The notes under the pieces were generated by a model that saw only the letters and a list, made by a program, of their open reading frames with translations, had not been told where the DNA came from and did not search any database. From a virus (Duplodnaviria; Caudoviricetes): 64,000 nt of DNA. This document shows, one piece after another, positions 1-64,000 of the stretch. Positions within the stretch are counted from its first letter, which is position 1; the number at the start of each line of letters is the position of its first letter. The stretch spans positions 1 through 64,000 of IMG/VR virus record IMGVR_UViG_3300028591_000183. One strand, written 5' to 3'. The position numbers and the translations under genes were made by a program.

Positions 1-99
1 CCTATCCCTGCAATGCCCGTTTATGGGTCACAGCCCATTTTCACCTGCCCTAACAACAATAACGTGACCTATGGTTGTGGTTGCAACGGCGCATTTTAA
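1..99 (+). CDS. 3' end of a small Cys-rich phage protein (PIPAMPVYG...GCGCNGAF*)
   Basis: Frame 1 is open to TAA at 97-99. The PIPA...CGC C-terminus is typical of a conserved clostridial phage family. Confidence 0.75.
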   Translation, partial: PIPAMPVYGSQPIFTCPNNNNVTYGCGCNGAF

Positions 100-114
100 T
101 AGGGAGGTGGCACT

Positions 115-564
115 ATGGCAGAGTTTATAGAAATTGGAGTACAAAACGTGCTGTTAAATGCGCCTATTGTCTTTGATTCTTCTATTCCCTGTAATAAGGG
201 CTACGTCCTGCACGAAAACGGCACAGGGAATTTTATACTTCGTGGTGCTACTAATAATTGCTTTGCGAGATATCAGATTGTTTTTAATGGGAATGTTCAG
301 ATTCCTACAGGTGGGGATATAACTCCCGTAGGGGTTGCTATTACGACTAATGGGGAAATTCGCCCTAGTTCGCTTGCAATAGTGACTCCACAGGCTGTAG
401 AGGAATATTCAAATTTGACAAGCACAGCAATTATAACTGTCCCAAAGGGATGTTGCTTTAGTGTGGCAGTAAGATATGTAAGCGGAGTAACAGACGGAAC
501 TACAGTACCTACGCCATCGGTTGACATTAGAAATGCCAACTTGACGATTAGCAGGATAGCATGA
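115..564 (+). CDS. hypothetical beta-sandwich protein (BclA C-terminal-like)
   Basis: GGAGG RBS, 149 aa, beta-rich. Fold assignment is from memory of this gene neighbourhood. Confidence 0.6.
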   Translation: MAEFIEIGVQNVLLNAPIVFDSSIPCNKGYVLHENGTGNFILRGATNNCFARYQIVFNGNVQIPTGGDITPVGVAITTNGEIRPSSLAIVTPQAVEEYSNLTSTAIITVPKGCCFSVAVRYVSGVTDGTTVPTPSVDIRNANLTISRIA

Positions 565-577
565 AGGGAGAGCGCAC

Positions 578-994
578 ATGAGAGTTTACGAACAGATAAA
601 AGAAGTTATGTGTGACGAGCTTGCAAGCATGATAAGACACCCGCTTGACCCTAACAAGGTGCATACCATCGGTGAAATGGTAGATGTTGTGAAGGATATT
701 ACAGAAATTACCGAAAAAGAAGACCCATACGAACAATCTTTCAGAGGTAATTCTTATCAAGGGAATATGAGTAAATATGGTTTCTACCCTATGTACGGCT
801 ATTCTTTTGATAGAGGACAGAACGCTCAGAGAGATTCGCAGGGTAGATACATGGATGGTGGAAATTCGATGGGTGGTGGCTACTACGCAGGTGGCAGTAA
901 CACAAAAGACGAACTTAAAAGACTTATGGAACAGGCTACGAATGAAACGGAAAAAGAAGCTATCAGAGTAGCTATCGAGTCCATGAATAACTGA
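578..994 (+). CDS. conserved phage hypothetical protein (RDSQGRY motif)
   Basis: RBS and 138-aa ORF; third gene of the trio. Confidence 0.7.
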   Translation: MRVYEQIKEVMCDELASMIRHPLDPNKVHTIGEMVDVVKDITEITEKEDPYEQSFRGNSYQGNMSKYGFYPMYGYSFDRGQNAQRDSQGRYMDGGNSMGGGYYAGGSNTKDELKRLMEQATNETEKEAIRVAIESMNN

Positions 995-1007
995 ATTGTT
1001 TTAAATG

Positions 1008-1074
1008 GTAAACCATGATATTCTTATGGTAGAGCCGAAAAGAGCCGATTTCATTGTGGAGTCGGCTCTTTTTC
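1008..1074 (+). promoter_or_regulatory. putative late promoter (GTAAACC-N4-TATTCT) plus AGAGCC/GAGCCGA...TCGGCTC-T5 attenuator hairpin
   Basis: The same architecture and spacing recur at 16231 and 37554. Confidence 0.65.
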
Positions 1075-1239
1075 TTTTTGGGATACAGAAGAATGAAATA
1101 TCAATTTGTGAAAATATTATTGCCAAATTTCAGATTTGTATACCATGCAAGTAGTAATGTATCATCTCATGAGCTTGGAATGACAATGGCGATAATATCA
1201 ACATTACTTAAAAGGTCTTAGCTTGTTGAAGGTGAATTT

Positions 1240-1527
1240 ATGAGAAAAAGGTCTAAGAAAAAGCTCAATAAGTTAGATAAGTATTTGATATTTTCTATAG
1301 GCTTTGTGGTGGTTTATACCATAGCTCATAGCATTATTTTCGCTGTAACAGGGCTTGAAGCAAAGGTTTTGGATGTTCTTGTGTATGGCTTCTTTGCAGG
1401 TGAAATAACGAGTTGTCTTTTAATCAAACGTTTTAACATAAAGGAAGAAGCTAAATTAGTCTTAAATAAGAAAAAAGAAAATGACACGGATGTTGTTTGT
1501 GATGAAGATTTGGGGGATTTTGAATAA
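1240..1527 (+). CDS. small membrane protein (two TM segments)
   Basis: Hydrophobic segments and a basic N-terminus. Confidence 0.7.
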   Translation: MRKRSKKKLNKLDKYLIFSIGFVVVYTIAHSIIFAVTGLEAKVLDVLVYGFFAGEITSCLLIKRFNIKEEAKLVLNKKKENDTDVVCDEDLGDFE

Positions 1528-2189
1528 TGGATTGGGTGCAGACATTAGTAACTCTTATTACTGTTATTGTTGGTAGCGGACTCATACAATTTTTCTTCAA
1601 TCGTAAAGACAAACAGAAGGAAGATGCGAAGAAGGATAATGCGGAAACTATCAAAAAGGAACTGAAAGACCATCTTACCAATGTAAATAGCCAATGGAAA
1701 ACAGATTATTGTGATAAGAATGCAAAGGCTATAGCAGATTTGACTACAGAGGTAAGGGAAGGACTTAAAGCAAGGGAAGAAACAGGAAAAAGACGATATG
1801 ATGAACACGCCTTGGCTATTAAGGAATTAAGCATACAACATCAAAAAGAGTTTTTGGAATTAAAAAAAGCAATAGACCAACTTGCTAAAAACGATACGAA
1901 TGTAACTAGCAGTATCGAAAAAATGTCGAATAAACAGGATGTAATAGCCGATGGAATGGTAGGAATAGCGCACGACAGGATAGTATTCCTTACAGATAAA
2001 ATTATAGAGCGTGGTGCAGTAACCATGAAAGAAAAGGCTACTTTGGAAAGTATATACGTTCCGTATCAGAAGATGGGCGGTAATTCATACGCCAAGAAGG
2101 GTATGGAGCATGTAGATAAATTAACTGTAGTTACGGAAGAAGAAGCCGAAAAGATGGATAAGAAACTTAGAGAAAGGGGAATATCATGA
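1527..2189 (+). CDS. holin-like membrane-anchored coiled-coil protein
   Basis: N-terminal TM segment, coiled coil, HDRI...YQKMGGNS motif common in Firmicutes phages. Confidence 0.6.
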   Translation: MDWVQTLVTLITVIVGSGLIQFFFNRKDKQKEDAKKDNAETIKKELKDHLTNVNSQWKTDYCDKNAKAIADLTTEVREGLKAREETGKRRYDEHALAIKELSIQHQKEFLELKKAIDQLAKNDTNVTSSIEKMSNKQDVIADGMVGIAHDRIVFLTDKIIERGAVTMKEKATLESIYVPYQKMGGNSYAKKGMEHVDKLTVVTEEEAEKMDKKLRERGIS

Positions 2190-2395
2190 CGCTGTATGAA
2201 CTGTTGTCAATCTTGGGAAATGATGATGTTAAGGCAGATGTGAAAGATACAGATGGTAATGCTATCTGTAAAATTTTTACGAAGGGAGTGGATGCGTTGT
2301 CAGACGAATATAAGTCTAGCAACGTTATTTCATGGGAAATAAAAGACAGGGTAACAATCAATGTCGTTATTGATGTTGCTATTGTGAGTGCGTAA
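2186..2395 (+). CDS. hypothetical protein
   Basis: ATGA overlap with the upstream gene. Confidence 0.65.
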   Translation: MTLYELLSILGNDDVKADVKDTDGNAICKIFTKGVDALSDEYKSSNVISWEIKDRVTINVVIDVAIVSA

Positions 2396-2407
2396 GGAGG
2401 GTATATC

Positions 2408-2593
2408 ATGATTTGGTTTGCGGAAGAAAACACGCAGGGAAGACAGGCTCTTATTTATGCTGATGACTCGGTAGATATGGGGGATGCTCTTGTAGAGTTT
2501 GGAGAACAGAATCATCTTAAAAAAGGAGCGAAATGTCTTTGCCTTGAAACAAGAGAGGTTAAGTTCCTTAATTCCCGTGGTGAATGGGTGTAA
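2408..2593 (+). CDS. hypothetical tail-region protein
   Basis: AAGGAGG RBS. Confidence 0.7.
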   Translation: MIWFAEENTQGRQALIYADDSVDMGDALVEFGEQNHLKKGAKCLCLETREVKFLNSRGEWV

Positions 2594-2604
2594 GGAGGTA
2601 GAAT

Positions 2605-3741
2605 ATGTCAAATATTGATGTAATTGCATTTGCTTTGGCTAATGGCTATACAGATGAAAGTATGGCGGGTGGCGGTGCTATTAAGGGTAAAAACTGCCAA
2701 ATCAAATCTAAGACCGCAATCGAAGGTGGCACAAGAATAACCTTTGTGTGGTATCTCGATAATGGAACAGAAAAAACTACTACCCTTGATGTAATGAATG
2801 GTACAGATGGTGAAGATGGCAAGGATGGTTCGCAGGTAGAAGTTACTCCTATCCAAAAGACGGGTACTAAAGTAGGTGAAATAACAGTTGACGGACATAA
2901 GTACACACTCTATGCACCCGCAGGTGGTGGTGGCGGTGACGCTGTTCTTTCAGATGATTTAACAACGGCTATTTCTGTAGGCGGTATTGATAGTGGTGTG
3001 ACTTATGAAGCAGGAACACCACTTGAAACTTTGCTTAGAGATTTGTTAGAGCCTACACTTTTCCCGACTCTTACAAATCCTTCTGCTTCTCTGACAGCTA
3101 CAGGCGCAAAGTTGCTTGAAAAAGGTGCTACATTGGCAACTACGTTCACTATAGCGTTTAACAGAGGAACAATCAATCCGCAATATACGGCAGAGTCAAG
3201 TTATCGAAGCGGAGAAGCAACAGGATATTCTCTTAATGGTGGAACTGCACAGGCAGGAAACACCTTTAGCGTGACAGTAACAGAAGCACAGAAAACATAT
3301 CAAGGTAATGTCGCTTATGCACAGGGCGTACAGCCTAAAGATTCTAAGGGAAAGGATTATCAATCACCACTTCCCGCAGGTAGCGTGAATACTAACACGA
3401 TAAATTATGAGTTCGTAGATGCACTTTGGGCTAATACAGGTAATATTGCTACTGTAGCTAAATTAGCACTTGTAAGTAAGAGTGCCAAACAGAAAGATTT
3501 TGCTTTCCCTGCGCAGACAGTAGCTAATCCCGAGATATTCGACGTACCTGCAAGTTGGAATGTAACCGCCGTACAGGTAAAGAATGACTTGTCGGGTGCT
3601 TATGAGGATGCAATTTCTCAATTTACTGTAACGGATGTTACACATGATGATGCTTCGGGAACTAGCGTAGCTTATAAGAGATACACCTTTAATCTTGGGT
3701 ATGATACAGGCGCAAGGTCTGTAAGGCTCAAATGGAATTGA
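2605..3741 (+). CDS. tail or virion-associated protein
   Basis: 378 aa, G/T/A-rich, short GTDGEDGKDG repeat, strong RBS. Confidence 0.65.
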   Translation: MSNIDVIAFALANGYTDESMAGGGAIKGKNCQIKSKTAIEGGTRITFVWYLDNGTEKTTTLDVMNGTDGEDGKDGSQVEVTPIQKTGTKVGEITVDGHKYTLYAPAGGGGGDAVLSDDLTTAISVGGIDSGVTYEAGTPLETLLRDLLEPTLFPTLTNPSASLTATGAKLLEKGATLATTFTIAFNRGTINPQYTAESSYRSGEATGYSLNGGTAQAGNTFSVTVTEAQKTYQGNVAYAQGVQPKDSKGKDYQSPLPAGSVNTNTINYEFVDALWANTGNIATVAKLALVSKSAKQKDFAFPAQTVANPEIFDVPASWNVTAVQVKNDLSGAYEDAISQFTVTDVTHDDASGTSVAYKRYTFNLGYDTGARSVRLKWN

Positions 3742-3753
3742 TGAAAGGAGAGA

Positions 3754-5442
3754 ATGAAAATGGCTAGAAGTAAGGGTTCAGCTAATCTTTCCGCTTCGCT
3801 TGAAGTATTGGCAGGTGCGCCACTTGACGCTAGGGATATAGTTCAGACAAAAGCGGATTTAACAGCGCAGGACAGCTTTCCTTATAAATACATAGGAATG
3901 GAAGTCTATGTTGTTGCTGAAAATAAGAAATATAGGCTTCTTGGAAATGACCCTACAAATATAGAGAATTGGCAGGAAGTAGGTGCAGGTGGTGGTGGAA
4001 CGTCTGATTATGCAGACTTGTCTAACAAGCCATCTATTGAAAACGTTACTCTTAGCGGAAACAAGTCTGCTTCTGATTTAGGACTTGCTAAAATAACTGA
4101 TTTAGCAGACTTTATTACTAAGACAGTTGATGACCTTGTAAATTATTACAAGAAAACGGAAACCTACACCAAGGGCGAAGTAGATGCTATTGTAACTGCA
4201 ATAAAGAATAGCAGGTTTGAAGTGGTTGCCACACTTCCTACTTCTGATATCAAGACTAATGTTATCTATCTTGTACCATCTACATCATCTAAAACAAAGA
4301 ATGTTAAGGATGAATATATCAACCTTGATGGAACAAGTGCAGGATGGGAACAGATAGGAAGTACGTCTGTTGACCTCTCAGATTATGTAACCAAGACAGA
4401 ACTTAATACTGCTCTTGCAGATTACACTACTACAACTGATTTAACGGCTCTTTTAGCAGGTAAACAGGATAAGATGCAGTATTCTACCCTTCCTACTCCT
4501 TCGGCTGAATTAGAGGGCAAAATTGTTGAATATACAGGTGCTACATTTAGTTGGCTTGTTCATGGATACTTTTACGAGTGTGTTTCCGATGGAGAGGATA
4601 CTCCCTCATACTCATGGCAACAGACAAATGTTCAACCTAATAGCGGTGGCGGTAGCTCATACACCGCAGGTGATGGAATTGACATAACCAATGATGTAAT
4701 CTCAACCAAGCAATCCGAAGAAGGTGATATAGACGAGATTATAGACGTATATCCCACAGCAGGAAACCTTGTGTCTATTGTAAATGCCTTTAATAAAGGG
4801 GATATTTACAGCACAGAAGAGAGGATGATTGGTCAGTATATTGATGGAAAGCCGTTATATCAGAAGGTTATTGAGGGTACATTAGATAGTGCTAGTGGTG
4901 CAACCACTACTATTAGTGTATCTAGCTTAAATGTTGATAAATGTGTTTTCTGTGATGGCATGATTACAAAAGGCACAACAACATTATTTACACCATATCT
5001 TAATGACACTTTGTATTATGTATGTGTTTGCTATTTTGATGATAGCAACCATGCAGTAAAGATAGTTTCTAAAAATATGGAGAGTTGTCCTTATAAAATT
5101 ATTCTCAAATACACCAAGACTACCGATACCGCAATCTCAATCGGAGAAGCAACAGAATACTCAACAGACGAGAAGGTGGTAGGAACTTGGATTGACGGTC
5201 GTCCAATTTATCAGAGAACTTATGAACAAGAAATTGCATTAGCTCCTGATACTTGGGTAGCTTCTTCTTTAGTGGCAACCAATGTAGATAAAGTAATTAA
5301 CGGTATTGGATATAATGCAGGTTCTTCTATTGATTGTCTGCTAGGTGGAATTGTTAATGGATACTTCGGCTTTAACTCCACTAGGTCACAGAGTATAACA
5401 ATAAATGCTTTTACAGTTCAATACCTTAAAACTACAACATAA
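3754..5442 (+). CDS. tail fibre/adhesin with two C-terminal YST.E..IG.WIDG.PLYQ domains
   Basis: 562 aa with Gly linkers and a repeated beta-domain. Confidence 0.7.
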   Translation: MKMARSKGSANLSASLEVLAGAPLDARDIVQTKADLTAQDSFPYKYIGMEVYVVAENKKYRLLGNDPTNIENWQEVGAGGGGTSDYADLSNKPSIENVTLSGNKSASDLGLAKITDLADFITKTVDDLVNYYKKTETYTKGEVDAIVTAIKNSRFEVVATLPTSDIKTNVIYLVPSTSSKTKNVKDEYINLDGTSAGWEQIGSTSVDLSDYVTKTELNTALADYTTTTDLTALLAGKQDKMQYSTLPTPSAELEGKIVEYTGATFSWLVHGYFYECVSDGEDTPSYSWQQTNVQPNSGGGSSYTAGDGIDITNDVISTKQSEEGDIDEIIDVYPTAGNLVSIVNAFNKGDIYSTEERMIGQYIDGKPLYQKVIEGTLDSASGATTTISVSSLNVDKCVFCDGMITKGTTTLFTPYLNDTLYYVCVCYFDDSNHAVKIVSKNMESCPYKIILKYTKTTDTAISIGEATEYSTDEKVVGTWIDGRPIYQRTYEQEIALAPDTWVASSLVATNVDKVINGIGYNAGSSIDCLLGGIVNGYFGFNSTRSQSITINAFTVQYLKTTT

Positions 5443-5455
5443 GGAGGAATAAGCT

Positions 5456-6109
5456 ATGAGTTTAACAAATCCGAACACCCCTGTTAGCCAACAGGACTTA
5501 CAAGACTTTTATCATAAAATTCTTCCTTATATGGGAGGAAGTAGCGAAGGTGGTGGAGGACACACCATAGAAGATAGTGAAGGAACAGACCTCACGCAGA
5601 GAGATACCTTGCAGTTTGGCGAGGGATTTAAGGCAGAGGATGATTCTACCAATGAGAAAACTGTTATCTCACCCGATGTAATGCAGAGTGGGGATATGAG
5701 TGATGTTATTACACCACTTCCTTCTGTAGCACCAAGGAAAGAAGGGATTAAGTATTCTACTACTGAACAGGTAATTGGCGAGTGGATAGATGGAAAGCCA
5801 TTGTATCAGAAGACTATTTATGTTTCTTCACTTGCAGGTACATATTGGGTAGAAGGTAATCATGGAATAGCAGATGTTGACTTCATTCGTTGTGTAGAAT
5901 TTACACCTGTACATATAAATAATAATGATTTTGATTTTTCTCAAATGAACATAAATACCAATAACACATATTGGGATGAAAAAAGGTCAATTATATTAAA
6001 CTATGTAAGTAGGACAAAATATGAGATTTTTATTGGTTCAGAAATTAATTCTAGTTATAGTTGCTACATGACACTTCAATACACCAAAACAACAGATACC
6101 GCAGAATAA
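5456..6109 (+). CDS. adhesin paralogue (one WIDG domain)
   Basis: Shares the domain, and its RBS and N-terminus, with its neighbours. Confidence 0.7.
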   Translation: MSLTNPNTPVSQQDLQDFYHKILPYMGGSSEGGGGHTIEDSEGTDLTQRDTLQFGEGFKAEDDSTNEKTVISPDVMQSGDMSDVITPLPSVAPRKEGIKYSTTEQVIGEWIDGKPLYQKTIYVSSLAGTYWVEGNHGIADVDFIRCVEFTPVHINNNDFDFSQMNINTNNTYWDEKRSIILNYVSRTKYEIFIGSEINSSYSCYMTLQYTKTTDTAE

Positions 6110-6123
6110 GGGAGGAATAAGCT

Positions 6124-6924
6124 ATGAGTGTACCAAATGGAGAAAAACTAGCAACAAAACAAGACTTAGCAGATATGTACCAAGGCATACTTCCTTATCT
6201 TGGTGGTATGCCCGAAATGGTAGCTAATAAATTCTCTAAAGGGGATTTATATAGCACAGACGAGAAGATGATAGGACAATGGATTGATGGAAAACCTTTG
6301 TATCAGAAAACTATTAGCTATGATACTGCAATCACAGTTACAAACACAGAAAATACTGTTATTATAGCCAATTTGGATTCGTTGAATATTGATAATGCTG
6401 TAAATCTTGAGGTGAGTTTTAAATGGGATGGCATTGGTCGTAATACCCCATTTATAACTTATGTTACCGCAGGAGAAATTTATGTTGTTGCGTTTGTTAA
6501 TCGTGATAACATTTCAGATGTAATTGAGTTCAAAACAAAAAGACCTTCGGGAACAACACAAATTACAGAAGTCAAAGCAACTATCCAATACACCAAGACC
6601 ACCGATTCAGCAATATCCATAGGAAGTGATACAGACTATTCCACAGAAGAAAAGATAGTAGGTACTTGGATTGATGGAAAGGCTCTGTATCAGCGCAGTT
6701 ATAATTTAGGTACGGCTATTACTGTTTCACCTACAACATGGACAGCAACAGGATTAGATATTAGTAGTGTGGAAAATCTTATTCAATGTCAAGGCAATAA
6801 TGTAGGACTTAGTTGCCCTTTGATTGGAACTAAAGCAGGAGATAATACATTGAAAGTAGTGACTACAAGAGCAGAAAGTAGTTCAATTTTGTATATCACC
6901 ATTCAATACACCAAAACAACATAA
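6124..6924 (+). CDS. adhesin paralogue (two WIDG domains)
   Basis: DNA-level similarity to 4795-5225. Confidence 0.7.
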   Translation: MSVPNGEKLATKQDLADMYQGILPYLGGMPEMVANKFSKGDLYSTDEKMIGQWIDGKPLYQKTISYDTAITVTNTENTVIIANLDSLNIDNAVNLEVSFKWDGIGRNTPFITYVTAGEIYVVAFVNRDNISDVIEFKTKRPSGTTQITEVKATIQYTKTTDSAISIGSDTDYSTEEKIVGTWIDGKALYQRSYNLGTAITVSPTTWTATGLDISSVENLIQCQGNNVGLSCPLIGTKAGDNTLKVVTTRAESSSILYITIQYTKTT

Positions 6925-7053
6925 CCTTCGTATAAGATATATTAAACGAAAGTAGTTGCGATGGAAATTGGTTCAAATCCAATACTGTCCTCATGGGGCG
7001 GTTAGTTTATAGTGGAGGTGGCGTAAGTCGGAAAACACATTGTAATCTATATA

Positions 7054-7084
7054 AAAAGAGGATGATTCAACGTCATCCTCTTTT
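7054..7084. terminator. intrinsic terminator, probably bidirectional
   Basis: AAAAGAGGATGA-ttcaacg-TCATCCTCTTTT. Confidence 0.75.
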
Positions 7085-7231
7085 CATTTTCAGATATTCT
7101 TCTATGGCTACTACAACCATATTACTGAAAGACCTGTTCTCTTTCTTTGCCTGTTTTTCTAGGCGTTCTTTTAAATCTTTTGGGATTGTAAAATTGACCC
7201 TTGTCTTATCGGGTGCTACGTGAATTGTCAT
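7073..7231 (-). CDS. Arc/CopG ribbon-helix-helix repressor (52 aa, not in the ORF track)
   Basis: GGAGG RBS; MTIHVAPDKTRVNFTIPKDLKERLEKQAKKENRSFSNMVVVAIEEYLKMKRG is a typical RHH pattern. Confidence 0.8.
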   Translation of the reverse strand: MTIHVAPDKTRVNFTIPKDLKERLEKQAKKENRSFSNMVVVAIEEYLKMKRG

Positions 7232-7250
7232 GGTTATTTCCTCCAAGATA

Positions 7251-7315
7251 ATTGTAAAATAATATCACTTTAATGTCAACATGATATTGACTATGTGATA
7301 TTAAAGTGATATTAT
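7251..7315. promoter_or_regulatory. divergent sigmaA promoters with palindromic operator boxes
   Basis: Plus strand TTGACT-17-TATTAT (7287-7315); minus strand TTGACA-17-TACAAT (7279-7251); 14-bp inverted repeat at 7261-7274 and 7300-7313. Confidence 0.7.
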
Positions 7316-7346
7316 AAAATAGAACAGAAGTGACAGGAGTAGAGAA

Positions 7347-7538
7347 ATGACAGAATACATATATAAAGTAGTTAGAACCTACGATGATGGCAAAACAAAA
7401 GAACAAACTTTGCAAGATGCTTTTGATAATGGATATAAATTTGTTAGGGCATCGGAGTATGTCCCCGAATCAAATCATAACGGAACAAGAAGATATGGCT
7501 ACATAGAATACATTCTTAAAAAAGAGGTAGAAAAATGA
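7347..7538 (+). CDS. hypothetical protein
   Basis: First gene after the promoter, with RBS. Confidence 0.7.
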   Translation: MTEYIYKVVRTYDDGKTKEQTLQDAFDNGYKFVRASEYVPESNHNGTRRYGYIEYILKKEVEK

Positions 7539-8503
7539 CAAATGGAGAAAATATACTAAGTGCATTCTCAAACGCAACCATAAGAAGGTGTAAGAATAAA
7601 GACTTCACTTACATTGAAGTGGAGCAGAATGATAAATGGATAGCAGATTTCAATATAGATTGGTGGAATGCGGAATACAAAGAGCCAACTAAGAATGATT
7701 TAGCAGTTAGAGAATTTGAGGGAATTGAGGTTACTTATCCACCCGAAGATTTATGTATATACCCCGAATATAAGGGAAAGCCTTATTTTGTAATAAAGTA
7801 CAAAGAAAATGGAGAAGAAATAGTAGGTTATGGAACATATAATCCCAAAGTATTATCTCAATACTTGAAAGATTACTTTATATCAACTACTAAGAATGAT
7901 TTAGAAGTTGATTGTATATCAAGAGAACAGGCATTAAAGGAATTAAAAGAAAGTGCGGAACATCATGCTAATGACAGTAGAGAAGAAGTTCTATTGCGGA
8001 GAGATAGAGATATTATAAGAGCCTTGCCCTCTGTAACACCACAGCTTTCGAGTGAACTCGAAAAAAACTCGAAAAAACTCGAAAAGGATTTTGGCGAGTT
8101 AGATTGTATATCGAGAGCGCAAACACAGACAGAAATAGAAATGAACGCTTCAAGATACACTATTGCAAAAGAACGTGGTGGCATGGGTCAAGTCGAATGG
8201 AGCGACCAACTTATCAAAGTTAGTGATGCAGTAGACATTATAAGACATTTGCCCTCAGTAACACCACAAGAGCCAAGATGGATTTCTACTAGCGAGAGAT
8301 TGCCCGATTCTGAATATGGGGAAAGTGACAGCGTGTTAGTTTGCTTTGAGAACGAAACACAAGACGTTTTATATTTTGACGGTAGCAATTGGTGTTATCC
8401 AACAGGAGAAACTTACATATCAGTTAATCCTAATAATGATTGGCATAACAAGGTTATAGCATGGATGCCATTGCCATCGAGTTATAGTGAGGTAAAAGAA
8501 TGA
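7535..8503 (+). CDS. mosaic protein with a C-terminal DUF551-like domain
   Basis: WISTSERLP...VIAWMPLP motif; internal repeats DCISR and LPSVTPQ. Confidence 0.7.
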   Translation: MTNGENILSAFSNATIRRCKNKDFTYIEVEQNDKWIADFNIDWWNAEYKEPTKNDLAVREFEGIEVTYPPEDLCIYPEYKGKPYFVIKYKENGEEIVGYGTYNPKVLSQYLKDYFISTTKNDLEVDCISREQALKELKESAEHHANDSREEVLLRRDRDIIRALPSVTPQLSSELEKNSKKLEKDFGELDCISRAQTQTEIEMNASRYTIAKERGGMGQVEWSDQLIKVSDAVDIIRHLPSVTPQEPRWISTSERLPDSEYGESDSVLVCFENETQDVLYFDGSNWCYPTGETYISVNPNNDWHNKVIAWMPLPSSYSEVKE

Positions 8504-8650
8504 CAAATGGTGAAATACTTAAAACAATAGATGCCTTGATTAAGTATTGTTATGAAAACACAGCAAAAAGAAGTGAAATTATTAAGCGATTAAAGGAAAT
8601 TAGAGAAGAGTGTAATTCTAATTTACCTTTTGATTGAATGAGGTAGAAAA

Positions 8651-8947
8651 ATGACAAGAGAAGAAACAGTTAGAAATCTACTAACCGAACTCATTGATAT
8701 GATAGATAACGGAAGTCAAAGAGATTTGGATAGAGCTGATGAAATAGGTGCTTCTATCATTAAATTGTTTGAGCAAGAGCCAAGAAAAGGACATTGGAGA
8801 AAGACTCTTAAAGCAGTTATGGGTGAGGGTTATATGTGGTATTGCGATAAATGTAATCATGAAGTGTATCAAGACTCTTCAAGAAGTTACCCAAGTGAAA
8901 ATTTTTGTTCTAACTGTGGGAGTGATAATAGAGAAGTAGAAGAATGA
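8651..8947 (+). CDS. Zn-ribbon protein
   Basis: CDKC...CSNC. Confidence 0.7.
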   Translation: MTREETVRNLLTELIDMIDNGSQRDLDRADEIGASIIKLFEQEPRKGHWRKTLKAVMGEGYMWYCDKCNHEVYQDSSRSYPSENFCSNCGSDNREVEE

Positions 8948-11900
8948 GCAATCTTGAAAAAGCAAAGGAAATAGTAAAAACATATTATAGAGTTGCCGAT
9001 TGTGGCATTTTCAACAGCCGAAATGTTGTCGGAGATGTGATGGAAACAATATATGAAGATGAAGGCTTGACCATTGATGTTTGTTATTACTATTCATACT
9101 TAGAAGTATTCGGATTAAGCTATGCAGAGTTTAAAGAACTTGAAAGGTATTACGACTCTTTAGGCAGAAAGTGAGGATAAGAAATGACAAGAGAACAACG
9201 CTTGGAGTTATTAAGGCAGATTGAAAAAGACATTCATGTTTGTAGCCTTGAAAGCACTTTACTTGATGATGCAAAAAGCTGTGCTATACATTCTACAATA
9301 GAGGAACTAGAGCAAGAGCCTGTTCTTGACAAGATAAGAGCCGAGATAGAACAGGAAAAACTAGAGGATTCACCAAACTTTTGTATTAAGGCACACAACA
9401 ATGCAGTTGATAGAGTTTTAGTAATAATCGATAAGTACAAGGCAGAAAGCGAGAAGTAGATGAATAAAGAATTATTGATGTTATACGGAGCAAGACAAGC
9501 AGTTTTGCAAATAATTGATAAGGGTAGTTGTGCTTATGCAAAAAGGCTAGATGATGGAACATGGCAAACAGTAGATTGGGCTGATATTTGTAATTACTTA
9601 ACAGATATGATTGACAAGTATAAGGCAGAAAATAACTCATAAGTTATTAACTTTTGAGTTAAGGCAGAAACGGAGGAAGAAATGAAACACTTGAAATACT
9701 TATATATTGCTTATGGAATGATGTGGCTATCAATGGCGATTGCAGTAAGTGTTGGTATTTATTATACGCATAGTATTCATTGTTTGTGGTTTATGTTAAT
9801 CCCTACACTAATGGGTGTTCATACTGATTCAAAAAGTAAGGCAGGAAGTGAGGGATAAGGAATGAAAAGAGTAGCTAAGATAACTATAATTTGCCCCATC
9901 GAAATAGATGATGATGTAGACGTAACAAACGAAACTGAATTAGATGATGCTCTGAGCGAAGCAGTAGGAGAGGATTTATTTTCTACGGAATATCTGAGCA
10001 AATGGGATGAGTTGGAAATTGAAGATAAGGGCGAGTGGGAAGATTGAGCCACAGGGAAGTGAGGAATAGATGAACCTAAGACAGAAAGCCAAACACTTTA
10101 AAAAGCTATACGAAGACGCATTGCCTAAAAAACCATATCCTGTTGTATATAGTACGCATGGTGTAAAGCACTATAGAATATGCGATACGATTGACGAAGA
10201 AGACATAGCTTATGCACAGCAAACACCTCAGTTACTTAAACTCCATATTGAAAATGGCATATTAAGGGGACTAAGACCTGTTATTTGGGATAATTTAAAG
10301 GTAGAAAAAGATTCGCATACTAATAAATTTATTTATTCTGTAGATGTTTGGATGTGATACGCAAGCAGAAAGCGAGGAAGTAAATGACTTTTGAAGAGTA
10401 TAAAAATTTCTGTGAGTGCTTGATAGATTGTGATGCAAGCGATTGTCATGATTGTGGTTTATGGAGAGAGTGGAAAAGAGGACAACTACAGGAAGAAGCG
10501 AGGGAATATGACTAAAGCAGAACTTATGAATTTGGTAGGAAAAAAGGTAACAGTTACTTTTAAAGACGGGGATAAGATATGTGGCATCCTTGGATATGCA
10601 GACGAGTTTTCAGCTAAACATAATTATATAAAGCTAAATGATTTTTACATTGGTAATATGACATTCAGAGTGAGCCATATTAAGAAAGCAGAGAGTGAGA
10701 TAGCATGAGCGAAGAAAATGGAAAAGTTTGCTGTAATTGTAGACACAATATAAGAGAGGGTGAGGATGCAGATATTCATTGTCGCTGTGAAATATGGAAT
10801 GAGTATCTATCTTATCTCACGGTTATGACATATTCGTGTAGAAGATGGAGTAAGGAGAGAAAAGATGGCTGAATATCATGTAGGTTGTGGGATGGCGAGA
10901 ATATATGCAGGGACTTTAAACAAACAAGGCAACTTGTGGACACGGAAATCAGACGTAACGGATGAAGCGATAAGTGCAGTTGCTCAGTATCTTTTAGAGT
11001 ATGATGAAGCACTTGAATTTACTTATAGAGGAAAGCGTTATAGATTGGCTGTTTCAAAAAAGGAGTAAATATGGGAACAATACGAAATGAAATGACAATA
11101 GTGCATCATTGGAAAAAGGATGAATTGGAGAAAGTAAGAGAAGATGCCATAAAAGTGTTTAGCCAAATTGCTAGGCAAGATGCAGGAGTTGAGGAATATA
11201 TTGAAAGTATGATAAGTCCTATAATGAGTACCTATATAAATCAAGAATATACTTTCGTTATAAATGGAGATTGTTCAAAAATTGGGTGGGAAACGTCTGA
11301 GCGATTCCATGAAACAAGAATGAAGTGGTGTGAAAAGCATAAGCATGATGTACAAAATATCATAGTGATAAATTTTGGTGAAGGTGACGAGCCTTGTCGC
11401 ATAGTTTTTGATGATAAAGCAGAAAATGAGGAATAAACATGGAAGAAATAGAGCTAGTAGTTAAAATACCCAAATATATGTTTGAAGATATTCAAGACAG
11501 GTATGAGCATCCTAATAAAGGGGACGGAATAAATCTACTTGAATATGCAGTAGTAAATGGCACACCACTTCCTAAAGGGCATGGAAAGCTTATAACTGAG
11601 CCGACAGAGGAAGATATTACAAAAACAGTAGGCGGTCAAAATGATTTTGCTGAATGTATCAAAGATGCAGTTAAAGCAGTATTTGACAACGCAGACGCAA
11701 TCATAGAAGCAGATAAGGAATAGAAAGATGAATAGAAAATTTTGTGATAGATGTGGTAAAGAGATAAACATAAATCCTATTGTACAAGTCCAAAATCCAT
11801 TATTTGAAATAAGACAGATTTATCCACGAGGGTTAATGCCTATTGATTTATGTGAGGATTGTTCCAAGAAGTTTGTTGAATGGGTAAAGGAGCAGGAAGA

Positions 11901-13694
11901 TGCAGGTAATAATTGATATACCAAGTCACATATACAAAACTCTCATAGAAACAGGAACGTATGGATATTATAAGTTTGATTCCAAGAATGCAATCAAGAA
12001 TGGCATACCCCTTCCTAAAGGACACGGAGCAATAAAAGATGTTTCGCAGATTGAAATACCCATGTGTGAGGATAGGGCGTATGAAAGATGGGTACAGGTA
12101 GCCATAGATTCTGCACCGACAATTATAGAAGCAAGCAAGGGGCAGGAAAATGATTGATTATCTTTTAGTGGCATGGATTTTGGTCGGTATATTTTGTCTT
12201 GGCTTTTATCATGGATACAGATTTAGAAAATGGATGGATAAGGAGAAAACAAAATGATTTATGGAAACATGAAAGAACACAAATACGAGGTAGAGGGTAT
12301 TAAACCACAGATTATGACAGAGATAACAACTTTGTTACATACATGTTGTGAGAAAGGATTATTTAACAAAGATGATGTATATAAGATAGCAGAGATGGCT
12401 TGTATGTCAAATGAGGATGTGCATGATGAAGCCATGAATAAGTTAGATTCACTTATGTCTACTGTTTTGGATAAGATGGTTGATGATGCTAAACATGGTA
12501 AGCAGGAAGCCATTGATGCTTTGGCTATGCTTGCAGATATGGTTTTAAAGGATATGAGGGATAAGGAGCAGGAATGAATGATGAAGAAGTAATGATTATT
12601 TCATTGTTTATCAACCTTTTAATCTATTTATTTTATATAGCTTTATTTTTCGCATAGGAGATAAAAGATGGAAATGACGATTGAGGAAATTAGGTATAGA
12701 TTGCAAGCCATGACTACAATGTGTACTTTTCAAGATGCAGTAGGGCATGATTTATCACAAAAAGAAATCAAATTGTATAATCAAGCAAAGGACGAAGCAA
12801 TAAAAATCATGCGCAAGTATCAGAAGATAGAGCAGATAGTAAACGGGAATATCAATGGTGCTTATTCTAATGTTGCTGAAATACGGAGGATAATAAATGG
12901 GAATGACAATTAATGACAAAGATTTGGCATCGGGTTTAACTGCACTAGCTATCATGTGTGCAAGCGAAGGAACAGACGGATGTGATATTACTATAACTAC
13001 AACAAAGGGCAAGATTAACTGTCACATAGAATTTTCGGGGGTAGAAGATGGAAAAATCACTTGATTTTGTTGAACAATGGGCAGAAGAAAATAATTATGT
13101 AATCGTATCTAGCGATATGTGGGCTATTGCACAAGATATCATGAGCAAGTATCAGAAGATACAGGAAATAATTGATAATTGGACTAAACCCGAAGAAATC
13201 GAATGGGCGATACGAGAGGTATTAGAAGATGACAAGATTTGATGCTATTAAGCAAATGAATGTTGAAGATTTAGCTTTCTTTCTGAGTATTGTTGAATTA
13301 GGTGATTTAAACTCTATTCCCAATATAACTAACAAAGACATTGATTATTATATGAATTATTTTAAAGAAGAAGATGGTAGTGATTTGATAAATACTTTAC
13401 ATGAATTGAATAGAAGTCGGCATGACTATAAGGAGATAGAAAATGGAAAGACCGATTGAAAAACTAAGACAGTTGCAAGAAGATGTTGACAAAGAGCATA
13501 AGGACTTAATTATTGAGTGTGATATGTTGCAAGGCAATATCAATCGCATGATGACTACTCATGACCACGAGGAACTACTTACAATGTTCGCCTACGCTCA
13601 TAAAAGATTAGGTGATATTTTTTGGAAGAATAAGAAAAGAATAAATATGGAGAATATAGAAGATGAAAATGACACAACAAATGTCAATAGGTGA
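8944..13694 (+). other. operon of about 25 small hypothetical ORFs, e.g. 8944-9174, 9184-9459, 9460-9642, 9862-10047, 10070-10357, 10508-10708, 10865-11068, 11071-11436, 11439-11723, 11728-11916, 11900-12157, 12254-12577, 12668-12913, 13048-13242, 13229-13459, 13443-13694
   Basis: Tightly packed and overlapping, each with an RBS; no recognisable domains. Confidence 0.7.
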
Positions 13695-13874
13695 TTTTAT
13701 TAGACACATGAATGATGCTCAGTTGGCTAATGTATTGTTGGATACCATCACGGCAAATGCAGATTATTGTGAGGAATATCGCATAGATTTGGGTGGCTAT
13801 ATCAGCTTTAATGTCGTTGATGAAGTACCGATTAAATGGGATTTGAAATATTATAAGAAAGGATATATTTGGAT

Positions 13875-14939
13875 ATGGCAGGTGGCAATTTTGATAGTGC
13901 AAAGAATGGCAAGAATGATGAGTTTTATACACAGCTCACAGATGTATCAAAGGAGCTGATGCACTACAAGGAGCATTTCAAGGATAAAATTGTTCTGTGT
14001 AACTGTGATGACCCTACATGGTCTGCGTTTTGGAAGTATTTCCATCTGAATTTCTCGGCTTTGGGATTAAAGAAACTGATTTCCACACATTATGACCGCA
14101 ATAATCCCACCTATAAAATGGTTTATGAGGGTGGTGATGATAATAATATCGAAGTGGGTGTAATTACACCACTTGAAGGTAATGGTGATTTCAGAAATCA
14201 GGAATGTATTGACCTCTTAAAAGAGAGCGACATTGTAGTAACAAATCCACCATTCTCTCTGTTTAGAGAATATATCGCACAGTTAATGGAATACGAAAAG
14301 AAATTTATCGTATGGAGCAATACAAATGCTATAACATATAAAGAATTTTTCCCTTTACTGAAAGATGGTAAAGTGTGGGCTGGATATTTGTTTAACAGCA
14401 CTTGCGTTTTTAGGGTTGGTGATGGATATAAATATGATGAAAAAGTTACTCAGCAGATAAATGATGGATATAAATACGGAAAAGTTCCGAGTATTGCAAC
14501 ATTTACTAATTTAGATATAAAGAAACGCCATGAGAATTTAATTCTTTGGAAGAATTATACACCTGAAGAATATTCTGATTACGATAATTATGACGCTATC
14601 AATGTTAATAAAGTGACAGATATTCCTGTTGATTATGATGGAATATTGGGTGTGCCTATTACTTTCCTTGATAAGTATAATCCTGAACAGTTTGAAATTG
14701 TTGGATTGGTGAATGGCAAAGATAATTTAGCGGGTATTAAAACCACTCGTGATTATTCTGCATTTTCTGAAACTCGACAAGATTCAACAAAAACAGGAGC
14801 AAGTGGTAAAAAAATCAATGGTAATCCTGTTATAAAAGGCAAACCAACCAAAGGTAATTATTTTACTTTTGGTTCTGAAGTCGTATATTCAGCGTATGCT
14901 CGAATCTTTATCCGTCTAAAGCATGGAAGAAAGGCGTAG
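13875..14939 (+). CDS. adenine-specific DNA methyltransferase, EcoRI family
   Basis: KNDEFYT, CNCDDP and VTNPPFSLFREY motifs. Confidence 0.9.
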   Translation: MAGGNFDSAKNGKNDEFYTQLTDVSKELMHYKEHFKDKIVLCNCDDPTWSAFWKYFHLNFSALGLKKLISTHYDRNNPTYKMVYEGGDDNNIEVGVITPLEGNGDFRNQECIDLLKESDIVVTNPPFSLFREYIAQLMEYEKKFIVWSNTNAITYKEFFPLLKDGKVWAGYLFNSTCVFRVGDGYKYDEKVTQQINDGYKYGKVPSIATFTNLDIKKRHENLILWKNYTPEEYSDYDNYDAINVNKVTDIPVDYDGILGVPITFLDKYNPEQFEIVGLVNGKDNLAGIKTTRDYSAFSETRQDSTKTGASGKKINGNPVIKGKPTKGNYFTFGSEVVYSAYARIFIRLKHGRKA

Positions 14940-15171
14940 AAGAAGGATTTAATCATGGTTGGGATAGAGGATATAAAAATTCATCTGAATTAACACAGAA
15001 AATCTGTGAAAAAGCAACTGATAGAATCCTTAATGCTGAATCAACTTCTTATGACGCAGGATTTAAGAAAGCGTTAATGATGGCTCAATGGTACAACAAA
15101 ATCTTTCTTGGAATTGATACCGAGTATGATGTAGAAAAGATTATGAGGTTATATAAGAAGTACAAAGGAGA

Positions 15172-15546
15172 ATGAAGATGGCAATAAGTGAGAGAGAACA
15201 CCACATCAAAGTATTAGAACAATTTCTACATGATTATCAAGAATGGGGAGAAGATTTTGAACTAGAGAAAACCATTAAGTATGCCATATCCTCACTTAAA
15301 ACAGACCTTAAATACGACTTGATGTATGAGGGTGAAGATGTTTATACCAAGGATGAAGTAATAGCTATGCTAGAAGATTTAAAGGCAGATATTGAGGTAA
15401 AGACGAACTACTACGAACAAGCGTATAAAGAGCCATCAAATTTAATACATGAAACCGCTATATGTGGAAGAATGTTTGGTTGTGGAGAATGTAAAGAGCT
15501 TATTCAACAGAAAATCGACAAGTTAGAGGGGAATAAACAACTATGA
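15172..15546 (+). CDS. hypothetical protein
   Basis: RBS and ORF. Confidence 0.65.
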   Translation: MKMAISEREHHIKVLEQFLHDYQEWGEDFELEKTIKYAISSLKTDLKYDLMYEGEDVYTKDEVIAMLEDLKADIEVKTNYYEQAYKEPSNLIHETAICGRMFGCGECKELIQQKIDKLEGNKQL

Positions 15547-15725
15547 CCGACTTGCTATATGTGAGTTATGACAATGACGAAAAAAGAAATGAAATAGGAA
15601 TATGTATAGGCAGAATCAATGAAACAGGCAAGCATGAAATTCTAAAGATGGAATTGGATGAACAGGCAGAAGTCTTGTATAAGGTACTGACAGACCAATC
15701 AATTAAAATCGACAAGCTGAGATGA
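15543..15725 (+). CDS. hypothetical protein
   Basis: ATGA overlap. Confidence 0.6.
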   Translation: MTDLLYVSYDNDEKRNEIGICIGRINETGKHEILKMELDEQAEVLYKVLTDQSIKIDKLR

Positions 15726-15749
15726 AAAGGATGTAAGTTGATAAAATAG

Positions 15750-15766
15750 GTAAACCATGATAGTGT
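15750..15766 (+). promoter_or_regulatory. putative late-promoter box GTAAACC-N4-TAGTGT
   Basis: Matches the motif at 1008, 16231 and 37554. Confidence 0.5.
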
Positions 15767-15781
15767 GGAAGTGAGGTAATT

Positions 15782-16111
15782 ATGAAAAATATTTCAATGT
15801 CAGATTTAGGGCTTAACGAGCTAGATAGTAAGGATAGAGCTTTGTATTTTATGTGGGAAAGTTCCCACGCTAGAGCGGAAAGAACTGTTGTGAGATTGTG
15901 GATTGTTGTATTGGTTCTTATTGTAGCTTTATTAGGAACTAATGCGGGATGGATATACTACGAATCACAATTCGAGGATGTAGTAACAAATACGGAAACA
16001 GTTACACAAGAAGCTACGGCAGATAGAGATGGCGAGATTCGATTGATTGGCGGTGACTACTATGGCGACAAGAGCGAAACAGACAGTAACCAAAACAACA
16101 ACCAAGACTAG
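15782..16111 (+). CDS. single-TM membrane protein
   Basis: Hydrophobic LWIVVLVLIVALLG segment. Confidence 0.7.
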   Translation: MKNISMSDLGLNELDSKDRALYFMWESSHARAERTVVRLWIVVLVLIVALLGTNAGWIYYESQFEDVVTNTETVTQEATADRDGEIRLIGGDYYGDKSETDSNQNNNQD

Positions 16112-16200
16112 GCAAAAGAAAACACCCGAGGGTAATTTGACCTGCCCTATATGTGGTGGCAAGGGAAGTGTCCCTAGAGGATATAATAAGAAGAAATCTT

Positions 16201-16229
16201 AAAGACTAGCTAATCGGCTAGTCTTTTTT
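16201..16229 (+). terminator. intrinsic terminator
   Basis: AAAGACTAGC-taatcg-GCTAGTCTTTTTT. Confidence 0.8.
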
Positions 16230-16230
16230 A

Positions 16231-16295
16231 GTAAACCATTGTAAAATTGAATAAGAGCCAAAGAGCCGATTTCTTAACAGGAATTGGCTCTTTTT
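16231..16295 (+). promoter_or_regulatory. putative late promoter plus GAGCC attenuator
   Basis: GTAAACC-attg-TAAAAT-N6-AGAGCC..GAGCCGA..TTGGCTC-T5. Confidence 0.65.
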
Positions 16296-16314
16296 GTATG
16301 TTTGAGGGGAATTT

Positions 16315-16587
16315 ATGCGGGTTAAAGACTACATCTATAGCAATTCAGAAATGGAAACTATCATCAATGAATACATCCACTCACAGAGGGATAGACTTGT
16401 CTGTAAGCTGTGTTTCATTGATGGAATCACTCATGAGAAGATAGCGGAGCATCCCGATGTAGATTTAACTCCTAGACAAGTGAGCAATATTATAAGTAAG
16501 TCATCTATTATTATTTCAGATAGATTAGAAGCGAGAAATGCAGGGGAGGACAAGATATGCCTAATTCCACAAATGAAGTTATCGTGA
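16315..16587 (+). CDS. sigma70 region-4-like HTH regulator
   Basis: RDRLVCKLCFIDGITHEKIAE...LTPRQVSNII. Confidence 0.7.
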   Translation: MRVKDYIYSNSEMETIINEYIHSQRDRLVCKLCFIDGITHEKIAEHPDVDLTPRQVSNIISKSSIIISDRLEARNAGEDKICLIPQMKLS

Positions 16588-19500
16588 ATGGTCGGGTAGT
16601 TATGAGTGTCCGTGGTGATACTGTAACAGAAAATACTCTTGTACAGGGCGAAACAGCACATGACAAAACGGGTAAAGAAATAGTAGGTAATCTTAATCCT
16701 CAATCTTCTGAGGAACTAAATGAGCTAAGAGAACGGGTTGATGCTCTCGATGAAGAAGCCTATAGAGTATTGGACAGAGTGGAAGAAATAGAAGAAGAAG
16801 ACTATATCCCATTTAATGATTCGGATGATGAAGAACATCCTAAAAAGAAGACATTATTTGCTTCTATTATAGAAAAATTAAAGTCTATTTTTGTTCAGAA
16901 ATCAGAGTTGAAGAAACATACTTTTGAAGTAGGTACAGATATCCCTGCTGATTCAGACTTAAACACCTATGTAACAGAGGGTGTTTATAAAATTGCGCCC
17001 GATACAACTGCACAAACTATTTCTAATGTCCCTGTAGCTAGTGGTGACGCAAAAGCAGGTGGAAAACTCATAGTAAACAAGGGGCTTTCATTGAATGAAA
17101 CCTATGTCTTACAAATCTATATCAACAACGCAGGACATATTTTTAAGCGCAAAACTACCAATAATGGAACTACGTGGGATGGTTGGACTCAATTAGCAAC
17201 TATGGGTGCTATTACACCTTCTCAAATAGGTGATGGCTATGCTACGGCTACTGTAAGTGGTTCTGTTATTACAGCTACAATAAGCGGATTCCAATTAAGA
17301 GCAGGGGTCATTGTTGCTCTTTATTTTCCAAGCAATGTTACTACTGCATGTACACTAAATATTAGTAATACAGGTGCTAAAGCTATAAAGAATTGGACTT
17401 CGCATGACCCGTCTGTTGGTCATTCGATAAGAGAAGGTGTAAATACTTTCATATATGATGGCACTCTATATAGGGCTATTGCATTTGAAAAGAGTCCTCG
17501 TATTGTATTGCAAGACTATGTGGCAGACACTAGCGGTAACTTGATTACTGAATGGGGTTATGACGCTAATAAAGCTCAGATAAAATATAGCTTGCTCTAT
17601 GATAAGTTGAGATGGAATCACTATAAAAATTCAGCTTGGAAGGGTGATGTTGTACTTGCAGATTATAATGATATTAAACATCAAACAGTAGGCATCGATA
17701 TCCCTGCTAATTCAGACCTAAATAACTACACCACTAATGGAATTTATTGTGTTGCTCAGAATACTACTGCTGTAACTTTAGTTAATTGTCCAAGCTCTTA
17801 TGCAGGAAAGTTAGTAGTTGAGAGAATAGCAGGAAATAGTTATATTGTTCAGACCTATTATACTTATCATCAAGATTTAGCGGGATTTGGCGGTGTATTT
17901 AGAAGGTCTTATGCGAGTTCATGGCAACCGTGGGTATATATAGCTAATATCCAAAATGACGGAGGAAATAGATACCTTTATTTAATGGGCGAAACAACAA
18001 CAGCAAACGATAAAGGTGTTGGAATCAAAGCAAGGATAAAAGATACTACCACTAATGGGGACTATACAAGGCAAATTTTAAGAGCATTTCAAGACCACCA
18101 AGCCACGCCTACGGGATTTAATCTTGTAATAGATGGTGGCGGTGCGTTAATTCTCGGTGGTGGCGAAGCAGGACAGGCGCATTACGGGGCTTTAACAAAA
18201 CCTTATGCTAGTGAACAGGTATATATCACATCTGATGGAAATATATACTTACAAGCCAATGCTACTCCAATAGCTAATAGGATAGGATATGTAATAGATG
18301 CAAATGGCAATTTAATACCATGTAAGGCTGACGCAAAAGTTGACAATCAAGGCAATATAGGTTGGTCTGATAAAAAACTTGCAGGAGTATGGACATATAA
18401 GATAAATGGAGAAGATGTTGTAAATGCATCTACAATGAAAGATACTTCATTGGATAAAACTCTGCGTCTTGGTGGATTGGCTACAAGACGTATCGAGATA
18501 CCCGATAATAGTGGATGGGCTAAGTATATTAAGTTTTGTGATGTAACTACATGGTACACTTCAACCACTACAGGACAATCAGTATTATCGTTTGTAGGAT
18601 GGTTACTAACTGCAAGAGAAGGAGGTTATGCATCAAGAAGTGAAGTAACAGAACTTGAACTTGCTGTAGGCTATGAAAAAAGCACAACACCGAATAGTGG
18701 TTCACTTATATTATCAACAAGTAATGGTACTTACATGCCTGTAGTCTTAAAAGAAGTTTTAAATAATGTTACAAAATATTATTTAGCATTAAGAGTGGAT
18801 GGTTCGGGTAGGCAAGGATTTCTTTTAGGTCATTTTAAAATGAATGATTATTCGGGTGATTTATTTGATGGTAATTGGGTAAATTGTACCGATGCGAATG
18901 GAACATTACCTACAGGATATTCAGTAGAGATAAATGGAAGACTTAAACGAAATGATGCTATTTTTGCAACATGTACCACGGCGGGTGACCAACAAAACAA
19001 GGTAGCGACAATAGATGACCCTTTTTGGCAACTAAGAAATGGGCGTATTGTAGGCGTAAAGTTTACTAATACTAATACCTTTAATTCAACAGCCACAAAC
19101 AAGATTACTCTTAATGTAAATAATACAGGCGCAAAACCAATCTATTATAACACAGGATATCCAACAGGCACTAACACCGCAGTATTCGGTTATGCAAATA
19201 GACTTCATTTCTATATGTATGATGGCACTAATTGGGTTTGGATAAGTGCAGGTTACGCTCCCGATAGTAATAACCGTAAATCATTTTATGGAACATGTTC
19301 AACAGCAGGTGACCAACGAGTAAAAGTTGTTACTTTAGCTGATACAAACGGGTGGGAACTTCGTGCAGGAACTATTGTAGGTGTTAAATTTACCAATTCA
19401 AATACGTATAGTGCTACCTCAGATAATAAGATACAGCTTAATGTTAATAATTCGGGCGCAAAGAATATTTACTACAACACAGGTTATCCAACGGGAACGA

Positions 19501-20204
19501 GTCAATATGTTTGTGGTTATGCAAATAGAACACAGTATTACATGTATAATGGAACTGATTGGGTATGGATAAGCGCAGGTGTTGAAGTCGATACTGTAGA
19601 CCCGAGAGCATTAGGTTCGGGCTATGGAATATGTGAAACGGCAGAAGCAACTACAGCCAAAGTAGCTACCCTTGCTTCATACACGTTAAGAACAGGTGGA
19701 ATAGTTTCTGTAAGATTTGCTTATAACGTTCCTGCAAATTCAACCTTAAATATAAATTCCCGTGGAGCAAAACCTATATATCAAAGAACATGGGCTATTC
19801 CTGCGGACGTTATAAAAACGGGCGATATAGCTACTTTTGTATATGATGGTAGTCATTATGTTCTACTAGGAACAGATAGAACAGAAAGACAGTTTGCAAA
19901 TTATAGATATGCTAATTCAGCAGGTACACCCGATACAACTTATCTAACAAGAAATGATACTAGCGTTTTATTCCCCGAATTATCGTATATAAAACGTGGT
20001 GATGTTGTTATGTTTGGGTGTATAGTAAAATTTGCTTCAAGCAAAACCTATTCAGCAGGTACAAAAATAGCAACATTGGCGTATTCGTCATTGCAAATAT
20101 GTTATCCTCATGCTTCATTCTATATAGGCGGAAATGGATTATATATAAGAAATGGAACATATAATGGAAATTATTATTTACAATGTACATATATCGGAAT
20201 ATAA
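16557..20204 (+). CDS. large modular tail fibre (pyocin-knob-like and repeated beta domains)
   Basis: 1215 aa; two DIPA.SDLN.Y...G.Y domains and repeated C.TA...K.AT...G..V.V.FT..N...LN.N..GAK modules. Confidence 0.8.
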   Translation: MPNSTNEVIVNGRVVMSVRGDTVTENTLVQGETAHDKTGKEIVGNLNPQSSEELNELRERVDALDEEAYRVLDRVEEIEEEDYIPFNDSDDEEHPKKKTLFASIIEKLKSIFVQKSELKKHTFEVGTDIPADSDLNTYVTEGVYKIAPDTTAQTISNVPVASGDAKAGGKLIVNKGLSLNETYVLQIYINNAGHIFKRKTTNNGTTWDGWTQLATMGAITPSQIGDGYATATVSGSVITATISGFQLRAGVIVALYFPSNVTTACTLNISNTGAKAIKNWTSHDPSVGHSIREGVNTFIYDGTLYRAIAFEKSPRIVLQDYVADTSGNLITEWGYDANKAQIKYSLLYDKLRWNHYKNSAWKGDVVLADYNDIKHQTVGIDIPANSDLNNYTTNGIYCVAQNTTAVTLVNCPSSYAGKLVVERIAGNSYIVQTYYTYHQDLAGFGGVFRRSYASSWQPWVYIANIQNDGGNRYLYLMGETTTANDKGVGIKARIKDTTTNGDYTRQILRAFQDHQATPTGFNLVIDGGGALILGGGEAGQAHYGALTKPYASEQVYITSDGNIYLQANATPIANRIGYVIDANGNLIPCKADAKVDNQGNIGWSDKKLAGVWTYKINGEDVVNASTMKDTSLDKTLRLGGLATRRIEIPDNSGWAKYIKFCDVTTWYTSTTTGQSVLSFVGWLLTAREGGYASRSEVTELELAVGYEKSTTPNSGSLILSTSNGTYMPVVLKEVLNNVTKYYLALRVDGSGRQGFLLGHFKMNDYSGDLFDGNWVNCTDANGTLPTGYSVEINGRLKRNDAIFATCTTAGDQQNKVATIDDPFWQLRNGRIVGVKFTNTNTFNSTATNKITLNVNNTGAKPIYYNTGYPTGTNTAVFGYANRLHFYMYDGTNWVWISAGYAPDSNNRKSFYGTCSTAGDQRVKVVTLADTNGWELRAGTIVGVKFTNSNTYSATSDNKIQLNVNNSGAKNIYYNTGYPTGTSQYVCGYANRTQYYMYNGTDWVWISAGVEVDTVDPRALGSGYGICETAEATTAKVATLASYTLRTGGIVSVRFAYNVPANSTLNINSRGAKPIYQRTWAIPADVIKTGDIATFVYDGSHYVLLGTDRTERQFANYRYANSAGTPDTTYLTRNDTSVLFPELSYIKRGDVVMFGCIVKFASSKTYSAGTKIATLAYSSLQICYPHASFYIGGNGLYIRNGTYNGNYYLQCTYIGI

Positions 20205-20238
20205 CAGATTGATTTTATTTAAAAGGAGGAATAAATGT

Positions 20239-20622
20239 ATGAGGTTTTACTTATTTAAGGTTGCTTATAATAAAGTAGCCTGTGCAGAGGACAGACCACA
20301 ACCATCTGCTTACGACAGTTATGATGAAACTAAGAAAGCGCAGTATCAGTACATGGGACAGAATGTGCTTGGTGCAACAATCGGATGGGTAATGACTAAG
20401 ATTGTCTGTGAGAATGGAGTCTGCAATGCTACGGATGATACTTATTGGGAAGACCCTAATATCATCCCATATTACAGAGATTTGATTCTTGCAGGAACAA
20501 TCAACGCTAAGACTAACAAGCCTTGGGCTGTAGAGGATGTATCTGAGAGATGGCGTTCTGCCGTAGCTGAGTATGTCGTACAACATACTCCTGTAGAAGA
20601 ACAGGAGGTAACAAATGAGTAA
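20239..20622 (+). CDS. tail-fibre-associated protein, CD1375-like C-terminus
   Basis: AAGGAGG RBS; WAVEDVSERWRSAV motif. Confidence 0.6.
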   Translation: MRFYLFKVAYNKVACAEDRPQPSAYDSYDETKKAQYQYMGQNVLGATIGWVMTKIVCENGVCNATDDTYWEDPNIIPYYRDLILAGTINAKTNKPWAVEDVSERWRSAVAEYVVQHTPVEEQEVTNE

Positions 20623-20911
20623 GTTTCTTTTTATTAGTCAGCCAATGAGAGATAAGACAAATGAAGAAATCAAGGAAGAAAGGGATAGGGCTATTAGGCT
20701 TTGTAAGAAGTATCTTGGGGATGATATAAAGGTACTTGATTCTTTCTTTGAGGATGCACCTCATGATGCAAAACCTCTGTGGTTTTTAGGAAAGTCTATC
20801 GAAATGTTATCTCACGCTGATTATGCTTTCTTCTGTGACGGATGGGAAGATGCTCGTGGATGTGTCATCGAACATGAATGTGCGGAGAAATATGGAATCC
20901 ATATTGTCTGA
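20615..20911 (+). CDS. DUF4406 / nucleoside deoxyribosyltransferase-like protein
   Basis: FISQPM...GWEDARGCVIEHECA. Confidence 0.75.
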   Translation: MSKFLFISQPMRDKTNEEIKEERDRAIRLCKKYLGDDIKVLDSFFEDAPHDAKPLWFLGKSIEMLSHADYAFFCDGWEDARGCVIEHECAEKYGIHIV

Positions 20912-21031
20912 GAAAAATGAACTGAAATTGAAATGAATTAAACTTTTTGGCTTGAAAAAGTGTAATTCAAACAGAAAAATTGGTTGAAAAAGTGGCATAA
21001 AAAAAATGAATTAAACTAAGGAGGTGTTGTT

Positions 21032-21286
21032 ATGGAATTAAGAGATACTGTTGATTTGATGTTGAGTGATGACTACAAGGATAGATTTAAGGCTGAGTAT
21101 CTACAGCTTAAAATCAGATATGAGAAACTTAAGGTGATGTTAGATAAGTGGGACAATGACGAATTGGATTTCACACCTACTTGTCCAAGAGAAATTTATG
21201 ACGAACAGATAGATGGAATGGAAACCTATCTTGATGTGCTTGTAGACAGGGCAAATATAGAAGGAATTGATTTGTCGGATTTCTAA
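21032..21286 (+). CDS. crAss001_48-related protein
   Basis: M.SDDYKDRFKAEY.QL.IRY.KL motif. Confidence 0.75.
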   Translation: MELRDTVDLMLSDDYKDRFKAEYLQLKIRYEKLKVMLDKWDNDELDFTPTCPREIYDEQIDGMETYLDVLVDRANIEGIDLSDF

Positions 21287-21362
21287 TCTTCCTTCTAATC
21301 CAATTTGTTATTTTGATGTGTAACAGGTTGAAACAAAGAATAAATAAAATCAAAGAAAACCC

Positions 21363-21391
21363 TTGACACATCTAACAAATTGATATAAACT
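21363..21391 (+). promoter_or_regulatory. sigmaA promoter
   Basis: TTGACA-17-TAAACT. Confidence 0.55.
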
Positions 21392-21413
21392 GAAACACGT
21401 TGACACATGATTT

Positions 21414-21460
21414 ATCGCCCTTTCACGGCGGTAACACGAGTTCGATTCTCGTCGGAGTCA
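21414..21460 (+). mobile_element. attP core: 3' half of tRNA-Glu(TTC)
   Basis: ATCGCCC-TTTCAC-GGCGGTAACACGAGTTCGATTCTCGTCGGAGTCA gives the anticodon arm, T arm and 3' acceptor strand. The 5' half is absent. Confidence 0.8.
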
Positions 21461-21470
21461 TATTGAAAAT

Positions 21471-21508
21471 AAAGGCTTAACCAAGCGGATTCGCAGGGTT
21501 GAGCCTTT
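21471..21508 (+). terminator. terminator downstream of the tRNA fragment
   Basis: AAAGGCTT...GAGCCTTTT followed by a T-rich tail. Confidence 0.6.
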
Positions 21509-21774
21509 TGTTTTTCTTGATGTTATTTAACCTAAAATTTTGCATTTCTTGTCTTTTTTCTAGTCTGTTTTTATGTTACAATATCTTTAGAATAGATTTG
21601 GGGACACCTCACATCCGTTCGGGCAGGTATGAGATATCTGCCCTCCTTTCTAAAAGTCAACAGGTTCATGTTTTTTATCATCAAGGGCGGTATTCGGCAC
21701 AAGTACCGCCCCTCCTTTCTAAAATAAAAGCGAACGAGAAATTTTCCGTTCGCTTTTCGTTCGTTATGCGGTTG

Positions 21775-21957
21775 TTACTTCCCACTTCCCACTTCTTTGT
21801 CTTTAGGCACTTCTCGTTTCCCGAAATAAAGTCGTTCCATTTTATCACGATTTGCTTTCTGCATTGTTTCAGCGTATTGTGCGTCATCCATAGCTTCTTT
21901 CAGCCTTTGCGCTGTTATATCCCTGTCATTGTCATAGTTTATCTGCCTTTTATTCAT
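21775..21957 (-). pseudogene. probable cI N-terminus / integrase C-terminus fusion (deletion scar)
   Basis: A 60-aa ORF occupying both the cI position (divergent from cro) and the int position (next to attP). Confidence 0.55.
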
Positions 21958-21989
21958 ATCGTTTACCTCTAACCCTATTATACTCTAAT

Positions 21990-22065
21990 GTTTACATTTA
22001 GTAAAATAAAATTTAATCAAAAATAAAAAATAATCCTTGACAAAAAAGTTTATTGCAAATAAACT
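21990..22065. promoter_or_regulatory. cro promoter TTGACA-17-TAAACT (22037-22065) with GTTTA-N7-TAAAM operators
   Basis: Operator-like sites at 21990-22006 and 22048-22064, with a third at 22345-22361. Confidence 0.75.
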
Positions 22066-22107
22066 AGACTTATCTTGAAAAATTCGATTCAAGGGAAAGG
22101 AGTAGAA

Positions 22108-22344
22108 ATGGTAGCAGAAAATCCTATTGTTCGTGATGATTTCCTATACCCGAAACTTAGAGGACGTATAGTTGAAAAATTTCAGAACGTAGCTAACTTT
22201 GCAAGAACTATCGGCGTAGAGCCTAATGTCATATCACGGAAACTTAGTGGTAAGATTGGTCTTACAAAGAATGACATTAAGCTATGGAGCAATCTGTTAG
22301 AGATACCACTTGAAGAAATCGGTATATATTTTTTTACAGATTGA
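22108..22344 (+). CDS. Cro-like HTH repressor (DUF739 type)
   Basis: Y.KLRGRIVEKF...FA..IG.....ISRKL.GK...EIG.YFF. Confidence 0.85.
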   Translation: MVAENPIVRDDFLYPKLRGRIVEKFQNVANFARTIGVEPNVISRKLSGKIGLTKNDIKLWSNLLEIPLEEIGIYFFTD

Positions 22345-22365
22345 GTTTATCAAACATAAACAGGT

Positions 22366-22551
22366 GTGCTTATGAAAAAGTTTATTACTGTAGCTGAACT
22401 GCATGAATTAACGGGGCTTAGTGTTCACACAATAAGAAACCGTGTTCAAAAAGGCACTTACAAGACTCTTACTAGAAGCTCTAAGAATGAAAAAATTTTG
22501 ATTTACTACGATTCGATATTTGCTGATGGAGAGTTGAAACAGACGGAATGA
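22366..22551 (+). CDS. excisionase-like winged-HTH protein
   Basis: FITVAELHELTGLSVHTIRNRV. Confidence 0.7.
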   Translation: MLMKKFITVAELHELTGLSVHTIRNRVQKGTYKTLTRSSKNEKILIYYDSIFADGELKQTE

Positions 22552-22557
22552 GGGGAA

Positions 22558-23109
22558 ATGAAAAGGTTTATCGGACTATTGATGTGTCTGCTTCTGATAG
22601 CAGGATGTTTGTCCGTATCTCAAACAGACGAGGGAGATGAAAAGGTAGCAGTTGTTGATACTAAGAAAATTGAATATTTGACAGATGAACAACTTTCACT
22701 TCTTTATTCCTGTAAGCAGGATATCAGAAAAAAGGATGATTCTATCGTTGAATTATCGCAATCCGATGCATGGCTGTTGATGCAGGTTGGCAGATGTGAG
22801 GGTGGAGCTTCTTTAATCGGACAGATGTGGGCTATGAGAACCATCTTAAACCGATTAGATGCAGGATGGTCTGATTCTCTGTTAGGCGTTCTTACAATGG
22901 ATAACCAATTTGAGGTTATTTCAAGCGGAAAGTACAAGAGTGCAGATATCAATGTTGAAACTCATTTGGCTTTGGCTTGTATCGAGAGCGGTTGGGATGA
23001 CACCGAAGGAGCTTTGTATTGGGAATCCAATACTAATTCAGATGAATCATGGCACAAGAAGAATCTAACGTTCATCAAAGAAGTTGCAGGAAACATTTAT
23101 TACAGGTAA
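22558..23109 (+). CDS. SleB/Hydrolase_2-family cell wall hydrolase with N-terminal signal
   Basis: RCEGG...TILNRL...NQFE pattern. Confidence 0.8.
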   Translation: MKRFIGLLMCLLLIAGCLSVSQTDEGDEKVAVVDTKKIEYLTDEQLSLLYSCKQDIRKKDDSIVELSQSDAWLLMQVGRCEGGASLIGQMWAMRTILNRLDAGWSDSLLGVLTMDNQFEVISSGKYKSADINVETHLALACIESGWDDTEGALYWESNTNSDESWHKKNLTFIKEVAGNIYYR

Positions 23110-23344
23110 CTAGAAATATTTGTCTGTATCATTGGTGGGTTGTTACCCATCAATGTATTAATCCTTTCAGAAAGAAAACAAAATTATAAAGTTTCCGTGC
23201 CTAGCCATACCCAACTAAGTCAATTAACATGATGGCTCTAATAGCACATACTATAAAGAACAGGACAATATAGGACAATACAGGAAAAGACAGGACAAGA
23301 CAATATATAAAAAATTAACAACTCACCTGTGATGCAGACAAATA

Positions 23345-23378
23345 AAAAGCGATTAAGTTCGCACCTTAACCGCTTTTA
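23345..23378. terminator. hairpin terminator
   Basis: AAAAGCG(A)TTAAG...CTTAACCGCTTTT. Confidence 0.6.
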
Positions 23379-23456
23379 GGAGTTGGAATTACTATCAGTA
23401 TGATTTCTAACTCCGATTCTAACACATTATTTCAAATTAGAAAAGGAGAAAAAATT

Positions 23457-24128
23457 ATGGCAACAAAGAAAACAGAAAGTAACGTATTTGAGATTAAACC
23501 CTTGGATATTCAGAAGTTATCAATTCGTATTAAGGGTGACTCGCCATTGATTGTTCACGCTTGGAGCGAAAAAGCAAAAAAACAAATTCTTGATAAACAG
23601 ATGAAGATTACAAAAACTTCTGCGAAAGAAGCACGAAATCCATATCGAGAGTTTATTGATTCAATGTATTGGCTTACGCCAAAGCCCGAAGCTACACCCG
23701 ATGCGTTTGCAGAAGCCGTAAAGAATGGCGCAAAGTGGGGTTTTCCTGTGACGGGAATTAAGCAAAGTGCTAATTCAACAGCATACAGACTTGGTTGGAC
23801 TCCTAATCAAACCATGCTTAGATGCGCTTATTTTATAGAGAGTGAGTATGGAGAATTGTTTGAAATCAAGGGTTCAATTCCCGAAATACGTGAAGATAAC
23901 GTCACAATCGGCATGGGAACTGCGGATTTGCGTTATCGTGCAGAATATAAAGATTGGTATGCAGATATTGTTGTAAGTTATAACAGGTCGGGTGCATTAA
24001 CACTTGAACAGATACTTAACATAATCAACGCAGGTGGCTATTCGTGCGGACTTGGCGAATGGAGAGCCGAAAAAGACGGTATTTTTGGGCGTTATCATAT
24101 TGAGTCTAGCAACACTATTAGCGATTAA
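23457..24128 (+). CDS. Cas7/RAMP-like RNA-binding protein; candidate effector of the adjacent pentamer array
   Basis: N-terminal strand IKGDSPLIVH, DLRYRAEY..W, and a C-terminal Gly-rich loop GLGEWRAEKDGIFGRY. The fold is inferred, not searched. Confidence 0.7.
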   Translation: MATKKTESNVFEIKPLDIQKLSIRIKGDSPLIVHAWSEKAKKQILDKQMKITKTSAKEARNPYREFIDSMYWLTPKPEATPDAFAEAVKNGAKWGFPVTGIKQSANSTAYRLGWTPNQTMLRCAYFIESEYGELFEIKGSIPEIREDNVTIGMGTADLRYRAEYKDWYADIVVSYNRSGALTLEQILNIINAGGYSCGLGEWRAEKDGIFGRYHIESSNTISD

Positions 24129-24135
24129 GCGATTT

Positions 24136-24568
24136 GGCAGTTTTGGTATGGTTCTCTATGGTGGGTTTTGTTATGGTTACGTTGGTTTTGGCAGTTATGG
24201 TGCGTTATGTTGCGTTAAGGAAAGGTGCGCTATGGCGGGATTTGGTAAGGCAGTTAAGGCGAGGTGCGGTTAGGTATGGTAGTTTCGGGTTTGTTAAGTT
24301 GAGGTATGGTGAGTTATGGCAGTTACGGCACGTTAAGTTCAGTTGAGGTAAGTTCAGTTTCGGTGAGGTTTGTTATGGTATGGCAGTTTTGGTGGGTCAT
24401 GTTATGGCAGGGTCTTGTACGGTCTTGTTAGGTTTGTTGGGATAAGGCAGTTAAGGTTAGGTGAGTCGAGGTTTGTTTAGTCGAGGTTAGGTGAGTTGTT
24501 GCAGTTATGGTGTGTTTAGGTAGATTTGGGTAAGTTATGATTAGGTCAGTTTAGGCAAGGCGTGGTTC
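24136..24568 (+). ncRNA. array of seven GGCA-delimited units of G(G/T)Y-NN pentamers; candidate guide RNAs
   Basis: Units start at 24136, 24190, 24249, 24318, 24382, 24446 and 24500, with lengths 4+5n and 81 pentamers in total. Confidence 0.8.
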
Positions 24569-24595
24569 TTATTAAATTTAAAAAGGAGTTTGGAT

Positions 24596-25090
24596 ATGGT
24601 TTATTCATGGAAAACATTTCAATATTCTGTTTCTGCTGATGTTGCAGGAAAAGAATTTGAAAAGATTGAAAAAAAATACGGGAAAGTTACATCGGAACTG
24701 CTTTTGCAAAACGCAGAACCTATAGAATCCCCACTACATGAGCTTTTCGAGTGGGATGATGCTGTAGCAGGTCGTAAATACCGACTTTCACAGGCTACAA
24801 ATATTATCATCAATCTTGCTGTAGAGGTTGAAAAGGAACAGAAACCTAAGAAAATCCGTGCGTATTATAACGTGAGTGATACCGAGAAAAAGGGACGTTT
24901 TATTAACGCTGAAACAGCATTTTCAAATCCCGATACAAAAGAAATTATTCTGAAAAGAGCTTATCGTGAAATGCAATCTTTTGTGCAGAAATACGAGAAC
25001 CTTACAGAATTTGCGCCTGTATTTAAGGCGATAGAATCAATCAAAAAAGACATATTAGGAGATGAAGCAGATGAACAACTTGAAGATTGA
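24596..25090 (+). CDS. conserved phage protein directly downstream of the array
   Basis: AAGGAG RBS; SPLHELFEWDDAVAGRKYRLSQA motif. Confidence 0.75.
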   Translation: MVYSWKTFQYSVSADVAGKEFEKIEKKYGKVTSELLLQNAEPIESPLHELFEWDDAVAGRKYRLSQATNIIINLAVEVEKEQKPKKIRAYYNVSDTEKKGRFINAETAFSNPDTKEIILKRAYREMQSFVQKYENLTEFAPVFKAIESIKKDILGDEADEQLED

Positions 25091-25889
25091 ACAACAGCAG
25101 GGACTTATCACCACTAACCTTGACGCTATCGAAACTGAAATAAAAGAAAAGATGGCTGAATACAAGGATTATGTAGTCAGCGAGGATTCGATTAAGTCCG
25201 ACAAAAAGGTTTTAGCAGATTTGCGTAAGACCAAAAAGGAACTTGATGACGCAAGGAAAGAAGTCAAAAAGGCTTGGTTAGAGCCGTATGAGAAGTTTGA
25301 GGAACGCTGTAAGGCAGTAATAGCCTTGGTTGACGAGCCTATCAACCTCATAAATGACCAATTAAAGCTGTTTGACGAAGAACGTGTCGCAAGAAAACGT
25401 GAACACGTCAAAGAACTTTATGACGAAGTTATGAGCAAGCAAGGCTTAGAGCGTTTTTTGCCACTTGAAAAAATCTACGATTCAAAGTGGGATAACGTTT
25501 CTGTAAAAGACCAAGATATCCTGTTTGATATTGACGGGATGGTGCTGAAAGTCAAGAACGACTTAACAGCTATTAGAGCTTTAAACTCTGAAATCGAAGA
25601 CGAGTGTATTGAAACTTATTTGAGATTCAATAACGACTTGTCAATGGCGATTCAGAGAAATTCACAGTATCTTGCAGATAAACAGAAGATTGCTGAACAG
25701 GCTAAAGAAGTGGCTAATCCCGAACCTCAAACAGAAGTAGTTGAGGAAACTCCTAAGTCTGCACCATTACAGCAGTTGGATGACCTTGCTAAGACTATCC
25801 GTATGCACCACTTCATTGTAAGCGAAGCAGATGCAGAGGAAGTTAGAAACTTGCTTAATTTAAGCGGAATAACATTTAGGGAGGAATAA
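25071..25889 (+). CDS. DUF1351 family coiled-coil protein
   Basis: ITTNLDAIE...KK..A.LRK.KK.LDD.RK.VKK pattern, located before ERF. Confidence 0.8.
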   Translation: MNNLKIEQQQGLITTNLDAIETEIKEKMAEYKDYVVSEDSIKSDKKVLADLRKTKKELDDARKEVKKAWLEPYEKFEERCKAVIALVDEPINLINDQLKLFDEERVARKREHVKELYDEVMSKQGLERFLPLEKIYDSKWDNVSVKDQDILFDIDGMVLKVKNDLTAIRALNSEIEDECIETYLRFNNDLSMAIQRNSQYLADKQKIAEQAKEVANPEPQTEVVEETPKSAPLQQLDDLAKTIRMHHFIVSEADAEEVRNLLNLSGITFREE

Positions 25890-25894
25890 AAAGT

Positions 25895-26647
25895 ATGAAC
25901 GTGTATGAAAAGTTATTGGTTGTACAAAAGAAGCTAAACGCCCCCAAATCGAAGTTCAATAAGTTTGGGGGATACAACTATCGTTCTTGCGAAGATATTT
26001 TGGACGGTGTGAAACCTTTACTTGTTGAGGTTAAAGCCACATTATTCATGACCGATGATGTGGTTCAGATAGCAGAGAGAATCTATGTAAAGACCACGGC
26101 TAAGTTTGTTGACATTGAAAGCGGAGAAGCCGTTGAAAACACGGCATTTGCAAGAGAACCTTTGGCTATGAAGGGCATGGCAGACAGCCAAATTACAGGA
26201 GCATCTTCCACTTATGCTAGAAAGTATGCGCTAAATGGACTTTTCTGCATTGATGATACTGTAGACGAGGACACAAGCGAAGTATCTGATGAAGAAAGAA
26301 AAAAGGCTGAACAGGCTAAGAAACAGGCTGATAAAGAAGCCCAAGATAAGCAAAAAGCTCAAAGACAGGAGCAGATAAAGAATGAGCAGGATGCTCAAAA
26401 GACGGATGAACAGAAAAATCAAGAAATGATAAATTCTGTAGACCCTAGACTTCTTCCTACCGAGGATGATGTTATGTCAAGGGCGCAGTATGACTTCTTG
26501 ATGGAGCAGATTCAGCGTACAGGAGCGCATGATGATGTTGTTAAGTACGCTAAAACAGATGATTTAAGCAAGCTCAATTCTAAGAAGTGCGTGGCTATTC
26601 TTATCGGACTTTTGAAACGCCCTACTAAGGAGCAGACTAATGGCTGA
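25895..26647 (+). CDS. erf: ERF-family single-strand annealing protein
   Basis: NAPKSKFNKFGGYNYRSCEDIL and QITGASSTYARKYALNGLF. Confidence 0.9.
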   Translation: MNVYEKLLVVQKKLNAPKSKFNKFGGYNYRSCEDILDGVKPLLVEVKATLFMTDDVVQIAERIYVKTTAKFVDIESGEAVENTAFAREPLAMKGMADSQITGASSTYARKYALNGLFCIDDTVDEDTSEVSDEERKKAEQAKKQADKEAQDKQKAQRQEQIKNEQDAQKTDEQKNQEMINSVDPRLLPTEDDVMSRAQYDFLMEQIQRTGAHDDVVKYAKTDDLSKLNSKKCVAILIGLLKRPTKEQTNG

Positions 26648-27224
26648 GTTTACAGGAAATGCGTTACAAATCGTATCTTTTCTGATGGGTGATGGGGTAG
26701 ATAAAAGTGCTTTATGGGATTTATCTACCCATAAAGAAGCCCATACAAACCAACAGAGAAAATATTTCCACAGGCTTGTTGGACTTTTGGCAAGAGGTGA
26801 ACAGCAAACCTTTAATGAGAAGAAAAACGAGCTTATAAGACATTACGGAAACCAAAAATTTCTTTTCGACAAGGAAGGTAAGCCCGTAGTGGTTTATCTT
26901 CCCGATAACGACAACTACAAATATTCTGAAAGCCATTATTATCCACTAAATTATGGTGGAAAAGTGCAAAACGATAAAGGCAGGGGAATAGTTGTAAGAG
27001 CTTTTCTTCAATTAGAGGGAACAAGTCGCTACAACATCAAGGAATACTTGGAACTTATAGATGGTACAAGAAATGAGTGTCTAGGCTCGGGTATCCCAAT
27101 GAGCGAAGTGGAAACCTTTGAGGAAAAAAGGCTTATGGATATGTTGCGATTACAGGCTGAAAAAGAGGAAAAGAAAAACAATGGGGCAGAGGGAACTAAG
27201 CAAGAGCATAATCCCGAACAATGA
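26640..27224 (+). CDS. NinB-like recombination protein
   Basis: QQRKYFHRLV and GTSRYNIKEYLELIDG motifs; position next to ERF. Confidence 0.55.
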   Translation: MAEFTGNALQIVSFLMGDGVDKSALWDLSTHKEAHTNQQRKYFHRLVGLLARGEQQTFNEKKNELIRHYGNQKFLFDKEGKPVVVYLPDNDNYKYSESHYYPLNYGGKVQNDKGRGIVVRAFLQLEGTSRYNIKEYLELIDGTRNECLGSGIPMSEVETFEEKRLMDMLRLQAEKEEKKNNGAEGTKQEHNPEQ

Positions 27225-27483
27225 CGAGTATTGCTATCTTTGTAAGCAGGTTGGGCGATACATCGAGGGAACTGATTCTCACCACATGTTATTTGGAAAC
27301 AAAAAAGCATTTGCGGATAAAGATGGTTTAACCATTCAGCTTTGCCATAGACACCACATGCGATTACACCAACAGCAGGAACATCAATTAGAGTTGAAAC
27401 AACTAGCAGAGCGTGTGTGGTTAGAGCATTACAACAAAACTATTGATGATTGGATAGAGAGGTACGGGAAGAATTTCCTGTAA
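27181..27483 (+). CDS. HNH-like Zn nuclease
   Basis: CYLC...HHMLFG...LCHRHH. Confidence 0.7.
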   Translation: MGQRELSKSIIPNNDEYCYLCKQVGRYIEGTDSHHMLFGNKKAFADKDGLTIQLCHRHHMRLHQQQEHQLELKQLAERVWLEHYNKTIDDWIERYGKNFL

Positions 27484-27804
27484 ATGGGAAAAGGAATGAT
27501 TAAGTGTGATAAAGGCGTAATTGAAATCAAAGGAACTTCTGCACAGTTACTTTCAGAAGCTATAGGCATCCTTAAATCTCTTGTTGCAGATAAAGTAATA
27601 GAACCAATGGGCGTTATGGCTATAGCGAGTATTGTTTTAGAAGATGCAGGATTTAAGGTTGTTCGTGGGACAGAAGAAGATTTAAAGAGAATCTTTGAAG
27701 AAACGTTAGATGATGATGACGATTCGGATGATTCGGATGACTCAGATGATTCAGATGGATTTGATGAAGATGATATTTTCAAATTCTTAAGAGGTGACAA
27801 ATGA
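27484..27804 (+). CDS. hypothetical protein with an acidic DDS-repeat tail
   Basis: Tandem 9-bp GATTCGGAT-like repeats at about 27712-27770. Confidence 0.65.
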   Translation: MGKGMIKCDKGVIEIKGTSAQLLSEAIGILKSLVADKVIEPMGVMAIASIVLEDAGFKVVRGTEEDLKRIFEETLDDDDDSDDSDDSDDSDGFDEDDIFKFLRGDK

Positions 27805-28208
27805 GTAGTCTAAGCATTGGAAATATGCAGGATATGATAAACGACTTTTCAAGTGGGCTATACAACTTCACTAAGGACGGAAAATGTAGTGAATGCGGTT
27901 CATGTTGTTCACGCTATCTTGCCATGAATCAGAAGGAAATCAATACCATCCGAGAGTATATCAAAAGGCATGGGATAAAACAGCAGAAACACGCTATTTT
28001 CGTGCATAAAGACCCGCTTTTTGATGCGACCTGCCCGTTTTTGGATGACACAAAACCAAACCATAAGTGCCTTATCTATCCCGTAAGACCGCTTATCTGT
28101 AGGGAATTTCGGTGCGACAAGTGGCATGAAATAGATAAGGACAGCGTGTTATATAAGTCTAATTTACACCCTGTAGATGTGACAGAGGTGTTCTTTGGAA
28201 AAGGTTGA
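27801..28208 (+). CDS. YkgJ-family CxxCxxCC Fe-S/Zn protein
   Basis: CSECGSCC...CPFL...C.IYPVRPLICR. Confidence 0.85.
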   Translation: MSSLSIGNMQDMINDFSSGLYNFTKDGKCSECGSCCSRYLAMNQKEINTIREYIKRHGIKQQKHAIFVHKDPLFDATCPFLDDTKPNHKCLIYPVRPLICREFRCDKWHEIDKDSVLYKSNLHPVDVTEVFFGKG

Positions 28209-28338
28209 AACACCGAGGGGAATCCCTAAAAGAAACTACTCCTAATTGGCTCAAAATAAGGAATTATCACAGGATTCTATCAAAACTATTTGTGAAAGCC
28301 ATTGTAAAATCCGATGGCTTTATCAGAGCCATCGGTGA

Positions 28339-28698
28339 TTGGAGGTGTTAATGAATCCTTTATACAGATTTTACTTGGATGAAGAAACAGGAGAGATTAC
28401 TAGAACTGTAATCGATAATTACCATACGGTTCATCCATCTAAATATCTTCCAAACAAAGTACATTACGTGTACAGGAATAAGAATGGAATCAGCCATGAT
28501 GTTCATGGTGAAAACATAGATAAATTCGTGAATTGGCAGGTCTACTCATTTTCTGAAAGCGAAGAAAATGCAAGGGCTGTTATCTTAGATAATTTAAGAA
28601 TGCGCTACAAGAAAGCGATTTTGGATACTAAGAGATTTGCTACTGTAATTGACAAGTTAGGGGGATTTGGAAATGGGGAAAATCAACAGCAAAGCTAA
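28339..28698 (+). CDS. hypothetical protein
   Basis: GGAGG RBS. Confidence 0.65.
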   Translation: MEVLMNPLYRFYLDEETGEITRTVIDNYHTVHPSKYLPNKVHYVYRNKNGISHDVHGENIDKFVNWQVYSFSESEENARAVILDNLRMRYKKAILDTKRFATVIDKLGGFGNGENQQQS

Positions 28699-29035
28699 AG
28701 GTGCTAGGTATGAAAGAGAGTTAGCATCTAAGCTATCAGATTATGGTTATGATGCAAGAAGAACAGCACAGTATTGTGGTAATACAGGTGATGCATCTGA
28801 TGTTATTGGGTTAGACGGGATACACATAGAAGCTAAACATCAAGAAAAAATCAGTATCTATGATTGGATGGCACAGGCTATTCATGATAGCGGAGAGAAC
28901 GGGAAAGGAAATCTCCCTGCTGTATTTTTCAGAAAAAACAATGCGGAAACTTTAGTTTGCATGAGATTAGAAGATTGGATTCAACTCTATAGAGAGTGGG
29001 ATTCGTCTAACAAGATTGGGAGAAAAGATGGTTAA
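28673..29035 (+). CDS. PD-(D/E)XK Holliday-junction resolvase-like nuclease
   Basis: SKAKGARYERELA...SDV...HIEAK. Confidence 0.85.
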   Translation: MGKINSKAKGARYERELASKLSDYGYDARRTAQYCGNTGDASDVIGLDGIHIEAKHQEKISIYDWMAQAIHDSGENGKGNLPAVFFRKNNAETLVCMRLEDWIQLYREWDSSNKIGRKDG

Positions 29036-29288
29036 ATCATTCATTTTTGATTCAGATAATGTAAGCCCTGTCTATAAAGTAATAGGGATTGTATATACAG
29101 AAAATGGGTGTTGTAAAGATAAGCCTGTTTTGATAACGAAGAATAATTATCATGGGGGAGTTAATTATTCATGCCAATGTATTTGTGGAACGTGGTGTAC
29201 GACAGGACACCCGACACCAACAGGGGCGTTGAAAGACTACCAAACAATGTCGAATGGGGGAATACCATTAAATGACAACTATGATTAA
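29016..29288 (+). CDS. hypothetical Cys-containing protein
   Basis: ORF within the operon. Confidence 0.6.
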   Translation: MGEKMVKSFIFDSDNVSPVYKVIGIVYTENGCCKDKPVLITKNNYHGGVNYSCQCICGTWCTTGHPTPTGALKDYQTMSNGGIPLNDNYD

Positions 29289-29306
29289 GCAGAGGGGGAA
29301 ACGCTG

Positions 29307-30155
29307 ATGGGGCAACAAAAACAGGTCAAGAGGTACTATTGGTTGAAACTTAAGGAAGAATTTTTTCAAGATAAAGAAGTTAAGAAATTAAGGAAGATAG
29401 CAGGTGGAGATACCTATACTGTTATCTATTTGAAGCTCATGTTATTGAGTCTTAAAAGTGATGGAAGGTTGTATTTTGATGGTGTTGAAGAAACTTTCCA
29501 TGAGGAACTTGCCCTTGAAATAGACGAAGATGCAGAGAACGTAAGGATTACCCTTATGTATCTTGAAAAGATGGGCTTAGTTCAGATGAAAGATGATGAC
29601 GAGATGTATCTCACACAGATGGACTCATTGATTCTATCTGAAAGTGAATCTGCACAGAGGGTTCGTAAACATAGAGCCAAGATGAAACAGATAGAACTTG
29701 GTAACGGACAACAGTTAGCTGAAATCGGGATGAATGATGAACCCGAAAGCCCCATCGAAGCACCGCAACCTGTACTTGAAGAACCAAGTAACGATGATGT
29801 AACAAACAGTAACACATATACAGAGATAGATACAGAAGCAGAGAAAAAAGCAGAAGAAGAAAAGAAAAAGAAGAAGGAAACAAAACATATCTTTGGTGAG
29901 TATTCTCATGTACGTTTGACGGATACAGAGTATGAACGTCTTTGTAGTGACTATGGAGAGGATGCTGTAAAAGACGGAATAGACAACGTAGACAAGTATT
30001 GTCAAATGTCGGGCAGGACGTATAAGGATTACAACCTTGTACTTCGCAGTTGGGGTATTAAATCACCCAAATTAAAGAAACCCATGAATGCATTACCGCC
30101 GAAGGAAGATGATGATACGCCAAGTGATGAATGGACTAGACATTTTGAGGATTAA
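29307..30155 (+). CDS. phage replisome organizer / replication initiator
   Basis: YYWLKLKEEFF....KKLRKIAGGDTYTVIYLKLML. Confidence 0.9.
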   Translation: MGQQKQVKRYYWLKLKEEFFQDKEVKKLRKIAGGDTYTVIYLKLMLLSLKSDGRLYFDGVEETFHEELALEIDEDAENVRITLMYLEKMGLVQMKDDDEMYLTQMDSLILSESESAQRVRKHRAKMKQIELGNGQQLAEIGMNDEPESPIEAPQPVLEEPSNDDVTNSNTYTEIDTEAEKKAEEEKKKKKETKHIFGEYSHVRLTDTEYERLCSDYGEDAVKDGIDNVDKYCQMSGRTYKDYNLVLRSWGIKSPKLKKPMNALPPKEDDDTPSDEWTRHFED

Positions 30156-30157
30156 GG

Positions 30158-32011
30158 ATGGGAATGTATGAATTTAAACCCGAAGATGCATACGATTTTG
30201 CCCGTCACATGGGAATAAAGACGTATGAGAGGAACGGGAAATTACACTTTCAGAAATGCCCTATGTGTAACAGGGCTACCAATGATAAAAAGACATTCGC
30301 TATAAGCCTTAAGACGGGACAATTTAAGTGTCTTAGGGAAACATGCGGATACCAAGGAAACATGCTTACATTGGCGAAAGATTTTGATTTTTCGCTTGGA
30401 AATATAACTGATGAATACTATAGACCAAAGAGAAAGTTTAGAACTTTTAAGACACCCGAAAAAGCGATAGAGCCTAAAGAACCTGCGATTGCTTACTTAG
30501 AATCGAGGGGAATTAGTGCGGAGATTGCAAGGAAGTATGAGATAACCACACAGACAGGAAAAGATAATATCTTGGTTTTTCCGTTTTTTAACGGGAATGA
30601 AAAGCTAGAGTTTATCAAGTATCGTAAGACGGATTTTGATAAGTCTAAAGATGCTAATAAAGAGTGGTGCGAAGCAGATAGTAAGCCCATCTTATTCGGG
30701 ATGAAACAATGCAACCTTGAAAATAAAACACTCATAATATGCGAAGGGCAAATTGATTCACTTTCTGTAGCACAGGCAGGAATTGAAAACGCCGTATCCG
30801 TTCCGAATGGTGCGAAGGGCTTTACTTGGATTTCCTACTGTTGGGATTGGGTTAATCAGTTTGATACGCTTATTGTTTTTGGTGATTACGAAAAGGGTCG
30901 CATAACTCTCTTAGATGAACTGAAACAACGTTTTTCAAGACTAAGGATTAAGCATGTAAGAGAAGAAGATTATAAAGATTGCAAGGACGCTAATGCGATA
31001 CTTCAAAAGTATGGCGAAGCTCATGTAAGAACTTGTGTGGAGAACGCTGTAGACGTTCCTGTAGAGCAGGTCATAGAACTAGCAGATGTGCAGGACGTAA
31101 ATATCTACGATATCGAAAAGATGAAATCGGGTATCAATGATTTGGACGCTATGTTATATGGCGGTCTGTTTTTCGGTGGAGTAACGATAATTAGTGGACG
31201 TAGCGGAAAAGGTAAGAGTAGCCTTGCAAGTCAAATTCTTGCGAATGCTTTGGAGCAGAAATATAAGTGCTTTGCCTATTCGGGAGAGCTTGCGAACCAT
31301 CTTTTCAAGGCATGGCTTGATTATCAGCTTGCAGGAAAGAACCATATTCAGACATACACAACAAGGTACGGCTCAGAAGGATACAAGATATCCGATGCTA
31401 ATAAGAGCTTAATTAAGGAGTGGTACAGGGATTACATCTACATCTATGATTCATCTGCTGTAGAAGATGAAACCAAAGGACTTGTAGAACTTGTCGAAGA
31501 AGTAATATCCCGATACGGAGTAAGAGTTATCTTGATTGATAATCTTATGACCGCACTTGATTTGGATATCAGCAAGGAGAACGACAAATACGAGCGACAG
31601 AGTAAGTTTGTAAAAGCTCTTGTAAGAATAGCCATGAAATACAACGTGCTTATCCTGTTGGTGGCTCATAAGCGTAAGAATATGGCTTATGGAATTGAGG
31701 AAAGTGACGAGGTAAGTGGTTCTTCCGATATCACTAATTTAGCTTCAATAACACTTAGCTACGATATGGGTAGCAAGAAGGAGATTGAGCAGGGAGAGAT
31801 TCTTCCCGAGCAGAGGAAACTTAAACTTCTGAAAAACAGGGTATTTGGTGTTACTAATCCCGAAGGATGGGTACTTGATTTTGAACCTAAATCCAAAAGG
31901 ATATACGGAGAGCATGATGACCCTAACAGAGAGTACGGATGGACAAAAGAACTTGATGATGGATTCGATACAGCCGAAGGAATGGATATTCCGTGGGAGA
32001 TGAATGAATGA
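30158..32011 (+). CDS. primase-helicase (Zn finger, TOPRIM, DnaB-like helicase)
   Basis: CPMC/C..C Zn finger, ICEGQID, Walker A GRSGKGKS, ILIDNL. Confidence 0.9.
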   Translation: MGMYEFKPEDAYDFARHMGIKTYERNGKLHFQKCPMCNRATNDKKTFAISLKTGQFKCLRETCGYQGNMLTLAKDFDFSLGNITDEYYRPKRKFRTFKTPEKAIEPKEPAIAYLESRGISAEIARKYEITTQTGKDNILVFPFFNGNEKLEFIKYRKTDFDKSKDANKEWCEADSKPILFGMKQCNLENKTLIICEGQIDSLSVAQAGIENAVSVPNGAKGFTWISYCWDWVNQFDTLIVFGDYEKGRITLLDELKQRFSRLRIKHVREEDYKDCKDANAILQKYGEAHVRTCVENAVDVPVEQVIELADVQDVNIYDIEKMKSGINDLDAMLYGGLFFGGVTIISGRSGKGKSSLASQILANALEQKYKCFAYSGELANHLFKAWLDYQLAGKNHIQTYTTRYGSEGYKISDANKSLIKEWYRDYIYIYDSSAVEDETKGLVELVEEVISRYGVRVILIDNLMTALDLDISKENDKYERQSKFVKALVRIAMKYNVLILLVAHKRKNMAYGIEESDEVSGSSDITNLASITLSYDMGSKKEIEQGEILPEQRKLKLLKNRVFGVTNPEGWVLDFEPKSKRIYGEHDDPNREYGWTKELDDGFDTAEGMDIPWEMNE

Positions 32012-34694
32012 ATAAAGAACAGCTAGGTAAATTCAAAGAAAAACTATATGAACCTTACTTAGAAGCGTGGGGTATTGTGGCTACATTAAGAGAAGCAGAT
32101 TTGTCGCAGGATGATGTTTGGAATAAGTATTTTGAATCCTGTAATGCTTTCTACGACAAGTATAAAAATTCTTTCCATCCCGCTATGCGAGAGTTTTGTT
32201 CATCTCTTTACAGAGTGATGTTAGATGCAGGAGATTGTGCAAAGAAGGTGTGGGATGGCGAAATGTAGCAAGGATTGTTTAAATTGTCCGCTTAAACGCT
32301 GTAAGTACGACTTAAAAGATGAAAAGGAGCTTTTCAGAGATACTTCACCTAATCCTGTAAAGGAAAAGAAGGGAAAAAGCCGTGAGATAGTCGTAAATCA
32401 TAAGCGTGGCAGACCTAAAAAAGAGCGTGAGATATCTTATTGGGATGAATGGTACGCAAAGAATAAAGAAAGATGCAAGGCAAGAAGTAAAGCCCGATAT
32501 CAGCTTAAAAAAGATGAAATAAAAGAAAAGAGTCGGGAATGGCGCAGAAACCATAAGGATTATTACAAAAATTGGTACAGGAAAAGAAAGGAGAAGGAAC
32601 ATGACAACAACAGAGAGAGTGAGAGCCTTATTGGGTAATCTTAAGAATTGGTCTTGGGACATAGAACCTCAATTTAGGATAGAAAAAGAAGATGCAGACG
32701 CATTAAGGGAGTATTTGGCAGATGATAAAGAAGTTACTTCAAACGCTACGTGCAGAGCTGACAACTAAGAAAATCAATAGGTGCAGGAAGAACTGCTGTG
32801 ATTGCAAACACTTAGAGATGATACCCTTTGATGACTTTCGTTGCATGAATCCTAAGAGTGAACTGTTTCATTGTAACGTAGACCCATTAGAGGATATTTG
32901 TAAAGATTTTGTAGAAAAGGAGTAAGGGGAGATTATGAAAGCATTTATCAAAGACAGAACAGTAAAAACAAAGACAACAAAATCAAGTGAGGTGCTTAAG
33001 CACTTAAAGGTGAAGGGACATATCACTTCACTTGAAGCCTTTCAGCTTTATGGAGCGACTAGATTATCCGCTATCATATTTGAGCTTAGAAAAAAGGGCT
33101 ACAACATCAAGACTACTGATGGTACTTGTATTGACAGGTACGGGCATAAGTGCAATTTTGCAAAGTATGTGCTAATTGAGGATTAAGTATGGAATTTTGC
33201 GCATGGTGCGGACGAGAGCTAAATGGATGGTATTTAAAATATCATGAAAAGAAATTCTGTAGGTATGGCAATGATATTTGTCTTAAGAATTATCTGTTTG
33301 ACGAAGCAGATGATGAAATCGAAATGGATAAGTATACGGACGATGACTACAGGATGGACTATGTAACATGGATGGAAGATAGGGGTCTTGATTGACCCTT
33401 ATCTGAAACAGGAGATTGGAATGGATACGCAGAATTGGATTTTCACCTTTGGATACGGTCAAAAACATGCAGGATATTATGTCAAAATTCACGGAACATA
33501 TAGTGAAGCTAGGCAGGAAATGATAAGCAGATACGGCACACAATTTGCATTTCAGTATTCAGAAGAAGAATGGGACAAATGGGTGAAACAGGCAGAGGAA
33601 CAGGCTATTGCAATATATGGAGATAAGAGATTTGCCATGATTGAGAAGGAGCTTAAATGACAGGTAAAGAAGCGTGGAATCTTATTCAAGATAAAATAGA
33701 CCCTATGGAACACCCCGAATTTAATAATGCTGAAATGGCAGAAGCCTTTTGTCTTTGCTACATAGCATTTAAGGAATACGACAAAAATCACGAGCCTAAG
33801 AAAAAGTGTAGGGATTGTAAGTGGTTGACGGGACGATATTCAATCGTTGGTATTGAATGTTTGAATCCTCAAAAACATTTCAGAAATAAGTCTACTGCTT
33901 GTTTTAAGTATCCTCATACACCTGCTTGTAAATTATATGAAGAAAGAGGGAATTGATATGGATGCTTATTTCAAACTGAAATTTTTCGAGGAAATCATTG
34001 GATTTGTTTTTGTTTTTGCTGTAATCATATTTATGATTTGGCAATGGCGCAGATAGGAGTTGAGAATGGAAAAAGTTATCATACAAGTATTTGCTGTAAT
34101 TGCGATTTTTTTAATTGGTTATCGAATGGGCTTTATCGCCTGTTTTAAATACCTTGAAAAAGAATTAAAGGAGCATAAAAATGAGCAGAGTCACGGCAAC
34201 AGCATGGGGACTAATCAAAAAGTGGGATAAACAACAGACAGGAAGGAAGATAAAGAATGGGGAATTACCAAAGCCTAAACGTATTAAATCAAAGGTCATT
34301 TTTAGATGATTTAAGAGATATAGATGCGGTGAGTGAAGTAACTGCCATGATAAGTGCATCGGGCAACAGAAGCACCCGTAGAAGGGTTGAAAAAGCCCTA
34401 AATAAGACACAGAATATCACCCGTCATGCTGATAAAAAGGCAACAGAGAGAGCCAATAAAAAACTTGCTGATAAGGCAGAAGAAGATATGGTTTGGCTAT
34501 ATTCTATGGCAGGGCTAACACTTTTTAAAAAATATCATTGGAGCAATGATGGTGAACACGGACAGATAGAAGCGTTTTTTGACAAGATGACTTCGTTAAT
34601 GAATCAGTACAATGATATGGGTTATACAGTTAATGATTGTGCTAAAGAACTTGAAGAACTTACGGGAATACAACTTGTAACGGAGAAACACTAA
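32008..34694 (+). other. small ORFs downstream of the replication genes (32008-32268, 32255-32638, 32722-32925, 33189-33395, 33388-33660, 33657-33956, 34257-34694)
   Basis: Overlapping ORFs with RBS. Confidence 0.65.
32935..33186 (+). CDS. winged-HTH protein
   Basis: VLKHL...GHITSLEAFQLYGATRLSAIIFELRKKGY. Confidence 0.8.
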   Translation: MKAFIKDRTVKTKTTKSSEVLKHLKVKGHITSLEAFQLYGATRLSAIIFELRKKGYNIKTTDGTCIDRYGHKCNFAKYVLIED

Positions 34695-34856
34695 CATGGA
34701 AATAAAACTAGGGATGAAATTTTCTTGTTTCGCCTGTAATAGAACAATAGAAGTTACAGAGAAGAGTCTTTTAAGATGTTGGGACGGGATGTATCTCACC
34801 TGTCCTTATTGTAGAAGAAGCATTAGTATAGAAAGCTATAAAAGTAGGGGAAAGAT

Positions 34857-35651
34857 ATGCGAATAAAACTTCATAGTCCTTATCATCATTTTCCACATCA
34901 TGAACCTGTTGAGGGAAAAGATTATATTGATTGCTATAACGACAGCTTTGTAATGAGTGAGAAACCCGAAAATTGGGAGAAAAGCATAGCACTTCTCATA
35001 GAACCTAGACCACTTCAACCTAAAGTCTATGAGTTTGTTGAGCATAATTACGGCAGGTTTAAATATGTTTTTACCCATGACTCTATTCTTCTGAATAAAC
35101 TGCCTAATGCAAAGATGATTATTTGGGGTGGTGTATATGATTGGAGTGACGAGCCAAAGGATTTCACACGCCCGATTTCTATGGTGGCTAGTTGGAAGGA
35201 ACAAGCCCCTGTAAGGATTCAGAGAAAACAACTTGCATTTGAGCTTAAAGGGAAGATAGATACTTACGGAACATTTGATGGTGGCGAAATGGCTACTACT
35301 AAACAGATATATGGGAAGTATCCTTTTTCTGTTGTTATAGAAAATCACATTGATGATTGGTGGGTAACAGAAAAGATATGTAACTGTTTTGCCTGTAGGA
35401 CAGTACCGATTTATTATGGTGCTAGAAAAATCGGAAAACTCTTTAATTCAGATGGAATAATAATCTGTAATAGTATTGATGAAGTAAGAAATGCTGTAGA
35501 TTATGTTTTACTTCATGCAAGGCAGGAATACTACTTAAGAAAAAAGGCAATAGAATGTAACTTTATTGCTGTTGAAGATTATTCTTCATTTGAGAATTGG
35601 TTTTATGTACATTATGGGGAATTACTTGACAAAATGGGGGAGAGTAAATGA
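34857..35651 (+). CDS. GT10-like (fucosyltransferase-like) glycosyltransferase
   Basis: YPFSVVIEN....WVTEKI.......VPIYYGA. Confidence 0.8.
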   Translation: MRIKLHSPYHHFPHHEPVEGKDYIDCYNDSFVMSEKPENWEKSIALLIEPRPLQPKVYEFVEHNYGRFKYVFTHDSILLNKLPNAKMIIWGGVYDWSDEPKDFTRPISMVASWKEQAPVRIQRKQLAFELKGKIDTYGTFDGGEMATTKQIYGKYPFSVVIENHIDDWWVTEKICNCFACRTVPIYYGARKIGKLFNSDGIIICNSIDEVRNAVDYVLLHARQEYYLRKKAIECNFIAVEDYSSFENWFYVHYGELLDKMGESK

Positions 35652-37567
35652 AGCTGAGTATTATTATTCCGTATTACAATTTAAAGCCATATACAGATGA
35701 ATTATTGGATTGTCTTGAACCTCAAATCACGGATGATGTTGAGGTTCTTGTCGTAGATGATGGGTCAAAGATTCCTTATAAGACAAAGTATAAATGGGTT
35801 GAAATAATCCGCAAAGAGAATGGCGGTGTATCTTCCGCTAGAAACTTGGGAATTGAGAAAGCCCGTGGAGAATATATTTCTTTTATTGATGCCGATGATT
35901 TGGTGGCGGTTGATTATGTGAAACAGATACTTGACAAGATAGACACCGAACATTTTGATTATCTTGAAATGTCATGGAAGTCACTTGCAGGTGGCGCACA
36001 ATGGAGTCAAAAACTGAACAGTATCAAGGATAGTCTACCCAATCCTAGTGTTTGTACAAGAGTATTCAAGAAATCTTTTATAGGTGATGTTAGATTTAAT
36101 GAAAAAAAGTTTTCCACGGAAGATGATGAATTTAAGAGGAAACTTTATTACTACATTGGTGAGAATACTAAAAAGGCTGTAATAACAGACTATCTATATT
36201 TCTACAGGACAGCCGTTGAAGATTCAAAATCGAAAAGATTCTTAAAGGGAGAACTCCCAACTAAGAGGATTATTTATTACTTCAATCATATTACGGCTGA
36301 TATGAAGTACCTTATTGACGAGGTTGCTAAAGAAGATGAATTAAATGAGGTATGGGTATTAACCAATCAGAATGATATCCCCGAACTTGAATACTATGCT
36401 CATGTAAAGAAGCCTTTTAGGGTTGCAGGAATGGAACTGCGTGGAGAGCCTTATAATAACTTTACTCTTATACCGCAAGCCCTGTTTACGCAGGTAGCCA
36501 TTTGGACGAACAAGACTCTTGAAATTGGCGGTATAGAGTCATTCATTTATAATTTTTGTGTGAGCCTAAAGAACGACTACGATATTACTGTTCTATACGG
36601 CGATATGTCTGATAAGCAGAGGTACAGGCTTGAAGAACATGTTGAGGTTGTTAAGAATAACCCGAAACGTACTGTAATCTGTGACACTCTTATAGTTAAT
36701 AGGCTAAAAGATACTATTCCGAGTAATATAAAGGCAAAAAGAGTAATTCAGATGTGCCATACTTGTGTTAGAGATGATATGCATATCCCGCAGGACAGAG
36801 ATGAAATTGTATGCGTATCGGATGCGTCTAAGGAGAGTTTTGCGGAAGAAGCAAAGGATAGCATTGTACTTCATAATCTTTTTGTTAAACCCAAAATAAC
36901 AAAGCCACTTCTTTTAGTATCTGCCACAAGACTTGATACAAAAGACAAAGGGCAAAAGAGGATGCTTAAACTTGCAAGGGAAATGAACAACAGGGGGATA
37001 CCCTTTGTATGGCTTTACTTCTCCAATGTGAAACTTGATAATACACCGCCCAATATGGTATGTATGCCACCTACCCTTGACGTAGTTAATTACATTTCTA
37101 TGGCTGATTATTTAGTACAATTATCTTCAAGTGAATCCTTCTGTTATTCAATAATAGAGAGTCTTACCTGTGGCGTTCCTGTACTGTGTACAGACCTTCC
37201 TGTTTTATCTGAATTAAACATCAAGGATGGAGAAAATGCTTATGTCTTCCCGTTGGAAATGGATGAACCTTATGACATTGACAGGATATTCAAAAATCAA
37301 TTAAAAGGCACTTTTAAGTACGATTATGATAACAAGAAGATAATAAAGCAATGGAAGAAAATACTTGGAAATACGAAGCCTACAGGACGATATAACCCAT
37401 CTGCAACTCCGAGGGTTATGGTTAAGGTTAATGTGAAATATAATGACCTTGTTTTGAACAGGATTCTATATCCGAATGATATTCTAATGATGAAAACAGA
37501 AAGGGCATATTATCTTCAAAACACTAAGAAGTTTGTTACTGTTGTCGATGATGGTAAACTAATGTAA
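35648..37567 (+). CDS. GT2 + GT4 fusion glycosyltransferase
   Basis: LSIIIPYYN, VVDDGS, FIDADD (GT2); IGGIESF and SESFCYSIIESL.CGVPVLCT (GT4). Confidence 0.85.
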   Translation: MKLSIIIPYYNLKPYTDELLDCLEPQITDDVEVLVVDDGSKIPYKTKYKWVEIIRKENGGVSSARNLGIEKARGEYISFIDADDLVAVDYVKQILDKIDTEHFDYLEMSWKSLAGGAQWSQKLNSIKDSLPNPSVCTRVFKKSFIGDVRFNEKKFSTEDDEFKRKLYYYIGENTKKAVITDYLYFYRTAVEDSKSKRFLKGELPTKRIIYYFNHITADMKYLIDEVAKEDELNEVWVLTNQNDIPELEYYAHVKKPFRVAGMELRGEPYNNFTLIPQALFTQVAIWTNKTLEIGGIESFIYNFCVSLKNDYDITVLYGDMSDKQRYRLEEHVEVVKNNPKRTVICDTLIVNRLKDTIPSNIKAKRVIQMCHTCVRDDMHIPQDRDEIVCVSDASKESFAEEAKDSIVLHNLFVKPKITKPLLLVSATRLDTKDKGQKRMLKLAREMNNRGIPFVWLYFSNVKLDNTPPNMVCMPPTLDVVNYISMADYLVQLSSSESFCYSIIESLTCGVPVLCTDLPVLSELNIKDGENAYVFPLEMDEPYDIDRIFKNQLKGTFKYDYDNKKIIKQWKKILGNTKPTGRYNPSATPRVMVKVNVKYNDLVLNRILYPNDILMMKTERAYYLQNTKKFVTVVDDGKLM

Positions 37568-37616
37568 AATATCTGTAGAGCCGTTGAGCCGATTACATTT
37601 TGTAGTCGGCTTTTTT
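37554..37616 (+). promoter_or_regulatory. putative late promoter plus GAGCC attenuator before the lysis genes
   Basis: GTAAACT-aatg-TAAAAT-N6-AGAGCC..GAGCCGA..TCGGCTTTTTT. Confidence 0.65.
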
Positions 37617-37639
37617 GTTTATGAAAGAGAGGTAATCTT

Positions 37640-37963
37640 ATGCAATGGATTAGCGATAATTGGAGCTTATTAGTTGTCATAGCTGTTATTTGCGTTTACT
37701 TTATTTTCGCAGGTAAAAAGTCAGTAATGAAATGGCTTCTTTACGCTGTTTCTATGGCAGAATCCGACCTTGGTGGTGGTGTTGGTAAACTGAAATTAGT
37801 GCAGGTTTATAATGACTTCATTGCCCGTTATCCAATTTTATCTAAGATTTTACCGTTTTCCGTATTCAGCCTATGGGTTGATGAAGTTCTCGTTGAAATG
37901 AGGAAACTCATAGAAGAAAATGTGAAATTTAAAGAGATTATTGAAGGTGGTTCAGAGCTATGA
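37640..37963 (+). CDS. holin
   Basis: N-terminal TM, WLLYAVSMAE..LG.G.GKLK motif, directly before the endolysin. Confidence 0.75.
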   Translation: MQWISDNWSLLVVIAVICVYFIFAGKKSVMKWLLYAVSMAESDLGGGVGKLKLVQVYNDFIARYPILSKILPFSVFSLWVDEVLVEMRKLIEENVKFKEIIEGGSEL

Positions 37964-38003
37964 GTTATATTCCCGATTACAAAGATGAAAGGGGGAATAA
38001 CCT

Positions 38004-39269
38004 ATGGCTGTTTTAATCGCACACGCTAGTTCAGATGAAAATAAAAGTGCAAAAGGCGGTCAAGCGGGCGACCAAACAGGGAGAGAGGTCTGCATACGTG
38101 AATGGTACAATAAGCCGTGGAACGTGATGATAAGATTTAAAGACCCTGTAATGGCAAATAAAGTTGCCGATTGCATGGAGATGGCTTGTGACAATAATTT
38201 TCTTGGTTACGACCAAAATCAACGCAATTCCCTGTTGGTTAAAGCAAGAAAGTACAACTACAATGTTTCAAAAGTTACTGAACCATGCGAAACAGATTGT
38301 AGCGCACTTGTTTCCGTAGCCTGTATGTATGCAGGAATCCCCGAGAGTACACTTACACTTCATGGTAATTGCGCCACAACAAGAACCTTAAGACAGATAC
38401 TTAAATCCACGGGCGAAGTGGAGATTTATACTACACCCTCGTATACTTCTAAATCAGATAAATTAAAGAGGGGCGACATTCTTCTAAAAGAGGGCGCACA
38501 CGTTGTCGTGGTTGTTAAAACAGAAGGAAACCCATACAGGTTATCTTCATCACTCCTTAAGGAAGGAAGTATGGGTGAATCTGTAAAGTGGTTACAGTAT
38601 GAGCTTAACGCTAACGGAGCTAAATTAAACGTTGACGGGGCGTTTGGAAAGCAGACAAAACTTGCCGTACTTCTTTATCAAAAAGACCACGGACTTGTAT
38701 GTGATGGGGTTGTTGGTGTTAAGACATTAGAAGCTCTGAAAAACAAGAAACCTGTGAAAAAATCTTCCGACAATGAGAAGGTTATTTGGGATTATTTAAT
38801 CAAGAAAATACCAAACCCTTATGCCGTTGCAGGACTCATGGGTAATTTAAGAGCGGAGAGTGGACTTAATCCTAAGAATCTTCAAAACACTACTGAAAAG
38901 AAATTAGGAATGAATGACGAACAGTACACATCTGCTGTAGACAATCAGACCTATAAACATTTTACTTCCGATAATTGCGGATATGGTATTGCTCAATGGA
39001 CTTCATCGGGAAGAAAAAAAGCCCTGTATGAGTTCCGTGGTAATCGCTCTATAGGAAGTTTGGAAATGCAATTAGACTTCCTGTGGCATGAGCTTAATAC
39101 ATCCTATAAGAAAGTGCTTAACGGAATTTTATCTTCAAATTCCGTAAGAGAAGCATCGGATATTGTTCTAACTAAATTTGAAAGACCAAAAATTCAATCC
39201 GAAGCTGTAAAAATAAAACGTGCCAATTTAAGCATGGAATACTTTAACAAATATGGAGGGAAACTTTAA
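38004..39269 (+). CDS. endolysin: peptidase/amidase-like domain, peptidoglycan-binding domain and phage-tail-lysozyme domain
   Basis: DCSALV...GDILL..G.HV; WLQYELN...DG.FG; GN.RAESG.NP...GIAQWT. Confidence 0.85.
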   Translation: MAVLIAHASSDENKSAKGGQAGDQTGREVCIREWYNKPWNVMIRFKDPVMANKVADCMEMACDNNFLGYDQNQRNSLLVKARKYNYNVSKVTEPCETDCSALVSVACMYAGIPESTLTLHGNCATTRTLRQILKSTGEVEIYTTPSYTSKSDKLKRGDILLKEGAHVVVVVKTEGNPYRLSSSLLKEGSMGESVKWLQYELNANGAKLNVDGAFGKQTKLAVLLYQKDHGLVCDGVVGVKTLEALKNKKPVKKSSDNEKVIWDYLIKKIPNPYAVAGLMGNLRAESGLNPKNLQNTTEKKLGMNDEQYTSAVDNQTYKHFTSDNCGYGIAQWTSSGRKKALYEFRGNRSIGSLEMQLDFLWHELNTSYKKVLNGILSSNSVREASDIVLTKFERPKIQSEAVKIKRANLSMEYFNKYGGKL

Positions 39270-39601
39270 TGGGAAGAAGAAAGAAAACTGAGATTGTTGA
39301 GAATCCAACACCTATGAAAGAGGAAGATATGAATACACCTGTTGTTTCAGATGAAACAGAGGTTGCAGAGCCTATGCAGGTAGATGAACCTATACAGGAA
39401 GAAACTCCTGTGGAAGAAAAACCTGCGCCCGTAGCAAAAAGGCTGAAATCAAATTCCACTCTCATAAATGTTCGTGAGTCACCGAATGGAGAAGTGCTTT
39501 TCCGTCTGAATAGGGGACAGAAAGTTATGGTTGAAGAAGAGAAGGACGGATGGACAAAGATTTGTGCATACGTCATGACCGAACTTGTCGGAGAGCTTTA
39601 A
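39269..39601 (+). CDS. SH3b-domain protein
   Basis: INVRESPNGEVL...V.VEEEKDGWTKI. Confidence 0.7.
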   Translation: MGRRKKTEIVENPTPMKEEDMNTPVVSDETEVAEPMQVDEPIQEETPVEEKPAPVAKRLKSNSTLINVRESPNGEVLFRLNRGQKVMVEEEKDGWTKICAYVMTELVGEL

Positions 39602-39607
39602 TGTGTA

Positions 39608-39634
39608 AGAGCCTAGATTATTCTAGGCTCTTTT
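39608..39634. terminator. terminator between convergent operons
   Basis: AGAGCCTAGA-ttat-TCTAGGCTCTTTT. Confidence 0.8.
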
Positions 39635-40340
39635 AATTTTTATCAGATTTTAAAATATAATCTTTACTCGTTGCTTTAGTTTCGCCTGTCCTGTTAGTTC
39701 CCGTGGAATAAGGTCTGACCCAACCAACCTTACCACTTTTATAATGTCTGAATTTTCCACGAACATCCCAACCACTTTTATGCCTGTTATATTTCCGTTT
39801 TAGAGCGTTTTCTTTCTTCTGATATATTTTTATGGCATCCAAAAGAGAATGCTCTTTTTGACGGGAATTTTTAGATTTCGAGGTACTTTTACCTTGTCTT
39901 GAACTTTCGGATTCTACATATTCGTAGGGGCGATTTTTAGATTCGATTATCATGTACTGAATGAATGACATAGGGGGTACAATGTCTATGAAATCATTAT
40001 TGTCCTTGTATAATTCTTCAAAGGATTTCTCCCTTGCTGTAGTAACAAATTTTGTAAGGGTTTCAAGATAACTCACCACATTGATTTCATGAGTGTATGT
40101 TTTAACGGGAAGTCCGTAATTGTCTAACTGAGCTTTAACAATCTTGATTTTCTGTTCATCACCCCTGCCGATTATCTCAACTTTGTATCGTTGAGTAAGC
40201 TCTGTGACATACAACATGAATGTATCCCATAAGAAGCCGTTAGTAAGTATATGCATCCAAGTGTCAAACAATTCCTGTTTGTCTTTTGGCAAGTGCATCA
40301 TTGATTCAAGTTCCTTCATGGATATTCTGATTCGTTCCAT
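39633..40340 (-). CDS. hypothetical phage protein
   Basis: WDVRGKFRHYKSGKVGWVRPY motif. Confidence 0.7.
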   Translation of the reverse strand: MERIRISMKELESMMHLPKDKQELFDTWMHILTNGFLWDTFMLYVTELTQRYKVEIIGRGDEQKIKIVKAQLDNYGLPVKTYTHEINVVSYLETLTKFVTTAREKSFEELYKDNNDFIDIVPPMSFIQYMIIESKNRPYEYVESESSRQGKSTSKSKNSRQKEHSLLDAIKIYQKKENALKRKYNRHKSGWDVRGKFRHYKSGKVGWVRPYSTGTNRTGETKATSKDYILKSDKN

Positions 40341-40402
40341 AATATTCTCCTAAATGAAAAGCCCCGTTCAAAAGAACGGGACTTAATTCTACCTAAATGT
40401 AT

Positions 40403-40780
40403 TTAATCAATTCTGCCGTAATTTCCTGCTTGTGTATATCCTGTATTCGGGTTTGTAGGCAGACCAACGATGTGCAATTCATCAACGCTGTAAACATATC
40501 CGTGCGCTTCGCCTGTGTAGCTGTAGCTACTTGCAGAACTCTGTGACTTCTTACCGCTAGTCTTTTCAGATTTCTTCCTCTTGGTGAATGCTCCGTTATT
40601 TGCATCGGAGTACAGCCCTTCTTCCTCTGCTTCATCGTCAAGGCACATATATTTCTTGTAGAATGCATCGGGGTCACGCTTGTAAAGGTCTGTTGCTGAT
40701 TCTTCACTTGCGAAAGAAGTGATTGTTGTTAACTGAGCTACGATAAGAACTGCCATAAGTGCTGATATAATTTTCTTCAT
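40403..40780 (-). CDS. secreted or membrane hypothetical protein
   Basis: Signal-peptide-like N-terminus. Confidence 0.65.
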   Translation of the reverse strand: MKKIISALMAVLIVAQLTTITSFASEESATDLYKRDPDAFYKKYMCLDDEAEEEGLYSDANNGAFTKRKKSEKTSGKKSQSSASSYSYTGEAHGYVYSVDELHIVGLPTNPNTGYTQAGNYGRID

Positions 40781-40950
40781 GATATTTTCTCCTTAGATTG
40801 AAATAATTAACGTGTTATCTCTTACAAGAAGCATCATTACTTTACGTGATAATACTTCTTCTGAAAGCTGATATGTAACATTACTGTTCCAATGGCTTTC
40901 AATCCTGTATTCAGTTGTATTTAATGTAATTGAAATAATATCCTGTACTG

Positions 40951-41217
40951 TCATCCACATTCACATTCTGAACCTGTAATTTGCATGAATTTTTCTTTTG
41001 TCAACTTTACATATCTGTTTGTTCTCTCGTTTAAAACAAACATAGGAAAGTATTCCAATCCGTTGATTGATTGTGATTCTATGTCTTGCTTTAATTCCAA
41101 GAAGGTTTCCCATGCATCCTTTGGTTTATTCCTGCTTTCAATAAAATTGTTAATATCTTTTTGTAAATCTAGCGTAATATTCATGTGATGATACCACCAA
41201 TAATAAAAGCTATCCAT
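40951..41217 (-). CDS. hypothetical protein
   Basis: RBS and ORF. Confidence 0.6.
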   Translation of the reverse strand: MDSFYYWWYHHMNITLDLQKDINNFIESRNKPKDAWETFLELKQDIESQSINGLEYFPMFVLNERTNRYVKLTKEKFMQITGSECECG

Positions 41218-41229
41218 TATATAATCTCC

Positions 41230-41814
41230 TTATCCTGCAAATGGAATACGGTATTTATCCTTAAGGATTGTGTTTATATCTTCTTCATCGACTCTTAGAT
41301 ATCTTTGAGTGATGTTGATTGAAGAATGGTTAAGGAAACGGCGTGTAAGCTCTATATCATTACCGCTTTCCCTGTAAATCGTCATTCCTGCATGTTTTCT
41401 GAATGAGTGGGTTGATATGTTCTCGTAACCATCTCCAAGACATTTACATACCTGTTGGATTTTCCATTGAAGAGTACGGATGTTGGTATCAAATATATAA
41501 TCATTCGGCAATTTGTTGCGCCCTACAGCGTAAGCAATAACCATGTTATATATCTGTGACGGGATAAGGGTAGAACGGGTTTTCCCTGTCTTTTCCTCCT
41601 TGATATTGTAGTAGCAATCATTTCCGTGTTTGATAAAAGAGTTCATTGTGAGCTTCAAACAATCTCCGATACGCAACCCGCAATTTCCTGTAACTGTAAG
41701 GATAAGTGCCATTTCCTTATTTGGCTTTATCTTACCATTACCCTTGTATAAGAGATTGATGATAGCATCAAACTGTTCATCGGTGATACATGTTGTTTTC
41801 TTATTCATAATCAA
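41230..41814 (-). CDS. minimal tyrosine recombinase (catalytic domain only)
   Basis: GLRIGD, KTGK, THSFRKH, LNHSSINITQRY; 194 aa. Confidence 0.9.
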   Translation of the reverse strand: MIMNKKTTCITDEQFDAIINLLYKGNGKIKPNKEMALILTVTGNCGLRIGDCLKLTMNSFIKHGNDCYYNIKEEKTGKTRSTLIPSQIYNMVIAYAVGRNKLPNDYIFDTNIRTLQWKIQQVCKCLGDGYENISTHSFRKHAGMTIYRESGNDIELTRRFLNHSSINITQRYLRVDEEDINTILKDKYRIPFAG

Positions 41815-41941
41815 TTCTCCTTATATCCCATGATATCTGCCATTCTTTCTGCTTCTTCACGGGTCATATCTGCTGTAAGTGTAAGCCATAAAACATAATC
41901 ATTACGGTCATAGAATATAACATTAAGTACCTTATCCATAA

Positions 41942-43282
41942 TTACCTCCCATAGTATTTAAGAAAATCGTTACCAAAACTTGAAAGCTGTTCGTTTGTGA
42001 AGTCGTGCTGATTGTTAAGCTGTAAATCCATGACTACGTTGCAAATCTCGCTGTCTGTAAGTAGACCGCCCTGCAATCTCTGTGGCTTTTTGTTGTTCAT
42101 GCCATCAAGGTAGAGCATATCGCCGTGTCCCTGTAACATCTCTGCACCGATTTGGTCTAACACTACCATAGAGTCTGTTCTTGACATAACAGACAGACAA
42201 ACCCTAGCAGGAATGTTGGCTTTTATCTGACCCGAAATAACCTTAACAGTAGGACGCTGTGTTGCAAGTACCATGTGGATACCACTAGCTCTTGCTTTCT
42301 GTGCAAGTCTTACGATATTAGATTCAACAGATTTCTTGTAAGCTGACTCCATCATATCTGCCATCTCGTCAATCACAAGGACAATCTTAGGAAGTCTGTT
42401 GTCGGGATTTCTTCTGTTGTAATCATCAATTTCACGGCTACCTGCATTTGCCATAACTGCATAGCGTCTGTCCATCTCTTTACACAGCTTAGATAAGAGC
42501 GAGATAGCTTTCTGTGTATCAGTAATGTATTTGCAGTAGTGAAGATGTGAATAACGTCTGAACTCAACCATCTTAGGGTCAATGAGGAAAAGCTGTAAAT
42601 CATCGGGAGTGTTACGCATAAGCAGGGAAGTAATAACACCATTGAGGAATACAGATTTACCACTTCCTGTTGTACCTGCAACAAGGAGGTGTGGCATCTT
42701 GGCAAGGTCACCATAGATGTTCTCACCTTTTGCATTCTGACCGATAGGAATGATTGTCTTTGAACGTTCCATCTTGTATCTGTTATCATGCATGAAGTCA
42801 CCGAAAAGAACGGTAGAAGACTTCTGAGGGACTTCAACAACAATCTTTGCACCGTCATTGAATATCCTTGTTTCTTCGTTGTCTGTAGCGTATTTAATCT
42901 GTCTTGACAGCTTGTATGCCTTATTGATATTGTTCATGGGTCTGAACTTCATTGTGATAACGGATGCACCGTTAACACATTCAACGGGAAGGAGAGTAAC
43001 ATTCTCATTAAGTTCGATTGAGCGACGTATCTTTTCTGCATAAACCTGCGCCATGTTTGAGCTACCCTTTGAGGTATGATATTTGAATGTATTACCATAT
43101 ACAGGGTTGTATAACTTAGGAAGTCTGAATGGATAATCATATTCGTAGTTGTCAAACAAAGGGCTGTTATCTGTTGCTCCACTTACGCCTGTAAGAGTCC
43201 TTCCAAGTGCCATCAATCCTATTGAAAACTTCATCATTTTATTTGTATTTATCATTGTACGTATCCTTTCATCTTTAACCAT
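41942..43282 (-). CDS. FtsK/SpoIIIE-family DNA translocase
   Basis: PHLLVAGTTGSGKS, IDPKMVEF, LVIDEMAD, LATQRP. Confidence 0.9.
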   Translation of the reverse strand: MVKDERIRTMINTNKMMKFSIGLMALGRTLTGVSGATDNSPLFDNYEYDYPFRLPKLYNPVYGNTFKYHTSKGSSNMAQVYAEKIRRSIELNENVTLLPVECVNGASVITMKFRPMNNINKAYKLSRQIKYATDNEETRIFNDGAKIVVEVPQKSSTVLFGDFMHDNRYKMERSKTIIPIGQNAKGENIYGDLAKMPHLLVAGTTGSGKSVFLNGVITSLLMRNTPDDLQLFLIDPKMVEFRRYSHLHYCKYITDTQKAISLLSKLCKEMDRRYAVMANAGSREIDDYNRRNPDNRLPKIVLVIDEMADMMESAYKKSVESNIVRLAQKARASGIHMVLATQRPTVKVISGQIKANIPARVCLSVMSRTDSMVVLDQIGAEMLQGHGDMLYLDGMNNKKPQRLQGGLLTDSEICNVVMDLQLNNQHDFTNEQLSSFGNDFLKYYGR

Positions 43283-43980
43283 GATTCATAATCACATTGA
43301 CGTAACTTATTAGCATAATATCTTAATGATTTGTTGAACTGTTCTGTGTATATCTTTTCCATCATACCGTTTATGTCATCGGGTTTGATGAACTCTAAAG
43401 TCTGTTTATGTTCCTTAATCAGCTTTATAACTTCCTGTCGGATTTTTGCGCTTTCCTGTTCGTTGGTGTAATCAGAAATTGCTTTAGCTTCTTCACTAGG
43501 AACTACACATGCTTTAAATTCATGGTACGGGTCATCATCGTATGTGTAATGATTAAGTCTGTCCATACACCATTCAACATCATCCATTGTGAGATTACAG
43601 TATTTAATAATTTCTTCCATCATTGTCTTACGTTCATAAGTACCGTTCCAATGATGCTGTTCAAACATGTATGTTGCAAGTTCTTCTCTTGTAACATTTG
43701 TCCTGCCTTTGAACTGTCTTAAATCTGTGTTACGGATGATATCATTGTGTTCATCGATGGTCTGTTGAGCTTCGGAGATTGTAGCCTGTACGTACTGATA
43801 GTCAATCGGTTCTGCTTCAACCCGAGGTCTTGGCTTTTTGGGTTCTTCAACAGGCTTTTTATGGTTCTTATGTACGATATAGAGGATAGCCCCGATTACA
43901 AGAATAAGAGGGAAATATTTATAGAATAAGATAAGTAGCGTTACCGTAAACACGATAAGCAGGATTCTTTTTGTCTTCAT
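43252..43980 (-). CDS. membrane-anchored hypothetical protein
   Basis: N-terminal TM segments. Confidence 0.65.
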   Translation of the reverse strand: MKTKRILLIVFTVTLLILFYKYFPLILVIGAILYIVHKNHKKPVEEPKKPRPRVEAEPIDYQYVQATISEAQQTIDEHNDIIRNTDLRQFKGRTNVTREELATYMFEQHHWNGTYERKTMMEEIIKYCNLTMDDVEWCMDRLNHYTYDDDPYHEFKACVVPSEEAKAISDYTNEQESAKIRQEVIKLIKEHKQTLEFIKPDDINGMMEKIYTEQFNKSLRYYANKLRQCDYESWLKMKGYVQ

Positions 43981-44045
43981 GATTGATACCTCTCTGTAAA
44001 TCATTGCGTATTTTGTCAATTCAAGTATAATATTGAATAACTACT

Positions 44046-44081
44046 AAAGGCTATAAACTATTTATAAAGTTTATAGCCTTT
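44046..44081. repeat. perfect 14-8-14 inverted repeat
   Basis: AAAGGCTATAAACT-atttataa-AGTTTATAGCCTTT. Confidence 0.85.
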
Positions 44082-44126
44082 CGCATCGTTATTTCATGAG
44101 GGATATAAAAGATTGTAATTTACTTT

Positions 44127-46278
44127 TTAGTAGTATTCATCAATACATTCGTCTGCTTCGGTGTAATACTGCCCGTCGTACCCTTCATCCATTATCTTGT
44201 CGTAACAATCCAAACAGACAAGCCTAAAAGGAATACCGTGGCAATCTCTTGTGAACTGCATATCGTTTCGTTCTACCTGCTTACCACAGCAAGCACATTC
44301 TCTGATATCTGACATAATCAATTCTCCTTGTTTAATCTTCTTAATACTTTTTAAACTCTGTATATAGTTCTTCATCTTCTCTATTCATTTGCTTTTCCAA
44401 GTAAATCATATTATCTAGTGCTTGGAGTGCTATCAACATTGCTATATCTTTGTCTGTTCGTGGTATTTTGTCCTGTTGATAACCTATTGATAGAAAATTT
44501 TCTTCAATTTTTTTGTATGCTTCTTTTCTTGTCATAATCAATCCTCCTTAATTAACTCAATCTTAATATCGGTTGCTTTCCATTCTTCAAGGTTTTTTAA
44601 TTGATGTGTAATGATATCTGCTGTAAAAATTTGATTTTCGATTTTTTCACCTTTTGAAGTTCTCCAACTCATTCTGTATTTATACATTAAGCATTAACCT
44701 CCTTGCTATCAATTTTTATTTTGATAAAGTCCGTTTTAGTATTCGATTTTGAATACATCCTTATTACAGGATAATTGAAGTATTTTTTATAATCTTCGTT
44801 TGTTTCATAGCGGTTATCTGAAATAAGAACTCCGTCTTTAACTACTATGAAATAATCATCCTCATGTATAATATTGTTTTCAAATAAATCTCTAAGTAAT
44901 ATCATTAACTTACCTCCTGTAACATAATATTCAATTCGTAACCTTCGATAATTTCTAATAGCTTATCTGCAAGTTCCCTACGATTAAGGGTGTTTGTGGT
45001 GTAGTAGTAATAGCTCTTTTTGCCGTTGTCGTTATCTTCAACGCATATTGTGAAGTGTTTGTACTCAAATACTTCATCATTCATATCACGGCAAACTGCA
45101 AAGGTAACAGTACGTTCATAATCTCTGAACTGATTTTCGCTGTCATACACACAGTACCAACCCTCCACATCGTCAAGGGTAAAACCTGCATTTCTGTAAA
45201 TCTCATTGGCAATAGACTTAACTATTTTCTTATTGATAAAGTACATATTAACCTCCAATCTTAATTGAATAACCGTTGTTGTGAAGTTCATCCATAAGCA
45301 GGTCAAAATCCTGTTTTCTTAAAAGTTTGATAGACTTAGGAAGACTTTCCTCTGTCTTAAAATAGAGAAAGTCCATATCTGCTGTATCAATAAATACAGT
45401 AGGATATTCATTTGCTGTAGTGTTAGTAAACTGAAATGTGAGCTTCATAATCAATCCTCCTTAATCAATGTTCCCTGCCTGTCCTGCTGATTGTAAAACA
45501 ATCGCTTCAAAATCATTGCCCCAAAAAGCTATGATATTTCTTTTCTTGCACCCATTAAAGGTTATGTCTTCTGCATAATTGGAGTTCTCGGGCTTAAACA
45601 TGATTCTTGCATTGTCGGGCAATTCATTTAACCAATACTTCATTTCCTGTACTGTCATAATCAATCCTCCTTATATGATACTTCCATGAATTTAAAGATA
45701 TCTGCCAAATCTGCTATGATGTGATACTGTTTGTTTGTGTAGTTCTTATTATGGGTTGCAAGATAATCAAGGTTGTCTTTTATTGCCTGTAAGAAGTCAT
45801 CACCAAGAAAATTATCATTCAAGTGATACTCTTTTAAGAAAGAATCGGGACTACAATACTGCTGTTTAAATTCCTTCTCTTTAAAACGTAAAGTGATTTC
45901 ATTAGCCATGTTGTTACCTCCTTAATATCCGTAGTGTAAAACAACAATCTCATTATTCCATTCAGATTGATTAAATCCATTTAATAGTGCTAAACATGGC
46001 GCATACCGCCTGTAGTCGTCATACTGCATGGCATTGGCTATCATGTTTATCATTTCCTTAAGTGGGATTTCCTTTAGCTTTTCACCATATTTGTCTTTAT
46101 AGATAAAGCTGTCACCTTCAAGGAAATAAGCATCCGTTTCCTTTGCTTTCATGATTGCTGACAAAAGGTTGTTGCCTACACAACAAAGATTAAAACTTGC
46201 TATCATATCAGCCCAATAGCCATTTTCATCTTTTGTAGAAGACTTCCTTACTACATATAACCTGCTTTCATATCCCAT
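44127..46278 (-). other. run of small hypothetical ORFs (44127-44315, 44341-44541, 44687-44905, 44905-45246, 45248-45454, 45461-45664, 45661-45909, 45922-46278)
   Basis: Several share the RBS AAGGAG(G/A)ATTGATTATG. Confidence 0.7.
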
Positions 46279-46352
46279 ATCATTACCTCCTTAATTGAAA
46301 CTAATTAACAGTAAAAGCACTTACAGGCTGTGACACCTGTAAGTGCTGATTC

Positions 46353-47036
46353 TTAAAATGTTATGTTTGGCTTTTCCACAGCTTCAATAGCTTTTTCTAT
46401 CCTGTGGTAGTAGTCAGAGAGTAGCTTTAATTCATCAAGAGTTAATTTTCTTGTTGAATTATCGTCGTTGGCTATTTCAACTATATCTGAGTTATGCCAT
46501 AAACTACAGTTGGGGCGTGGCAGATTCACGCTATTACTTAAATAGTAGTTTACTTCTTTAGTGAGTATTGAGTATTCATCATGTTCTTTAAACCATGATT
46601 CTTCCTTGTCTGCTAAATTAGATATCATGCGAGTGAATGAATGAGTTATAACCTCATTTATCTCTTTTGTATCCATTGTGAGCCATAATGAGTATGGATG
46701 ACTCCATGATGATACATAGTAAATATCAAATCTCATACATTCTTGCGGACTTCGGTAAGAAGGAACGTTTACACCGTTACGCTTTAACCATGCTTTAAGT
46801 GAATTTGTGTTGTATCTTGGTGAACCATCCCATGTTGTACCTTGACTTTTGATAGTGCTTTTCTCCTGCTGAAATTTCTTATATACATTCCAAAACTTAT
46901 CAAAGTCAAAGTTTGCGTATTCATGCAGGGCTTCCTGCTGTTCTTCAAGAGTGTAGCCATCTGATACAAATTTCTTTTCAAAATCATTCATATTCCTGTA
47001 CTTCATTTCTTCCACATTCCAAACGAATTTTGCCAT
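46353..47036 (-). CDS. hypothetical protein
   Basis: Flanked by hairpins. Confidence 0.7.
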   Translation of the reverse strand: MAKFVWNVEEMKYRNMNDFEKKFVSDGYTLEEQQEALHEYANFDFDKFWNVYKKFQQEKSTIKSQGTTWDGSPRYNTNSLKAWLKRNGVNVPSYRSPQECMRFDIYYVSSWSHPYSLWLTMDTKEINEVITHSFTRMISNLADKEESWFKEHDEYSILTKEVNYYLSNSVNLPRPNCSLWHNSDIVEIANDDNSTRKLTLDELKLLSDYYHRIEKAIEAVEKPNITF

Positions 47037-47110
47037 ATTTTTTCCTCCTTAAATTAAATAAATTAACAGCAAAACCGCCTGTAAGCTGTGACACTTACAA
47101 GCGGTAGTAA

Positions 47111-47617
47111 TTAAACCAAATCCATGATATCTACGATTTCTGTATCGGGCTTTTCAAGTTTGAACTCACCCCAACAAGTACAATCCGAGTTTTTTAACAC
47201 GGTCTTTTGGACAAGTGCCATAAGAACGATATTGAGATAGCAGGTTACTTTTTTGCTCAATTCATCATCCTCAATCTGATATTTTATTGAGCTAAAGAAC
47301 TCAGATATCTCTTTTACAATCTGATTCTCTGTCCCGTGGTATACAGCCTGTTTTCCGATTTTCTTGTATTCCTTAAAATCGTCGCTGTAGTCGTTTGTAT
47401 CAGATTCGCAAGTATCATCGTGATATTGCTTCTGAACTGACTTTGCATTGGCTTCATAAAGCCAAGTAAAGAGTTCCTTGTAGTCATCCTCATTGAAATT
47501 GCGGTTATCCCTGTGGTTGTATATCCACAAGGGTTCACGATAGAACCCTTCGGACATTCCTACAATAGCTCCTGCACATCTCATGTAATTTACTTTACCG
47601 ATAACAAAACTGCTCAT
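47111..47617 (-). CDS. hypothetical protein
   Basis: Flanked by hairpins; ATGGAGG RBS. Confidence 0.7.
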   Translation of the reverse strand: MSSFVIGKVNYMRCAGAIVGMSEGFYREPLWIYNHRDNRNFNEDDYKELFTWLYEANAKSVQKQYHDDTCESDTNDYSDDFKEYKKIGKQAVYHGTENQIVKEISEFFSSIKYQIEDDELSKKVTCYLNIVLMALVQKTVLKNSDCTCWGEFKLEKPDTEIVDIMDLV

Positions 47618-47691
47618 TTTCTTACCTCCATTCATTGTTATTTGTTTACAGGAAAAAAGGGTTAAAGCTGTGACACCTTAACCCCTTACAC

Positions 47692-48057
47692 TTATTCGTA
47701 CTGTTTAAGCTTATCTAAATCCCATTCGTATAAATCATAGGTACAATAACCGCTAGTCTGATAATAACCTGTAGGCTTGCCAAGTTCGTACTTCTTTACA
47801 AAATCTGCGCCCCAAGGACAATTATTAGAGTCAAGATAAGACCTGTTATTCTTCAAGTAGTCTTCATAATCATCATCGTTTTCAAAGTCTTCACGCTGTA
47901 CATTCAAACATACTGTAAGAGTGGCAAAGGGTTCTTCAAAACCGCCATAATCGGGACAAAAACTGTAAAGCTGTATTGCCAACGTATTATCGGCTGTGTA
48001 CCTGTTCAACTCGATTCTTGTGATTTTGAATACTTCACCATAAAGATTTACTTCCAT
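47692..48057 (-). CDS. DUF4313-like protein
   Basis: EPFATLTVCL...YLDSNN...GKPTG...SGYCTY. Confidence 0.7.
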   Translation of the reverse strand: MEVNLYGEVFKITRIELNRYTADNTLAIQLYSFCPDYGGFEEPFATLTVCLNVQREDFENDDDYEDYLKNNRSYLDSNNCPWGADFVKKYELGKPTGYYQTSGYCTYDLYEWDLDKLKQYE

Positions 48058-48132
48058 GCTTTTTACCTCCATTATTTAAGCTAAATTAACAGAAAATAAG
48101 AGCTATAGCTGTGATACTATAGCCCCTCATAA

Positions 48133-48390
48133 TTACAGGTTATAAGCCTGTTTAAATGCATCCTCAAACGGGATACCTGCATTCTGTAAAGACTCAATCT
48201 GTACATATTTTGTAGCCCTATCAATGCATTCAGATTGAGTTTTACTTGCAAAAGTTTGTAGTCCGTTAAGTTGCTGTGTTAACCGCCCGTCACTATCGAC
48301 GTACTTGTGATTTATAGCACAGTAATAACCTTTGTACTGTACTATTTCAAAAACCTGCCCTTCAACGTGTAACTGTGTGATATGCTTCAT
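48133..48390 (-). CDS. hypothetical protein
   Basis: Cassette with the conserved leader. Confidence 0.7.
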   Translation of the reverse strand: MKHITQLHVEGQVFEIVQYKGYYCAINHKYVDSDGRLTQQLNGLQTFASKTQSECIDRATKYVQIESLQNAGIPFEDAFKQAYNL

Positions 48391-48463
48391 TTTTCTACCT
48401 CCATTCATTGTGATTTTTAACAGGAAAAAGAGGTTAGAACTGTGACATTCTAACCTCTTATCA

Positions 48464-49222
48464 TTAAGCTGTAGCCTTAAGTTTATTGAAGGCTGTAGCT
48501 ATTTGAACTATGGATTCTTTATTACTTTCAAGTGTCTTAAGATATCCTATGAATACTTCCGATAACTTATCCTCAATATCATTTAAAGCCCCTGTGAAGT
48601 GGGTCATAGGTAGTCCCAACACGGGGTCAATGATAAAGATGGTAGTATTAAGATTTTTCCTACACCATCCGTCTGTGGTGTACGCCTGTAAAGGCATACC
48701 ACGATATTCAAAATGATAACCGATATGGTTTTCTATCTTGCCATTCTCCCAAACGGGCTTAAGCTGTGTAGGAATAAAACGTATCACGTTACACTTCTTA
48801 AGTTCTGTGATATTTTCTGTAGGTTCAATTACTTCTGTATCCTGCTTAACCTCATTAAGTGGTGATACATTAAATGCTTTTACTAAAAAGTCGTTTCGCT
48901 TTTCTAACCACTTATTGATAATGGATACATCATCGTCATTATCTTTAAGTTTGTTGGAAAAACAATCGTACACTTTTTTGATTAAGGAATTTACATAACC
49001 TGCTAAAACAGGCGGGTTATCACTTCCTTCAATCATGGTTACAACCTTTTTAAATTCCGTCTGATTAAAGATTGTAATAAGAGTTGCACTATCAATCTTA
49101 AAGTGTCCCTTACCCTGCTTATAGGTGATTTCTACAACCTCATTGTCGGATAAAGCGTCGTTAACCCACTTATAATAAAGAGTGGAAGACTTTCCAAAAG
49201 GTTTTGAACTAAAAGTTAACAT
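48464..49222 (-). CDS. hypothetical protein
   Basis: Cassette with the conserved leader. Confidence 0.7.
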   Translation of the reverse strand: MLTFSSKPFGKSSTLYYKWVNDALSDNEVVEITYKQGKGHFKIDSATLITIFNQTEFKKVVTMIEGSDNPPVLAGYVNSLIKKVYDCFSNKLKDNDDDVSIINKWLEKRNDFLVKAFNVSPLNEVKQDTEVIEPTENITELKKCNVIRFIPTQLKPVWENGKIENHIGYHFEYRGMPLQAYTTDGWCRKNLNTTIFIIDPVLGLPMTHFTGALNDIEDKLSEVFIGYLKTLESNKESIVQIATAFNKLKATA

Positions 49223-49300
49223 ATACTTACCTCCATTTTCATTGTGTGCTTATTTAAGGTGAAATAGGGATACAGGCTGTGACCCCTGTATCCCTCATGA

Positions 49301-49969
49301 TTAAGCGGTTTTTGTAATAGACTTAAACAGGCATTCGCCCTTAACCTCTATATACTGACCGCCGTTTCCGTTCAATATCTGACGGATAAGTTCTTTACTT
49401 ATCTCTTCAATAGTGTAGCGGTTATCGCTTCTCGCCTGTACTGTAGCCACTTTTGTGTTACTTCTTACTTCTGTTTTTCCGTACTTCTTGGGGCTGTAAG
49501 ACTTGCCATTATTTGACGTTGTAGCGGGCTTTTTAGGCTTGTTGTCAACGGGGGCGGGGGTTGTTACCTGTGTGGTAGTAGGGGCGGGAATAGCGTCTAT
49601 TTTGCGCCTTGTACCTGTAATTTTGCCCCCGCTAAACTTAAGCGTGTAAACGTGGTAGTCATCCTGCACAATCAAGTTCCCTTCATTCATATATGGGGCT
49701 ACTTTTTCAAGTACATCCTTAAATGCTACATGTACGGGAATATCCTTCACTACAGGATAAAAACGATTGTCCTTAAGGGTAAATTTGATATTGAAAATAT
49801 CAAATATTTCCTTAACAGACTTTGCACTTGTCAAAGTGTCGTACCACTCACAATTACTTGCGTACTTGTATCCCAACATAGCAGACTTAACAAGCCCTGC
49901 CACTACGGGTACATTCTTTACTTCAATACTTGTTGTAGCGGGTGAATACTCATTGAATGTGTTTGTCAT
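49301..49969 (-). CDS. hypothetical protein with a Pro/Thr linker
   Basis: Cassette with the conserved leader. Confidence 0.7.
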   Translation of the reverse strand: MTNTFNEYSPATTSIEVKNVPVVAGLVKSAMLGYKYASNCEWYDTLTSAKSVKEIFDIFNIKFTLKDNRFYPVVKDIPVHVAFKDVLEKVAPYMNEGNLIVQDDYHVYTLKFSGGKITGTRRKIDAIPAPTTTQVTTPAPVDNKPKKPATTSNNGKSYSPKKYGKTEVRSNTKVATVQARSDNRYTIEEISKELIRQILNGNGGQYIEVKGECLFKSITKTA

Positions 49970-50061
49970 AATTAAACCTCCATTTATTAAATCATTGTTT
50001 TTAGTTACTTCCTTAATAGGAAAACCCCGCATAAGCTGTGACACTTACACGGGGTTATTAC

Positions 50062-50997
50062 TTAAGCGGGTAGTAACATTCTCATTGTGTTATCAAGAAG
50101 GTCATTCCCTGCTAAAGTATTCTTAAAGCGGTTTTCATTGTAGTTTTTGGTTTTTCGGAATGGCTCAATGTGGCTTGTAGTATCCGCTACAGCCTGTACA
50201 AGCCTTGCGCCTGTATATTCAAGTTCCCTTAAATCGGGGGCATTCTTGAAGCGATAAAGGATATCGTCACGGATTGTCTTATTGTTTTCCTGCTGTGATT
50301 TACCCATATCCTCATCGATGGGTACAACCTTGTTAAGAATTGACCTTACCTCAAAATCAGATAACTTGATTTTATACAGGTCTTCAAAAGTATCATTGAC
50401 CGCCTGCATATACTCATGCGCAAATTGTAAAGTCTGCTCAGCTTCACGGAGTTTAGCATCAATACTTCCAACATGACGTGCGCTCCATGTACGTTTTGCA
50501 CTCTTTAAAGCCATGTTAAGTGTATTCTGACAAACAACCCTTACAGGGGTCATAGCTACTTTGACCGCCCCGCTTCCATCATGCGTGTTTGTAAAGCAGA
50601 TATACGGGTCAACTTTATCGCCAAGGATTGTGTACTTATCGGGCATTTTAGCAAGTAGCCATATTGTCTTACCATCGTTAAGACTTCCCGCCGTTTCATA
50701 AGTAACACCTTCACCAAGTAAAGAGTCCGTGAACTTGAATGCATCGATATTCTGCACAATCTGATAACGCTTACCGACTACACCAAGAACTTTACCGTCA
50801 CTACTTCTGACATTGGCGTAGTTATCGGGAACTACTACAGCGTCTTCTGTTATGAGTCGCTTCTGTAATACTTTCCAATTAAGACCCGCATAGATTATAG
50901 CGTCTTCACTTGTCGGCGCATTCTCTACCTGTGTACCCATTCCATGCCACGGAGTCTGCCTACCTGCAAAAAACATCGTTTCAACGTTAGCACTCAT
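50062..50997 (-). CDS. DUF932 / TIGR03299 phage-plasmid-like protein
   Basis: MSANVETMF...PWHG.G...YETAGSL..GK.IWLLAK...NTHDGSG...TPVRVVCQNTL. Confidence 0.9.
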   Translation of the reverse strand: MSANVETMFFAGRQTPWHGMGTQVENAPTSEDAIIYAGLNWKVLQKRLITEDAVVVPDNYANVRSSDGKVLGVVGKRYQIVQNIDAFKFTDSLLGEGVTYETAGSLNDGKTIWLLAKMPDKYTILGDKVDPYICFTNTHDGSGAVKVAMTPVRVVCQNTLNMALKSAKRTWSARHVGSIDAKLREAEQTLQFAHEYMQAVNDTFEDLYKIKLSDFEVRSILNKVVPIDEDMGKSQQENNKTIRDDILYRFKNAPDLRELEYTGARLVQAVADTTSHIEPFRKTKNYNENRFKNTLAGNDLLDNTMRMLLPA

Positions 50998-51107
50998 TCT
51001 TTTTACCTCCATTTTTAAAAAAGATTATTTGTACCATATTTAGTTGTAATAGCCCCCTACGGGGCTTAATCCCTGCCATAGCTGTGACACTATAACAGGG
51101 CTTTAAA

Positions 51108-51791
51108 TTACATGGAATAAGCTATTACTTCACATCCGAACTGAATTTTATTTTCAAGTTCAATTTCTTTTTCAAGTTCGTCGTTAGCAAGCAGGTTGTC
51201 ATTTTCGTTTGAAATAAACTCTTCAAGGGCTTCAACCTGTGATTTTTTAAAGCCGTCAATATAATCGGCTACTTGCACAGCATCATTCATGTACTTTTTT
51301 ACATCGTAAATAAAATCCTTTACGATGTATTCAAATTGCCATTGTGAGTCTTCAATCAATTCGTTTTCGCTGTAATAGTCACTCCATGTGAGGGGCTTAA
51401 CGGTCAAGTCGTCGTTAAACTCTAAATCAATACTTGGATAAATTTCTGATAACAGGTTGTAAAGAATGTTTACGGGTTTATTATCATGTATATTTGTGAG
51501 ATAGAACGTACTTGTGCGCCCCACATATACACGGGGGTCTTCAATATTGTCTTCTTTCATCCATTCTGTAAAGCAGGTGTACTCCATATCACAAAAATCA
51601 TAATAAATATCATTTTCGTTATAGGATTCTTTAACACGGGGGTATTTCTCTAAAAGTTCGTCGCACTTAAAAAAAGCGTCATACAATTTCAAAGTACGGT
51701 CTTCACCCCACACATGAGATATACTTGACATATACCCCATAACATTCTTAACCGCCTTGTTTACATCTTTATAAGTATATTTTTTACTCAT
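51108..51791 (-). CDS. acidic hypothetical protein
   Basis: Cassette with the conserved leader. Confidence 0.7.
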   Translation of the reverse strand: MSKKYTYKDVNKAVKNVMGYMSSISHVWGEDRTLKLYDAFFKCDELLEKYPRVKESYNENDIYYDFCDMEYTCFTEWMKEDNIEDPRVYVGRTSTFYLTNIHDNKPVNILYNLLSEIYPSIDLEFNDDLTVKPLTWSDYYSENELIEDSQWQFEYIVKDFIYDVKKYMNDAVQVADYIDGFKKSQVEALEEFISNENDNLLANDELEKEIELENKIQFGCEVIAYSM

Positions 51792-51883
51792 AAAATTACC
51801 TCCATTTATTGAAAATCATTGTGTTTAGTTGCTTCCATATAGGAAAAACCCTTGTAAGCTGTGATACTTACAAGGGTTAACGG

Positions 51884-54879
51884 TTACGGGATAATATTAT
51901 TGTCCTGTAATACTTGTGTTACTACTTCTTTAAACCGCTTTAAAATAGCAGGTTTTGAGGACTTCACAATATTTGTGGCGTTTTTTGTCCCATAGTCATA
52001 TACGGTGTATACACCCTGCATTTTATCGTCACTTGATTGAGTAATGAGAAAATAGCAGGTAGTATCACTTTCAAGTCGTACTTCAACGTCATAGACTTTA
52101 CTACTTGAAAAGACCTTTACAGCCGTTTTGAATGCATTCATATACTCATTCAAATATTCATGAGTCTTTTCGGGGGTTGTGCAAAAATCAAAAAACAAAT
52201 ACTTGTTTTCGTCAACCCTTTTGGATGTGATAAAACCCTTTTCTTGATATCTCAAAGTAATTAATAGTTCCTGCATAACTTAACCTCCATTCATTATTAT
52301 TTTTGTTAACAGGTAAACCCCCGCTATACTGTGACATATAACAGGGGTGTATATTATCTAAAATCACGTATTTCAATATAATGGTTAACCCAATAACCGT
52401 TTATATTTTGGGCTTTTTGTGGGTCTTCAATTGCCCTGTATCCCAACATAAAAAGCCCTTTTAATACACCCCGTTGGTATGTATCCCAATGGTTGTATTT
52501 ATCCATATCGCCCGCCAAAATAGCATTTTTTATTCTACTTTCAATGGTATTAAGTTCGTTTAATATAGATTTTTCTCTTGTCATATAAAGCCCTCCATTA
52601 AATCATTGTTTTTAGTAGGTATACCCCCTACGGAGGTATAGAAAACCCTGCTAAACTGTGATATTTAGCAGGGTTAAAAGTTTAAGCATAGATAAACCAA
52701 TTTTCATTCACCCACTTTAAAGCACTTTTTATAGTGCTAAAAGTTGCGCTTGTTGGGATATCATTTACAAATAGTCCGTACTTTTGCCCCCGTTCAAATT
52801 GATTTTTGCGGGGTATTCTGTTAACTACTTCAAAGTTTATCCCGTGAATGTTTACAACCCTATTCATATAAAGCCCTCCATTTTTTAAATCATTAAAATT
52901 GTGATATACCCTGTGAGGATACACCCCCACAGAAAAACCGCCCAAAATCCGTGAAAATTTAAAGCGGTAAACCCTGCCACAAAAATAGAAATAAGTTAAC
53001 AGGGGCGAAAAGTCCCGTGTAAACCTGCATAAAATAGCAGGGTTAAAACCTGCCACAGTAAAAACCCGCTTAAACTATGACATTTAAGCGGGTTAAGATA
53101 TTAAATATATGGGTTGTAAGCATCATTTATATAATAAGACGACTTAAAACTCATGGATACATTAAGAACGTTGGCGGGTATATCCTTCCCGTTGTTTACT
53201 TCCAATTTGTCCCACTCTTTTTTATTAAGGGACTCAAAACCATATAAAGCCCTAAAATCATTTATATGATTTTGTGTAGTGGGGCTGTAACTATCCCAAA
53301 ATCTTATAAATTCACCGTCGCAAGTTACGGCGCAAACTATAGTATTATAGCTTTTTAAATACTTTACCCCGTCGGACTCTATAACCTTGGCTTTACCATA
53401 ATAAGACTTGTTACGACTTACAACGGGCTTTAAAATTGATACATTCATTTTGTTAACCTCCATTTTAAAAAATCATTGTTATTAGTTGTCTATATCCCTA
53501 TGGGATATATAAAACCCTGTAAAGCTGTGACACTTTACAGGGCTATTTTTATTTTGTATATATATTCAATTTGCCTGTGTGGCTTGTACTAACTAAATCG
53601 ATGTTTTTATTAAGAACGTCGGCAGGAACTTGTACCCAATGGGTATATTCTATCCAATTATCTGTAATTTGGCGGGGGTTAATTTCACCCCGTAACATGT
53701 TTATGTCATGAGATATTAAAAGCCCGTCGGCTTTTTTAACTAATATTTCTATTTTTGTGGCGTTACATACATTTAAAAGACTTTTTACTTTCATTGTCTT
53801 AACCTCCATTAAATCATTGTTTACTTGTTAAGCCCTGCATAGCAGGAAAAAAGCGGGTAAACTGTGACATTTACCCGCCTTACATAGATATTAAATTTTT
53901 GTACCCTGTAAAACACCCTTGTTTTCTATCTCTTGGATGATATCGAGTAAATCGGTGTTTTCGTCGGTGTATTCATTTAATAATGCAATTACATTATAGT
54001 TATCAATCATTTTTAAGCCCTCCATAATATCATTGTTTGCATGGTTTAATAGTTTACATACGGTGTATTAAGTAACCACTTAACGCCGTTGTAATTGTCT
54101 TTTTTTGTAAACATTGAAAAAAGTTTTTTAAGCATTCTTTAAACCTCCATTTTTTTAGTTCGTTGTCATTGGTTAACCCTGCGTTTTAGCAGGTAAAAAG
54201 CGGTTTAAGCTGTGATACTTAAACCGCCTGCAATTACTTGTTATTGTTTTCGTGATACTTAACAATGTTTTCGCACTCGCCAAGTTCTCCGCAAAAATGC
54301 CCTGTGAAGGTATACACAGGACTATAAAAACAATCTGTACCACTACCCAAACAAATTAGTGTAGCTTTATAACGGGGGTTGCCGTTATAGTCATTCTTTA
54401 ACCCTTCAAGAGTGACAATATACTCGCCGTTAACGCCTGTTATTTTGTAGCTACTTACATTGTTTTTTCTTCTTGTCATTGTTTTGACCTCCATTTATAA
54501 ATCATTGTTTTTTAGTATCCTCTTTTAATAACCGTTCTGCCCCGTGCTATAGCCCGACAAGGACAAAACGTAGTTTAAAAGATAAAACCCCGTTAAGCTG
54601 TGATACTTAACAGGGTTGTTTTTAGGCTTCAATATAAAATTTTGTATATTTGCCAAGTTCGTTGTACTGACAATTATAATACTCAAAATTGTTTAAAAAC
54701 TTGTCAAACTGTAAATTATCCTCATTGTCACGGAAAACTATAAAGCCCCAAGGGCTTAAGGGGTTCGCTTTAACAGGACAAAACCCAACGGATACACCGT
54801 TATTAAACGCCTTGCGGGCTGTGGTTTTGTTTACCCTCTTATAATTGATGCCTTCAATTTTAATAAGTTCGTTATTCAT
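51884..54879 (-). other. small cassette ORFs (51884-52276, 52354-52584, 52682-52867, 53101-53448, 53549-53794, 54234-54479, 54622-54879 and two under 60 aa)
   Basis: Most are preceded by ACAATGA...ATGGAGG and followed by a hairpin. Confidence 0.7.
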
Positions 54880-56879
54880 AAATTAACCTCCATTTTTAAA
54901 TCATTGTTTTCAGTTCCTGCTGTAGCAGGTAAAACAGGGGGCGACGTTTGACCGTCACAAGTTGTCAGTATGATGTAATATAACCCCCCTACGATTCACA
55001 AAGTATGTAAAAAGTACGGTTTAAAAACCGTCAAAAGTTCGATAAATTGGAGTTTAAATGGAGTTTTTAACAGGTCTGTTTTTACGATTCATCGTTATAG
55101 TTAACCGCCCGATATAAAACCGCCAAGTTTTAAGCCAAGTTTTAAAGGCTTCAATAAAGAAGCGGGTTAACAAGGTACACAAAATAGGTTTACTAATTTT
55201 AAGACCCTATAAACCTATCTTTTTAATGTTGCGTTCATGGGGCTATTTGTCCCACGTTTACTCACGGATAAAGCCGATATAATCGGCGAGTAAATGCCTT
55301 TTTTTGCGACGGTCTGCACGTTCTAAGACCTGTAGCATAAACGGTTAATTATCGAGGTTTTGAATGGCTTAAGACTTCAATCCCTTGTTTTTGCCGTTAA
55401 GCCCCTGCGGGCTTTTTATACTCCATTAACTACGCTTTTGGAGTGTCGGGGCGGTAACTTTTTCGCCCCCGTTGAAGCTGTGCTAACTGCCGACGGGCTT
55501 CAATCCATATAAACGGCTTGCGCCGTGGGTCGTATTGATTAACTACGACTTAACACCATACTACGTATGGGGTAAAACCTTGTCAAGCGGTTTATTGTTT
55601 TATAACAAATTATTTAGCACGTATTTAATAACTACATAATTTATTTATAAAACTTTATACATTATATATTGCATTTTATAGAATGTAAAGTATTGGTTAA
55701 CTATTAGTTTATAATGTTTATAAATAGTTAATCATTATAAACAAATTATCGCCGTTTTAGTGTACTATTTATTGGACTCAATCCGATAAATTATCGTCAA
55801 TCCTAGTATTTATGCAGGGTTGCGGGTGTTTTTAAAATACGCAATGTTTTTAGATATTTATTAACTACATATAAAATCATGTTTATATTTTGTTTATTTT
55901 TGAGGTGTTTTTAGGGGTTACAAAATACGTAAAACCCTTTATTTATGCAGGTTATACGTGTTATAATTATTTTATAAATTAAGTGATTTTACCCTGTTTT
56001 TGGGCTATTTTTTGGGATTTTTTGACCGTTAAGGTCAAAATAGACAACCCGCAACCGTAGCATTTATGCGGGTTGTAAGAACGTGTTAAAATTTACCCCC
56101 TAATTTCAATTTTTTGATAGTTAACCAATATAATTATCATTTAAGGGGTAAAATTGAATTTAGGGGCAAAGAAAACGCTTTCCTTGGCTATAACGATTTT
56201 TCGTTTATGTCAACGTATAAACTTTTTATAAACTCATTTTTACAGATAAAGCCATATAAAACAGGATACGAAACAAGGTTTTGATATATCCTCACATCAT
56301 GACATAGTATTTAAAACTACGTACAAAAATTGACCTGCGGTCAAAAAAGAAATTGACCTACGGTCACAGGGTCAAAAAATGACGGGAGGTCAATAATCAA
56401 AAAATTGATTGTAAGCATGAAATATTGATTTAAAACAAGTTTGTGGCTTTATCTGTATAACAGGAACTAAACAACCCCGCCAAAACTCCGATAAATGCAG
56501 GGCTTAACAGTACAACTCATTTAAAGCCCGTTTTAGGCGTTTTTAGCAGGGTAGTAATATAAGAGTTTAATAAAGGGGGTATAAACTCAAATAAACCCCT
56601 TTAAATGCTAAATAAAGGGTATTTAATCAATATGAGTATTTAAGCGGGTTTTGAGTCCCTGTATAGCTTCAAATATAGGTAAATGCAGGGCTTAAACGGG
56701 ACTATTTAAAGCTAAATAAGACACGGGAACGGATAAAGACCCGTTTACAGGCATTTAAACCCCTGTAAAGCTGTAAAGAGTAGTTTAAAGCCCGATTGAG
56801 TACAATAAAACGGATTTAATTATTATTGATTATTAAGGGCTATTTAAGGGACTTGTTAAGAGTCCTTTTTTTGTGGGTA

Positions 56880-57103
56880 GTTTATAGGACTCATTAAACA
56901 AGTACAATAAACGGGACAATATAAACAAGGGTGTTTTATGGGACTTATTAAACAAGTCTAAATTATGGGACTTATTCAATGAGGTCAATTTATGGGACTT
57001 GATTGTGATTTTAATTGAGTCCGTTTTATGGGTCATTCTGTAAATTAAGGGTAATAAATGGGACTTAATCACGGGGTAATTGAGGGCGGTTTATGGGACT
57101 TGA
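56880..57103. repeat. iteron-like TTTATGGGACTT repeats (about 8 copies, the first five at a 27-bp period)
   Basis: Copies near 56881, 56908, 56935, 56962, 56989, 57025, 57056 and 57090. Confidence 0.8.
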
Positions 57104-57616
57104 TTTAGGGCGGGTTAAAAAGGAAAAAGCAACCCCTGTAAATACCATTGTTTATAAAAAATAGGGGCTTGAACTGCCCTATTTATGCGGGCTTCGGGAT
57201 TTTGAATTTTTAAAACCCGCATGTTTACAGGGCTTGCAGGTTGTCTGTTACGTATTGCGTAAAATGTGGATTATACGCAACTACAATATATTGTGGTTAA
57301 TATGCCTGTGATATACAATCCCTAGTACGGGGGTTTATCCCTGCCCCCGCTTGCGCCCCCTAACCCCCTCGACCTCCCGAAAAACCAAAAAGCTCCATTA
57401 ACGGAATTACGACAACCCTCAAAATACCTTCAACCCCGCATGGTTAGTGGACTTCGGAGATTTCACTCAAAATAAAGGGTGTCAAAAATCTCGGGGAAAT
57501 ATAAAAAGGGTCAAGATATGATAGACGGGATTACGATAACTTCAAAGGTGTTGGCATTATTTAATCAATATGGTAGTATTGAGAAAAATAATAGTTAATC
57601 CAATGGAGGAAAAGAG

Positions 57617-57919
57617 ATGAAAGCGAAGAAAGTACCGAGTGATAAGTGGGAGATAGAGGTGTATGTAGGGACAGAGGATGGAGAGAAGAAGTATGAGAGG
57701 ATAGAGGGGGATAGTGAAGAAGATGTAAAAGCGAAAGCGAAAGCGTTCAGAAGGAAGAGGATGTTGGACAGACAGAATAAGTGGCAGGGGGAGAATAAGG
57801 AGAGGTTGAGTATTGTGTTTGATAAAGGGACGAAGGAGAGGATAAGTGGGAGTGGAATGACGGTGAATAGCTTCATAAGAACGGCTGTAGAGAACGAGCT
57901 AAACAAACGAGGGCTTTAA
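57617..57919 (+). CDS. DNA-binding protein with an integrase-arm-like N-terminus and an RHH C-terminus
   Basis: KWEIEVYVG..DG.KKY; ERLSIVFDKGTKERI...VNSFIRTAV. Confidence 0.6.
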   Translation: MKAKKVPSDKWEIEVYVGTEDGEKKYERIEGDSEEDVKAKAKAFRRKRMLDRQNKWQGENKERLSIVFDKGTKERISGSGMTVNSFIRTAVENELNKRGL

Positions 57920-58480
57920 AGGGGTCTATTTTGGATTTTTAGATAGCGAATGATAAAATATACCTCAAAAGGATAAAAATTGAAATTAGACCCCTTACAG
58001 CGACGAAAAAGGGCATCCTAGACTCACAGAGTTTATCAAACTTTAACAGAGGGAGATAGGCTAGTGAGAACGGGATGCCCTTGTTGACGTTATTGCGTAA
58101 ATTCAGAGAAACACCTATAAACCGCATGGTTGACAGCAAAAGTGACAATCTAATAAAAAGTGAGGTATCAAAAATCTCGGGGAAATACAAAAAGGAATTT
58201 TTTAGGTATGACGGAATTGTGATAACTATAGTCGAAAAGAAGGTGAAAGTTACAGAAGCGTTACACAATGTTACATTGTAACACCTGTGTAACTTTGCGT
58301 AACACATATACATATATATATACAGATACAGAAGTAGATTAATATACAGAGAGAAGAAAAGAGAAAAGATAAAAAGAGAAAGCCCGTGTTACACACGGTC
58401 TGTAATTTATTTATCAAAAATAAACTAAAGTTCTTGAAACGTGAACTTTGTAGTGATACAATTTCTCTTGTGGGGGAAAT

Positions 58481-58677
58481 GTATGTGGATTGTAAAGAGA
58501 GAACAGCTTTATAAGTGGCGTGGATATGAAGAATGGAGAGAGGAACGGACTTGTAGTAAGTGTGGGTTTGTAACCGAGGAAGACTATAACTACTGTCCGA
58601 AGTGTGGCGAGTATGGACATGGTGATGAAACCGCAGGACAAGAAGCTGTTGGAATACATAAAGGGATTCATGCTTGA
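58481..58677 (+). CDS. Zn-ribbon protein
   Basis: CSKC...YCPKCG. Confidence 0.6.
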
Positions 58678-58843
58678 AAATAACTATCCTCCGACAATGG
58701 ATGATATGGTGGCAGGAATGGGCGCAAAAAGTAAAAGTACAGTATACGTACACTATATGCGACTAATCGGGCTTGGCTATATCGAACAGTTTGGACGTAC
58801 AAGGTACAGAGTAAAGGGGATGAAATACATTGAGGTGTCCTAA
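58604..58843 (+). CDS. LexA-type DNA-binding domain protein (no peptidase domain)
   Basis: LLEYIKGFMLENNYPPTMDDM..GMGAKSKSTV..H..RL..LGYI. Confidence 0.8.
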   Translation: MASMDMVMKPQDKKLLEYIKGFMLENNYPPTMDDMVAGMGAKSKSTVYVHYMRLIGLGYIEQFGRTRYRVKGMKYIEVS

Positions 58844-58932
58844 GTGCGGTCAATGGAGAGCGGTGAGGACTAATTTTCGGGTAGATGGCGGTGTTTTGTG
58901 TAAGTGTTTAAATTGCGGGAGATGTTTTACGG

Positions 58933-60928
58933 ATGACAGACGTAGAAAAGACCTTAGAGATATTAAACGGCATGGCAGAGATGGCAAAGGCTGACAGGTT
59001 AAATCAGCTTAAAATGGGTGCTGTGATGCAGAAAGAGCTGTATGACTCTTATATTGGCGCAGGATTTAGTAGTTCAGAAGCATTGGAACTTACAAAGGCT
59101 TTTGTGGTTACTGCGCTTATGAAAGTACCGAGGTGAGTATGATAAAAGTTTTGGAGCTTGTCTTGTGGATTTTGGCAGGGTGTTTGGTCTTGGTTAGACA
59201 TTCAAAGCCATCGAAAATCGAATACCTGTTGGTTTGGGTCTGTTTACTTCTCAGCCTTGCCATGAGGATAAAATCGTGAGAGAAAAAGAAATCTTGGAGT
59301 ATGCGGACAGTTTAAGCCGTGAGTATTATGGACTTCCCTTAGTGGTAGTCTATAACGGGGATGGAAAGATTTTATCTCTTGTGAGAGAAGTTTTGGAGGA
59401 ATACGAGATTTCTAGTGACTTCATACCTCACAGGATGTGCGTAACGGATTACTGTAAAAAGGCTTTCGGGCTTAAAGGGAATGTAAAAGAGAATGATTTG
59501 TTCTTTGACTTTGAGCATACCAAAGAGGTCTTTGATGAAGCTGTAGGGGACGATGTTTTGGATTGCTTTATCGTAACGGGAGTCAGAAACAGGATGAATG
59601 TGATGGTGAATCCTTATGGCAGATGAACTGTATTTTGGAGATGCCGATGGAAACATAATCGGGAAACTTGGAAGTATAAGTGAAGTAGAGCTTACTTCGG
59701 ATGATTATGACGATAAAACGCTTTTGGGTTCTACAGAGATGACATTTGAGGGTAGATTTACTGCTGACCCAACGAGAGCATTTCTTCCGCAGGGGCTATA
59801 CAACGGATATGTTTTAAAACGGGATGGTTATTTGAGTCCTAAGAACGGATGGATATGATGAAAAAGATTAGGTTTTACAAAAGGCTTTTAACTGAGGTTA
59901 TTGAAACTCTGATAACGATTTGTATGGTACTTTCGAGGGATACGAGAGGAACTTACGGGAGCAGGTATAGGAATATTCTTGAGGGTCACATAAATGAGCT
60001 TGGAAAATATTCTCACACACTAAGAGCAGATGGCAAAAAAGATTCTGTATAAGGTCACAGCATATCATTGTCCTAGATGTGGTGGTGTGACTAAACCAAC
60101 AAAGAAATACTGCGATTACTGTAGCCGTGACCTTAATATCCGCAGGGAAAAACATAATTGCATTGCGAGAATGTTGATTGATTGCGGTGAATACGTATTC
60201 TTTGACGAGATAAAGCAGATAGAAACCTTTCAGACTCCATCGATTGATTGTACAACGCTAGAAGATAGCAGGAGAATTTGTATCAAGGGTGCTGTAACGG
60301 ATAATAAAATATCCGTGGTGATGGATACTAATACTGACAGGAGCAGAGAACTTTTAAGTTTAGCTTATAACGGTATCCATAAAGTCCGATTTGAACTACT
60401 TGGAGCTGATTTAGGTTTTGAACAGGAGTGTTATATATCCGATATTCAGAACGATGTGTATAGTCCAAGGGCTAGGTTGGAGCAGAAAATTAACTTTGTC
60501 GGTATAGGTGAGATGAAACAAGGTGGTGCAATACCGCAGGAAGTTTTAGCTGAATTTAGATGCCCTAACTGTGGCGCACCGATATTATCCCGATACGGGG
60601 CGTGTGATTATTGTTCGGGATGGAGCGAAATTTTATGGTAATCTGTGAAGAAATGCAAAAGCTGAGAGATTGGCTTGATGATGAAGGTATTGAGTGGTAT
60701 GACGACTCGGATGAATTAGAAATGTTTTGGATGGTTAGAACTAAATTCGCCGTAAATAGCACTACGTTTTCTGTAATCAATGGAGTTGGCTCATACGGGG
60801 GATGTATGTTTGGGAATAGTGATAACCAAGGACTCTTGGAATGCATGATTGACAGGAACGAACCCTATGGGTATTTAACCGCAGAGGATGTAGAAGAATT
60901 TATTGAGAAGGTAAGACACAGGGGATGA
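58933..60928 (+). other. hypothetical ORFs (58933-59136, 59234-59626, 59616-59858, 59849-60052, 60030-60641 with two Zn ribbons, 60611-60928)
   Basis: Overlapping ORFs. Confidence 0.65.
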
Positions 60929-61326
60929 AACATTGTAAGAACTGTGAATACTGTGAACTTGACTTAGTATCTCACTATATCACGGGAATTAAGGTTCACA
61001 GATGTTTACTAACGGGGAGTGTAATAACAGAACCATTTTGGAATAAATGTGATAAGTATACACGTAAGTATACAAAAGACAGGAATTTCATAAAACTTCG
61101 GTGATTACGCAAAAGCGTTTCACATAAAGTGGGTTACTTGGCGGTAATCTTAGCGGTGATAACAGGCATATCACCGTAGGGTAATGTCAATATCAACCAA
61201 AGCCTAACTATAGTACGGGTGATAAGGAGAGAGTCAAACCTTAAGGAGTTTAAGGCGTGGAAAGAGAAGCACGATATAAACACTCCTACGAACTAGGAGA
61301 AAAGAAGTGGCTCAAAGACATTGATA

Positions 61327-61414
61327 GTGTGTGCAGTTGTGGCAACAGGCAAATAGGTTAAGATGGAGAACTATTTCTATTTACTTCTCTAGGGGTTCGA
61401 TTCCCCCACACATT
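61327..61414 (+). ncRNA. tRNA-like element (acceptor stem and T arm, atypical core)
   Basis: GTGTGTG/CACACAT stem; GGGG-TTCGATT-CCCC. Confidence 0.45.
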
Positions 61415-61522
61415 ATTTAGGGATGAAAGATACATACAGCAATTATTTGCAGAGGACTTTTAACCCTTTTTTGTATCTTGTAGGATGGTTTTAACTGTCC
61501 TATCCCCTCTTTAGGAGATGGT

Positions 61523-62038
61523 ATGAAGTTAGAAGATGTAATGAAACCTAGTAATACGGATGAATGGAAAACGCATAAGCAAACTGTAGAGCTTATAGTA
61601 CCTTATCTAATCAAGAATGGATATAAAAGAATACTTTGTCCGTTTGATAGAGAAGATAGTAATTTCGTTATAATTCTACGACAGCATGGTTTAGATGTTA
61701 CATGTAGCCATATTGCAACAGGAACAGATTTTTTTGATATAGAAAATTTAAGTGATTATGATGCAGTAGTAAGCAATCCTCCATTCAGCAAAAGACAAGA
61801 GGTACTATATAGACTATTTGAAGCAGATGTGCCATTTGCGATAATCGTAAATTCTATTGGATTGTTTGACAGCAAAGGGAGGTATGAACTTTTCAAGAAT
61901 AATGAGTTTGAATTGTTAATACCGAATGGAAGGATAAAGTTTTTTAACGACAATATGATTGGCAAATCTCCTAACTTTCAATCTATATTCGTCTGCAAAA
62001 AGATGGCTACAAGACAAATTGAATTTATAGGGATTTAA
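61523..62038 (+). CDS. small N6-adenine DNA methyltransferase-like protein
   Basis: DEWKT, ILCPFD...SNF, VVSNPPFS. Confidence 0.8.
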   Translation: MKLEDVMKPSNTDEWKTHKQTVELIVPYLIKNGYKRILCPFDREDSNFVIILRQHGLDVTCSHIATGTDFFDIENLSDYDAVVSNPPFSKRQEVLYRLFEADVPFAIIVNSIGLFDSKGRYELFKNNEFELLIPNGRIKFFNDNMIGKSPNFQSIFVCKKMATRQIEFIGI

Positions 62039-62043
62039 TTCTT

Positions 62044-62114
62044 AGGGCTATAGCGTATTGGTAGCGCAACGGACTTTGACTCCGTATGAGAGTGTTCGAC
62101 TCACTCTAGTCCTG
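62044..62114 (+). tRNA. tRNA-Gln(TTG)
   Basis: AGGGCTA/TAGTCCT acceptor stem, ACGGA-CTTTGAC-TCCGT anticodon arm, T arm. Confidence 0.85.
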
Positions 62115-62473
62115 CTGTAATATGGTGTGTTTAAAGAAGTCGTAATCTAGTAGTCGATAACCGAACACTTAATAATCTAGGCTAAACTAAATCTCAATAG
62201 TGGTACGGAGAGGACTAAACGTGGAGATTGTGAATCGTCCCAAACGTCACGAAAAGAAGATTACCATATTACCTTATAAGTGATGGAGATGCCGTTCTTA
62301 AACAGATACTAATGGCGATAAGTTGTTAGGGGCAAAGAGAACGTATACTAGGTGTATCTGCCATCAAAGTCCATATAGACGGGGCGTAGGAGGGAAACGC
62401 CGAAGCAACACCTACAAAGGACTATAAATACGGTGATTGGGTGGCAATGCTTGGTCTTAAATCAGACAAGGTT

Positions 62474-62550
62474 AGGGCGGTAGCTCAGTTGGCTAGAGAG
62501 AATTGGTTTGAAAACCTTTTGAGTCGCAGGTTCGAGTCCTGCTCGTCCTA
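62474..62550 (+). tRNA. degenerate tRNA (Phe-GAA-like, defective anticodon arm)
   Basis: AGGGCGG/TCGTCCT, TAGCTCAGTTGG, GCAGG-TTCGAGT-CCTGC; the anticodon stem is imperfect. Confidence 0.55.
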
Positions 62551-62793
62551 TTGCACATGAACGGTGTGCAACCCAACAAAGAATCATCCCGACAGTATTA
62601 TTTATTTACTATTGGATAAACGCTGTTAAAAAACTTGCTTACATTTGTAACTGTTCTGTTACCAATAGAACAGAACCGATAACGCATTTAGTGTTTATTG
62701 TCTATGGCAACATCATGTAAGCTATATGTCTAAGTTACAACCCATTGTTTTTGTCAGACCCGACTTTAGATGGGGGTTTATAAGACATATTTG

Positions 62794-62881
62794 CGAGGGT
62801 AGTTCAAAAGGTTAAGAACACGCCAATACCTACGGTCGCTTGGCTTGTAAAAGGAATCTGAGTTCGATTCTCAGCCCTCGA
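62794..62881 (+). tRNA. tRNA-like element with an expanded anticodon loop
   Basis: CGAGGG/CCCTCG, D stem GTTC/GAAC, CTGAG-TTCGATT-CTCAG. Confidence 0.5.
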
Positions 62882-63160
62882 TTCAGCTTGGATACGCCCC
62901 AAGTTGACACAACATTTAATGCATCTTTAGCCGATGTATTGCTAAACCTCTAGGTCTTTAAGGTGTTAAAGCCTTATAGACCATTAGGAACTATTCTAGT
63001 TCCTCCTTCATGATTGAGGGTGGCAGAAACCCATCCTTTCTGTCGCCCATTAGCCCGAAAGGGCGAGTGTTCGTTAGGGAGCATTGACAGGGTTGTTGGT
63101 GCTTAGACAAGCCCCCTTCGCTCATATAAGTATCAACAGCCCAACCTCAAAGGAGAAGAT

Positions 63161-63529
63161 ATGGAAATCGCAGAAGTAGTAAGTGCTTTTAATTTATCCG
63201 ATATAGGAGATTTTTCAGACGGGTATCATACCTTTAATCAGCTTTATCATCAAAGGGCTGTTCTTTTTGCTACAATCGTAAATCAAAATCCCGATATATC
63301 ATGGAAATCACTTCGTCATGGTGATGGAAAGTTTTGTTTTGACAGCGAAGGAGAGTGGTTTATTGTCGGAATTGACACTCCCGAAGGGACATACACTTAT
63401 CACTACGAAACTGCGAAGTATTTTGATATGTTCCATTGCAAGGAAGTGATGTATGCTCCTATGTGGGATGGACATACTGAAAAAGACGTTACAAGATTAC
63501 TGAGTTTGGAGAAAAGGAATGAAAATTAA
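63161..63529 (+). CDS. conserved phage protein (DGYHTF.ELY...WDGH family)
   Basis: SDGYHTFNQLYHQR and MWDGHT motifs. Confidence 0.75.
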   Translation: MEIAEVVSAFNLSDIGDFSDGYHTFNQLYHQRAVLFATIVNQNPDISWKSLRHGDGKFCFDSEGEWFIVGIDTPEGTYTYHYETAKYFDMFHCKEVMYAPMWDGHTEKDVTRLLSLEKRNEN

Positions 63530-63947
63530 AATCAGATACGCCGATAAAGAAATAGACAGGCTTGAAAAGATTTCTGTGGGTGACCTTATTGACCTGCGCT
63601 GTGCAGAAGATGTTGATATGAAACAGGGTGAGTATAAACTTATTTCGCTTGGTGTAGCTATGAAGCTCCCCGAAGGATATGAAGCTCATGTATATGCGAG
63701 AAGCAGTACACCGAAAAAACATGGAATAATGGTTGCTAATTCAGTTGGAATAATAGATTCTAGCTACTGCGGTAACAATGATATTTGGCAGATGCCCGCT
63801 TATGCTATCCGTGATACTCATATAGACAAGAACACAAGAATAGCACAGTTTAGGATTGTTAAAAATCAACCCGAAATCGAGTTTGAAGAAGTAGAAGAAC
63901 TTGAAGATGCAGACAGAGGTGGTATTGGTTCTACGGGAGTCAAATAA
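63519..63947 (+). CDS. dut: trimeric dUTPase
   Basis: ARSS, GIIDSSYCG, RIAQF, RGGIGSTG. Confidence 0.95.
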   Translation: MKIKIRYADKEIDRLEKISVGDLIDLRCAEDVDMKQGEYKLISLGVAMKLPEGYEAHVYARSSTPKKHGIMVANSVGIIDSSYCGNNDIWQMPAYAIRDTHIDKNTRIAQFRIVKNQPEIEFEEVEELEDADRGGIGSTGVK

Positions 63948-64000
63948 TGAGTGGGATGTATGAATGTTTTCATTGCTGTACTAAATCTGTAATATGGGAT

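Follow-up and report, generated by a model that had tools for sequence, protein, structure and literature searches.

A phage-borne VIPR locus with a staggered, tail-less array of seven guides and predicted targets in other mobile elements

VIPR (Viral Interference Programmable Repeat) is an RNA-guided gene silencing system composed of the protein Vipr and of guide RNAs (vrRNAs), each made of 9–16 tandem pentamers in which a constant GGY triplet is followed by a variable NN pair (bioRxiv 10.64898/2026.04.26.720920, 10.64898/2026.04.26.720927). The model is the type II system of Escherichia phage SUSP1, in which the residues holding GGY are H17, R138, D177, W178 and R179, and also K33. The targets are read with a skip of 1 nt, which usually falls on the wobble position of a codon, the threshold used in these papers for NN matches is 80%, and no self-targets were found in the VIPRs that they describe. 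Seven types have been published, differing in accessory genes and array architecture, and related-consensus or non-canonical triplets have also been reported (same two papers). For the staggered arrays found in other types of VIPR, the legend to figure S18 states that the vrRNAs overlap by 1 nt, the end of one being the start of the next (bioRxiv 10.64898/2026.04.26.720920).

The DNA considered here (the window) is a 64,000-nucleotide stretch of a Caudoviricetes record (positions 1 to 64,000 of IMGVR_UViG_3300028591_000183). Positions 23457–25090 contain, in this order on the + strand, a vipr gene, an array of seven units of pentamers and an accessory gene (Table 1). Judging from sequence and predicted structure, this is a VIPR locus, that is, a member of an already published type of system and not of a new kind. 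The preliminary description of this DNA had presented VIPR as a RAMP protein, Vipr, with alternating GGY/NN vrRNAs, one protomer per pentamer and a non-contiguous NN guide, which is how the system has been published. Its overall interpretation of the locus as a VIPR member was supported by the homology to SUSP1 Vipr, the Cas7/Csm3-like fold, the conservation of the array and of the downstream gene, and the existence of plausible guide targets.

Table 1. Coordinates of the features of the VIPR locus in the window.
Feature	Coordinates	Strand	Pentamers	Evidence or predicted match
vipr gene, 223-aa Vipr (RAMP/Cas7-like)	23457..24128	+		Profile, hhalign, AF2, Foldseek
Staggered vrRNA array, 7 units G-(G/T)-Y/NN, GGCA marks	24136..24569	+		Parse, period-5 power, relatives
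Guide 1	24140..24189	+	10	Antisense, codon register: (K/N)(Q/H)YINPMDIN of PrgI/VirB4-type conjugation ATPase
Guide 2	24194..24248	+	11	
Guide 3	24253..24317	+	13	Sense, codon register: KEAYIRRFNEM(E/D), encoded by regulatory genes of the Rha family in phages
Guide 4	24322..24381	+	12	
Guide 5 (in-phase internal GGCAG at 24405)	24386..24445	+	12	
Guide 6	24450..24499	+	10	
Guide 7	24504..24568	+	12–13	From start codon: MVYSWK(M/I)Y(Q/H)Y(K/N)VS, N-terminal end of the accessory protein encoded by a related VIPR phage
Accessory (vap-like) gene, 164 aa	24596..25090	+		Co-occurrence, AF2; winged-helix-like N-terminal domain, helical C-terminus

The vipr open reading frame and the Gly-rich loop near its C-terminus were as previously described, and the gene is preceded by a ribosome-binding site (AAGGAG, 23443–23448). 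Vipr was assigned to phrog_4652, and no Pfam family matched it. A profile of 93 homologs matched PDB chain 36pp_D, annotated as 'SUSP1 Vipr protein', with E 1.2e-13, and the comparison of the SUSP1 gene product with the Vipr profile by hhalign gave 98.5% probability and E 2e-15, over a stretch spanning the thumb to the G-loop region. In the profile alignment to 36pp_D, the G-loop of Vipr (G198-L-G-E201-W202-R203) was placed over GVGDWR of SUSP1, so that E201-W202-R203 stood opposite D177-W178-R179, and R161 (in YR161), which lies in a thumb hairpin of approximately residues 143–164, was aligned to the SUSP1 thumb residue R138. Both R161 and R203 were invariant across the 93 homologs. The N-terminal region containing H17 and K33 in SUSP1 fell outside the aligned stretch; for these two residues, the conserved H34 and K39 are no more than candidate counterparts. 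The two proteins have in common the homologous sequence, the RAMP fold and, by alignment, the D/E-W-R motif of the G-loop and the thumb arginine.

The fold of Vipr was predicted with AF2 (pLDDT 93.8, pTM 0.85), and a Foldseek search with the model retrieved 102 PDB chains at E ≤ 1e-3, with Csm3/Cas7 subunits from CRISPR-Cas complexes of types III and VII at the top; the RAMP fold that had been anticipated from the sequence was thus recovered in the model. Vipr resembles Cas7/Csm3 in the RRM core, the thumb hairpin and the Gly-rich loop (Foldseek E around 1e-7, TM around 0.5), and Vipr is predicted to oligomerise, as they do, along a guide RNA at a fixed period. They differ in that identity is 10–15%, the period of Vipr would be 5 nt and not 6, and its guide would be non-contiguous. 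Assignment of the locus to a type III CRISPR-Cas system was considered and rejected: the only array near vipr has a 5-nt period, no repeat-spacer array adjoins it, and the neighbouring genes encode DUF1351, ERF, cell-wall hydrolase and HTH proteins.

The tract that follows vipr (433 nt, 24137–24569) could be parsed exactly, as had been claimed, into units of 54, 59, 69, 64, 64, 54 and 69 nt, each one made of a 4-nt mark plus 10–13 pentamers of constant triplet and NN. Taken unit by unit, the period-5 power was 4.72, versus 0.71 ± 0.17 (maximum 1.49) in 500 dinucleotide-preserving shuffles, i.e. about 23 standard deviations above them. Across the whole tract the power was as low as 0.62, because each boundary shifts the phase. 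The triplets were GGT (32), GTT (29) and GGC (6), which account for 67 of 81, with 13 counted as other. The consensus is therefore G-(G/T)-Y, with 41% GTY instead of strict GGY, G and T both occurring in the middle of the triplet, versus the GGY of SUSP1. The GTT-rich character pointed out in the preliminary description is thus present in the array, but it is no novelty given the non-canonical triplets already in the literature.

The marks separating the units are GGCA at 24136, 24190, 24249, 24318, 24382 and 24446, and TGCA at 24500. Each of them moves the phase by −1 from one unit to the next. The shift had been noticed, and the earlier description needed two slight corrections: the positions of the marks are those just given, and the G after a mark already belongs to the following triplet, as its first base. 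It is worth noting that the units abut with only the mark between them and lack a 3′ tail of the SUSP1 kind. A search of the array against Rfam matched no family, hammerhead included, and gave no structured element. The layout of several guides punctuated by GGCA, which had been put forward as particular to this locus, does exist, but it appears to correspond to the published staggered array rather than to something new: as far as the legend text cited above allows a comparison, the GGCAG pentamer, whose final G also opens the triplet that follows, equals the 1-nt overlap described there.

The architecture of the locus was compared with that of 85 related loci with 48–87% Vipr identity, which were gathered with a closer set of homologs than the alignment of 93, this being too divergent for the purpose. 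A same-strand array directly after vipr was found in all 85, and wherever the flank was long enough a homolog of the accessory gene came next, as expected from the earlier proposal that the periodic tract and the downstream partner gene should occur together. In these relatives, 444 of 487 phase shifts were of +4 modulo 5 (equal to −1), GGCA was conserved at 97–98% over 246 boundaries, and the spacing between GGCAG pentamers peaked at 49, 54, 59, 64, 69 and 74 nt. Altogether they contained 380 unique guides, all with the common architecture; the NN pairs were thus hypervariable from one relative to another, against a background of maintained triplets and layout.

The accessory gene starts with the ATG at 24596, preceded by a ribosome-binding site (AAGGAG, 24583–24588). 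Homologs of Vipr and of the accessory protein co-occurred in the same 33 phage records. The accessory protein was assigned to phrog_15946 and matched no Pfam family. Its AF2 model (pLDDT 94.1) gave no Foldseek match at E ≤ 1e-3, while VIA gave Z scores of at most 6.6, all the matches being winged-helix domains. From the model, it has the appearance of a winged helix that binds nucleic acid and not that of an enzyme. The profile of this protein displayed no sequence similarity to SUSP1 vap1 (0.2% probability). The locus shares with the SUSP1 VIPR its presence in a phage, the tandem pentamers of triplet plus NN (10–13 per guide here) and the possession of one accessory gene, but it lacks both the structured 3′ vrRNA tail and the vap1 gene of type II (the SUSP1/P. 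fulva clade). The gene order differs too, since in SUSP1 it is vrRNA1, vipr, vap1 and vrRNA2–4.

The guides were decoded by the published rule of reading two bases and skipping one (NNx). With a skip of 1, six matches with a per-guide E < 1e-3 were obtained in each of two local searches, while skips of 0, 2 or 3, or shuffled guides, gave 0–1. Matching of exact full-length guides is too strict a procedure, as the best known targets reach only 23–25 of 26 NN bases. By computation, guides 1, 3 and 7 were found to match genes carried by other mobile elements, each in register with the codons. The locus probably serves to silence mobile elements that compete with this phage inside its host.

In genome_contigs, guide 1 matched exactly, with gaps, at 41 sites; of these, 39 lay in one frame of a single gene family of about 800 aa, nearly all in Clostridia. 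The family matched P-loop_TraG and PrgI of Pfam, and its gene neighbours encode TrbL/VirB6, NlpC/P60, CD1107-like and relaxase proteins. The core of guide 3 (10 pentamers) had one exact match in IMG/VR and five in genome_contigs, the latter all in metagenome-assembled genomes (MAGs) of Clostridia; five of the six lay within Rha genes (PF09669, E 3.7e-35), with 23–25 of 26 NN bases matched. Guides of other VIPR phages matched adjoining sites in the same rha genes. The IMG/VR contig with the rha match (G165, 52% GC) was matched by none of the other six guides and has no VIPR locus. Full-length exact scans of IMG/VR with guides 1 and 3 gave no match, nor did guide 3, with 3 mismatches allowed, when run against 164 genomes from the same family as the MAG hosting a related locus (L005). 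Guide 7 matched 23 of 26 bases, in register, at the start of the accessory gene of the relative with 87% identity (L001), with a per-guide E of 2.5e-5 in the local search; searched in full length, it matched nothing exactly in either IMG/VR or genome_contigs. Guides 1 and 3 each hit homologs of one gene family, so their matches count as about one independent event apiece.

No convincing target was obtained for guides 2, 4, 5 and 6, guide 5 having been compared with its own contig, where its best match was 16 of 24. Guide 2 had no exact match in the viral_contigs of IMG/VR and none of at least 80% in the local sets. Guide 6 had no match in viral_contigs, and its one in-register metagenome match, in an ORF of a contig with 25% GC, is not distinguishable from chance. 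Guide 4 had no exact match in viral_contigs either, and its 20-base core had two genome matches, one in Flavobacterium and one in Bacteroides, which shared neither gene nor frame and were discarded as chance; taking guide 4 as a control, the chance level for a 20-base gapped pattern in genome_contigs was about 1–2 matches.

Concerning self-targeting, the best matches of the guides on their own 74-kb contig were of 67–80%, within the range of shuffled guides, and only guide 1 reached 80% (16/20), a value equal to the best score of a shuffled guide. This indicates that the guides of this phage have no self-target, as published for other VIPRs. The locus thus resembles them in the 1-nt-skip matches in codon register, in the predicted freedom from self-targets and in having other mobile elements as putative targets, rival VIPR loci included.

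By homology with the solved SUSP1 system, Vipr protomers would bind the RNA, one per pentamer, each holding a G-(G/T)-Y triplet and exposing the NN pair. The 10–13 NN pairs of a guide would then read double-stranded DNA, passing over one base after every pair, and the binding would silence transcription. The GGCA marks would delimit the seven guides, either through cleavage of the RNA at GGCA or just because they interrupt the 5-nt phasing of the protein filament; processing at GGCA, as the preliminary description proposed, may take place. It seems highly probable that the locus is a phage-borne VIPR operon, formed by vipr, the staggered vrRNA array and a winged-helix-like accessory gene, and that Vipr and the NN guides silence competing elements.

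It is hardly credible that the tract be, instead of an array of RNA guides, a protein-coding repeat rich in Gly, Val and Trp, or a DNA repeat such as iterons. Short ORFs do cross it, and the equivalent tract of Gordonia phage UmaThurman is annotated in GenBank as the CDS gp40, but a 5-nt period with shifts of −1 cannot keep a reading frame, and across the 85 related loci no ORF is conserved, whereas the pattern of triplet and NN and the GGCA marks are; moreover, the tract is always accompanied by a Vipr homolog. Another reading, to which a very low probability is given, takes the external targets as coincidental and the array as a regulator of genes of the phage itself through partial matches, such as that of guide 7 to the adjacent accessory gene. 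The latter match, which is the best of guide 7 on its own contig, begins exactly at the ATG, each external family amounts to only one independent event or so, and chance matches do occur. Its score of 20/26 is nevertheless no better than shuffled guides can reach (maximum 20) and falls short of the 80% threshold, and the guide fits better the allele of the relative. It is also difficult to reconcile with self-regulation that the matches of guides 1 and 3 were confined to Clostridia, to genes of mobile elements and to the codon register, and that these rha genes are also hit by guides from other VIPR phages.

A somewhat less improbable alternative, although still an unlikely one, is a VIPR relative with a mechanism unlike that of SUSP1, be it RNA targeting, an effect of the accessory protein in place of steric silencing, or the use of one long unprocessed transcript. 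The tail-less vrRNAs, the G-(G/T)-Y triplet and an accessory family other than vap1 would agree with it, as would the variation of accessory genes and array architecture among published types. In addition, 237 of the 380 guides were placed in the sense codon register by a composition test, a result that a link to mRNA would explain as well. On the other hand, guide 1 is antisense while guides 3 and 7 are sense, as they should be if DNA is targeted on either of its strands, the GGY-contacting residues R138 and D177-W178-R179 have their counterparts in R161 and E201-W202-R203, and the winged-helix appearance of the accessory protein is not that of an enzyme.

Within the reading of the locus as a VIPR operon that silences competing elements, a more specific proposal is that this phage VIPR is aimed at a conjugative element too, with guide 1 silencing the VirB4-type ATPase, and that its tail-less guides are delimited purely by the −1 register break at GGCA, with no part played by a structured tail or a ribozyme. 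This can be held tentatively, as a possibility somewhat short of probable. A conjugative element as predicted target is a difference from the VIPR papers, which make no mention of such targets (bioRxiv 10.64898/2026.04.26.720920, 10.64898/2026.04.26.720927). If the proposal is true, guide 1 would silence the transfer ATPase of conjugative elements that are widespread in Butyrivibrio, Lachnospiraceae and other gut or rumen Clostridia. VIPR was described only in 2026, and the experiments so far concern E. coli and Pseudomonas systems. This locus offers a compact natural case of a staggered, tail-less array with seven decodable guides and three predicted targets, and it makes testable the skip-1 code outside Proteobacteria, the delimitation of guides without tails and the use of VIPR against conjugative elements.

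Another observation worth noting comes from two guides shared with relatives, in which the NN differences were 0/20 and 1/20, versus 6/30 and 9/30 for the triplet differences (P = 0.037 and 0.031). The first of them is guide 1, whose NN string is identical at all 20 positions in a guide of L001. Such a comparison points to selection on the NN positions of the shared guides and not on their triplets. The clade of Vipr itself is very large: the metagenome protein set contains 4725 homologs with E ≤ 1e-3. It was found in phages of gut and rumen Clostridia, reaching phages of Gordonia and Mycobacterium.

Judged by homology, the protein encoded by the 223-aa ORF is Vipr. No Pfam family was found for it, and its match among the PHROGs was phrog_4652. 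The family comprised 4725 proteins of the metagenome protein set at E <= 1e-3, and 2541 representatives at 50% identity. A profile built from 93 members matched, in the PDB, chain 36pp_D ('SUSP1 Vipr protein', from an Escherichia phage with a solved type II system; E 1.2e-13), and hhalign of the family against the SUSP1 gene product gave 98.5%, E 2e-15. In the alignment, GLGEWR corresponds to GVGDWR, and Y-R161 to the thumb residue R138. The AF2 model (pLDDT 93.8) matched structurally the Csm3/Cas7 subunits of type III and type VII complexes (102 chains, E <= 1e-3). The Cas7/RAMP-like nature proposed in the preliminary description was thus borne out by the fold check and by the homology to SUSP1 Vipr. 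The coordinates of the features considered are summarized in the table.

Features of the window and, where named, of other records
Feature	Coordinates	Strand	Description
EcoRI-type adenine methyltransferase gene	13869-14939		PF13651, E 3e-120
Tract 5' of vipr	23252-23310	-	about nine GTY/NN pentamers
Terminator-like hairpin	23345-23377		13-bp stem, A and T runs on flanks; directly 5' of vipr ribosome-binding site
vipr	23457-24128	+	223-aa ORF
Seven array units	24137-24569	+	54, 59, 69, 64, 64, 54, 69 nt; per unit a 4-nt mark, then 10-13 pentamers
Accessory gene	24596-25090		
Site matched by guide of IMG/VR phage L053	30057-30079		8 pentamers, 16/16, codon register
gp40, Gordonia phage UmaThurman (L087, NC_031249.1)	3113-3466		CDS 'hypothetical protein'; GGY/NN pentamer array with GGCAG marks
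Insert in closest relative (L001)	4755-4810		about 55 nt, non-periodic, terminator-like hairpin

The viral system with alternating GGY/NN RNAs named in the preliminary description does exist: VIPR combines a small RAMP protein, Vipr, with vrRNAs in which YNNGG is repeated 9-16 times; their NN pairs read double-stranded DNA with one base skipped, and binding represses transcription (bioRxiv 10.64898/2026.04.26.720920). The same paper distinguishes seven types and six families of vap accessory genes, and describes arrays interspersed with hammerheads as well as 'staggered arrays', in which the overlap is 1 nt. A companion study by cryo-EM reports a single Vipr protomer for each repeat and names H17, R138, D177, W178, R179 and K33 as contacts (10.64898/2026.04.26.720927). 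A third paper shows phage-satellite competition and a fourth reports non-canonical triplets; conjugative elements and Rha are not mentioned in the VIPR papers examined.

The parse of the tract into seven units proved exact, the same lengths being recovered. Analyzed unit by unit, the period-5 power was 4.72, versus 0.71 +/- 0.17 (maximum 1.49) in 500 dinucleotide-preserving shuffles; in the undivided tract it was 0.62, the signal being lost because the phase shifts at each unit boundary. With the pentamer register taken from the VIPR literature (triplet, then NN), the 81 triplets were GGT (32), GTT (29), GGC (6) and others (13), the consensus being therefore G-(G/T)-Y. GTY triplets made up 41% in this array and in that of the closest relative, versus a clade mean of 20%. 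The boundary mark is GGCA (TGCA ahead of unit 7), directly followed by the G with which the next unit begins. No Rfam family was matched in the array.

The related loci, with 48-87% Vipr identity, comprised four close ones from ENA assemblies, one from a Clostridia MAG and 80 from IMG/VR. In all 85 a same-strand pentamer array lies immediately 3' of vipr, followed by a homolog of the accessory gene wherever the contig reaches far enough, so that the co-occurrence proposed for survey was found. Phase shifts were +4 mod 5 in 444 of 487 cases, GGCAG spacings peaked at 49, 54, 59, 64, 69 and 74 nt (9-14 pentamers), and GGCA was 97-98% conserved across 246 boundaries. As far as the legend of fig. 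S18 describes them, the published staggered arrays agree with these GGCA-marked, -1-shifted arrays. Vipr homologs and accessory-protein homologs occur in one and the same set of 33 phage records, from Gordonia and Mycobacterium phages and one cyanophage. In UmaThurman, gp40 is flanked by the homologs of Vipr (gp39) and of the accessory protein (gp41), and very probably does not encode a protein. The array of the 87%-identity relative has 11 units, with the insert after unit 1. Six loci (L027, L030, L040, L061, L065, L082) carry a second same-strand array 5' of vipr; SUSP1 likewise has an array there, while the window has no second same-strand array upstream of vipr.

The accessory protein was modelled with AF2 at pLDDT 94.1. 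Its residues 1-116 resemble winged-helix nucleic-acid-binding domains, with VIA Z of only 6.6 or less, and Foldseek gave no match for the model at E <= 1e-3. Since the protein shows no similarity to vap1, the accessory protein of SUSP1, and the gene order differs from that of SUSP1, the locus is not placed in type II.

Concerning the reading of the guides, all 380 unique clade guides were compared with array-masked DNA of related phages (about 570 kb). At per-guide E < 1e-3, skipping one base after each NN pair gave six matches, versus none for skips of 0 or 2, one for a skip of 3 and none for shuffled guides; the three best skip-1 matches are in codon register and fall within vipr or vap at other loci. 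A second local set gave six versus 0, 0 and 0, two of the six not being independent of the selection of the set. By composition, 237 of 380 guides were assigned to the sense codon register (63 expected), an excess taken as no more than suggestive, since other causes could also skew the NN composition. In guides common to relatives, NN differences were 0/20 and 1/20 versus triplet differences of 6/30 and 9/30 (P = 0.037 and 0.031), which is new evidence, from sequence comparison, that the NN positions are under selection.

Also new here are three predicted targets, among which is a conjugative element. The NN string of guide 7, from the start codon, reads M-V-Y-S-W-K-(M/I)-Y-(Q/H)-Y-(K/N)-V-S and agrees better with the accessory gene in the 87%-identity relative (23/26) than with the phage's own (20/26). 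The 10-pentamer core of guide 3 had one exact match in IMG/VR and five in genome_contigs, the latter all in Clostridia MAGs; five of the six lie inside genes of the Rha family (PF09669), in sense orientation and in register, at the motif KEAYIRRFNEM, where 23-25 of 26 NN bases agree and wobble bases vary. Guides of three other VIPR phages match adjacent sites in the same rha genes, and a guide of the close relative matches the conserved tyrosine-integrase box on a contig that also carries one of these rha genes. Guide 1 had 41 exact matches in genome_contigs, 39 of them in a family of PrgI/VirB4-type ATPases of about 800 aa (Butyrivibrio, Lachnospiraceae, other Clostridia), antisense and in register at KQYINPMDIN. 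A representative locus, in Butyrivibrio hungatei, has TrbL/VirB6, NlpC/P60, CD1107-like and relaxase genes as neighbours and is therefore a conjugative element. For any guide, matches inside one gene family are not independent of each other. Chance would give about 1-2 matches to a 20-base gapped pattern in genome_contigs (guide 4 as illustration); the confinement to Clostridia, the mobile-element target genes and the codon register argue against it. No convincing target was found for guides 2, 4 and 6 in public collections or for guide 5 on the phage's own contig. That 74-kb contig held no self-target: no guide exceeded shuffled-guide scores, the best matches being 67-80%, with guide 1 alone at 80% (16/20).

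The periodic array, its marks and the neighbouring ORFs were thus as first described, and Vipr homology, the conserved array and the decoded guides support the interpretation as an RNA-guided locus and place it among the known VIPR systems. The novelties suggested for it (staggered arrays, variant triplets, accessory genes) were already published; a further addition, besides the selection on NN and the three predicted targets, is the description of clade-wide GGCA punctuation.

Around the locus, the hairpin 5' of vipr suggests that a new transcript begins with the vipr-array-vap unit; no convincing promoter was identified for this unit. The NN of the minus-strand tract alternate TT/CT, so that it repeats every 10 nt and is of low complexity; the tract is present at this position in 0 of the 85 related loci and might represent operator-like repeats or a guide that has decayed. 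The guide of phage L053 (54% Vipr identity) has its match close to where the replisome-organiser gene (PF09681) ends, with a per-guide E-value of 5e-4, borderline given 380 guides tested. The methyltransferase gene lies in the region of phage structural genes.

What the first reader, a model, noticed from the sequence alone, without database searches (positions are those of the whole stretch)
24136..24568. Decoded NN strings give seven searchable gapped target patterns
Reading positions 4-5 of each pentamer gives U1 TT AT TC AT GG TT AT TA TG TT; U2 AT GC AT GC AA AA GC AT GG TT AA; U3 AA GA GC TA AT AG CG TT AA GA AT GA AT; U4 AC AC AA CA GA AA CA TC GA TT AT AT; U5 TT GG AT AT AG CT AC CT TA TT GG AA; U6 AA TA GA GA TT TA GA TA GA GT; U7 AT GT TA AG TG AA AT TA CA TA AA GT TC. 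The strings are all different, unlike a slippage-born microsatellite. If every third target base is skipped (NNx), U2 and U3 read naturally as codon positions 1-2 (e.g. IAIAKKAIGLK, KEAYIRRLKEIEI). Such a guide would ignore wobble positions and resist synonymous escape. U6 and U7 are TA-rich and fit that frame less well. I found no self-target by eye, but I could not search exhaustively.
Basis: inference. Interest (0 to 1): 0.85.

Follow-up and report, generated by a model that had tools for sequence, protein, structure and literature searches.

The report
Phage VIPR guide-RNA array
The five-base rhythm is a seven-guide RNA array of a VIPR system, a CRISPR-like phage weapon first described in 2026, and its two-letter code reads conserved genes of rival phages, so this is a real new example of a known kind.

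Summary
Observation confirmed. Positions 24136-24568 (+) hold seven units joined by GGCA, each of 10-13 pentamers (G, G/T, T/C, N, N).

The gene upstream (23457-24128) is a Vipr protein: a profile matches the solved SUSP1 Vipr at E=3.9e-12, and the fold is Cas7/Csm3-like. The gene downstream (24596-25090) is a conserved partner gene.

Under skip 1 only:
- U5 matches an Enc34-type SSB gene at 22-23 of 24 bases in more than 116 viral contigs.
- U3 matches Rha regulator genes at 24/26 and 22/26.
- U2 matches an HK97-type portal motif at 19/22.
- U7 matches the start codon of the partner gene, 20/26 in its own copy and 21/26 in a relative.
- U1, U4 and U6 have no target yet.

There is no self-target at 80% or more. 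In two guides shared with the closest relative, NN identity is 39/40, against 61% at neutral codon sites.

In an independent test, 42 guides from other phages gave two perfect hits and 8 hits at 85% or more at skip 1. One shuffled guide did as well, and skips 0, 2 and 3 gave nothing above the shuffles.

This scan has already noted VIPR arrays on other DNA: 438 notes in at least 308 genomes. This is a new member of a known kind.

The parts
23457..24128 (+). vipr gene (223 aa), a stand-alone RAMP/Cas7-like protein that would bind one pentamer per protomer
   Evidence: phmmer against PDB: 36pp_D 'SUSP1 Vipr protein', E=7.9e-5. A family profile gives E=3.9e-12, with both halves aligned. AF2 model with alignment: pLDDT 81. 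Foldseek top hits are Csm3/Cas7 subunits at E about 1e-6. More than 5000 homologues. The called protein P0066 starts at 23457.
24136..24568 (+). vrRNA array of seven guides (U1-U7) joined by GGCA. The following G is shared with the next unit (staggered array).
   Evidence: Parse. No Rfam family. No more RNA structure than shuffles, z=-0.2. The same architecture occurs in relatives. 244 distinct GGCAG-delimited units were found in partner-gene-linked loci.
24136..24189 (+). U1, 10 pentamers; target not found
   Evidence: An orthologous unit in L003 (7011-7064) has NN identity 19/20. No match above shuffles in any set searched.
24190..24248 (+). U2, 11 pentamers; candidate target is an HK97-type portal gene motif
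   Evidence: 19/22 at the same portal motif in 3 of 5 prophage-bearing genomes; the reversed-pattern control gave 0. This is a weaker case: no match at 2 mismatches or fewer in a portal gene among 401 genomes.
24249..24317 (+). U3, 13 pentamers; target is a Rha-family regulator gene
   Evidence: The core of 11 dinucleotides occurs exactly once in IMG/VR (L181 470-501), with 24/26 over the full guide, in frame in a PF09669 gene, E=3.7e-35. A second Rha gene matches at 22/26 in L196, a contig fetched through U5.
24318..24381 (+). U4, 12 pentamers; target not found
   Evidence: The core had 0 exact hits in IMG/VR. No hit at 3 mismatches or fewer in 5 genomes. The best local hit, 20/24, lies in a non-coding frame and is probably chance.
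24382..24445 (+). U5, 12 pentamers; target is an Enc34-type ssDNA-binding protein gene (opposite strand)
   Evidence: In the 80 loci examined, 22-23 of 24 match over the full guide. The site codes TPKYSVSLIIPK in PF10991 genes, E=6e-76.
24446..24499 (+). U6, 10 pentamers; target not found
   Evidence: The orthologous unit in L003 (7252-7305) has NN identity 20/20 and triplet identity 21/30. 0 exact hits in IMG/VR. Hits in 151 Clostridia genomes were no more than the control and were unrelated.
24500..24568 (+). U7, 13 pentamers; reads the start codon region of the partner gene as carried by kin phages
   Evidence: 20/26 at the phage's own gene start (24596) and 21/26 at the start in the closest relative (L003 7672). 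It is the only position of 148,400 in the genome scoring 20 or more. P is about 1e-5 or less at the fixed position.
24596..25090 (+). vap-like accessory gene (164 aa), with its ribosome-binding site at 24583-24588
   Evidence: phrog_15946, no Pfam family. 154 of 162 loci holding a homologue have a pentamer tract next to it. In L004 the order is vipr, this gene, array. No solved relative.
23345..23377 (.). conserved hairpin upstream of vipr; role unknown
   Evidence: A 13-pair stem. The sequence is conserved in L003 upstream of its vipr, while the DNA further upstream is not.

Best explanation
The tract is the guide-RNA (vrRNA) array of a VIPR system carried by a phage contig of about 74 kb. 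The operon is vipr (23457-24128), array (24136-24568), then an accessory gene (24596-25090). Shown here by computation: (1) the upstream protein belongs to the Vipr family; (2) the array has seven units of G-(G/U)-Y-N-N pentamers joined by GGCAG junctions; (3) the NN letters, read two on and one off, spell codon positions 1-2 of conserved genes of other phages. Those genes are an Enc34-type SSB (U5), a Rha regulator (U3), probably an HK97-type portal (U2), and the 5' end of the accessory gene of kin phages (U7). The carrier phage itself lacks the SSB, Rha and portal families. Inferred from the published SUSP1 work and not tested here: the array is transcribed and cut at the junctions; one Vipr protomer grips each G-K-Y triplet and presents the next two bases; the filament pairs these with double-stranded DNA, flipping out every third target base; binding silences transcription of the rival's gene. 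Because the skipped base is the wobble base, synonymous mutations do not free the rival.
For: Vipr membership. In the alignment, H17, R138, C173, W178 and R179 of SUSP1 are conserved and D177 is replaced by E. Architecture. Targets at skip 1 only. Background: three other exact scans of IMG/VR with 20-26 specified bases gave 0 hits. Independent test: 42 guides from other phages' arrays were run against 1.16 Mb fetched only with this phage's guides. At skip 1, 8 guides reached 85% or more (1 shuffled guide did), 4 reached 90% or more, and 2 were perfect. At skips 0, 2 and 3 the counts were 0, 1 and 2, against 2, 1 and 1 shuffled. Wobble alignment. Selection on NN: in the two shared units, identity by pentamer position is 18, 12, 16, 20 and 19 of 20. 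Third codon positions of the flanking genes are 61% identical. Fisher tests give p=0.004 for NN against triplets and p=3e-7 for NN against third positions. No self-target at 80% or more. The carrier lacks PF10991, PF09669 and PF04860. Literature.
Against: Three of the seven guides have no target. The U2 case rests on 86% matches, and 80% is reached by chance for 10-dinucleotide guides in under 1 Mb of AT-rich DNA. No sequence matching U7 at 90% or more was found, so its real target is inferred. The triplet consensus (G/U at position 2) and the lack of a 3' tail differ from the tested type II system, so the biochemistry may differ. The U5 hits are one homologous family, so they count as one event and not as 116.
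Confidence: 0.9

Rival explanations
1. U7 is an autoregulatory guide. It binds the start of the phage's own accessory gene, 28 nt downstream of the array, and tunes that gene's expression. It would not be a weapon against kin phages.
For: Its own gene start is the single best U7 site in the whole genome, at 20/26, and it lies next to the array. No better-matching foreign target was found.
Against: The relative's copy matches better (21/26). The published systems show no self-hits at 80% or more, and they do show guides aimed at relatives' VIPR loci. Protein homologues whose N-terminus fits 12 of 13 decoded residues exist (P0014), but their DNA could not be fetched.
Confidence: 0.15
2. The array is a protein-binding scaffold or sponge RNA, like the TRAP or CsrA binding sites. 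Only the repeated triplets would matter and the NN would be spacers.
For: Triplets spaced by two bases resemble TRAP sites, and the RNA has no more structure than shuffles. This was my first reading.
Against: NN are conserved more strictly than the triplets in shared units. The NN strings match foreign genes at 92-100% under one spacing rule only. The neighbouring protein is a Vipr/RAMP.
Confidence: 0.03
3. The tract is a double-stranded DNA element, such as origin iterons or a packaging site, in the replication and recombination module.
For: It lies just upstream of the DUF1351 and Erf-like recombination genes, and there is some 10-bp periodicity.
Against: Iterons repeat the same sequence, whereas here the units all differ and are exchanged wholesale between relatives. 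The tract travels with vipr and the accessory gene across very different phages and prophages. The code matches foreign genes.
Confidence: 0.02

Closest known systems
VIPR systems with staggered vrRNA arrays (bioRxiv 10.64898/2026.04.26.720920, legend of fig. S18)
   Same: A Vipr protein gene lies next to an array in which the end of one pentamer-repeat guide is the start of the next, with a one-base overlap. There is no CRISPR repeat and no tail. The system is phage-borne and has an accessory gene.
   Different: I could read only the legend, not the figure or tables, so the VIPR type (I-VII) of this locus is not assigned. The triplet here is G-(G/U)-Y, with GTT nearly as common as GGT. The paper's text lists GGY and the variants NNNGG, YNNNG and NNNNG, not this one.
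Type II VIPR of Escherichia phage SUSP1 (same paper; structures in 10.64898/2026.04.26.720927; PDB 36pp)
   Same: A homologous Vipr protein with the RNA-contacting residues conserved. Guides of 9-16 pentamers. The 1-nt skip rule with skips on wobble positions. Targets in competing mobile elements. Guides aimed at relatives' VIPR loci (10.64898/2026.10.15.759431).
   Different: SUSP1 guides are separate RNAs of about 100 nt, each with a conserved 3' tail and pseudoknot. Here there is no tail. Sequence identity to SUSP1 Vipr is low and is detectable mainly in the G-loop half. The accessory gene has no detectable similarity to any solved or named protein.
Class 1 CRISPR-Cas Cas7 (Csm3/Cmr4) filaments on crRNA
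   Same: The same RAMP fold (Foldseek E about 1e-6). One protomer binds per fixed step of guide RNA, and a thumb breaks the guide-target duplex at regular intervals.
   Different: There are no CRISPR repeats, no adaptation genes and no other cas genes. The step is 5 nt with 3 guide bases hidden, not 6 nt with 1. The target is double-stranded DNA read with gaps.

Membership tests
VIPR system | Stand-alone Vipr protein: RAMP fold with G-loop and thumb, homologous to described Vipr proteins | tested here: met
   A profile of 16 homologues against PDB hits only 36pp_D SUSP1 Vipr, E=3.9e-12. The single sequence gives E=7.9e-5. The AF2 model (pLDDT 81) matches Csm3/Cas7 chains.
VIPR system | Residues that grip the G-G-Y triplet in SUSP1 (H17, R138, C173, D177, W178, R179) | tested here: met
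   In the HMMER alignments, H, R, C, W and R are conserved and D177 aligns with E. The residue roles are taken from 10.64898/2026.04.26.720927.
VIPR system | vrRNA of about 9-16 pentamers with a conserved triplet alternating with a variable NN | tested here: met
   Seven units of 10-13 pentamers. Position 1 is G in 75 of 81. Position 3 is T or C in 79 of 81. Position 2 is G (43) or T (33). 15 different NN occur.
VIPR system | Conserved 3' tail with pseudoknot after each repeat tract (type II architecture) | tested here: not met
   Units abut through a 4-nt GGCA junction, with no tail and no structure above shuffles. This fits the 'staggered array' architecture of the same paper instead.
VIPR system | Targets follow the 1-nt skip rule and lie in competing mobile elements, with skips on wobble positions | tested here: met
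   U5, U3, U2 and U7, and 8 of 42 foreign guides, match at skip 1 only.
VIPR system | No self-target at 80% NN match or more on the source contig | tested here: met
   The best non-chance site is U7 at its own accessory gene start, 20/26 = 77%. Other best sites equal the shuffles.
VIPR system | Accessory (vap) gene in the locus | tested here: inconclusive
   A conserved neighbour is linked to arrays in 154 of 162 loci. Whether it equals one of the published vap1-6 could not be checked, because no supplementary tables are held.
VIPR system | vrRNAs are expressed, co-purify with Vipr, and the complex binds and silences DNA | not testable with these tools
No wet data.
CRISPR-Cas | Array of identical direct repeats separating spacers, with adaptation genes cas1 and cas2 | tested here: not met
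   There are no direct repeats longer than the 4-5 nt junction. The neighbouring genes are DUF1351, an Erf-like gene and a cell-wall hydrolase.

The most novel reading that the evidence does not exclude
This clade may be a distinct VIPR variant in two respects. First, triplet position 2 is free to be G or U and drifts at the neutral rate (12/20 identity, against 61% at third codon positions), and guides are released from a tail-less GGCAG junction. That would imply a different RNA grip and processing route from SUSP1. Second, the U7 case may show the limit of the 'wobble-proof' code. The guide reads AG at codon 4, while all 11 serine codons at that position in the accessory genes in hand are TCN. 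This would be escape through the two serine codon families, which the skip rule cannot cover.
Probability: 0.3. Interest if true: 0.55.

Novelty: new member of a known kind. Interest (0 to 1): 0.35.

Why it matters
The locus adds a well-resolved natural example to a class of RNA-guided systems that is only months old. It is a tail-less, staggered seven-guide array in a phage whose relatives come from gut and rumen-type metagenomes. Four of its guides can be read. Together with guides from related phages, they converge on the replication module (SSB, DNA polymerase, primase-like gene), a lysis-lysogeny regulator and the portal of one widespread group of rival phages. This gives testable guide-target pairs outside Enterobacteria and Pseudomonas. 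It also gives a direct population-genetic signature that the NN letters, not the triplets, carry the information. It does not reveal a new principle.

Tried and rejected
- My first reading was a TRAP-like protein-binding RNA or origin iterons. I dropped it after the literature search and the Vipr match.
- Rfam gave nothing.
- BLAST of the locus against the phage collection gave no match.
- The single-sequence AF2 model was useless, pLDDT 37.
- Exact NNx scans that found nothing: U7 full and U6 full in IMG/VR; U4 core in IMG/VR; U7 without its last dinucleotide, and also without its fourth, in JGI metagenomes.
- Cross-search of 35 guides against the five whole related phage genomes gave no cross-targeting except U7.
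- U2 at 2 mismatches or fewer in 401 genomes of one family gave one unrelated hit.
- U6 without its last dinucleotide in 151 Clostridia genomes gave 8 hits against 5 control hits, all unrelated low-complexity sites.
- U4 in 5 genomes gave none.
- I tested whether the AG of the GGCAG junction is part of the guide. The target dinucleotide at that place is not AG.
- I tested whether the last pentamer is a constant handle. Its NN is only mildly biased over 244 units, and two foreign guides match perfectly through it.
- The host was not determined.

Full report
**The observation**

There are seven units, starting at 24136, 24190, 24249, 24318, 24382, 24446 and 24500. Each begins with GGCA (TGCA for the last) and is followed by 10, 11, 13, 12, 12, 10 and 13 pentamers.

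The first three letters of the 81 pentamers are GGT (32), GTT (29), GGC (6) or rare variants. The 4-nt junction shifts the phase by one at each unit, so a single global phase shows nothing and Tandem Repeats Finder sees only fragments. No Rfam family matches. As RNA, the tract folds no better than shuffles (z = -0.2).

**What it is**

My first guess was a TRAP-like protein-binding RNA. The scan's own earlier notes on this stretch used the word 'VIPR-like'. A literature search then found three 2026 preprints. VIPR systems consist of a Vipr protein (a stand-alone RAMP related to Cas7) and vrRNAs of 9-16 pentamers, in which a conserved GGY alternates with variable NN. The NN pair with double-stranded DNA while every third target base is skipped. 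The skip falls on codon wobble positions, and the natural targets are competing phages, satellites and other VIPR loci. The paper also describes 'staggered arrays', in which the end of one vrRNA is the start of the next with a 1-nt overlap. That fits the GGCA|G junction here.

**The protein**

The upstream gene (23457-24128, 223 aa) hits one solved protein only, the SUSP1 Vipr protein (PDB 36pp_D). The single sequence gives E=7.9e-5, and a 16-sequence profile gives E=3.9e-12 with both halves aligned. The residues that grip the triplet in SUSP1 are conserved (H17, R138, C173, W178, R179), and D177 aligns with E. An AlphaFold model built with the alignment (pLDDT 81) matches Csm3/Cas7 subunits of type III, type VII and Cas7-11 complexes at E about 1e-6. 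The family has more than 5000 members in the protein collection.

**The neighbourhood**

The downstream gene (24596-25090, with its ribosome-binding site at 24583-24588) has no Pfam family and no solved relative. It is tightly linked to such arrays. Of 162 loci fetched through it from viral contigs and prokaryotic genomes, 154 have a pentamer tract beside it. In one relative (L004) the order is vipr, this gene, array. Four related phage genomes fetched whole (75-108 kb) each hold exactly one array, all with GGCAG junctions. I collected 244 distinct GGCAG-delimited units.

**Comparison with the closest relative**

The closest relative is L003, with a Vipr protein 87% identical. Its array has 10-11 units, and only U1 and U6 have counterparts there. 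In these two units, identity by pentamer position is 18, 12, 16, 20 and 19 of 20. Third codon positions of the two flanking genes are 61% identical. So the NN positions are under strong purifying selection (39/40; p=3e-7 against third positions and p=0.004 against the triplets). Triplet position 2 drifts at about the neutral rate between G and T. The other units have been replaced wholesale. This is the pattern expected if NN carry the information.

**Targets**

The window's genome is a single 74,238-base viral contig. It holds no site at 80% or more that exceeds shuffled guides at skips 0-3.

- **U7.** At skip 1, U7 scores 20/26 exactly at the start codon of the phage's own downstream gene and 21/26 at the start of the relative's copy. 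The own-gene start is the only position of 148,400 in the genome that scores 20 or more. At the fixed position P is about 1e-5 or less. Protein homologues whose N-terminus fits 12 of 13 decoded residues exist, but their DNA could not be fetched.
- **U5.** Exact scans of IMG/VR were limited to eight. In all 80 loci examined the first dinucleotide also matches, giving 22-23 of 24. The site lies on the opposite strand, in the codons for TPKYSVSLIIPK of Enc34-type SSB genes (PF10991, E=6e-76).
- **U3.** The U3 core (11 dinucleotides) hit once. The full guide matches at 24/26, in frame in a Rha regulator gene (PF09669, E=3.7e-35). A second Rha gene matches at 22/26 on L196, a contig that had been fetched through U5, so two guides meet on one rival phage.
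- **U2.** At 3 mismatches or fewer, U2 hit the same portal motif in three of five prophage-bearing genomes, with no hit for the reversed control. This is the weakest of the four.
- **Background.** Three other exact scans with 20-26 specified bases found nothing, which shows that the background for such patterns is near zero.
- **Carrier phage.** The carrier itself has no PF10991, PF09669 or PF04860 gene.

**An independent test of the rule in this clade**

I took 42 guides from the arrays of other related phages, which played no part in choosing the database. I ran them against the 1.16 Mb of loci fetched with this phage's guides.

| Skip | Real guides at 85% or more | Shuffled guides at 85% or more |
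|---|---|---|
| 0 | 0 | 2 |
| 1 | 8 | 1 |
| 2 | 1 | 1 |
| 3 | 2 | 1 |

At skip 1, four guides reached 90% or more and two were perfect. One perfect guide reads a DNA-polymerase-like motif (62 sites). The other reads the N-terminus of the same SSB gene (35 sites). Others read a primase-like gene and a further conserved gene. Across distinct target sequences the NN positions have 0.03-0.37 bits of entropy and the skipped positions 1.2-1.5 bits. The target dinucleotide opposite the AG of GGCAG is not AG, so the junction is not part of the guide.

**Mechanism**

Shown here: family membership of the protein, the array architecture, selection on NN, and the skip-1 correspondence to foreign genes.

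Inferred from the SUSP1 experiments: transcription and cutting of the array; one protomer per pentamer hiding the triplet and presenting NN; gapped pairing with the target strand inside a filament; and transcriptional silencing of the rival's gene.

**Cautions**

- An 80% match is reached by chance for 10-dinucleotide guides in less than 1 Mb of AT-rich DNA. Only the 85-100% cases and the position-specific U7 case carry weight.
- U1, U4 and U6 remain without targets.
- The U5 hits are one gene family and count as one event.
- A later check of another report of this scan warned against reading broad target classes from 80% matches. I have therefore graded U2 as a candidate only.

**Novelty**

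The class, its code, the staggered architecture and guides aimed at relatives' VIPR loci are all in print. This scan has noted such arrays 438 times in at least 308 genomes. This locus is a new member. Its possibly new details are the G-(G/U)-Y consensus with a neutral second position, the particular target set, and the serine codon-family difference at U7.

Noticed in passing
window 23259-23308: A second 5-nt periodic tract lies upstream of vipr. On the minus strand it reads about nine G-T-Y pentamers whose NN alternate between TT and CT. It is low in complexity and is not conserved upstream of vipr in the closest relative (L003), so it is probably not a core part of the system. It could be a decayed unit, a decoy or an operator.
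   Followed up: partly
window 23345-23377; L003 about 5940-5975: A 13-pair hairpin followed by about 80 nt up to the vipr start is conserved between this phage and its relative, while the DNA further upstream is unrelated. It may be a terminator of the preceding module or a leader element of the vipr operon.
   Followed up: partly
L003 6810-6857: In the relative's array the first unit is followed by a GC-rich hairpin of about 45 nt inserted between two units, unlike all other junctions. It may be an internal terminator or a remnant of a tail.
   Followed up: no
window 24596-24634 and homologues: The accessory protein family has a nearly invariant N-terminus (MVYSWK) and a FEWDD motif. Homologues with adjacent pentamer tracts occur in prophage-like regions of many phyla, including Methanosarcinales archaea.
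   Followed up: partly
window 24605-24607: At codon 4, guide U7 reads AG, while all 11 serine codons at that position in the accessory genes in hand are TCA or TCG. Switching between the two serine codon families changes both read bases without changing the protein.
   Followed up: partly
window 24034-24273 and 24134-24346: Two open reading frames of 79 and 70 aa run through the array. They are artefacts of the stop-poor G/T-rich repeat, not genes.
   Followed up: yes
window 25062-26647: Directly downstream lie a DUF1351 gene and an Erf-like single-strand annealing gene. The VIPR locus therefore sits at the head of the phage's recombination module, and the guides of this clade attack the replication module of rivals.
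   Followed up: no
window 22558-23109: The gene before the locus has a cell-wall hydrolase domain (PF07486, E=1.4e-8).
   Followed up: no

Follow-up and report, generated by a model that had tools for sequence, protein, structure and literature searches.

The window, as the analysed 64,000-nt stretch of a Caudoviricetes genome is called here, carries on its minus strand an array of 17 small early genes (46353..54879), among them DUF932 and DUF4313 genes with the remainder uncharacterised, each served by its own GGAGG ribosome-binding site. The source phage is about 74 kb in size and probably has a host among the gut Clostridia. Two tandem sigma-70-type promoters (TTTACA-17-TATAAT and TTGACA-17-TAGTAT; 55558..55689, minus strand), conserved in the related genomes L246 and L245, are the likely origin of the array transcript; situated some 700 nt before the array begins, they are the only strong promoter matches. 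A leader hairpin, GTGACG-GTCAAA-CGTCGC (54941..54958, minus strand), stands 62 nt upstream of the first gene and presents a hexaloop of the family type on a 6-bp stem without a U-tract.

The array is punctuated by 16 perfect minus-strand hairpins, all located where the first-pass annotation had placed them and with the loop variants that it gave, together with a decayed seventeenth copy. The commonest loop, TGTCACAG, occurs nine times: in hairpins 3 (53850..53881, with the 5' end of the loop at 53869; 56.1 bits), 4 (53513..53544, loop from 53532), 7 (52317..52348, loop from 52336), 9 (51071..51100, loop from 51089), which has the weakest U-tract and scores 32.1 bits, 10 (50023..50056, loop from 50043), which follows the DUF932 gene, 12 (48428..48459, loop from 48447), 14 (47656..47687, loop from 47675), 15 (47074..47105, loop from 47093) and 16 (46316..46347, loop from 46335), the final hairpin of the array. 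The loop TATCACAG is found five times, in hairpin 1 (54586..54617, loop from 54605; -18.3 kcal/mol, 53.2 bits), which follows an 85-aa gene, hairpin 2 (54198..54229, loop from 54217), and hairpins 6 (52644..52675, loop from 52663), 8 (51847..51878, loop from 51866) and 13 (48098..48127, loop from 48116). Single copies carry GGTCACAG (hairpin 11, 49266..49295, loop from 49284) and TGTCATAG (hairpin 5, 53063..53094, loop from 53082). The decayed copy, with a loop of about TTTCACGG, lies on the same strand within a 195-nt spacer (52927..52972; 27.2 bits, E 0.001). A hairpin had been said to follow nearly every gene, and the one array gene without it is a 30-aa ORF at 54042-54134.

The window has 19 occurrences of the motif CTGTGAYA, whereas shuffles have 3.7 +/- 2.1. 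Folding energies of the window hairpins range from -15.8 to -21.9 kcal/mol, with z-scores between -3.6 and -8.1. Within the window the element is confined to this one operon, and it was not found among the other terminators of the genome, which have 3-4-nt loops.

Structure, strand and loop conservation

The window stems comprise 11-13 perfect pairs before the pair between loop positions 1 and 8 is counted, a narrower range than the 9-13 bp first proposed. The loop does span eight positions as described, but the first and last are pairable in 49 of 52 family members (U.G in 45, U-A in three, A-U in one), hairpin 11 being the only window copy without this pair, and the element is therefore more aptly viewed as a stem of 12-14 bp capped by the hexaloop RUCACA. 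A covariance model of the kind that the first-pass annotation had called for was built on these 52 members and scores 32-56 bits on its own training copies. No Rfam family matches the hairpins at the gathering threshold, which only two tRNAs pass in the window, and the best sub-threshold match in the array reaches 32 bits against a threshold of 60. In the 52-member alignment 96.9% of cells are paired, compared with 59.7% in shuffles, double-change cells number 233 compared with 69, and compensatory changes are seen at 13 of 13 pairs. Conservation of structure, as claimed for stems thought to be unrelated, is borne out, but the stems are not wholly independent: they share a pattern in which an A precedes a G/C-rich base, the top is rich in A/T and the closing pair is R:Y, and they resemble diverged paralogues. 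All non-Watson-Crick stem pairs in the window are G.U on the minus strand, and the excess of G.U over A.C across the family (59 to 2) places the fold on the coding strand, in agreement with the mismatches noted earlier.

Conservation is concentrated in the loop, where U1 (49/52), U3 (50/52), A5 (52/52) and A7 (50/52) are held at 94-100% and columns contain 1.4-2.0 bits, against 0.2-0.9 bits in stem columns. Across the family, loop identity is 0.79-0.85 and arm identity 0.42-0.46. With about 89 such hairpins across eight related uncultured phage genomes and no Rfam match, sequence comparison offers good support for a structured RNA motif that has not previously been described.

Portable modules and their distribution

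Each hairpin is part of a 60-100-nt module, repeated between all genes, which runs from a UAA stop codon through 4-6 nt to the stem-loop and U-tract, then in some cases a small second hairpin, frequently a CAATGA block, and finally the strong GGAGG ribosome-binding site. The stem begins 4-6 nt past the stop codon for 71 of 82 hairpins, the sequence of this interval being unconserved, and the stop codons upstream of hairpins are TAA (73) or TGA (9) and never TAG, against a background of 72/32/10. This tight spacing could be inherited along with the module instead of selected. The gap from stem to ribosome-binding site is just 20-29 nt in half of the modules, and no match to a sigma-70-type promoter lies inside any module of the window.

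The modules move. Slots occupied by non-orthologous genes share modules at 80-89% identity, compared with 67-76% for coding blocks of the same genomes, and the entire module of hairpin 8 is 86% identical to a module of L188 that occupies a different gene slot. Gene order varies around a fixed core of DUF932-F1-F2, and identity in the array is 72-90%, against 96-97% in the downstream core. The suggestion that the hairpins are recombination joints, at which breakpoints between related phages would fall, holds at the level of the module: gene gains and losses are bounded by modules, and blocks of homology break off, relative to a hairpin, at -6/-9, +5 or +21 to +45. The crossover does not lie in the loop, however, because modules move intact, from just past the stop to the next start codon, with their arms always complementary. 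Since modules fill nearly all intergenic space, breakpoints inside them are partly unavoidable.

The element is restricted to this phage lineage, bacterial DUF932 loci totalling 735 kb having none, and it is dispensable, as the compact relative L192/L193 has zero hairpins. Acb2/Tad1-like and Lar-like genes adjoin the arrays of relatives and, together with the DUF932 and DUF4313 genes, suggest anti-defence roles for the array genes.

Termination and reading of the loop

The U-rich tract and terminator-like character attributed to the hairpins are both upheld. UU directly follows the stem in all 52 members, 72 of 88 hairpins have 5-6 U within 8 nt past the last G/C pair, and the combination of a G/C-rich hairpin with an immediate U-tract on the RNA strand is that of an intrinsic terminator. 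A terminator scan flags 12 of the 16 window hairpins and finds 29 terminator-like sites, compared with 8.9 +/- 2.8 in shuffles. There is precedent for the ribosome repressing almost completely a terminator that lies a few bp past a stop codon (PMC4824070). The demonstration of such gating comes from E. coli, and Firmicutes may couple transcription to translation weakly.

The best reading, held at a probability of about one half, is that the hairpins are intercistronic terminator or attenuator and RNA-stabiliser modules which double as recombination joints. They would be RNA structures of a polycistronic early transcript, each within a portable intergenic module, and hairpin and U-tract would act during transcription as an intrinsic terminator or attenuator. 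As the stem starts 4-6 nt past the stop codon, a ribosome that has reached the end of the upstream gene can keep the stem from closing at its base, and translated transcripts would be read through while untranslated or spurious ones would be stopped. Read-through must be high, since a series of sixteen efficient terminators, with no promoter among them, would otherwise shut off the distal genes. After transcription, the hairpin would shield the 3' end of each cistron, and the repeated module would provide homology for the insertion, loss and reshuffling of accessory genes, probably those for anti-defence or establishment. The loop is kept constant by selection and would be read by a sequence-specific partner.

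A plain terminator needs no conserved loop, and the most distinctive feature of the element is therefore unexplained by the terminator mechanism. Selection on the loop implies a sequence-specific reader, in line with the phage factor proposed by the first-pass annotation, but searches for such a factor yielded none: none of the array proteins showed an RNA-binding domain, and a fold search with the F1 protein gave no match. One tentative extension is that the hexaloop is an address tag, with a phage or host RNA-binding factor reading U.G-closed R-U-N-A-N-A loops and collectively switching termination, cleavage or stability of the whole anti-defence-gene array, its specificity drifting with the loop between lineages.

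The hairpins might instead be processing signals that position an endoribonuclease, either the host's RNase Y, used as a ruler, or a loop-reading phage nuclease, to cut the polycistronic RNA at a fixed distance and leave single-gene mRNAs whose 5' ends are protected by the hairpin and a strong ribosome-binding site. RNase Y in a Firmicute cuts 6 nt upstream of a double-stranded determinant at any cut-site sequence (PMC5449607), resembling the unconserved 4-6 nt between stop codon and stem; a loop-reading nuclease would account for loop conservation, and the modules are promoter-free, yet every gene has a strong ribosome-binding site. This explanation is nonetheless unlikely, as the described determinant measures 24 bp where the stems here have 13, cleavage on the 5' side of the hairpin would leave the 3' end of the upstream cistron exposed, the U-rich tail with its invariant UU fits a terminator and is unneeded for processing, and no nuclease candidate was found in the array.

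It is more doubtful that the hairpins form a loop-addressed switch, in which an early phage protein or small RNA would bind all hexaloops and turn the 16 terminators off or on, timing the distal genes. Strong purifying selection on the loop while stems drift is consistent with such a switch, as is the recurrence of the hexaloop in the short leader hairpin. The dominant loop variant also differs by genome, the CACAG type prevailing in the window and in L246 and the AAAAG type in L243 and in L190, and loops are more alike within than between genomes (0/2000 permutations), but the grouping of loop variants by neighbourhood in L244 fits local duplication equally with co-evolution. Firmicute mobile elements do run terminator-studded operons under antitermination (conAn, PMC8191782), although known processive antitermination requires no motif in the terminators. 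The F1 gene is present in all seven hairpin-bearing loci and missing in L192, a weak correlation because L192 is more distant overall, and the failure to detect an RNA-binding domain in the array proteins or a fold match for F1 counts against the switch.

That there is no loop reader, the hairpins being recent mutual copies kept uniform through duplication and gene conversion, is improbable. Modules do move among slots, the L244 variants cluster locally and some stems of L243, the GCACTTGCAGG group, are near-duplicates, but within one genome the loops are 85% identical and the arms just 46%, 8-nt conversion tracts inside a hairpin are implausible, and U3, A5 and A7 hold over eight genomes whose shared proteins are 37-89% identical.

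Relation to known systems and significance

The promoter-early stem-loops (PeSLs) of T4-type phages fuse a sigma-70-type promoter to a stem-loop, with promoter and stem (GN-loop-CN) conserved (PMC2839356, PMC4122927). Like them, the hairpin modules are small repeated intergenic cassettes between a stop codon and the next Shine-Dalgarno sequence, with a stem-loop containing G-T pairs whose terminator activity is here predicted, and they are concentrated in variable accessory-gene regions and tied to breakpoints of insertion, deletion and replacement. The T4 analogy drawn earlier is apt, but the promoter (-35, 17 nt, -10) that defines a PeSL is absent from the element; in addition, the stem is variable and the loop conserved, the stem-loop stands at a fixed 4-6 nt from the stop codon, and the probable host is Gram-positive. 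Recombination between PeSLs gives mini-circles. The modules here are analogues of PeSLs and not members. Ordinary intrinsic terminators share the G/C-rich-based hairpin, the immediate U-tract, the transcribed strand and the position after a gene, whereas the hairpins here are uniformly long (12-14 bp), carry a conserved hexaloop and occur in sixteen serial copies in one operon with no promoters between them. Intercistronic processing hairpins in the early operons of T7 and the Bacillus phage SP82 likewise place one conserved structured element between each early gene and the next on a polycistronic transcript and yield discrete, stabilised mRNAs; the T7 RNase III sites and the SP82 sites are longer duplexes of about 20 bp with internal loops, in contrast to the perfect 13-bp stems with a U-tract found here.

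Operons of Gram-positive conjugative elements under conAn antitermination resemble the array in being long Firmicute mobile-element operons with many intrinsic terminators (PMC8191782) and in carrying genes, such as DUF932, of the sort expected in establishment or leading regions. conAn itself is one large RNA with a protein at the operon start, and the terminators of its operons share no motif (PMC8191782); the leader region here yielded no conserved RNA fold resembling conAn. Lambda-type nut sites (boxA and boxB), with one or two leader sites per operon, a short stem and a GNRA-like pentaloop, do not match 16 post-gene copies with 12-14-bp stems and a hexaloop. REP/BIME elements are likewise rejected, as the stems vary, a conserved 5' tetranucleotide of the expected GTAG type is absent and the hairpins occupy one operon instead of the genome.

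Least probable is a DNA-level site at which hairpins would extrude from single-stranded coding-strand DNA and capture gene cassettes through a site-specific recombinase in the manner of attC, for although each gene has a single hairpin at its 3' end, the fold is strand-specific, gene turnover is cassette-like and the only recombinase gene, for a tyrosine recombinase, lies 4.5 kb downstream of the array (41230-41814), the fixed stop-codon distance, U-tract and ribosome-binding-site link indicate RNA, the arms stay complementary despite differing neighbours, and the recombinase has the PF00589 catalytic domain alone and also occurs, together with FtsK, in hairpin-less L192. The first-pass annotation had rightly set attC aside: attC has conserved stem ends (R''/L'' and L'/R' boxes), extrahelical bases and a variable loop, the stems here are perfect with their information in the loop, and no IntI-type integrase with attI and Pc is adjacent.

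The hairpins thus combine two unusual traits, conservation of the loop instead of the stem and a fixed register to the stop codon, and they mark a fast-evolving array of uncharacterised early genes, so that the hairpin model may serve as a simple marker for such arrays in viromes. Mobile regulatory cassettes driving accessory-gene shuffling, so far known from T4-type phages of Gram-negative bacteria, would be extended to phages of gut Clostridia. A dedicated loop reader, if there is one, would make a compact, orthogonal pair of RNA tag and binder and a new form of many-gene control. Were the hexaloop in fact an address tag, a gene dropped between two modules would be automatically wired into control, and the array would be at once an operon under distributed, loop-addressed control and a plug-in cassette system.

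Hairpins of the minus-strand array and its relatives

A single 74,238-bp contig is the source of window 1-64000, and its terminase, portal, major head protein, endolysin, primase-helicase and FtsK-like genes make it a tailed phage. The early array consists of 17 small genes on the minus strand, running from 54879 down to 46353, with a hairpin 3' of 16 of them. A whole-genome scan for 8-nt loops with at most three mismatches to TGTCACAG, closed by at least six pairs, recovered these 16 hairpins with perfect stems of 11-13 pairs and, outside the array, similar structures only at 16273 and 64542, both loose plus-strand look-alikes. The loop is TGTCACAG in nine cases, TATCACAG in five, and GGTCACAG and TGTCATAG in one each, and the window contains 19 copies of CTGTGAYA, where shuffles give 3.7 +/- 2.1. 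All 16 adopt the drawn fold, with energies of -15.8 to -21.9 kcal/mol and z-scores of -3.6 to -8.1; loop scan, word counts and folding thus bear out the number, places and loop variants given in the first-pass annotation. A short leader hairpin at 54941-54958 has a family-type hexaloop, GUCAAA, without a U-tract.

Megablast of the array against phage records returned no matches. Three patterns searched in viral contigs, TGTCACAG-N11-14-TTTTCCTG, ACAATGATTT-N1-9-AATGGAGG and AACCC-N7-8-TRTCACAG-N7-8-GGGTT, gave single matches only, none in a hairpin array, which were treated as chance; a few of those from the IMG/VR scans are lone unrelated hairpins. Relatives were reached through central DUF932 homologues in a large protein collection, leading to syntenic contigs in ENA, Logan and JGI assemblies. 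These contigs (L188/L189, L245, L246, L243, L190/L191, L244 and L194), with DUF932 proteins 68-89% identical to that of the window, all carry the same hairpin type 3' of array genes. The compact relative L192/L193 (DUF932 71% identical, FtsK 54%) has no hairpins, and array-type hairpins were found neither in more distant FtsK-based relatives, including L162/L163, nor in IMG/VR DUF932 relatives at ~50% identity. A covariance model of the hairpin gave no hits in 735 kb of bacterial DUF932 loci from Oscillospiraceae, Faecalibacterium, Lachnospiraceae and other Clostridia. Three features suggest a host among the gut Clostridia: these bacterial DUF932 homologues, the relatives' endolysins of Gram-positive type, and ribosome-binding sites reading GGAGG. 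Another repeated intergenic hairpin family is present in an unrelated high-GC viral contig, L167 (IMGVR_UViG_3300026552_000002), where five intergenic hairpins at 4669, 6615, 7106, 7546 and 7970 have similar stems (GYGTSGTGKMCGG...), each then followed by YGGCCGCCAG.

The coding-strand fold and its conserved loop

Selection on the fold was assessed by aligning 52 hairpins without gaps and scoring them against a structure of 13 pairs. Paired cells make up 96.9% of the alignment, compared with 59.7% in shuffles and 36-55% with partners slid, and changes on both sides are seen at all 13 pairs, in 233 cells against 69 expected. The covariance model also recovers a decayed 17th copy at 52927-52972, and Rfam gave no match for the hairpin. 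Non-Watson-Crick cells comprise 59 coding-strand G.U and two A.C, the latter being G.U on the other strand, so the selected fold is evidently that of the coding strand, as RNA or, less likely, as single-stranded DNA, in keeping with the earlier claim that the fold acts on the transcribed strand. The stems had been described as unrelated to one another, which does not hold: they share a pattern of A, then a G/C-rich base, an A/T-rich top and an R:Y closing pair, several are recognisably similar, and they look like diverged paralogues whose pairing was kept by compensatory change.

Loop positions 1 and 8 form a U.G pair in 15 of the 16 window hairpins (ViennaRNA), and the same positions are U.G in 45, U-A in three and A-U in one of the 52 family members. 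This makes a 12-14-bp stem capped by the hexaloop R-U-C-A-C-A the better description. Information content reaches 1.4-2.0 bits at loop positions 1, 3, 5, 7 and 8 (U1 49/52, U3 50/52, A5 52/52, A7 50/52, G8 46/52), while most stem columns carry 0.2-0.9 bits; C occupies position 4 in 40/52 and position 6 in 33/52. Compared in pairs, loops have an identity of 0.79-0.85 and 5' arms one of 0.42-0.46. Since the stems have diverged almost completely and an unconstrained loop should have done so too, the loop is under purifying selection; that a coding-strand structure has been selected and its loop constrained is a conclusion we hold with high confidence.

The dominant loop differs by genome, being of the CACAG type in the window and L246, of the AAAAG type in L243 and L190, and mixed in L244 and L245. 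Loops are more alike within than between genomes, the observed difference being reached in none of 2000 label permutations. In L244, two loop variants are split between the upstream and downstream halves of the array, and local copying therefore contributes to this likeness, as well as any co-evolution.

The first-pass annotation proposed that the loop is read by a phage factor. U, A and A at hexaloop positions 2, 4 and 6, together with the wobble closing pair, are what would be expected of a partner-read surface, and the hexaloop and its fixed stop-codon register point to a partner; the purifying selection on the loop favours this proposal, and against it stands that a recognisable RNA-binding domain was found in no array protein. 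F1, a core array protein encoded at 49304-49969 on the minus strand, is the only one that all seven loci with hairpins share and that L192, itself more distant overall, lacks, a weak correlation with the hairpins. Searches with F1 gave no hit in Pfam or PHROGs and no usable hit in the ESM Atlas. Its AlphaFold2 model has an alpha/beta N-domain of ~125 aa (pLDDT ~90), followed by a P/T/K-rich linker of low complexity and, at the C-terminus, a short conserved helix; PDB matches by Foldseek were at E 0.3 or worse, and a wide VIA search gave Z <=4.6, under the tool's stated noise level.

Several other functions for the loop were set aside on inspection. Pairing with downstream CCUGU or UGAU would involve only 4 bp, is sterically implausible across a 13-bp stem and is absent from many modules, loop-loop kissing was discounted as the loop is not self-complementary, and a T7-type primase site, GTGTC, is absent from the TATCACAG and AAAAG variants. 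The key positions do not fit tRNA T-loop or anticodon-loop mimicry, and the stems vary too much for a CRISPR-repeat mimic. The exact loop complement CUGUGAUA at 57306(+) is a word within chance expectation.

Terminator-like signals and the stop-codon register

The hairpins had been called terminator-like, with a U-rich tract usually following. UU comes straight after the stem in 52/52 hairpins, and 5-6 U lie within eight bases after the last G/C pair in 72/88. A simple scan flagged 12 of the 16 as terminator-like, the region totalling 29 sites against 8.9 +/- 2.8 in shuffles. Terminator-like form thus stands, termination itself would follow by inference, and the conserved loop goes beyond terminators. 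A general terminator-loop habit of the phage was rejected as the source of the loop, its other terminators having ordinary 3-4-nt loops; the conserved loop is accordingly a property of the array and not of termination in this phage. Among these others is the plus-strand GAGCCGAT family (window 1054, 16275 and 37598; genome 64544, equivalent to 526-571 of L161, a piece of the same genome), with a conserved stem, 3-4-nt loops and long U-tracts, which are ordinary terminators of late or plus-strand units. By inspection, their U-tracts are slightly richer (6-7 U over the same eight-base span), and two score weakly with the array covariance model (31 bits). Further terminator-like hairpins with 3-4-nt loops lie at 39618, 40373 and 44065.

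Promoters inside the modules were rejected, a scan giving no sigma-70-type match in any module and the spacers being too short. The best minus-strand promoter matches precede the entire array: TTTACA-17-TATAAT (55689-55661) and TTGACA-17-TAGTAT (55586-55558), both conserved in L246 and L245. With the strong matches only there, the array has the appearance of a single operon in which a leader of ~680-790 nt is followed by a series of sixteen terminator-type hairpins. The region 54880-57616 is a 2.7-kb non-coding, repeat-rich divide separating two divergent gene blocks, with TATTTATGC(A/G)GG six to seven times, TTATGGGACTT six times and AAATTGACCnnCGGTCA three times; a 2-3-kb gap occupies the same place in all relatives, and the divide may be an origin or a promoter/operator cluster. 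Its block 56062-56233, the most widely conserved upstream non-coding stretch, kept in five relatives, was rejected as an antitermination RNA candidate, having no conserved fold (-0.6 kcal/mol).

Sixteen serial terminators would be workable only with high read-through, and their position relative to translation offers a route to it. Under a uniform filter, eight genomes together give 89 hairpins, of which 82 have an ORF stop no more than 40 nt upstream, the stem starting 4-6 nt past the stop in 71/82 and 2-7 nt past it in 78/82, with no conservation of the bases between. Stops before hairpins are TAA 73, TGA 9 and TAG 0, against 72/32/10 for the genome's long ORFs; several array proteins end in ...A-stop (GCTTAA). 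With a stop codon in the A site, the stem would begin roughly +11 to +13 from the P site, where mRNA enters the ribosome. The register would give high read-through to translated RNA, and two described cases lend it meaning. In E. coli, an intrinsic terminator a few bp past the stop is shut down almost completely by the translating ribosome and attains its full strength only at distances above ~30 bp (PMC4824070), and RNase Y of Staphylococcus aureus cuts 6 nt upstream of a double-stranded determinant, with any sequence at the cut (PMC5449607). Antitermination would be another route, as in Gram-positive plasmid conjugation operons, which are studded with terminators read through by conAn antitermination (PMC8191782).

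Modules as cassettes and comparison with known systems

Aligned spacers show a module order of stop codon, 4-6 nt, hairpin, U-tract, AATGGAGG and start codon. The U-tract often runs on as CCTG, a CAATGA-type block precedes AATGGAGG in 44/88 modules, and among the 84 modules in which a ribosome-binding site could be detected, 44 have it 20-29 nt from the end of the stem; longer spacers hold an extra small second hairpin between U-tract and ribosome-binding site. The sole array gene without a hairpin, a 30-aa ORF at 54042-54134 (minus strand), still has a CAAACAATGAT...GGAGG block 3' of it, and the two halves of the module can therefore occur apart.

Protein clustering defines a fixed core of DUF932, F1 and F2, with other genes present, absent or shifted in slot, a picture with which the presence/absence table agrees. 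F12 lies between F1 and F2 in L188 and five genes upstream in the window, and F5, F16, F4, F13 and F17 also change slot between arrays. Whole modules, taken from ~5 nt ahead of the stem up to the following start codon, are 80-89% identical across non-orthologous slots, compared with 67-76% for coding blocks of the same genome pairs: the window's F4-F13 module resembles the DUF932-F1 module of L188, and the window module after DUF932 resembles the L188 module before it. Between the closer genomes L188, L245 and L246, identity is 72-90% in the array and 96-97% in the downstream core, and blocks of homology stop at -6/-9, +5 or +21 to +45 relative to a hairpin; the L188 stretch with F12 (11755-12127), absent from L245, lies exactly between two hairpins. 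Breakpoints falling in modules are partly unavoidable, as modules fill nearly all intergenic space. The arms stay complementary and modules move whole, so crossovers fall at the module or inside it, with the module serving as the unit of homology, and are not specific to the loop. The suggestion that the hairpins are recombination joints is thus supported by gene gain and loss at modules and by the appearance of modules in new slots, though not as a crossover in the loop itself.

Downstream of the array, a conserved trio at 39633-44019 (minus strand) occupies the same place in all relatives, the hairpin-less one included, and encodes a protein of ~250 aa, a 446-aa ATPase of FtsK/SpoIIIE type and a tyrosine recombinase of ~190 aa that consists of the catalytic domain only. 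In two relatives the block divergent from the array has genes of anti-defence type, for an Acb2/Tad1-like hairpin domain (L244 2373-2570) and for Lar restriction alleviation (L245 1273-1533), in keeping with such a role of this region.

Among described systems the nearest is that of the promoter-early stem-loops (PeSLs) of T4-type phages, repeated stop-to-Shine-Dalgarno cassettes with a terminator stem-loop in hyperplastic regions subject to modular shuffling (PMC2839356, PMC4122927). In PeSLs, however, a sigma-70-type promoter is defining, and promoter and stem are conserved, whereas the array modules have no promoter and conserve the loop. The analogy drawn at first reading therefore holds for genome evolution, where the array element behaves like a PeSL, though it is not a member of that class. 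attC, REP, nut/boxB and RNase III-type sites each fail a defining feature; attC had already been set aside, rightly, as the information lies in the loop columns, and the nearby tyrosine recombinase is no likely attC-type partner, being a catalytic domain only and occurring also in the hairpin-less relative.

The hairpin is a real, lineage-specific structured RNA element. We give a probability of about one half to its being an intercistronic terminator or attenuator and stabiliser hairpin in a portable module, which would also be a joint at which accessory early genes recombine. In its conserved hexaloop and fixed stop-codon register the element goes beyond any described terminator or PeSL.
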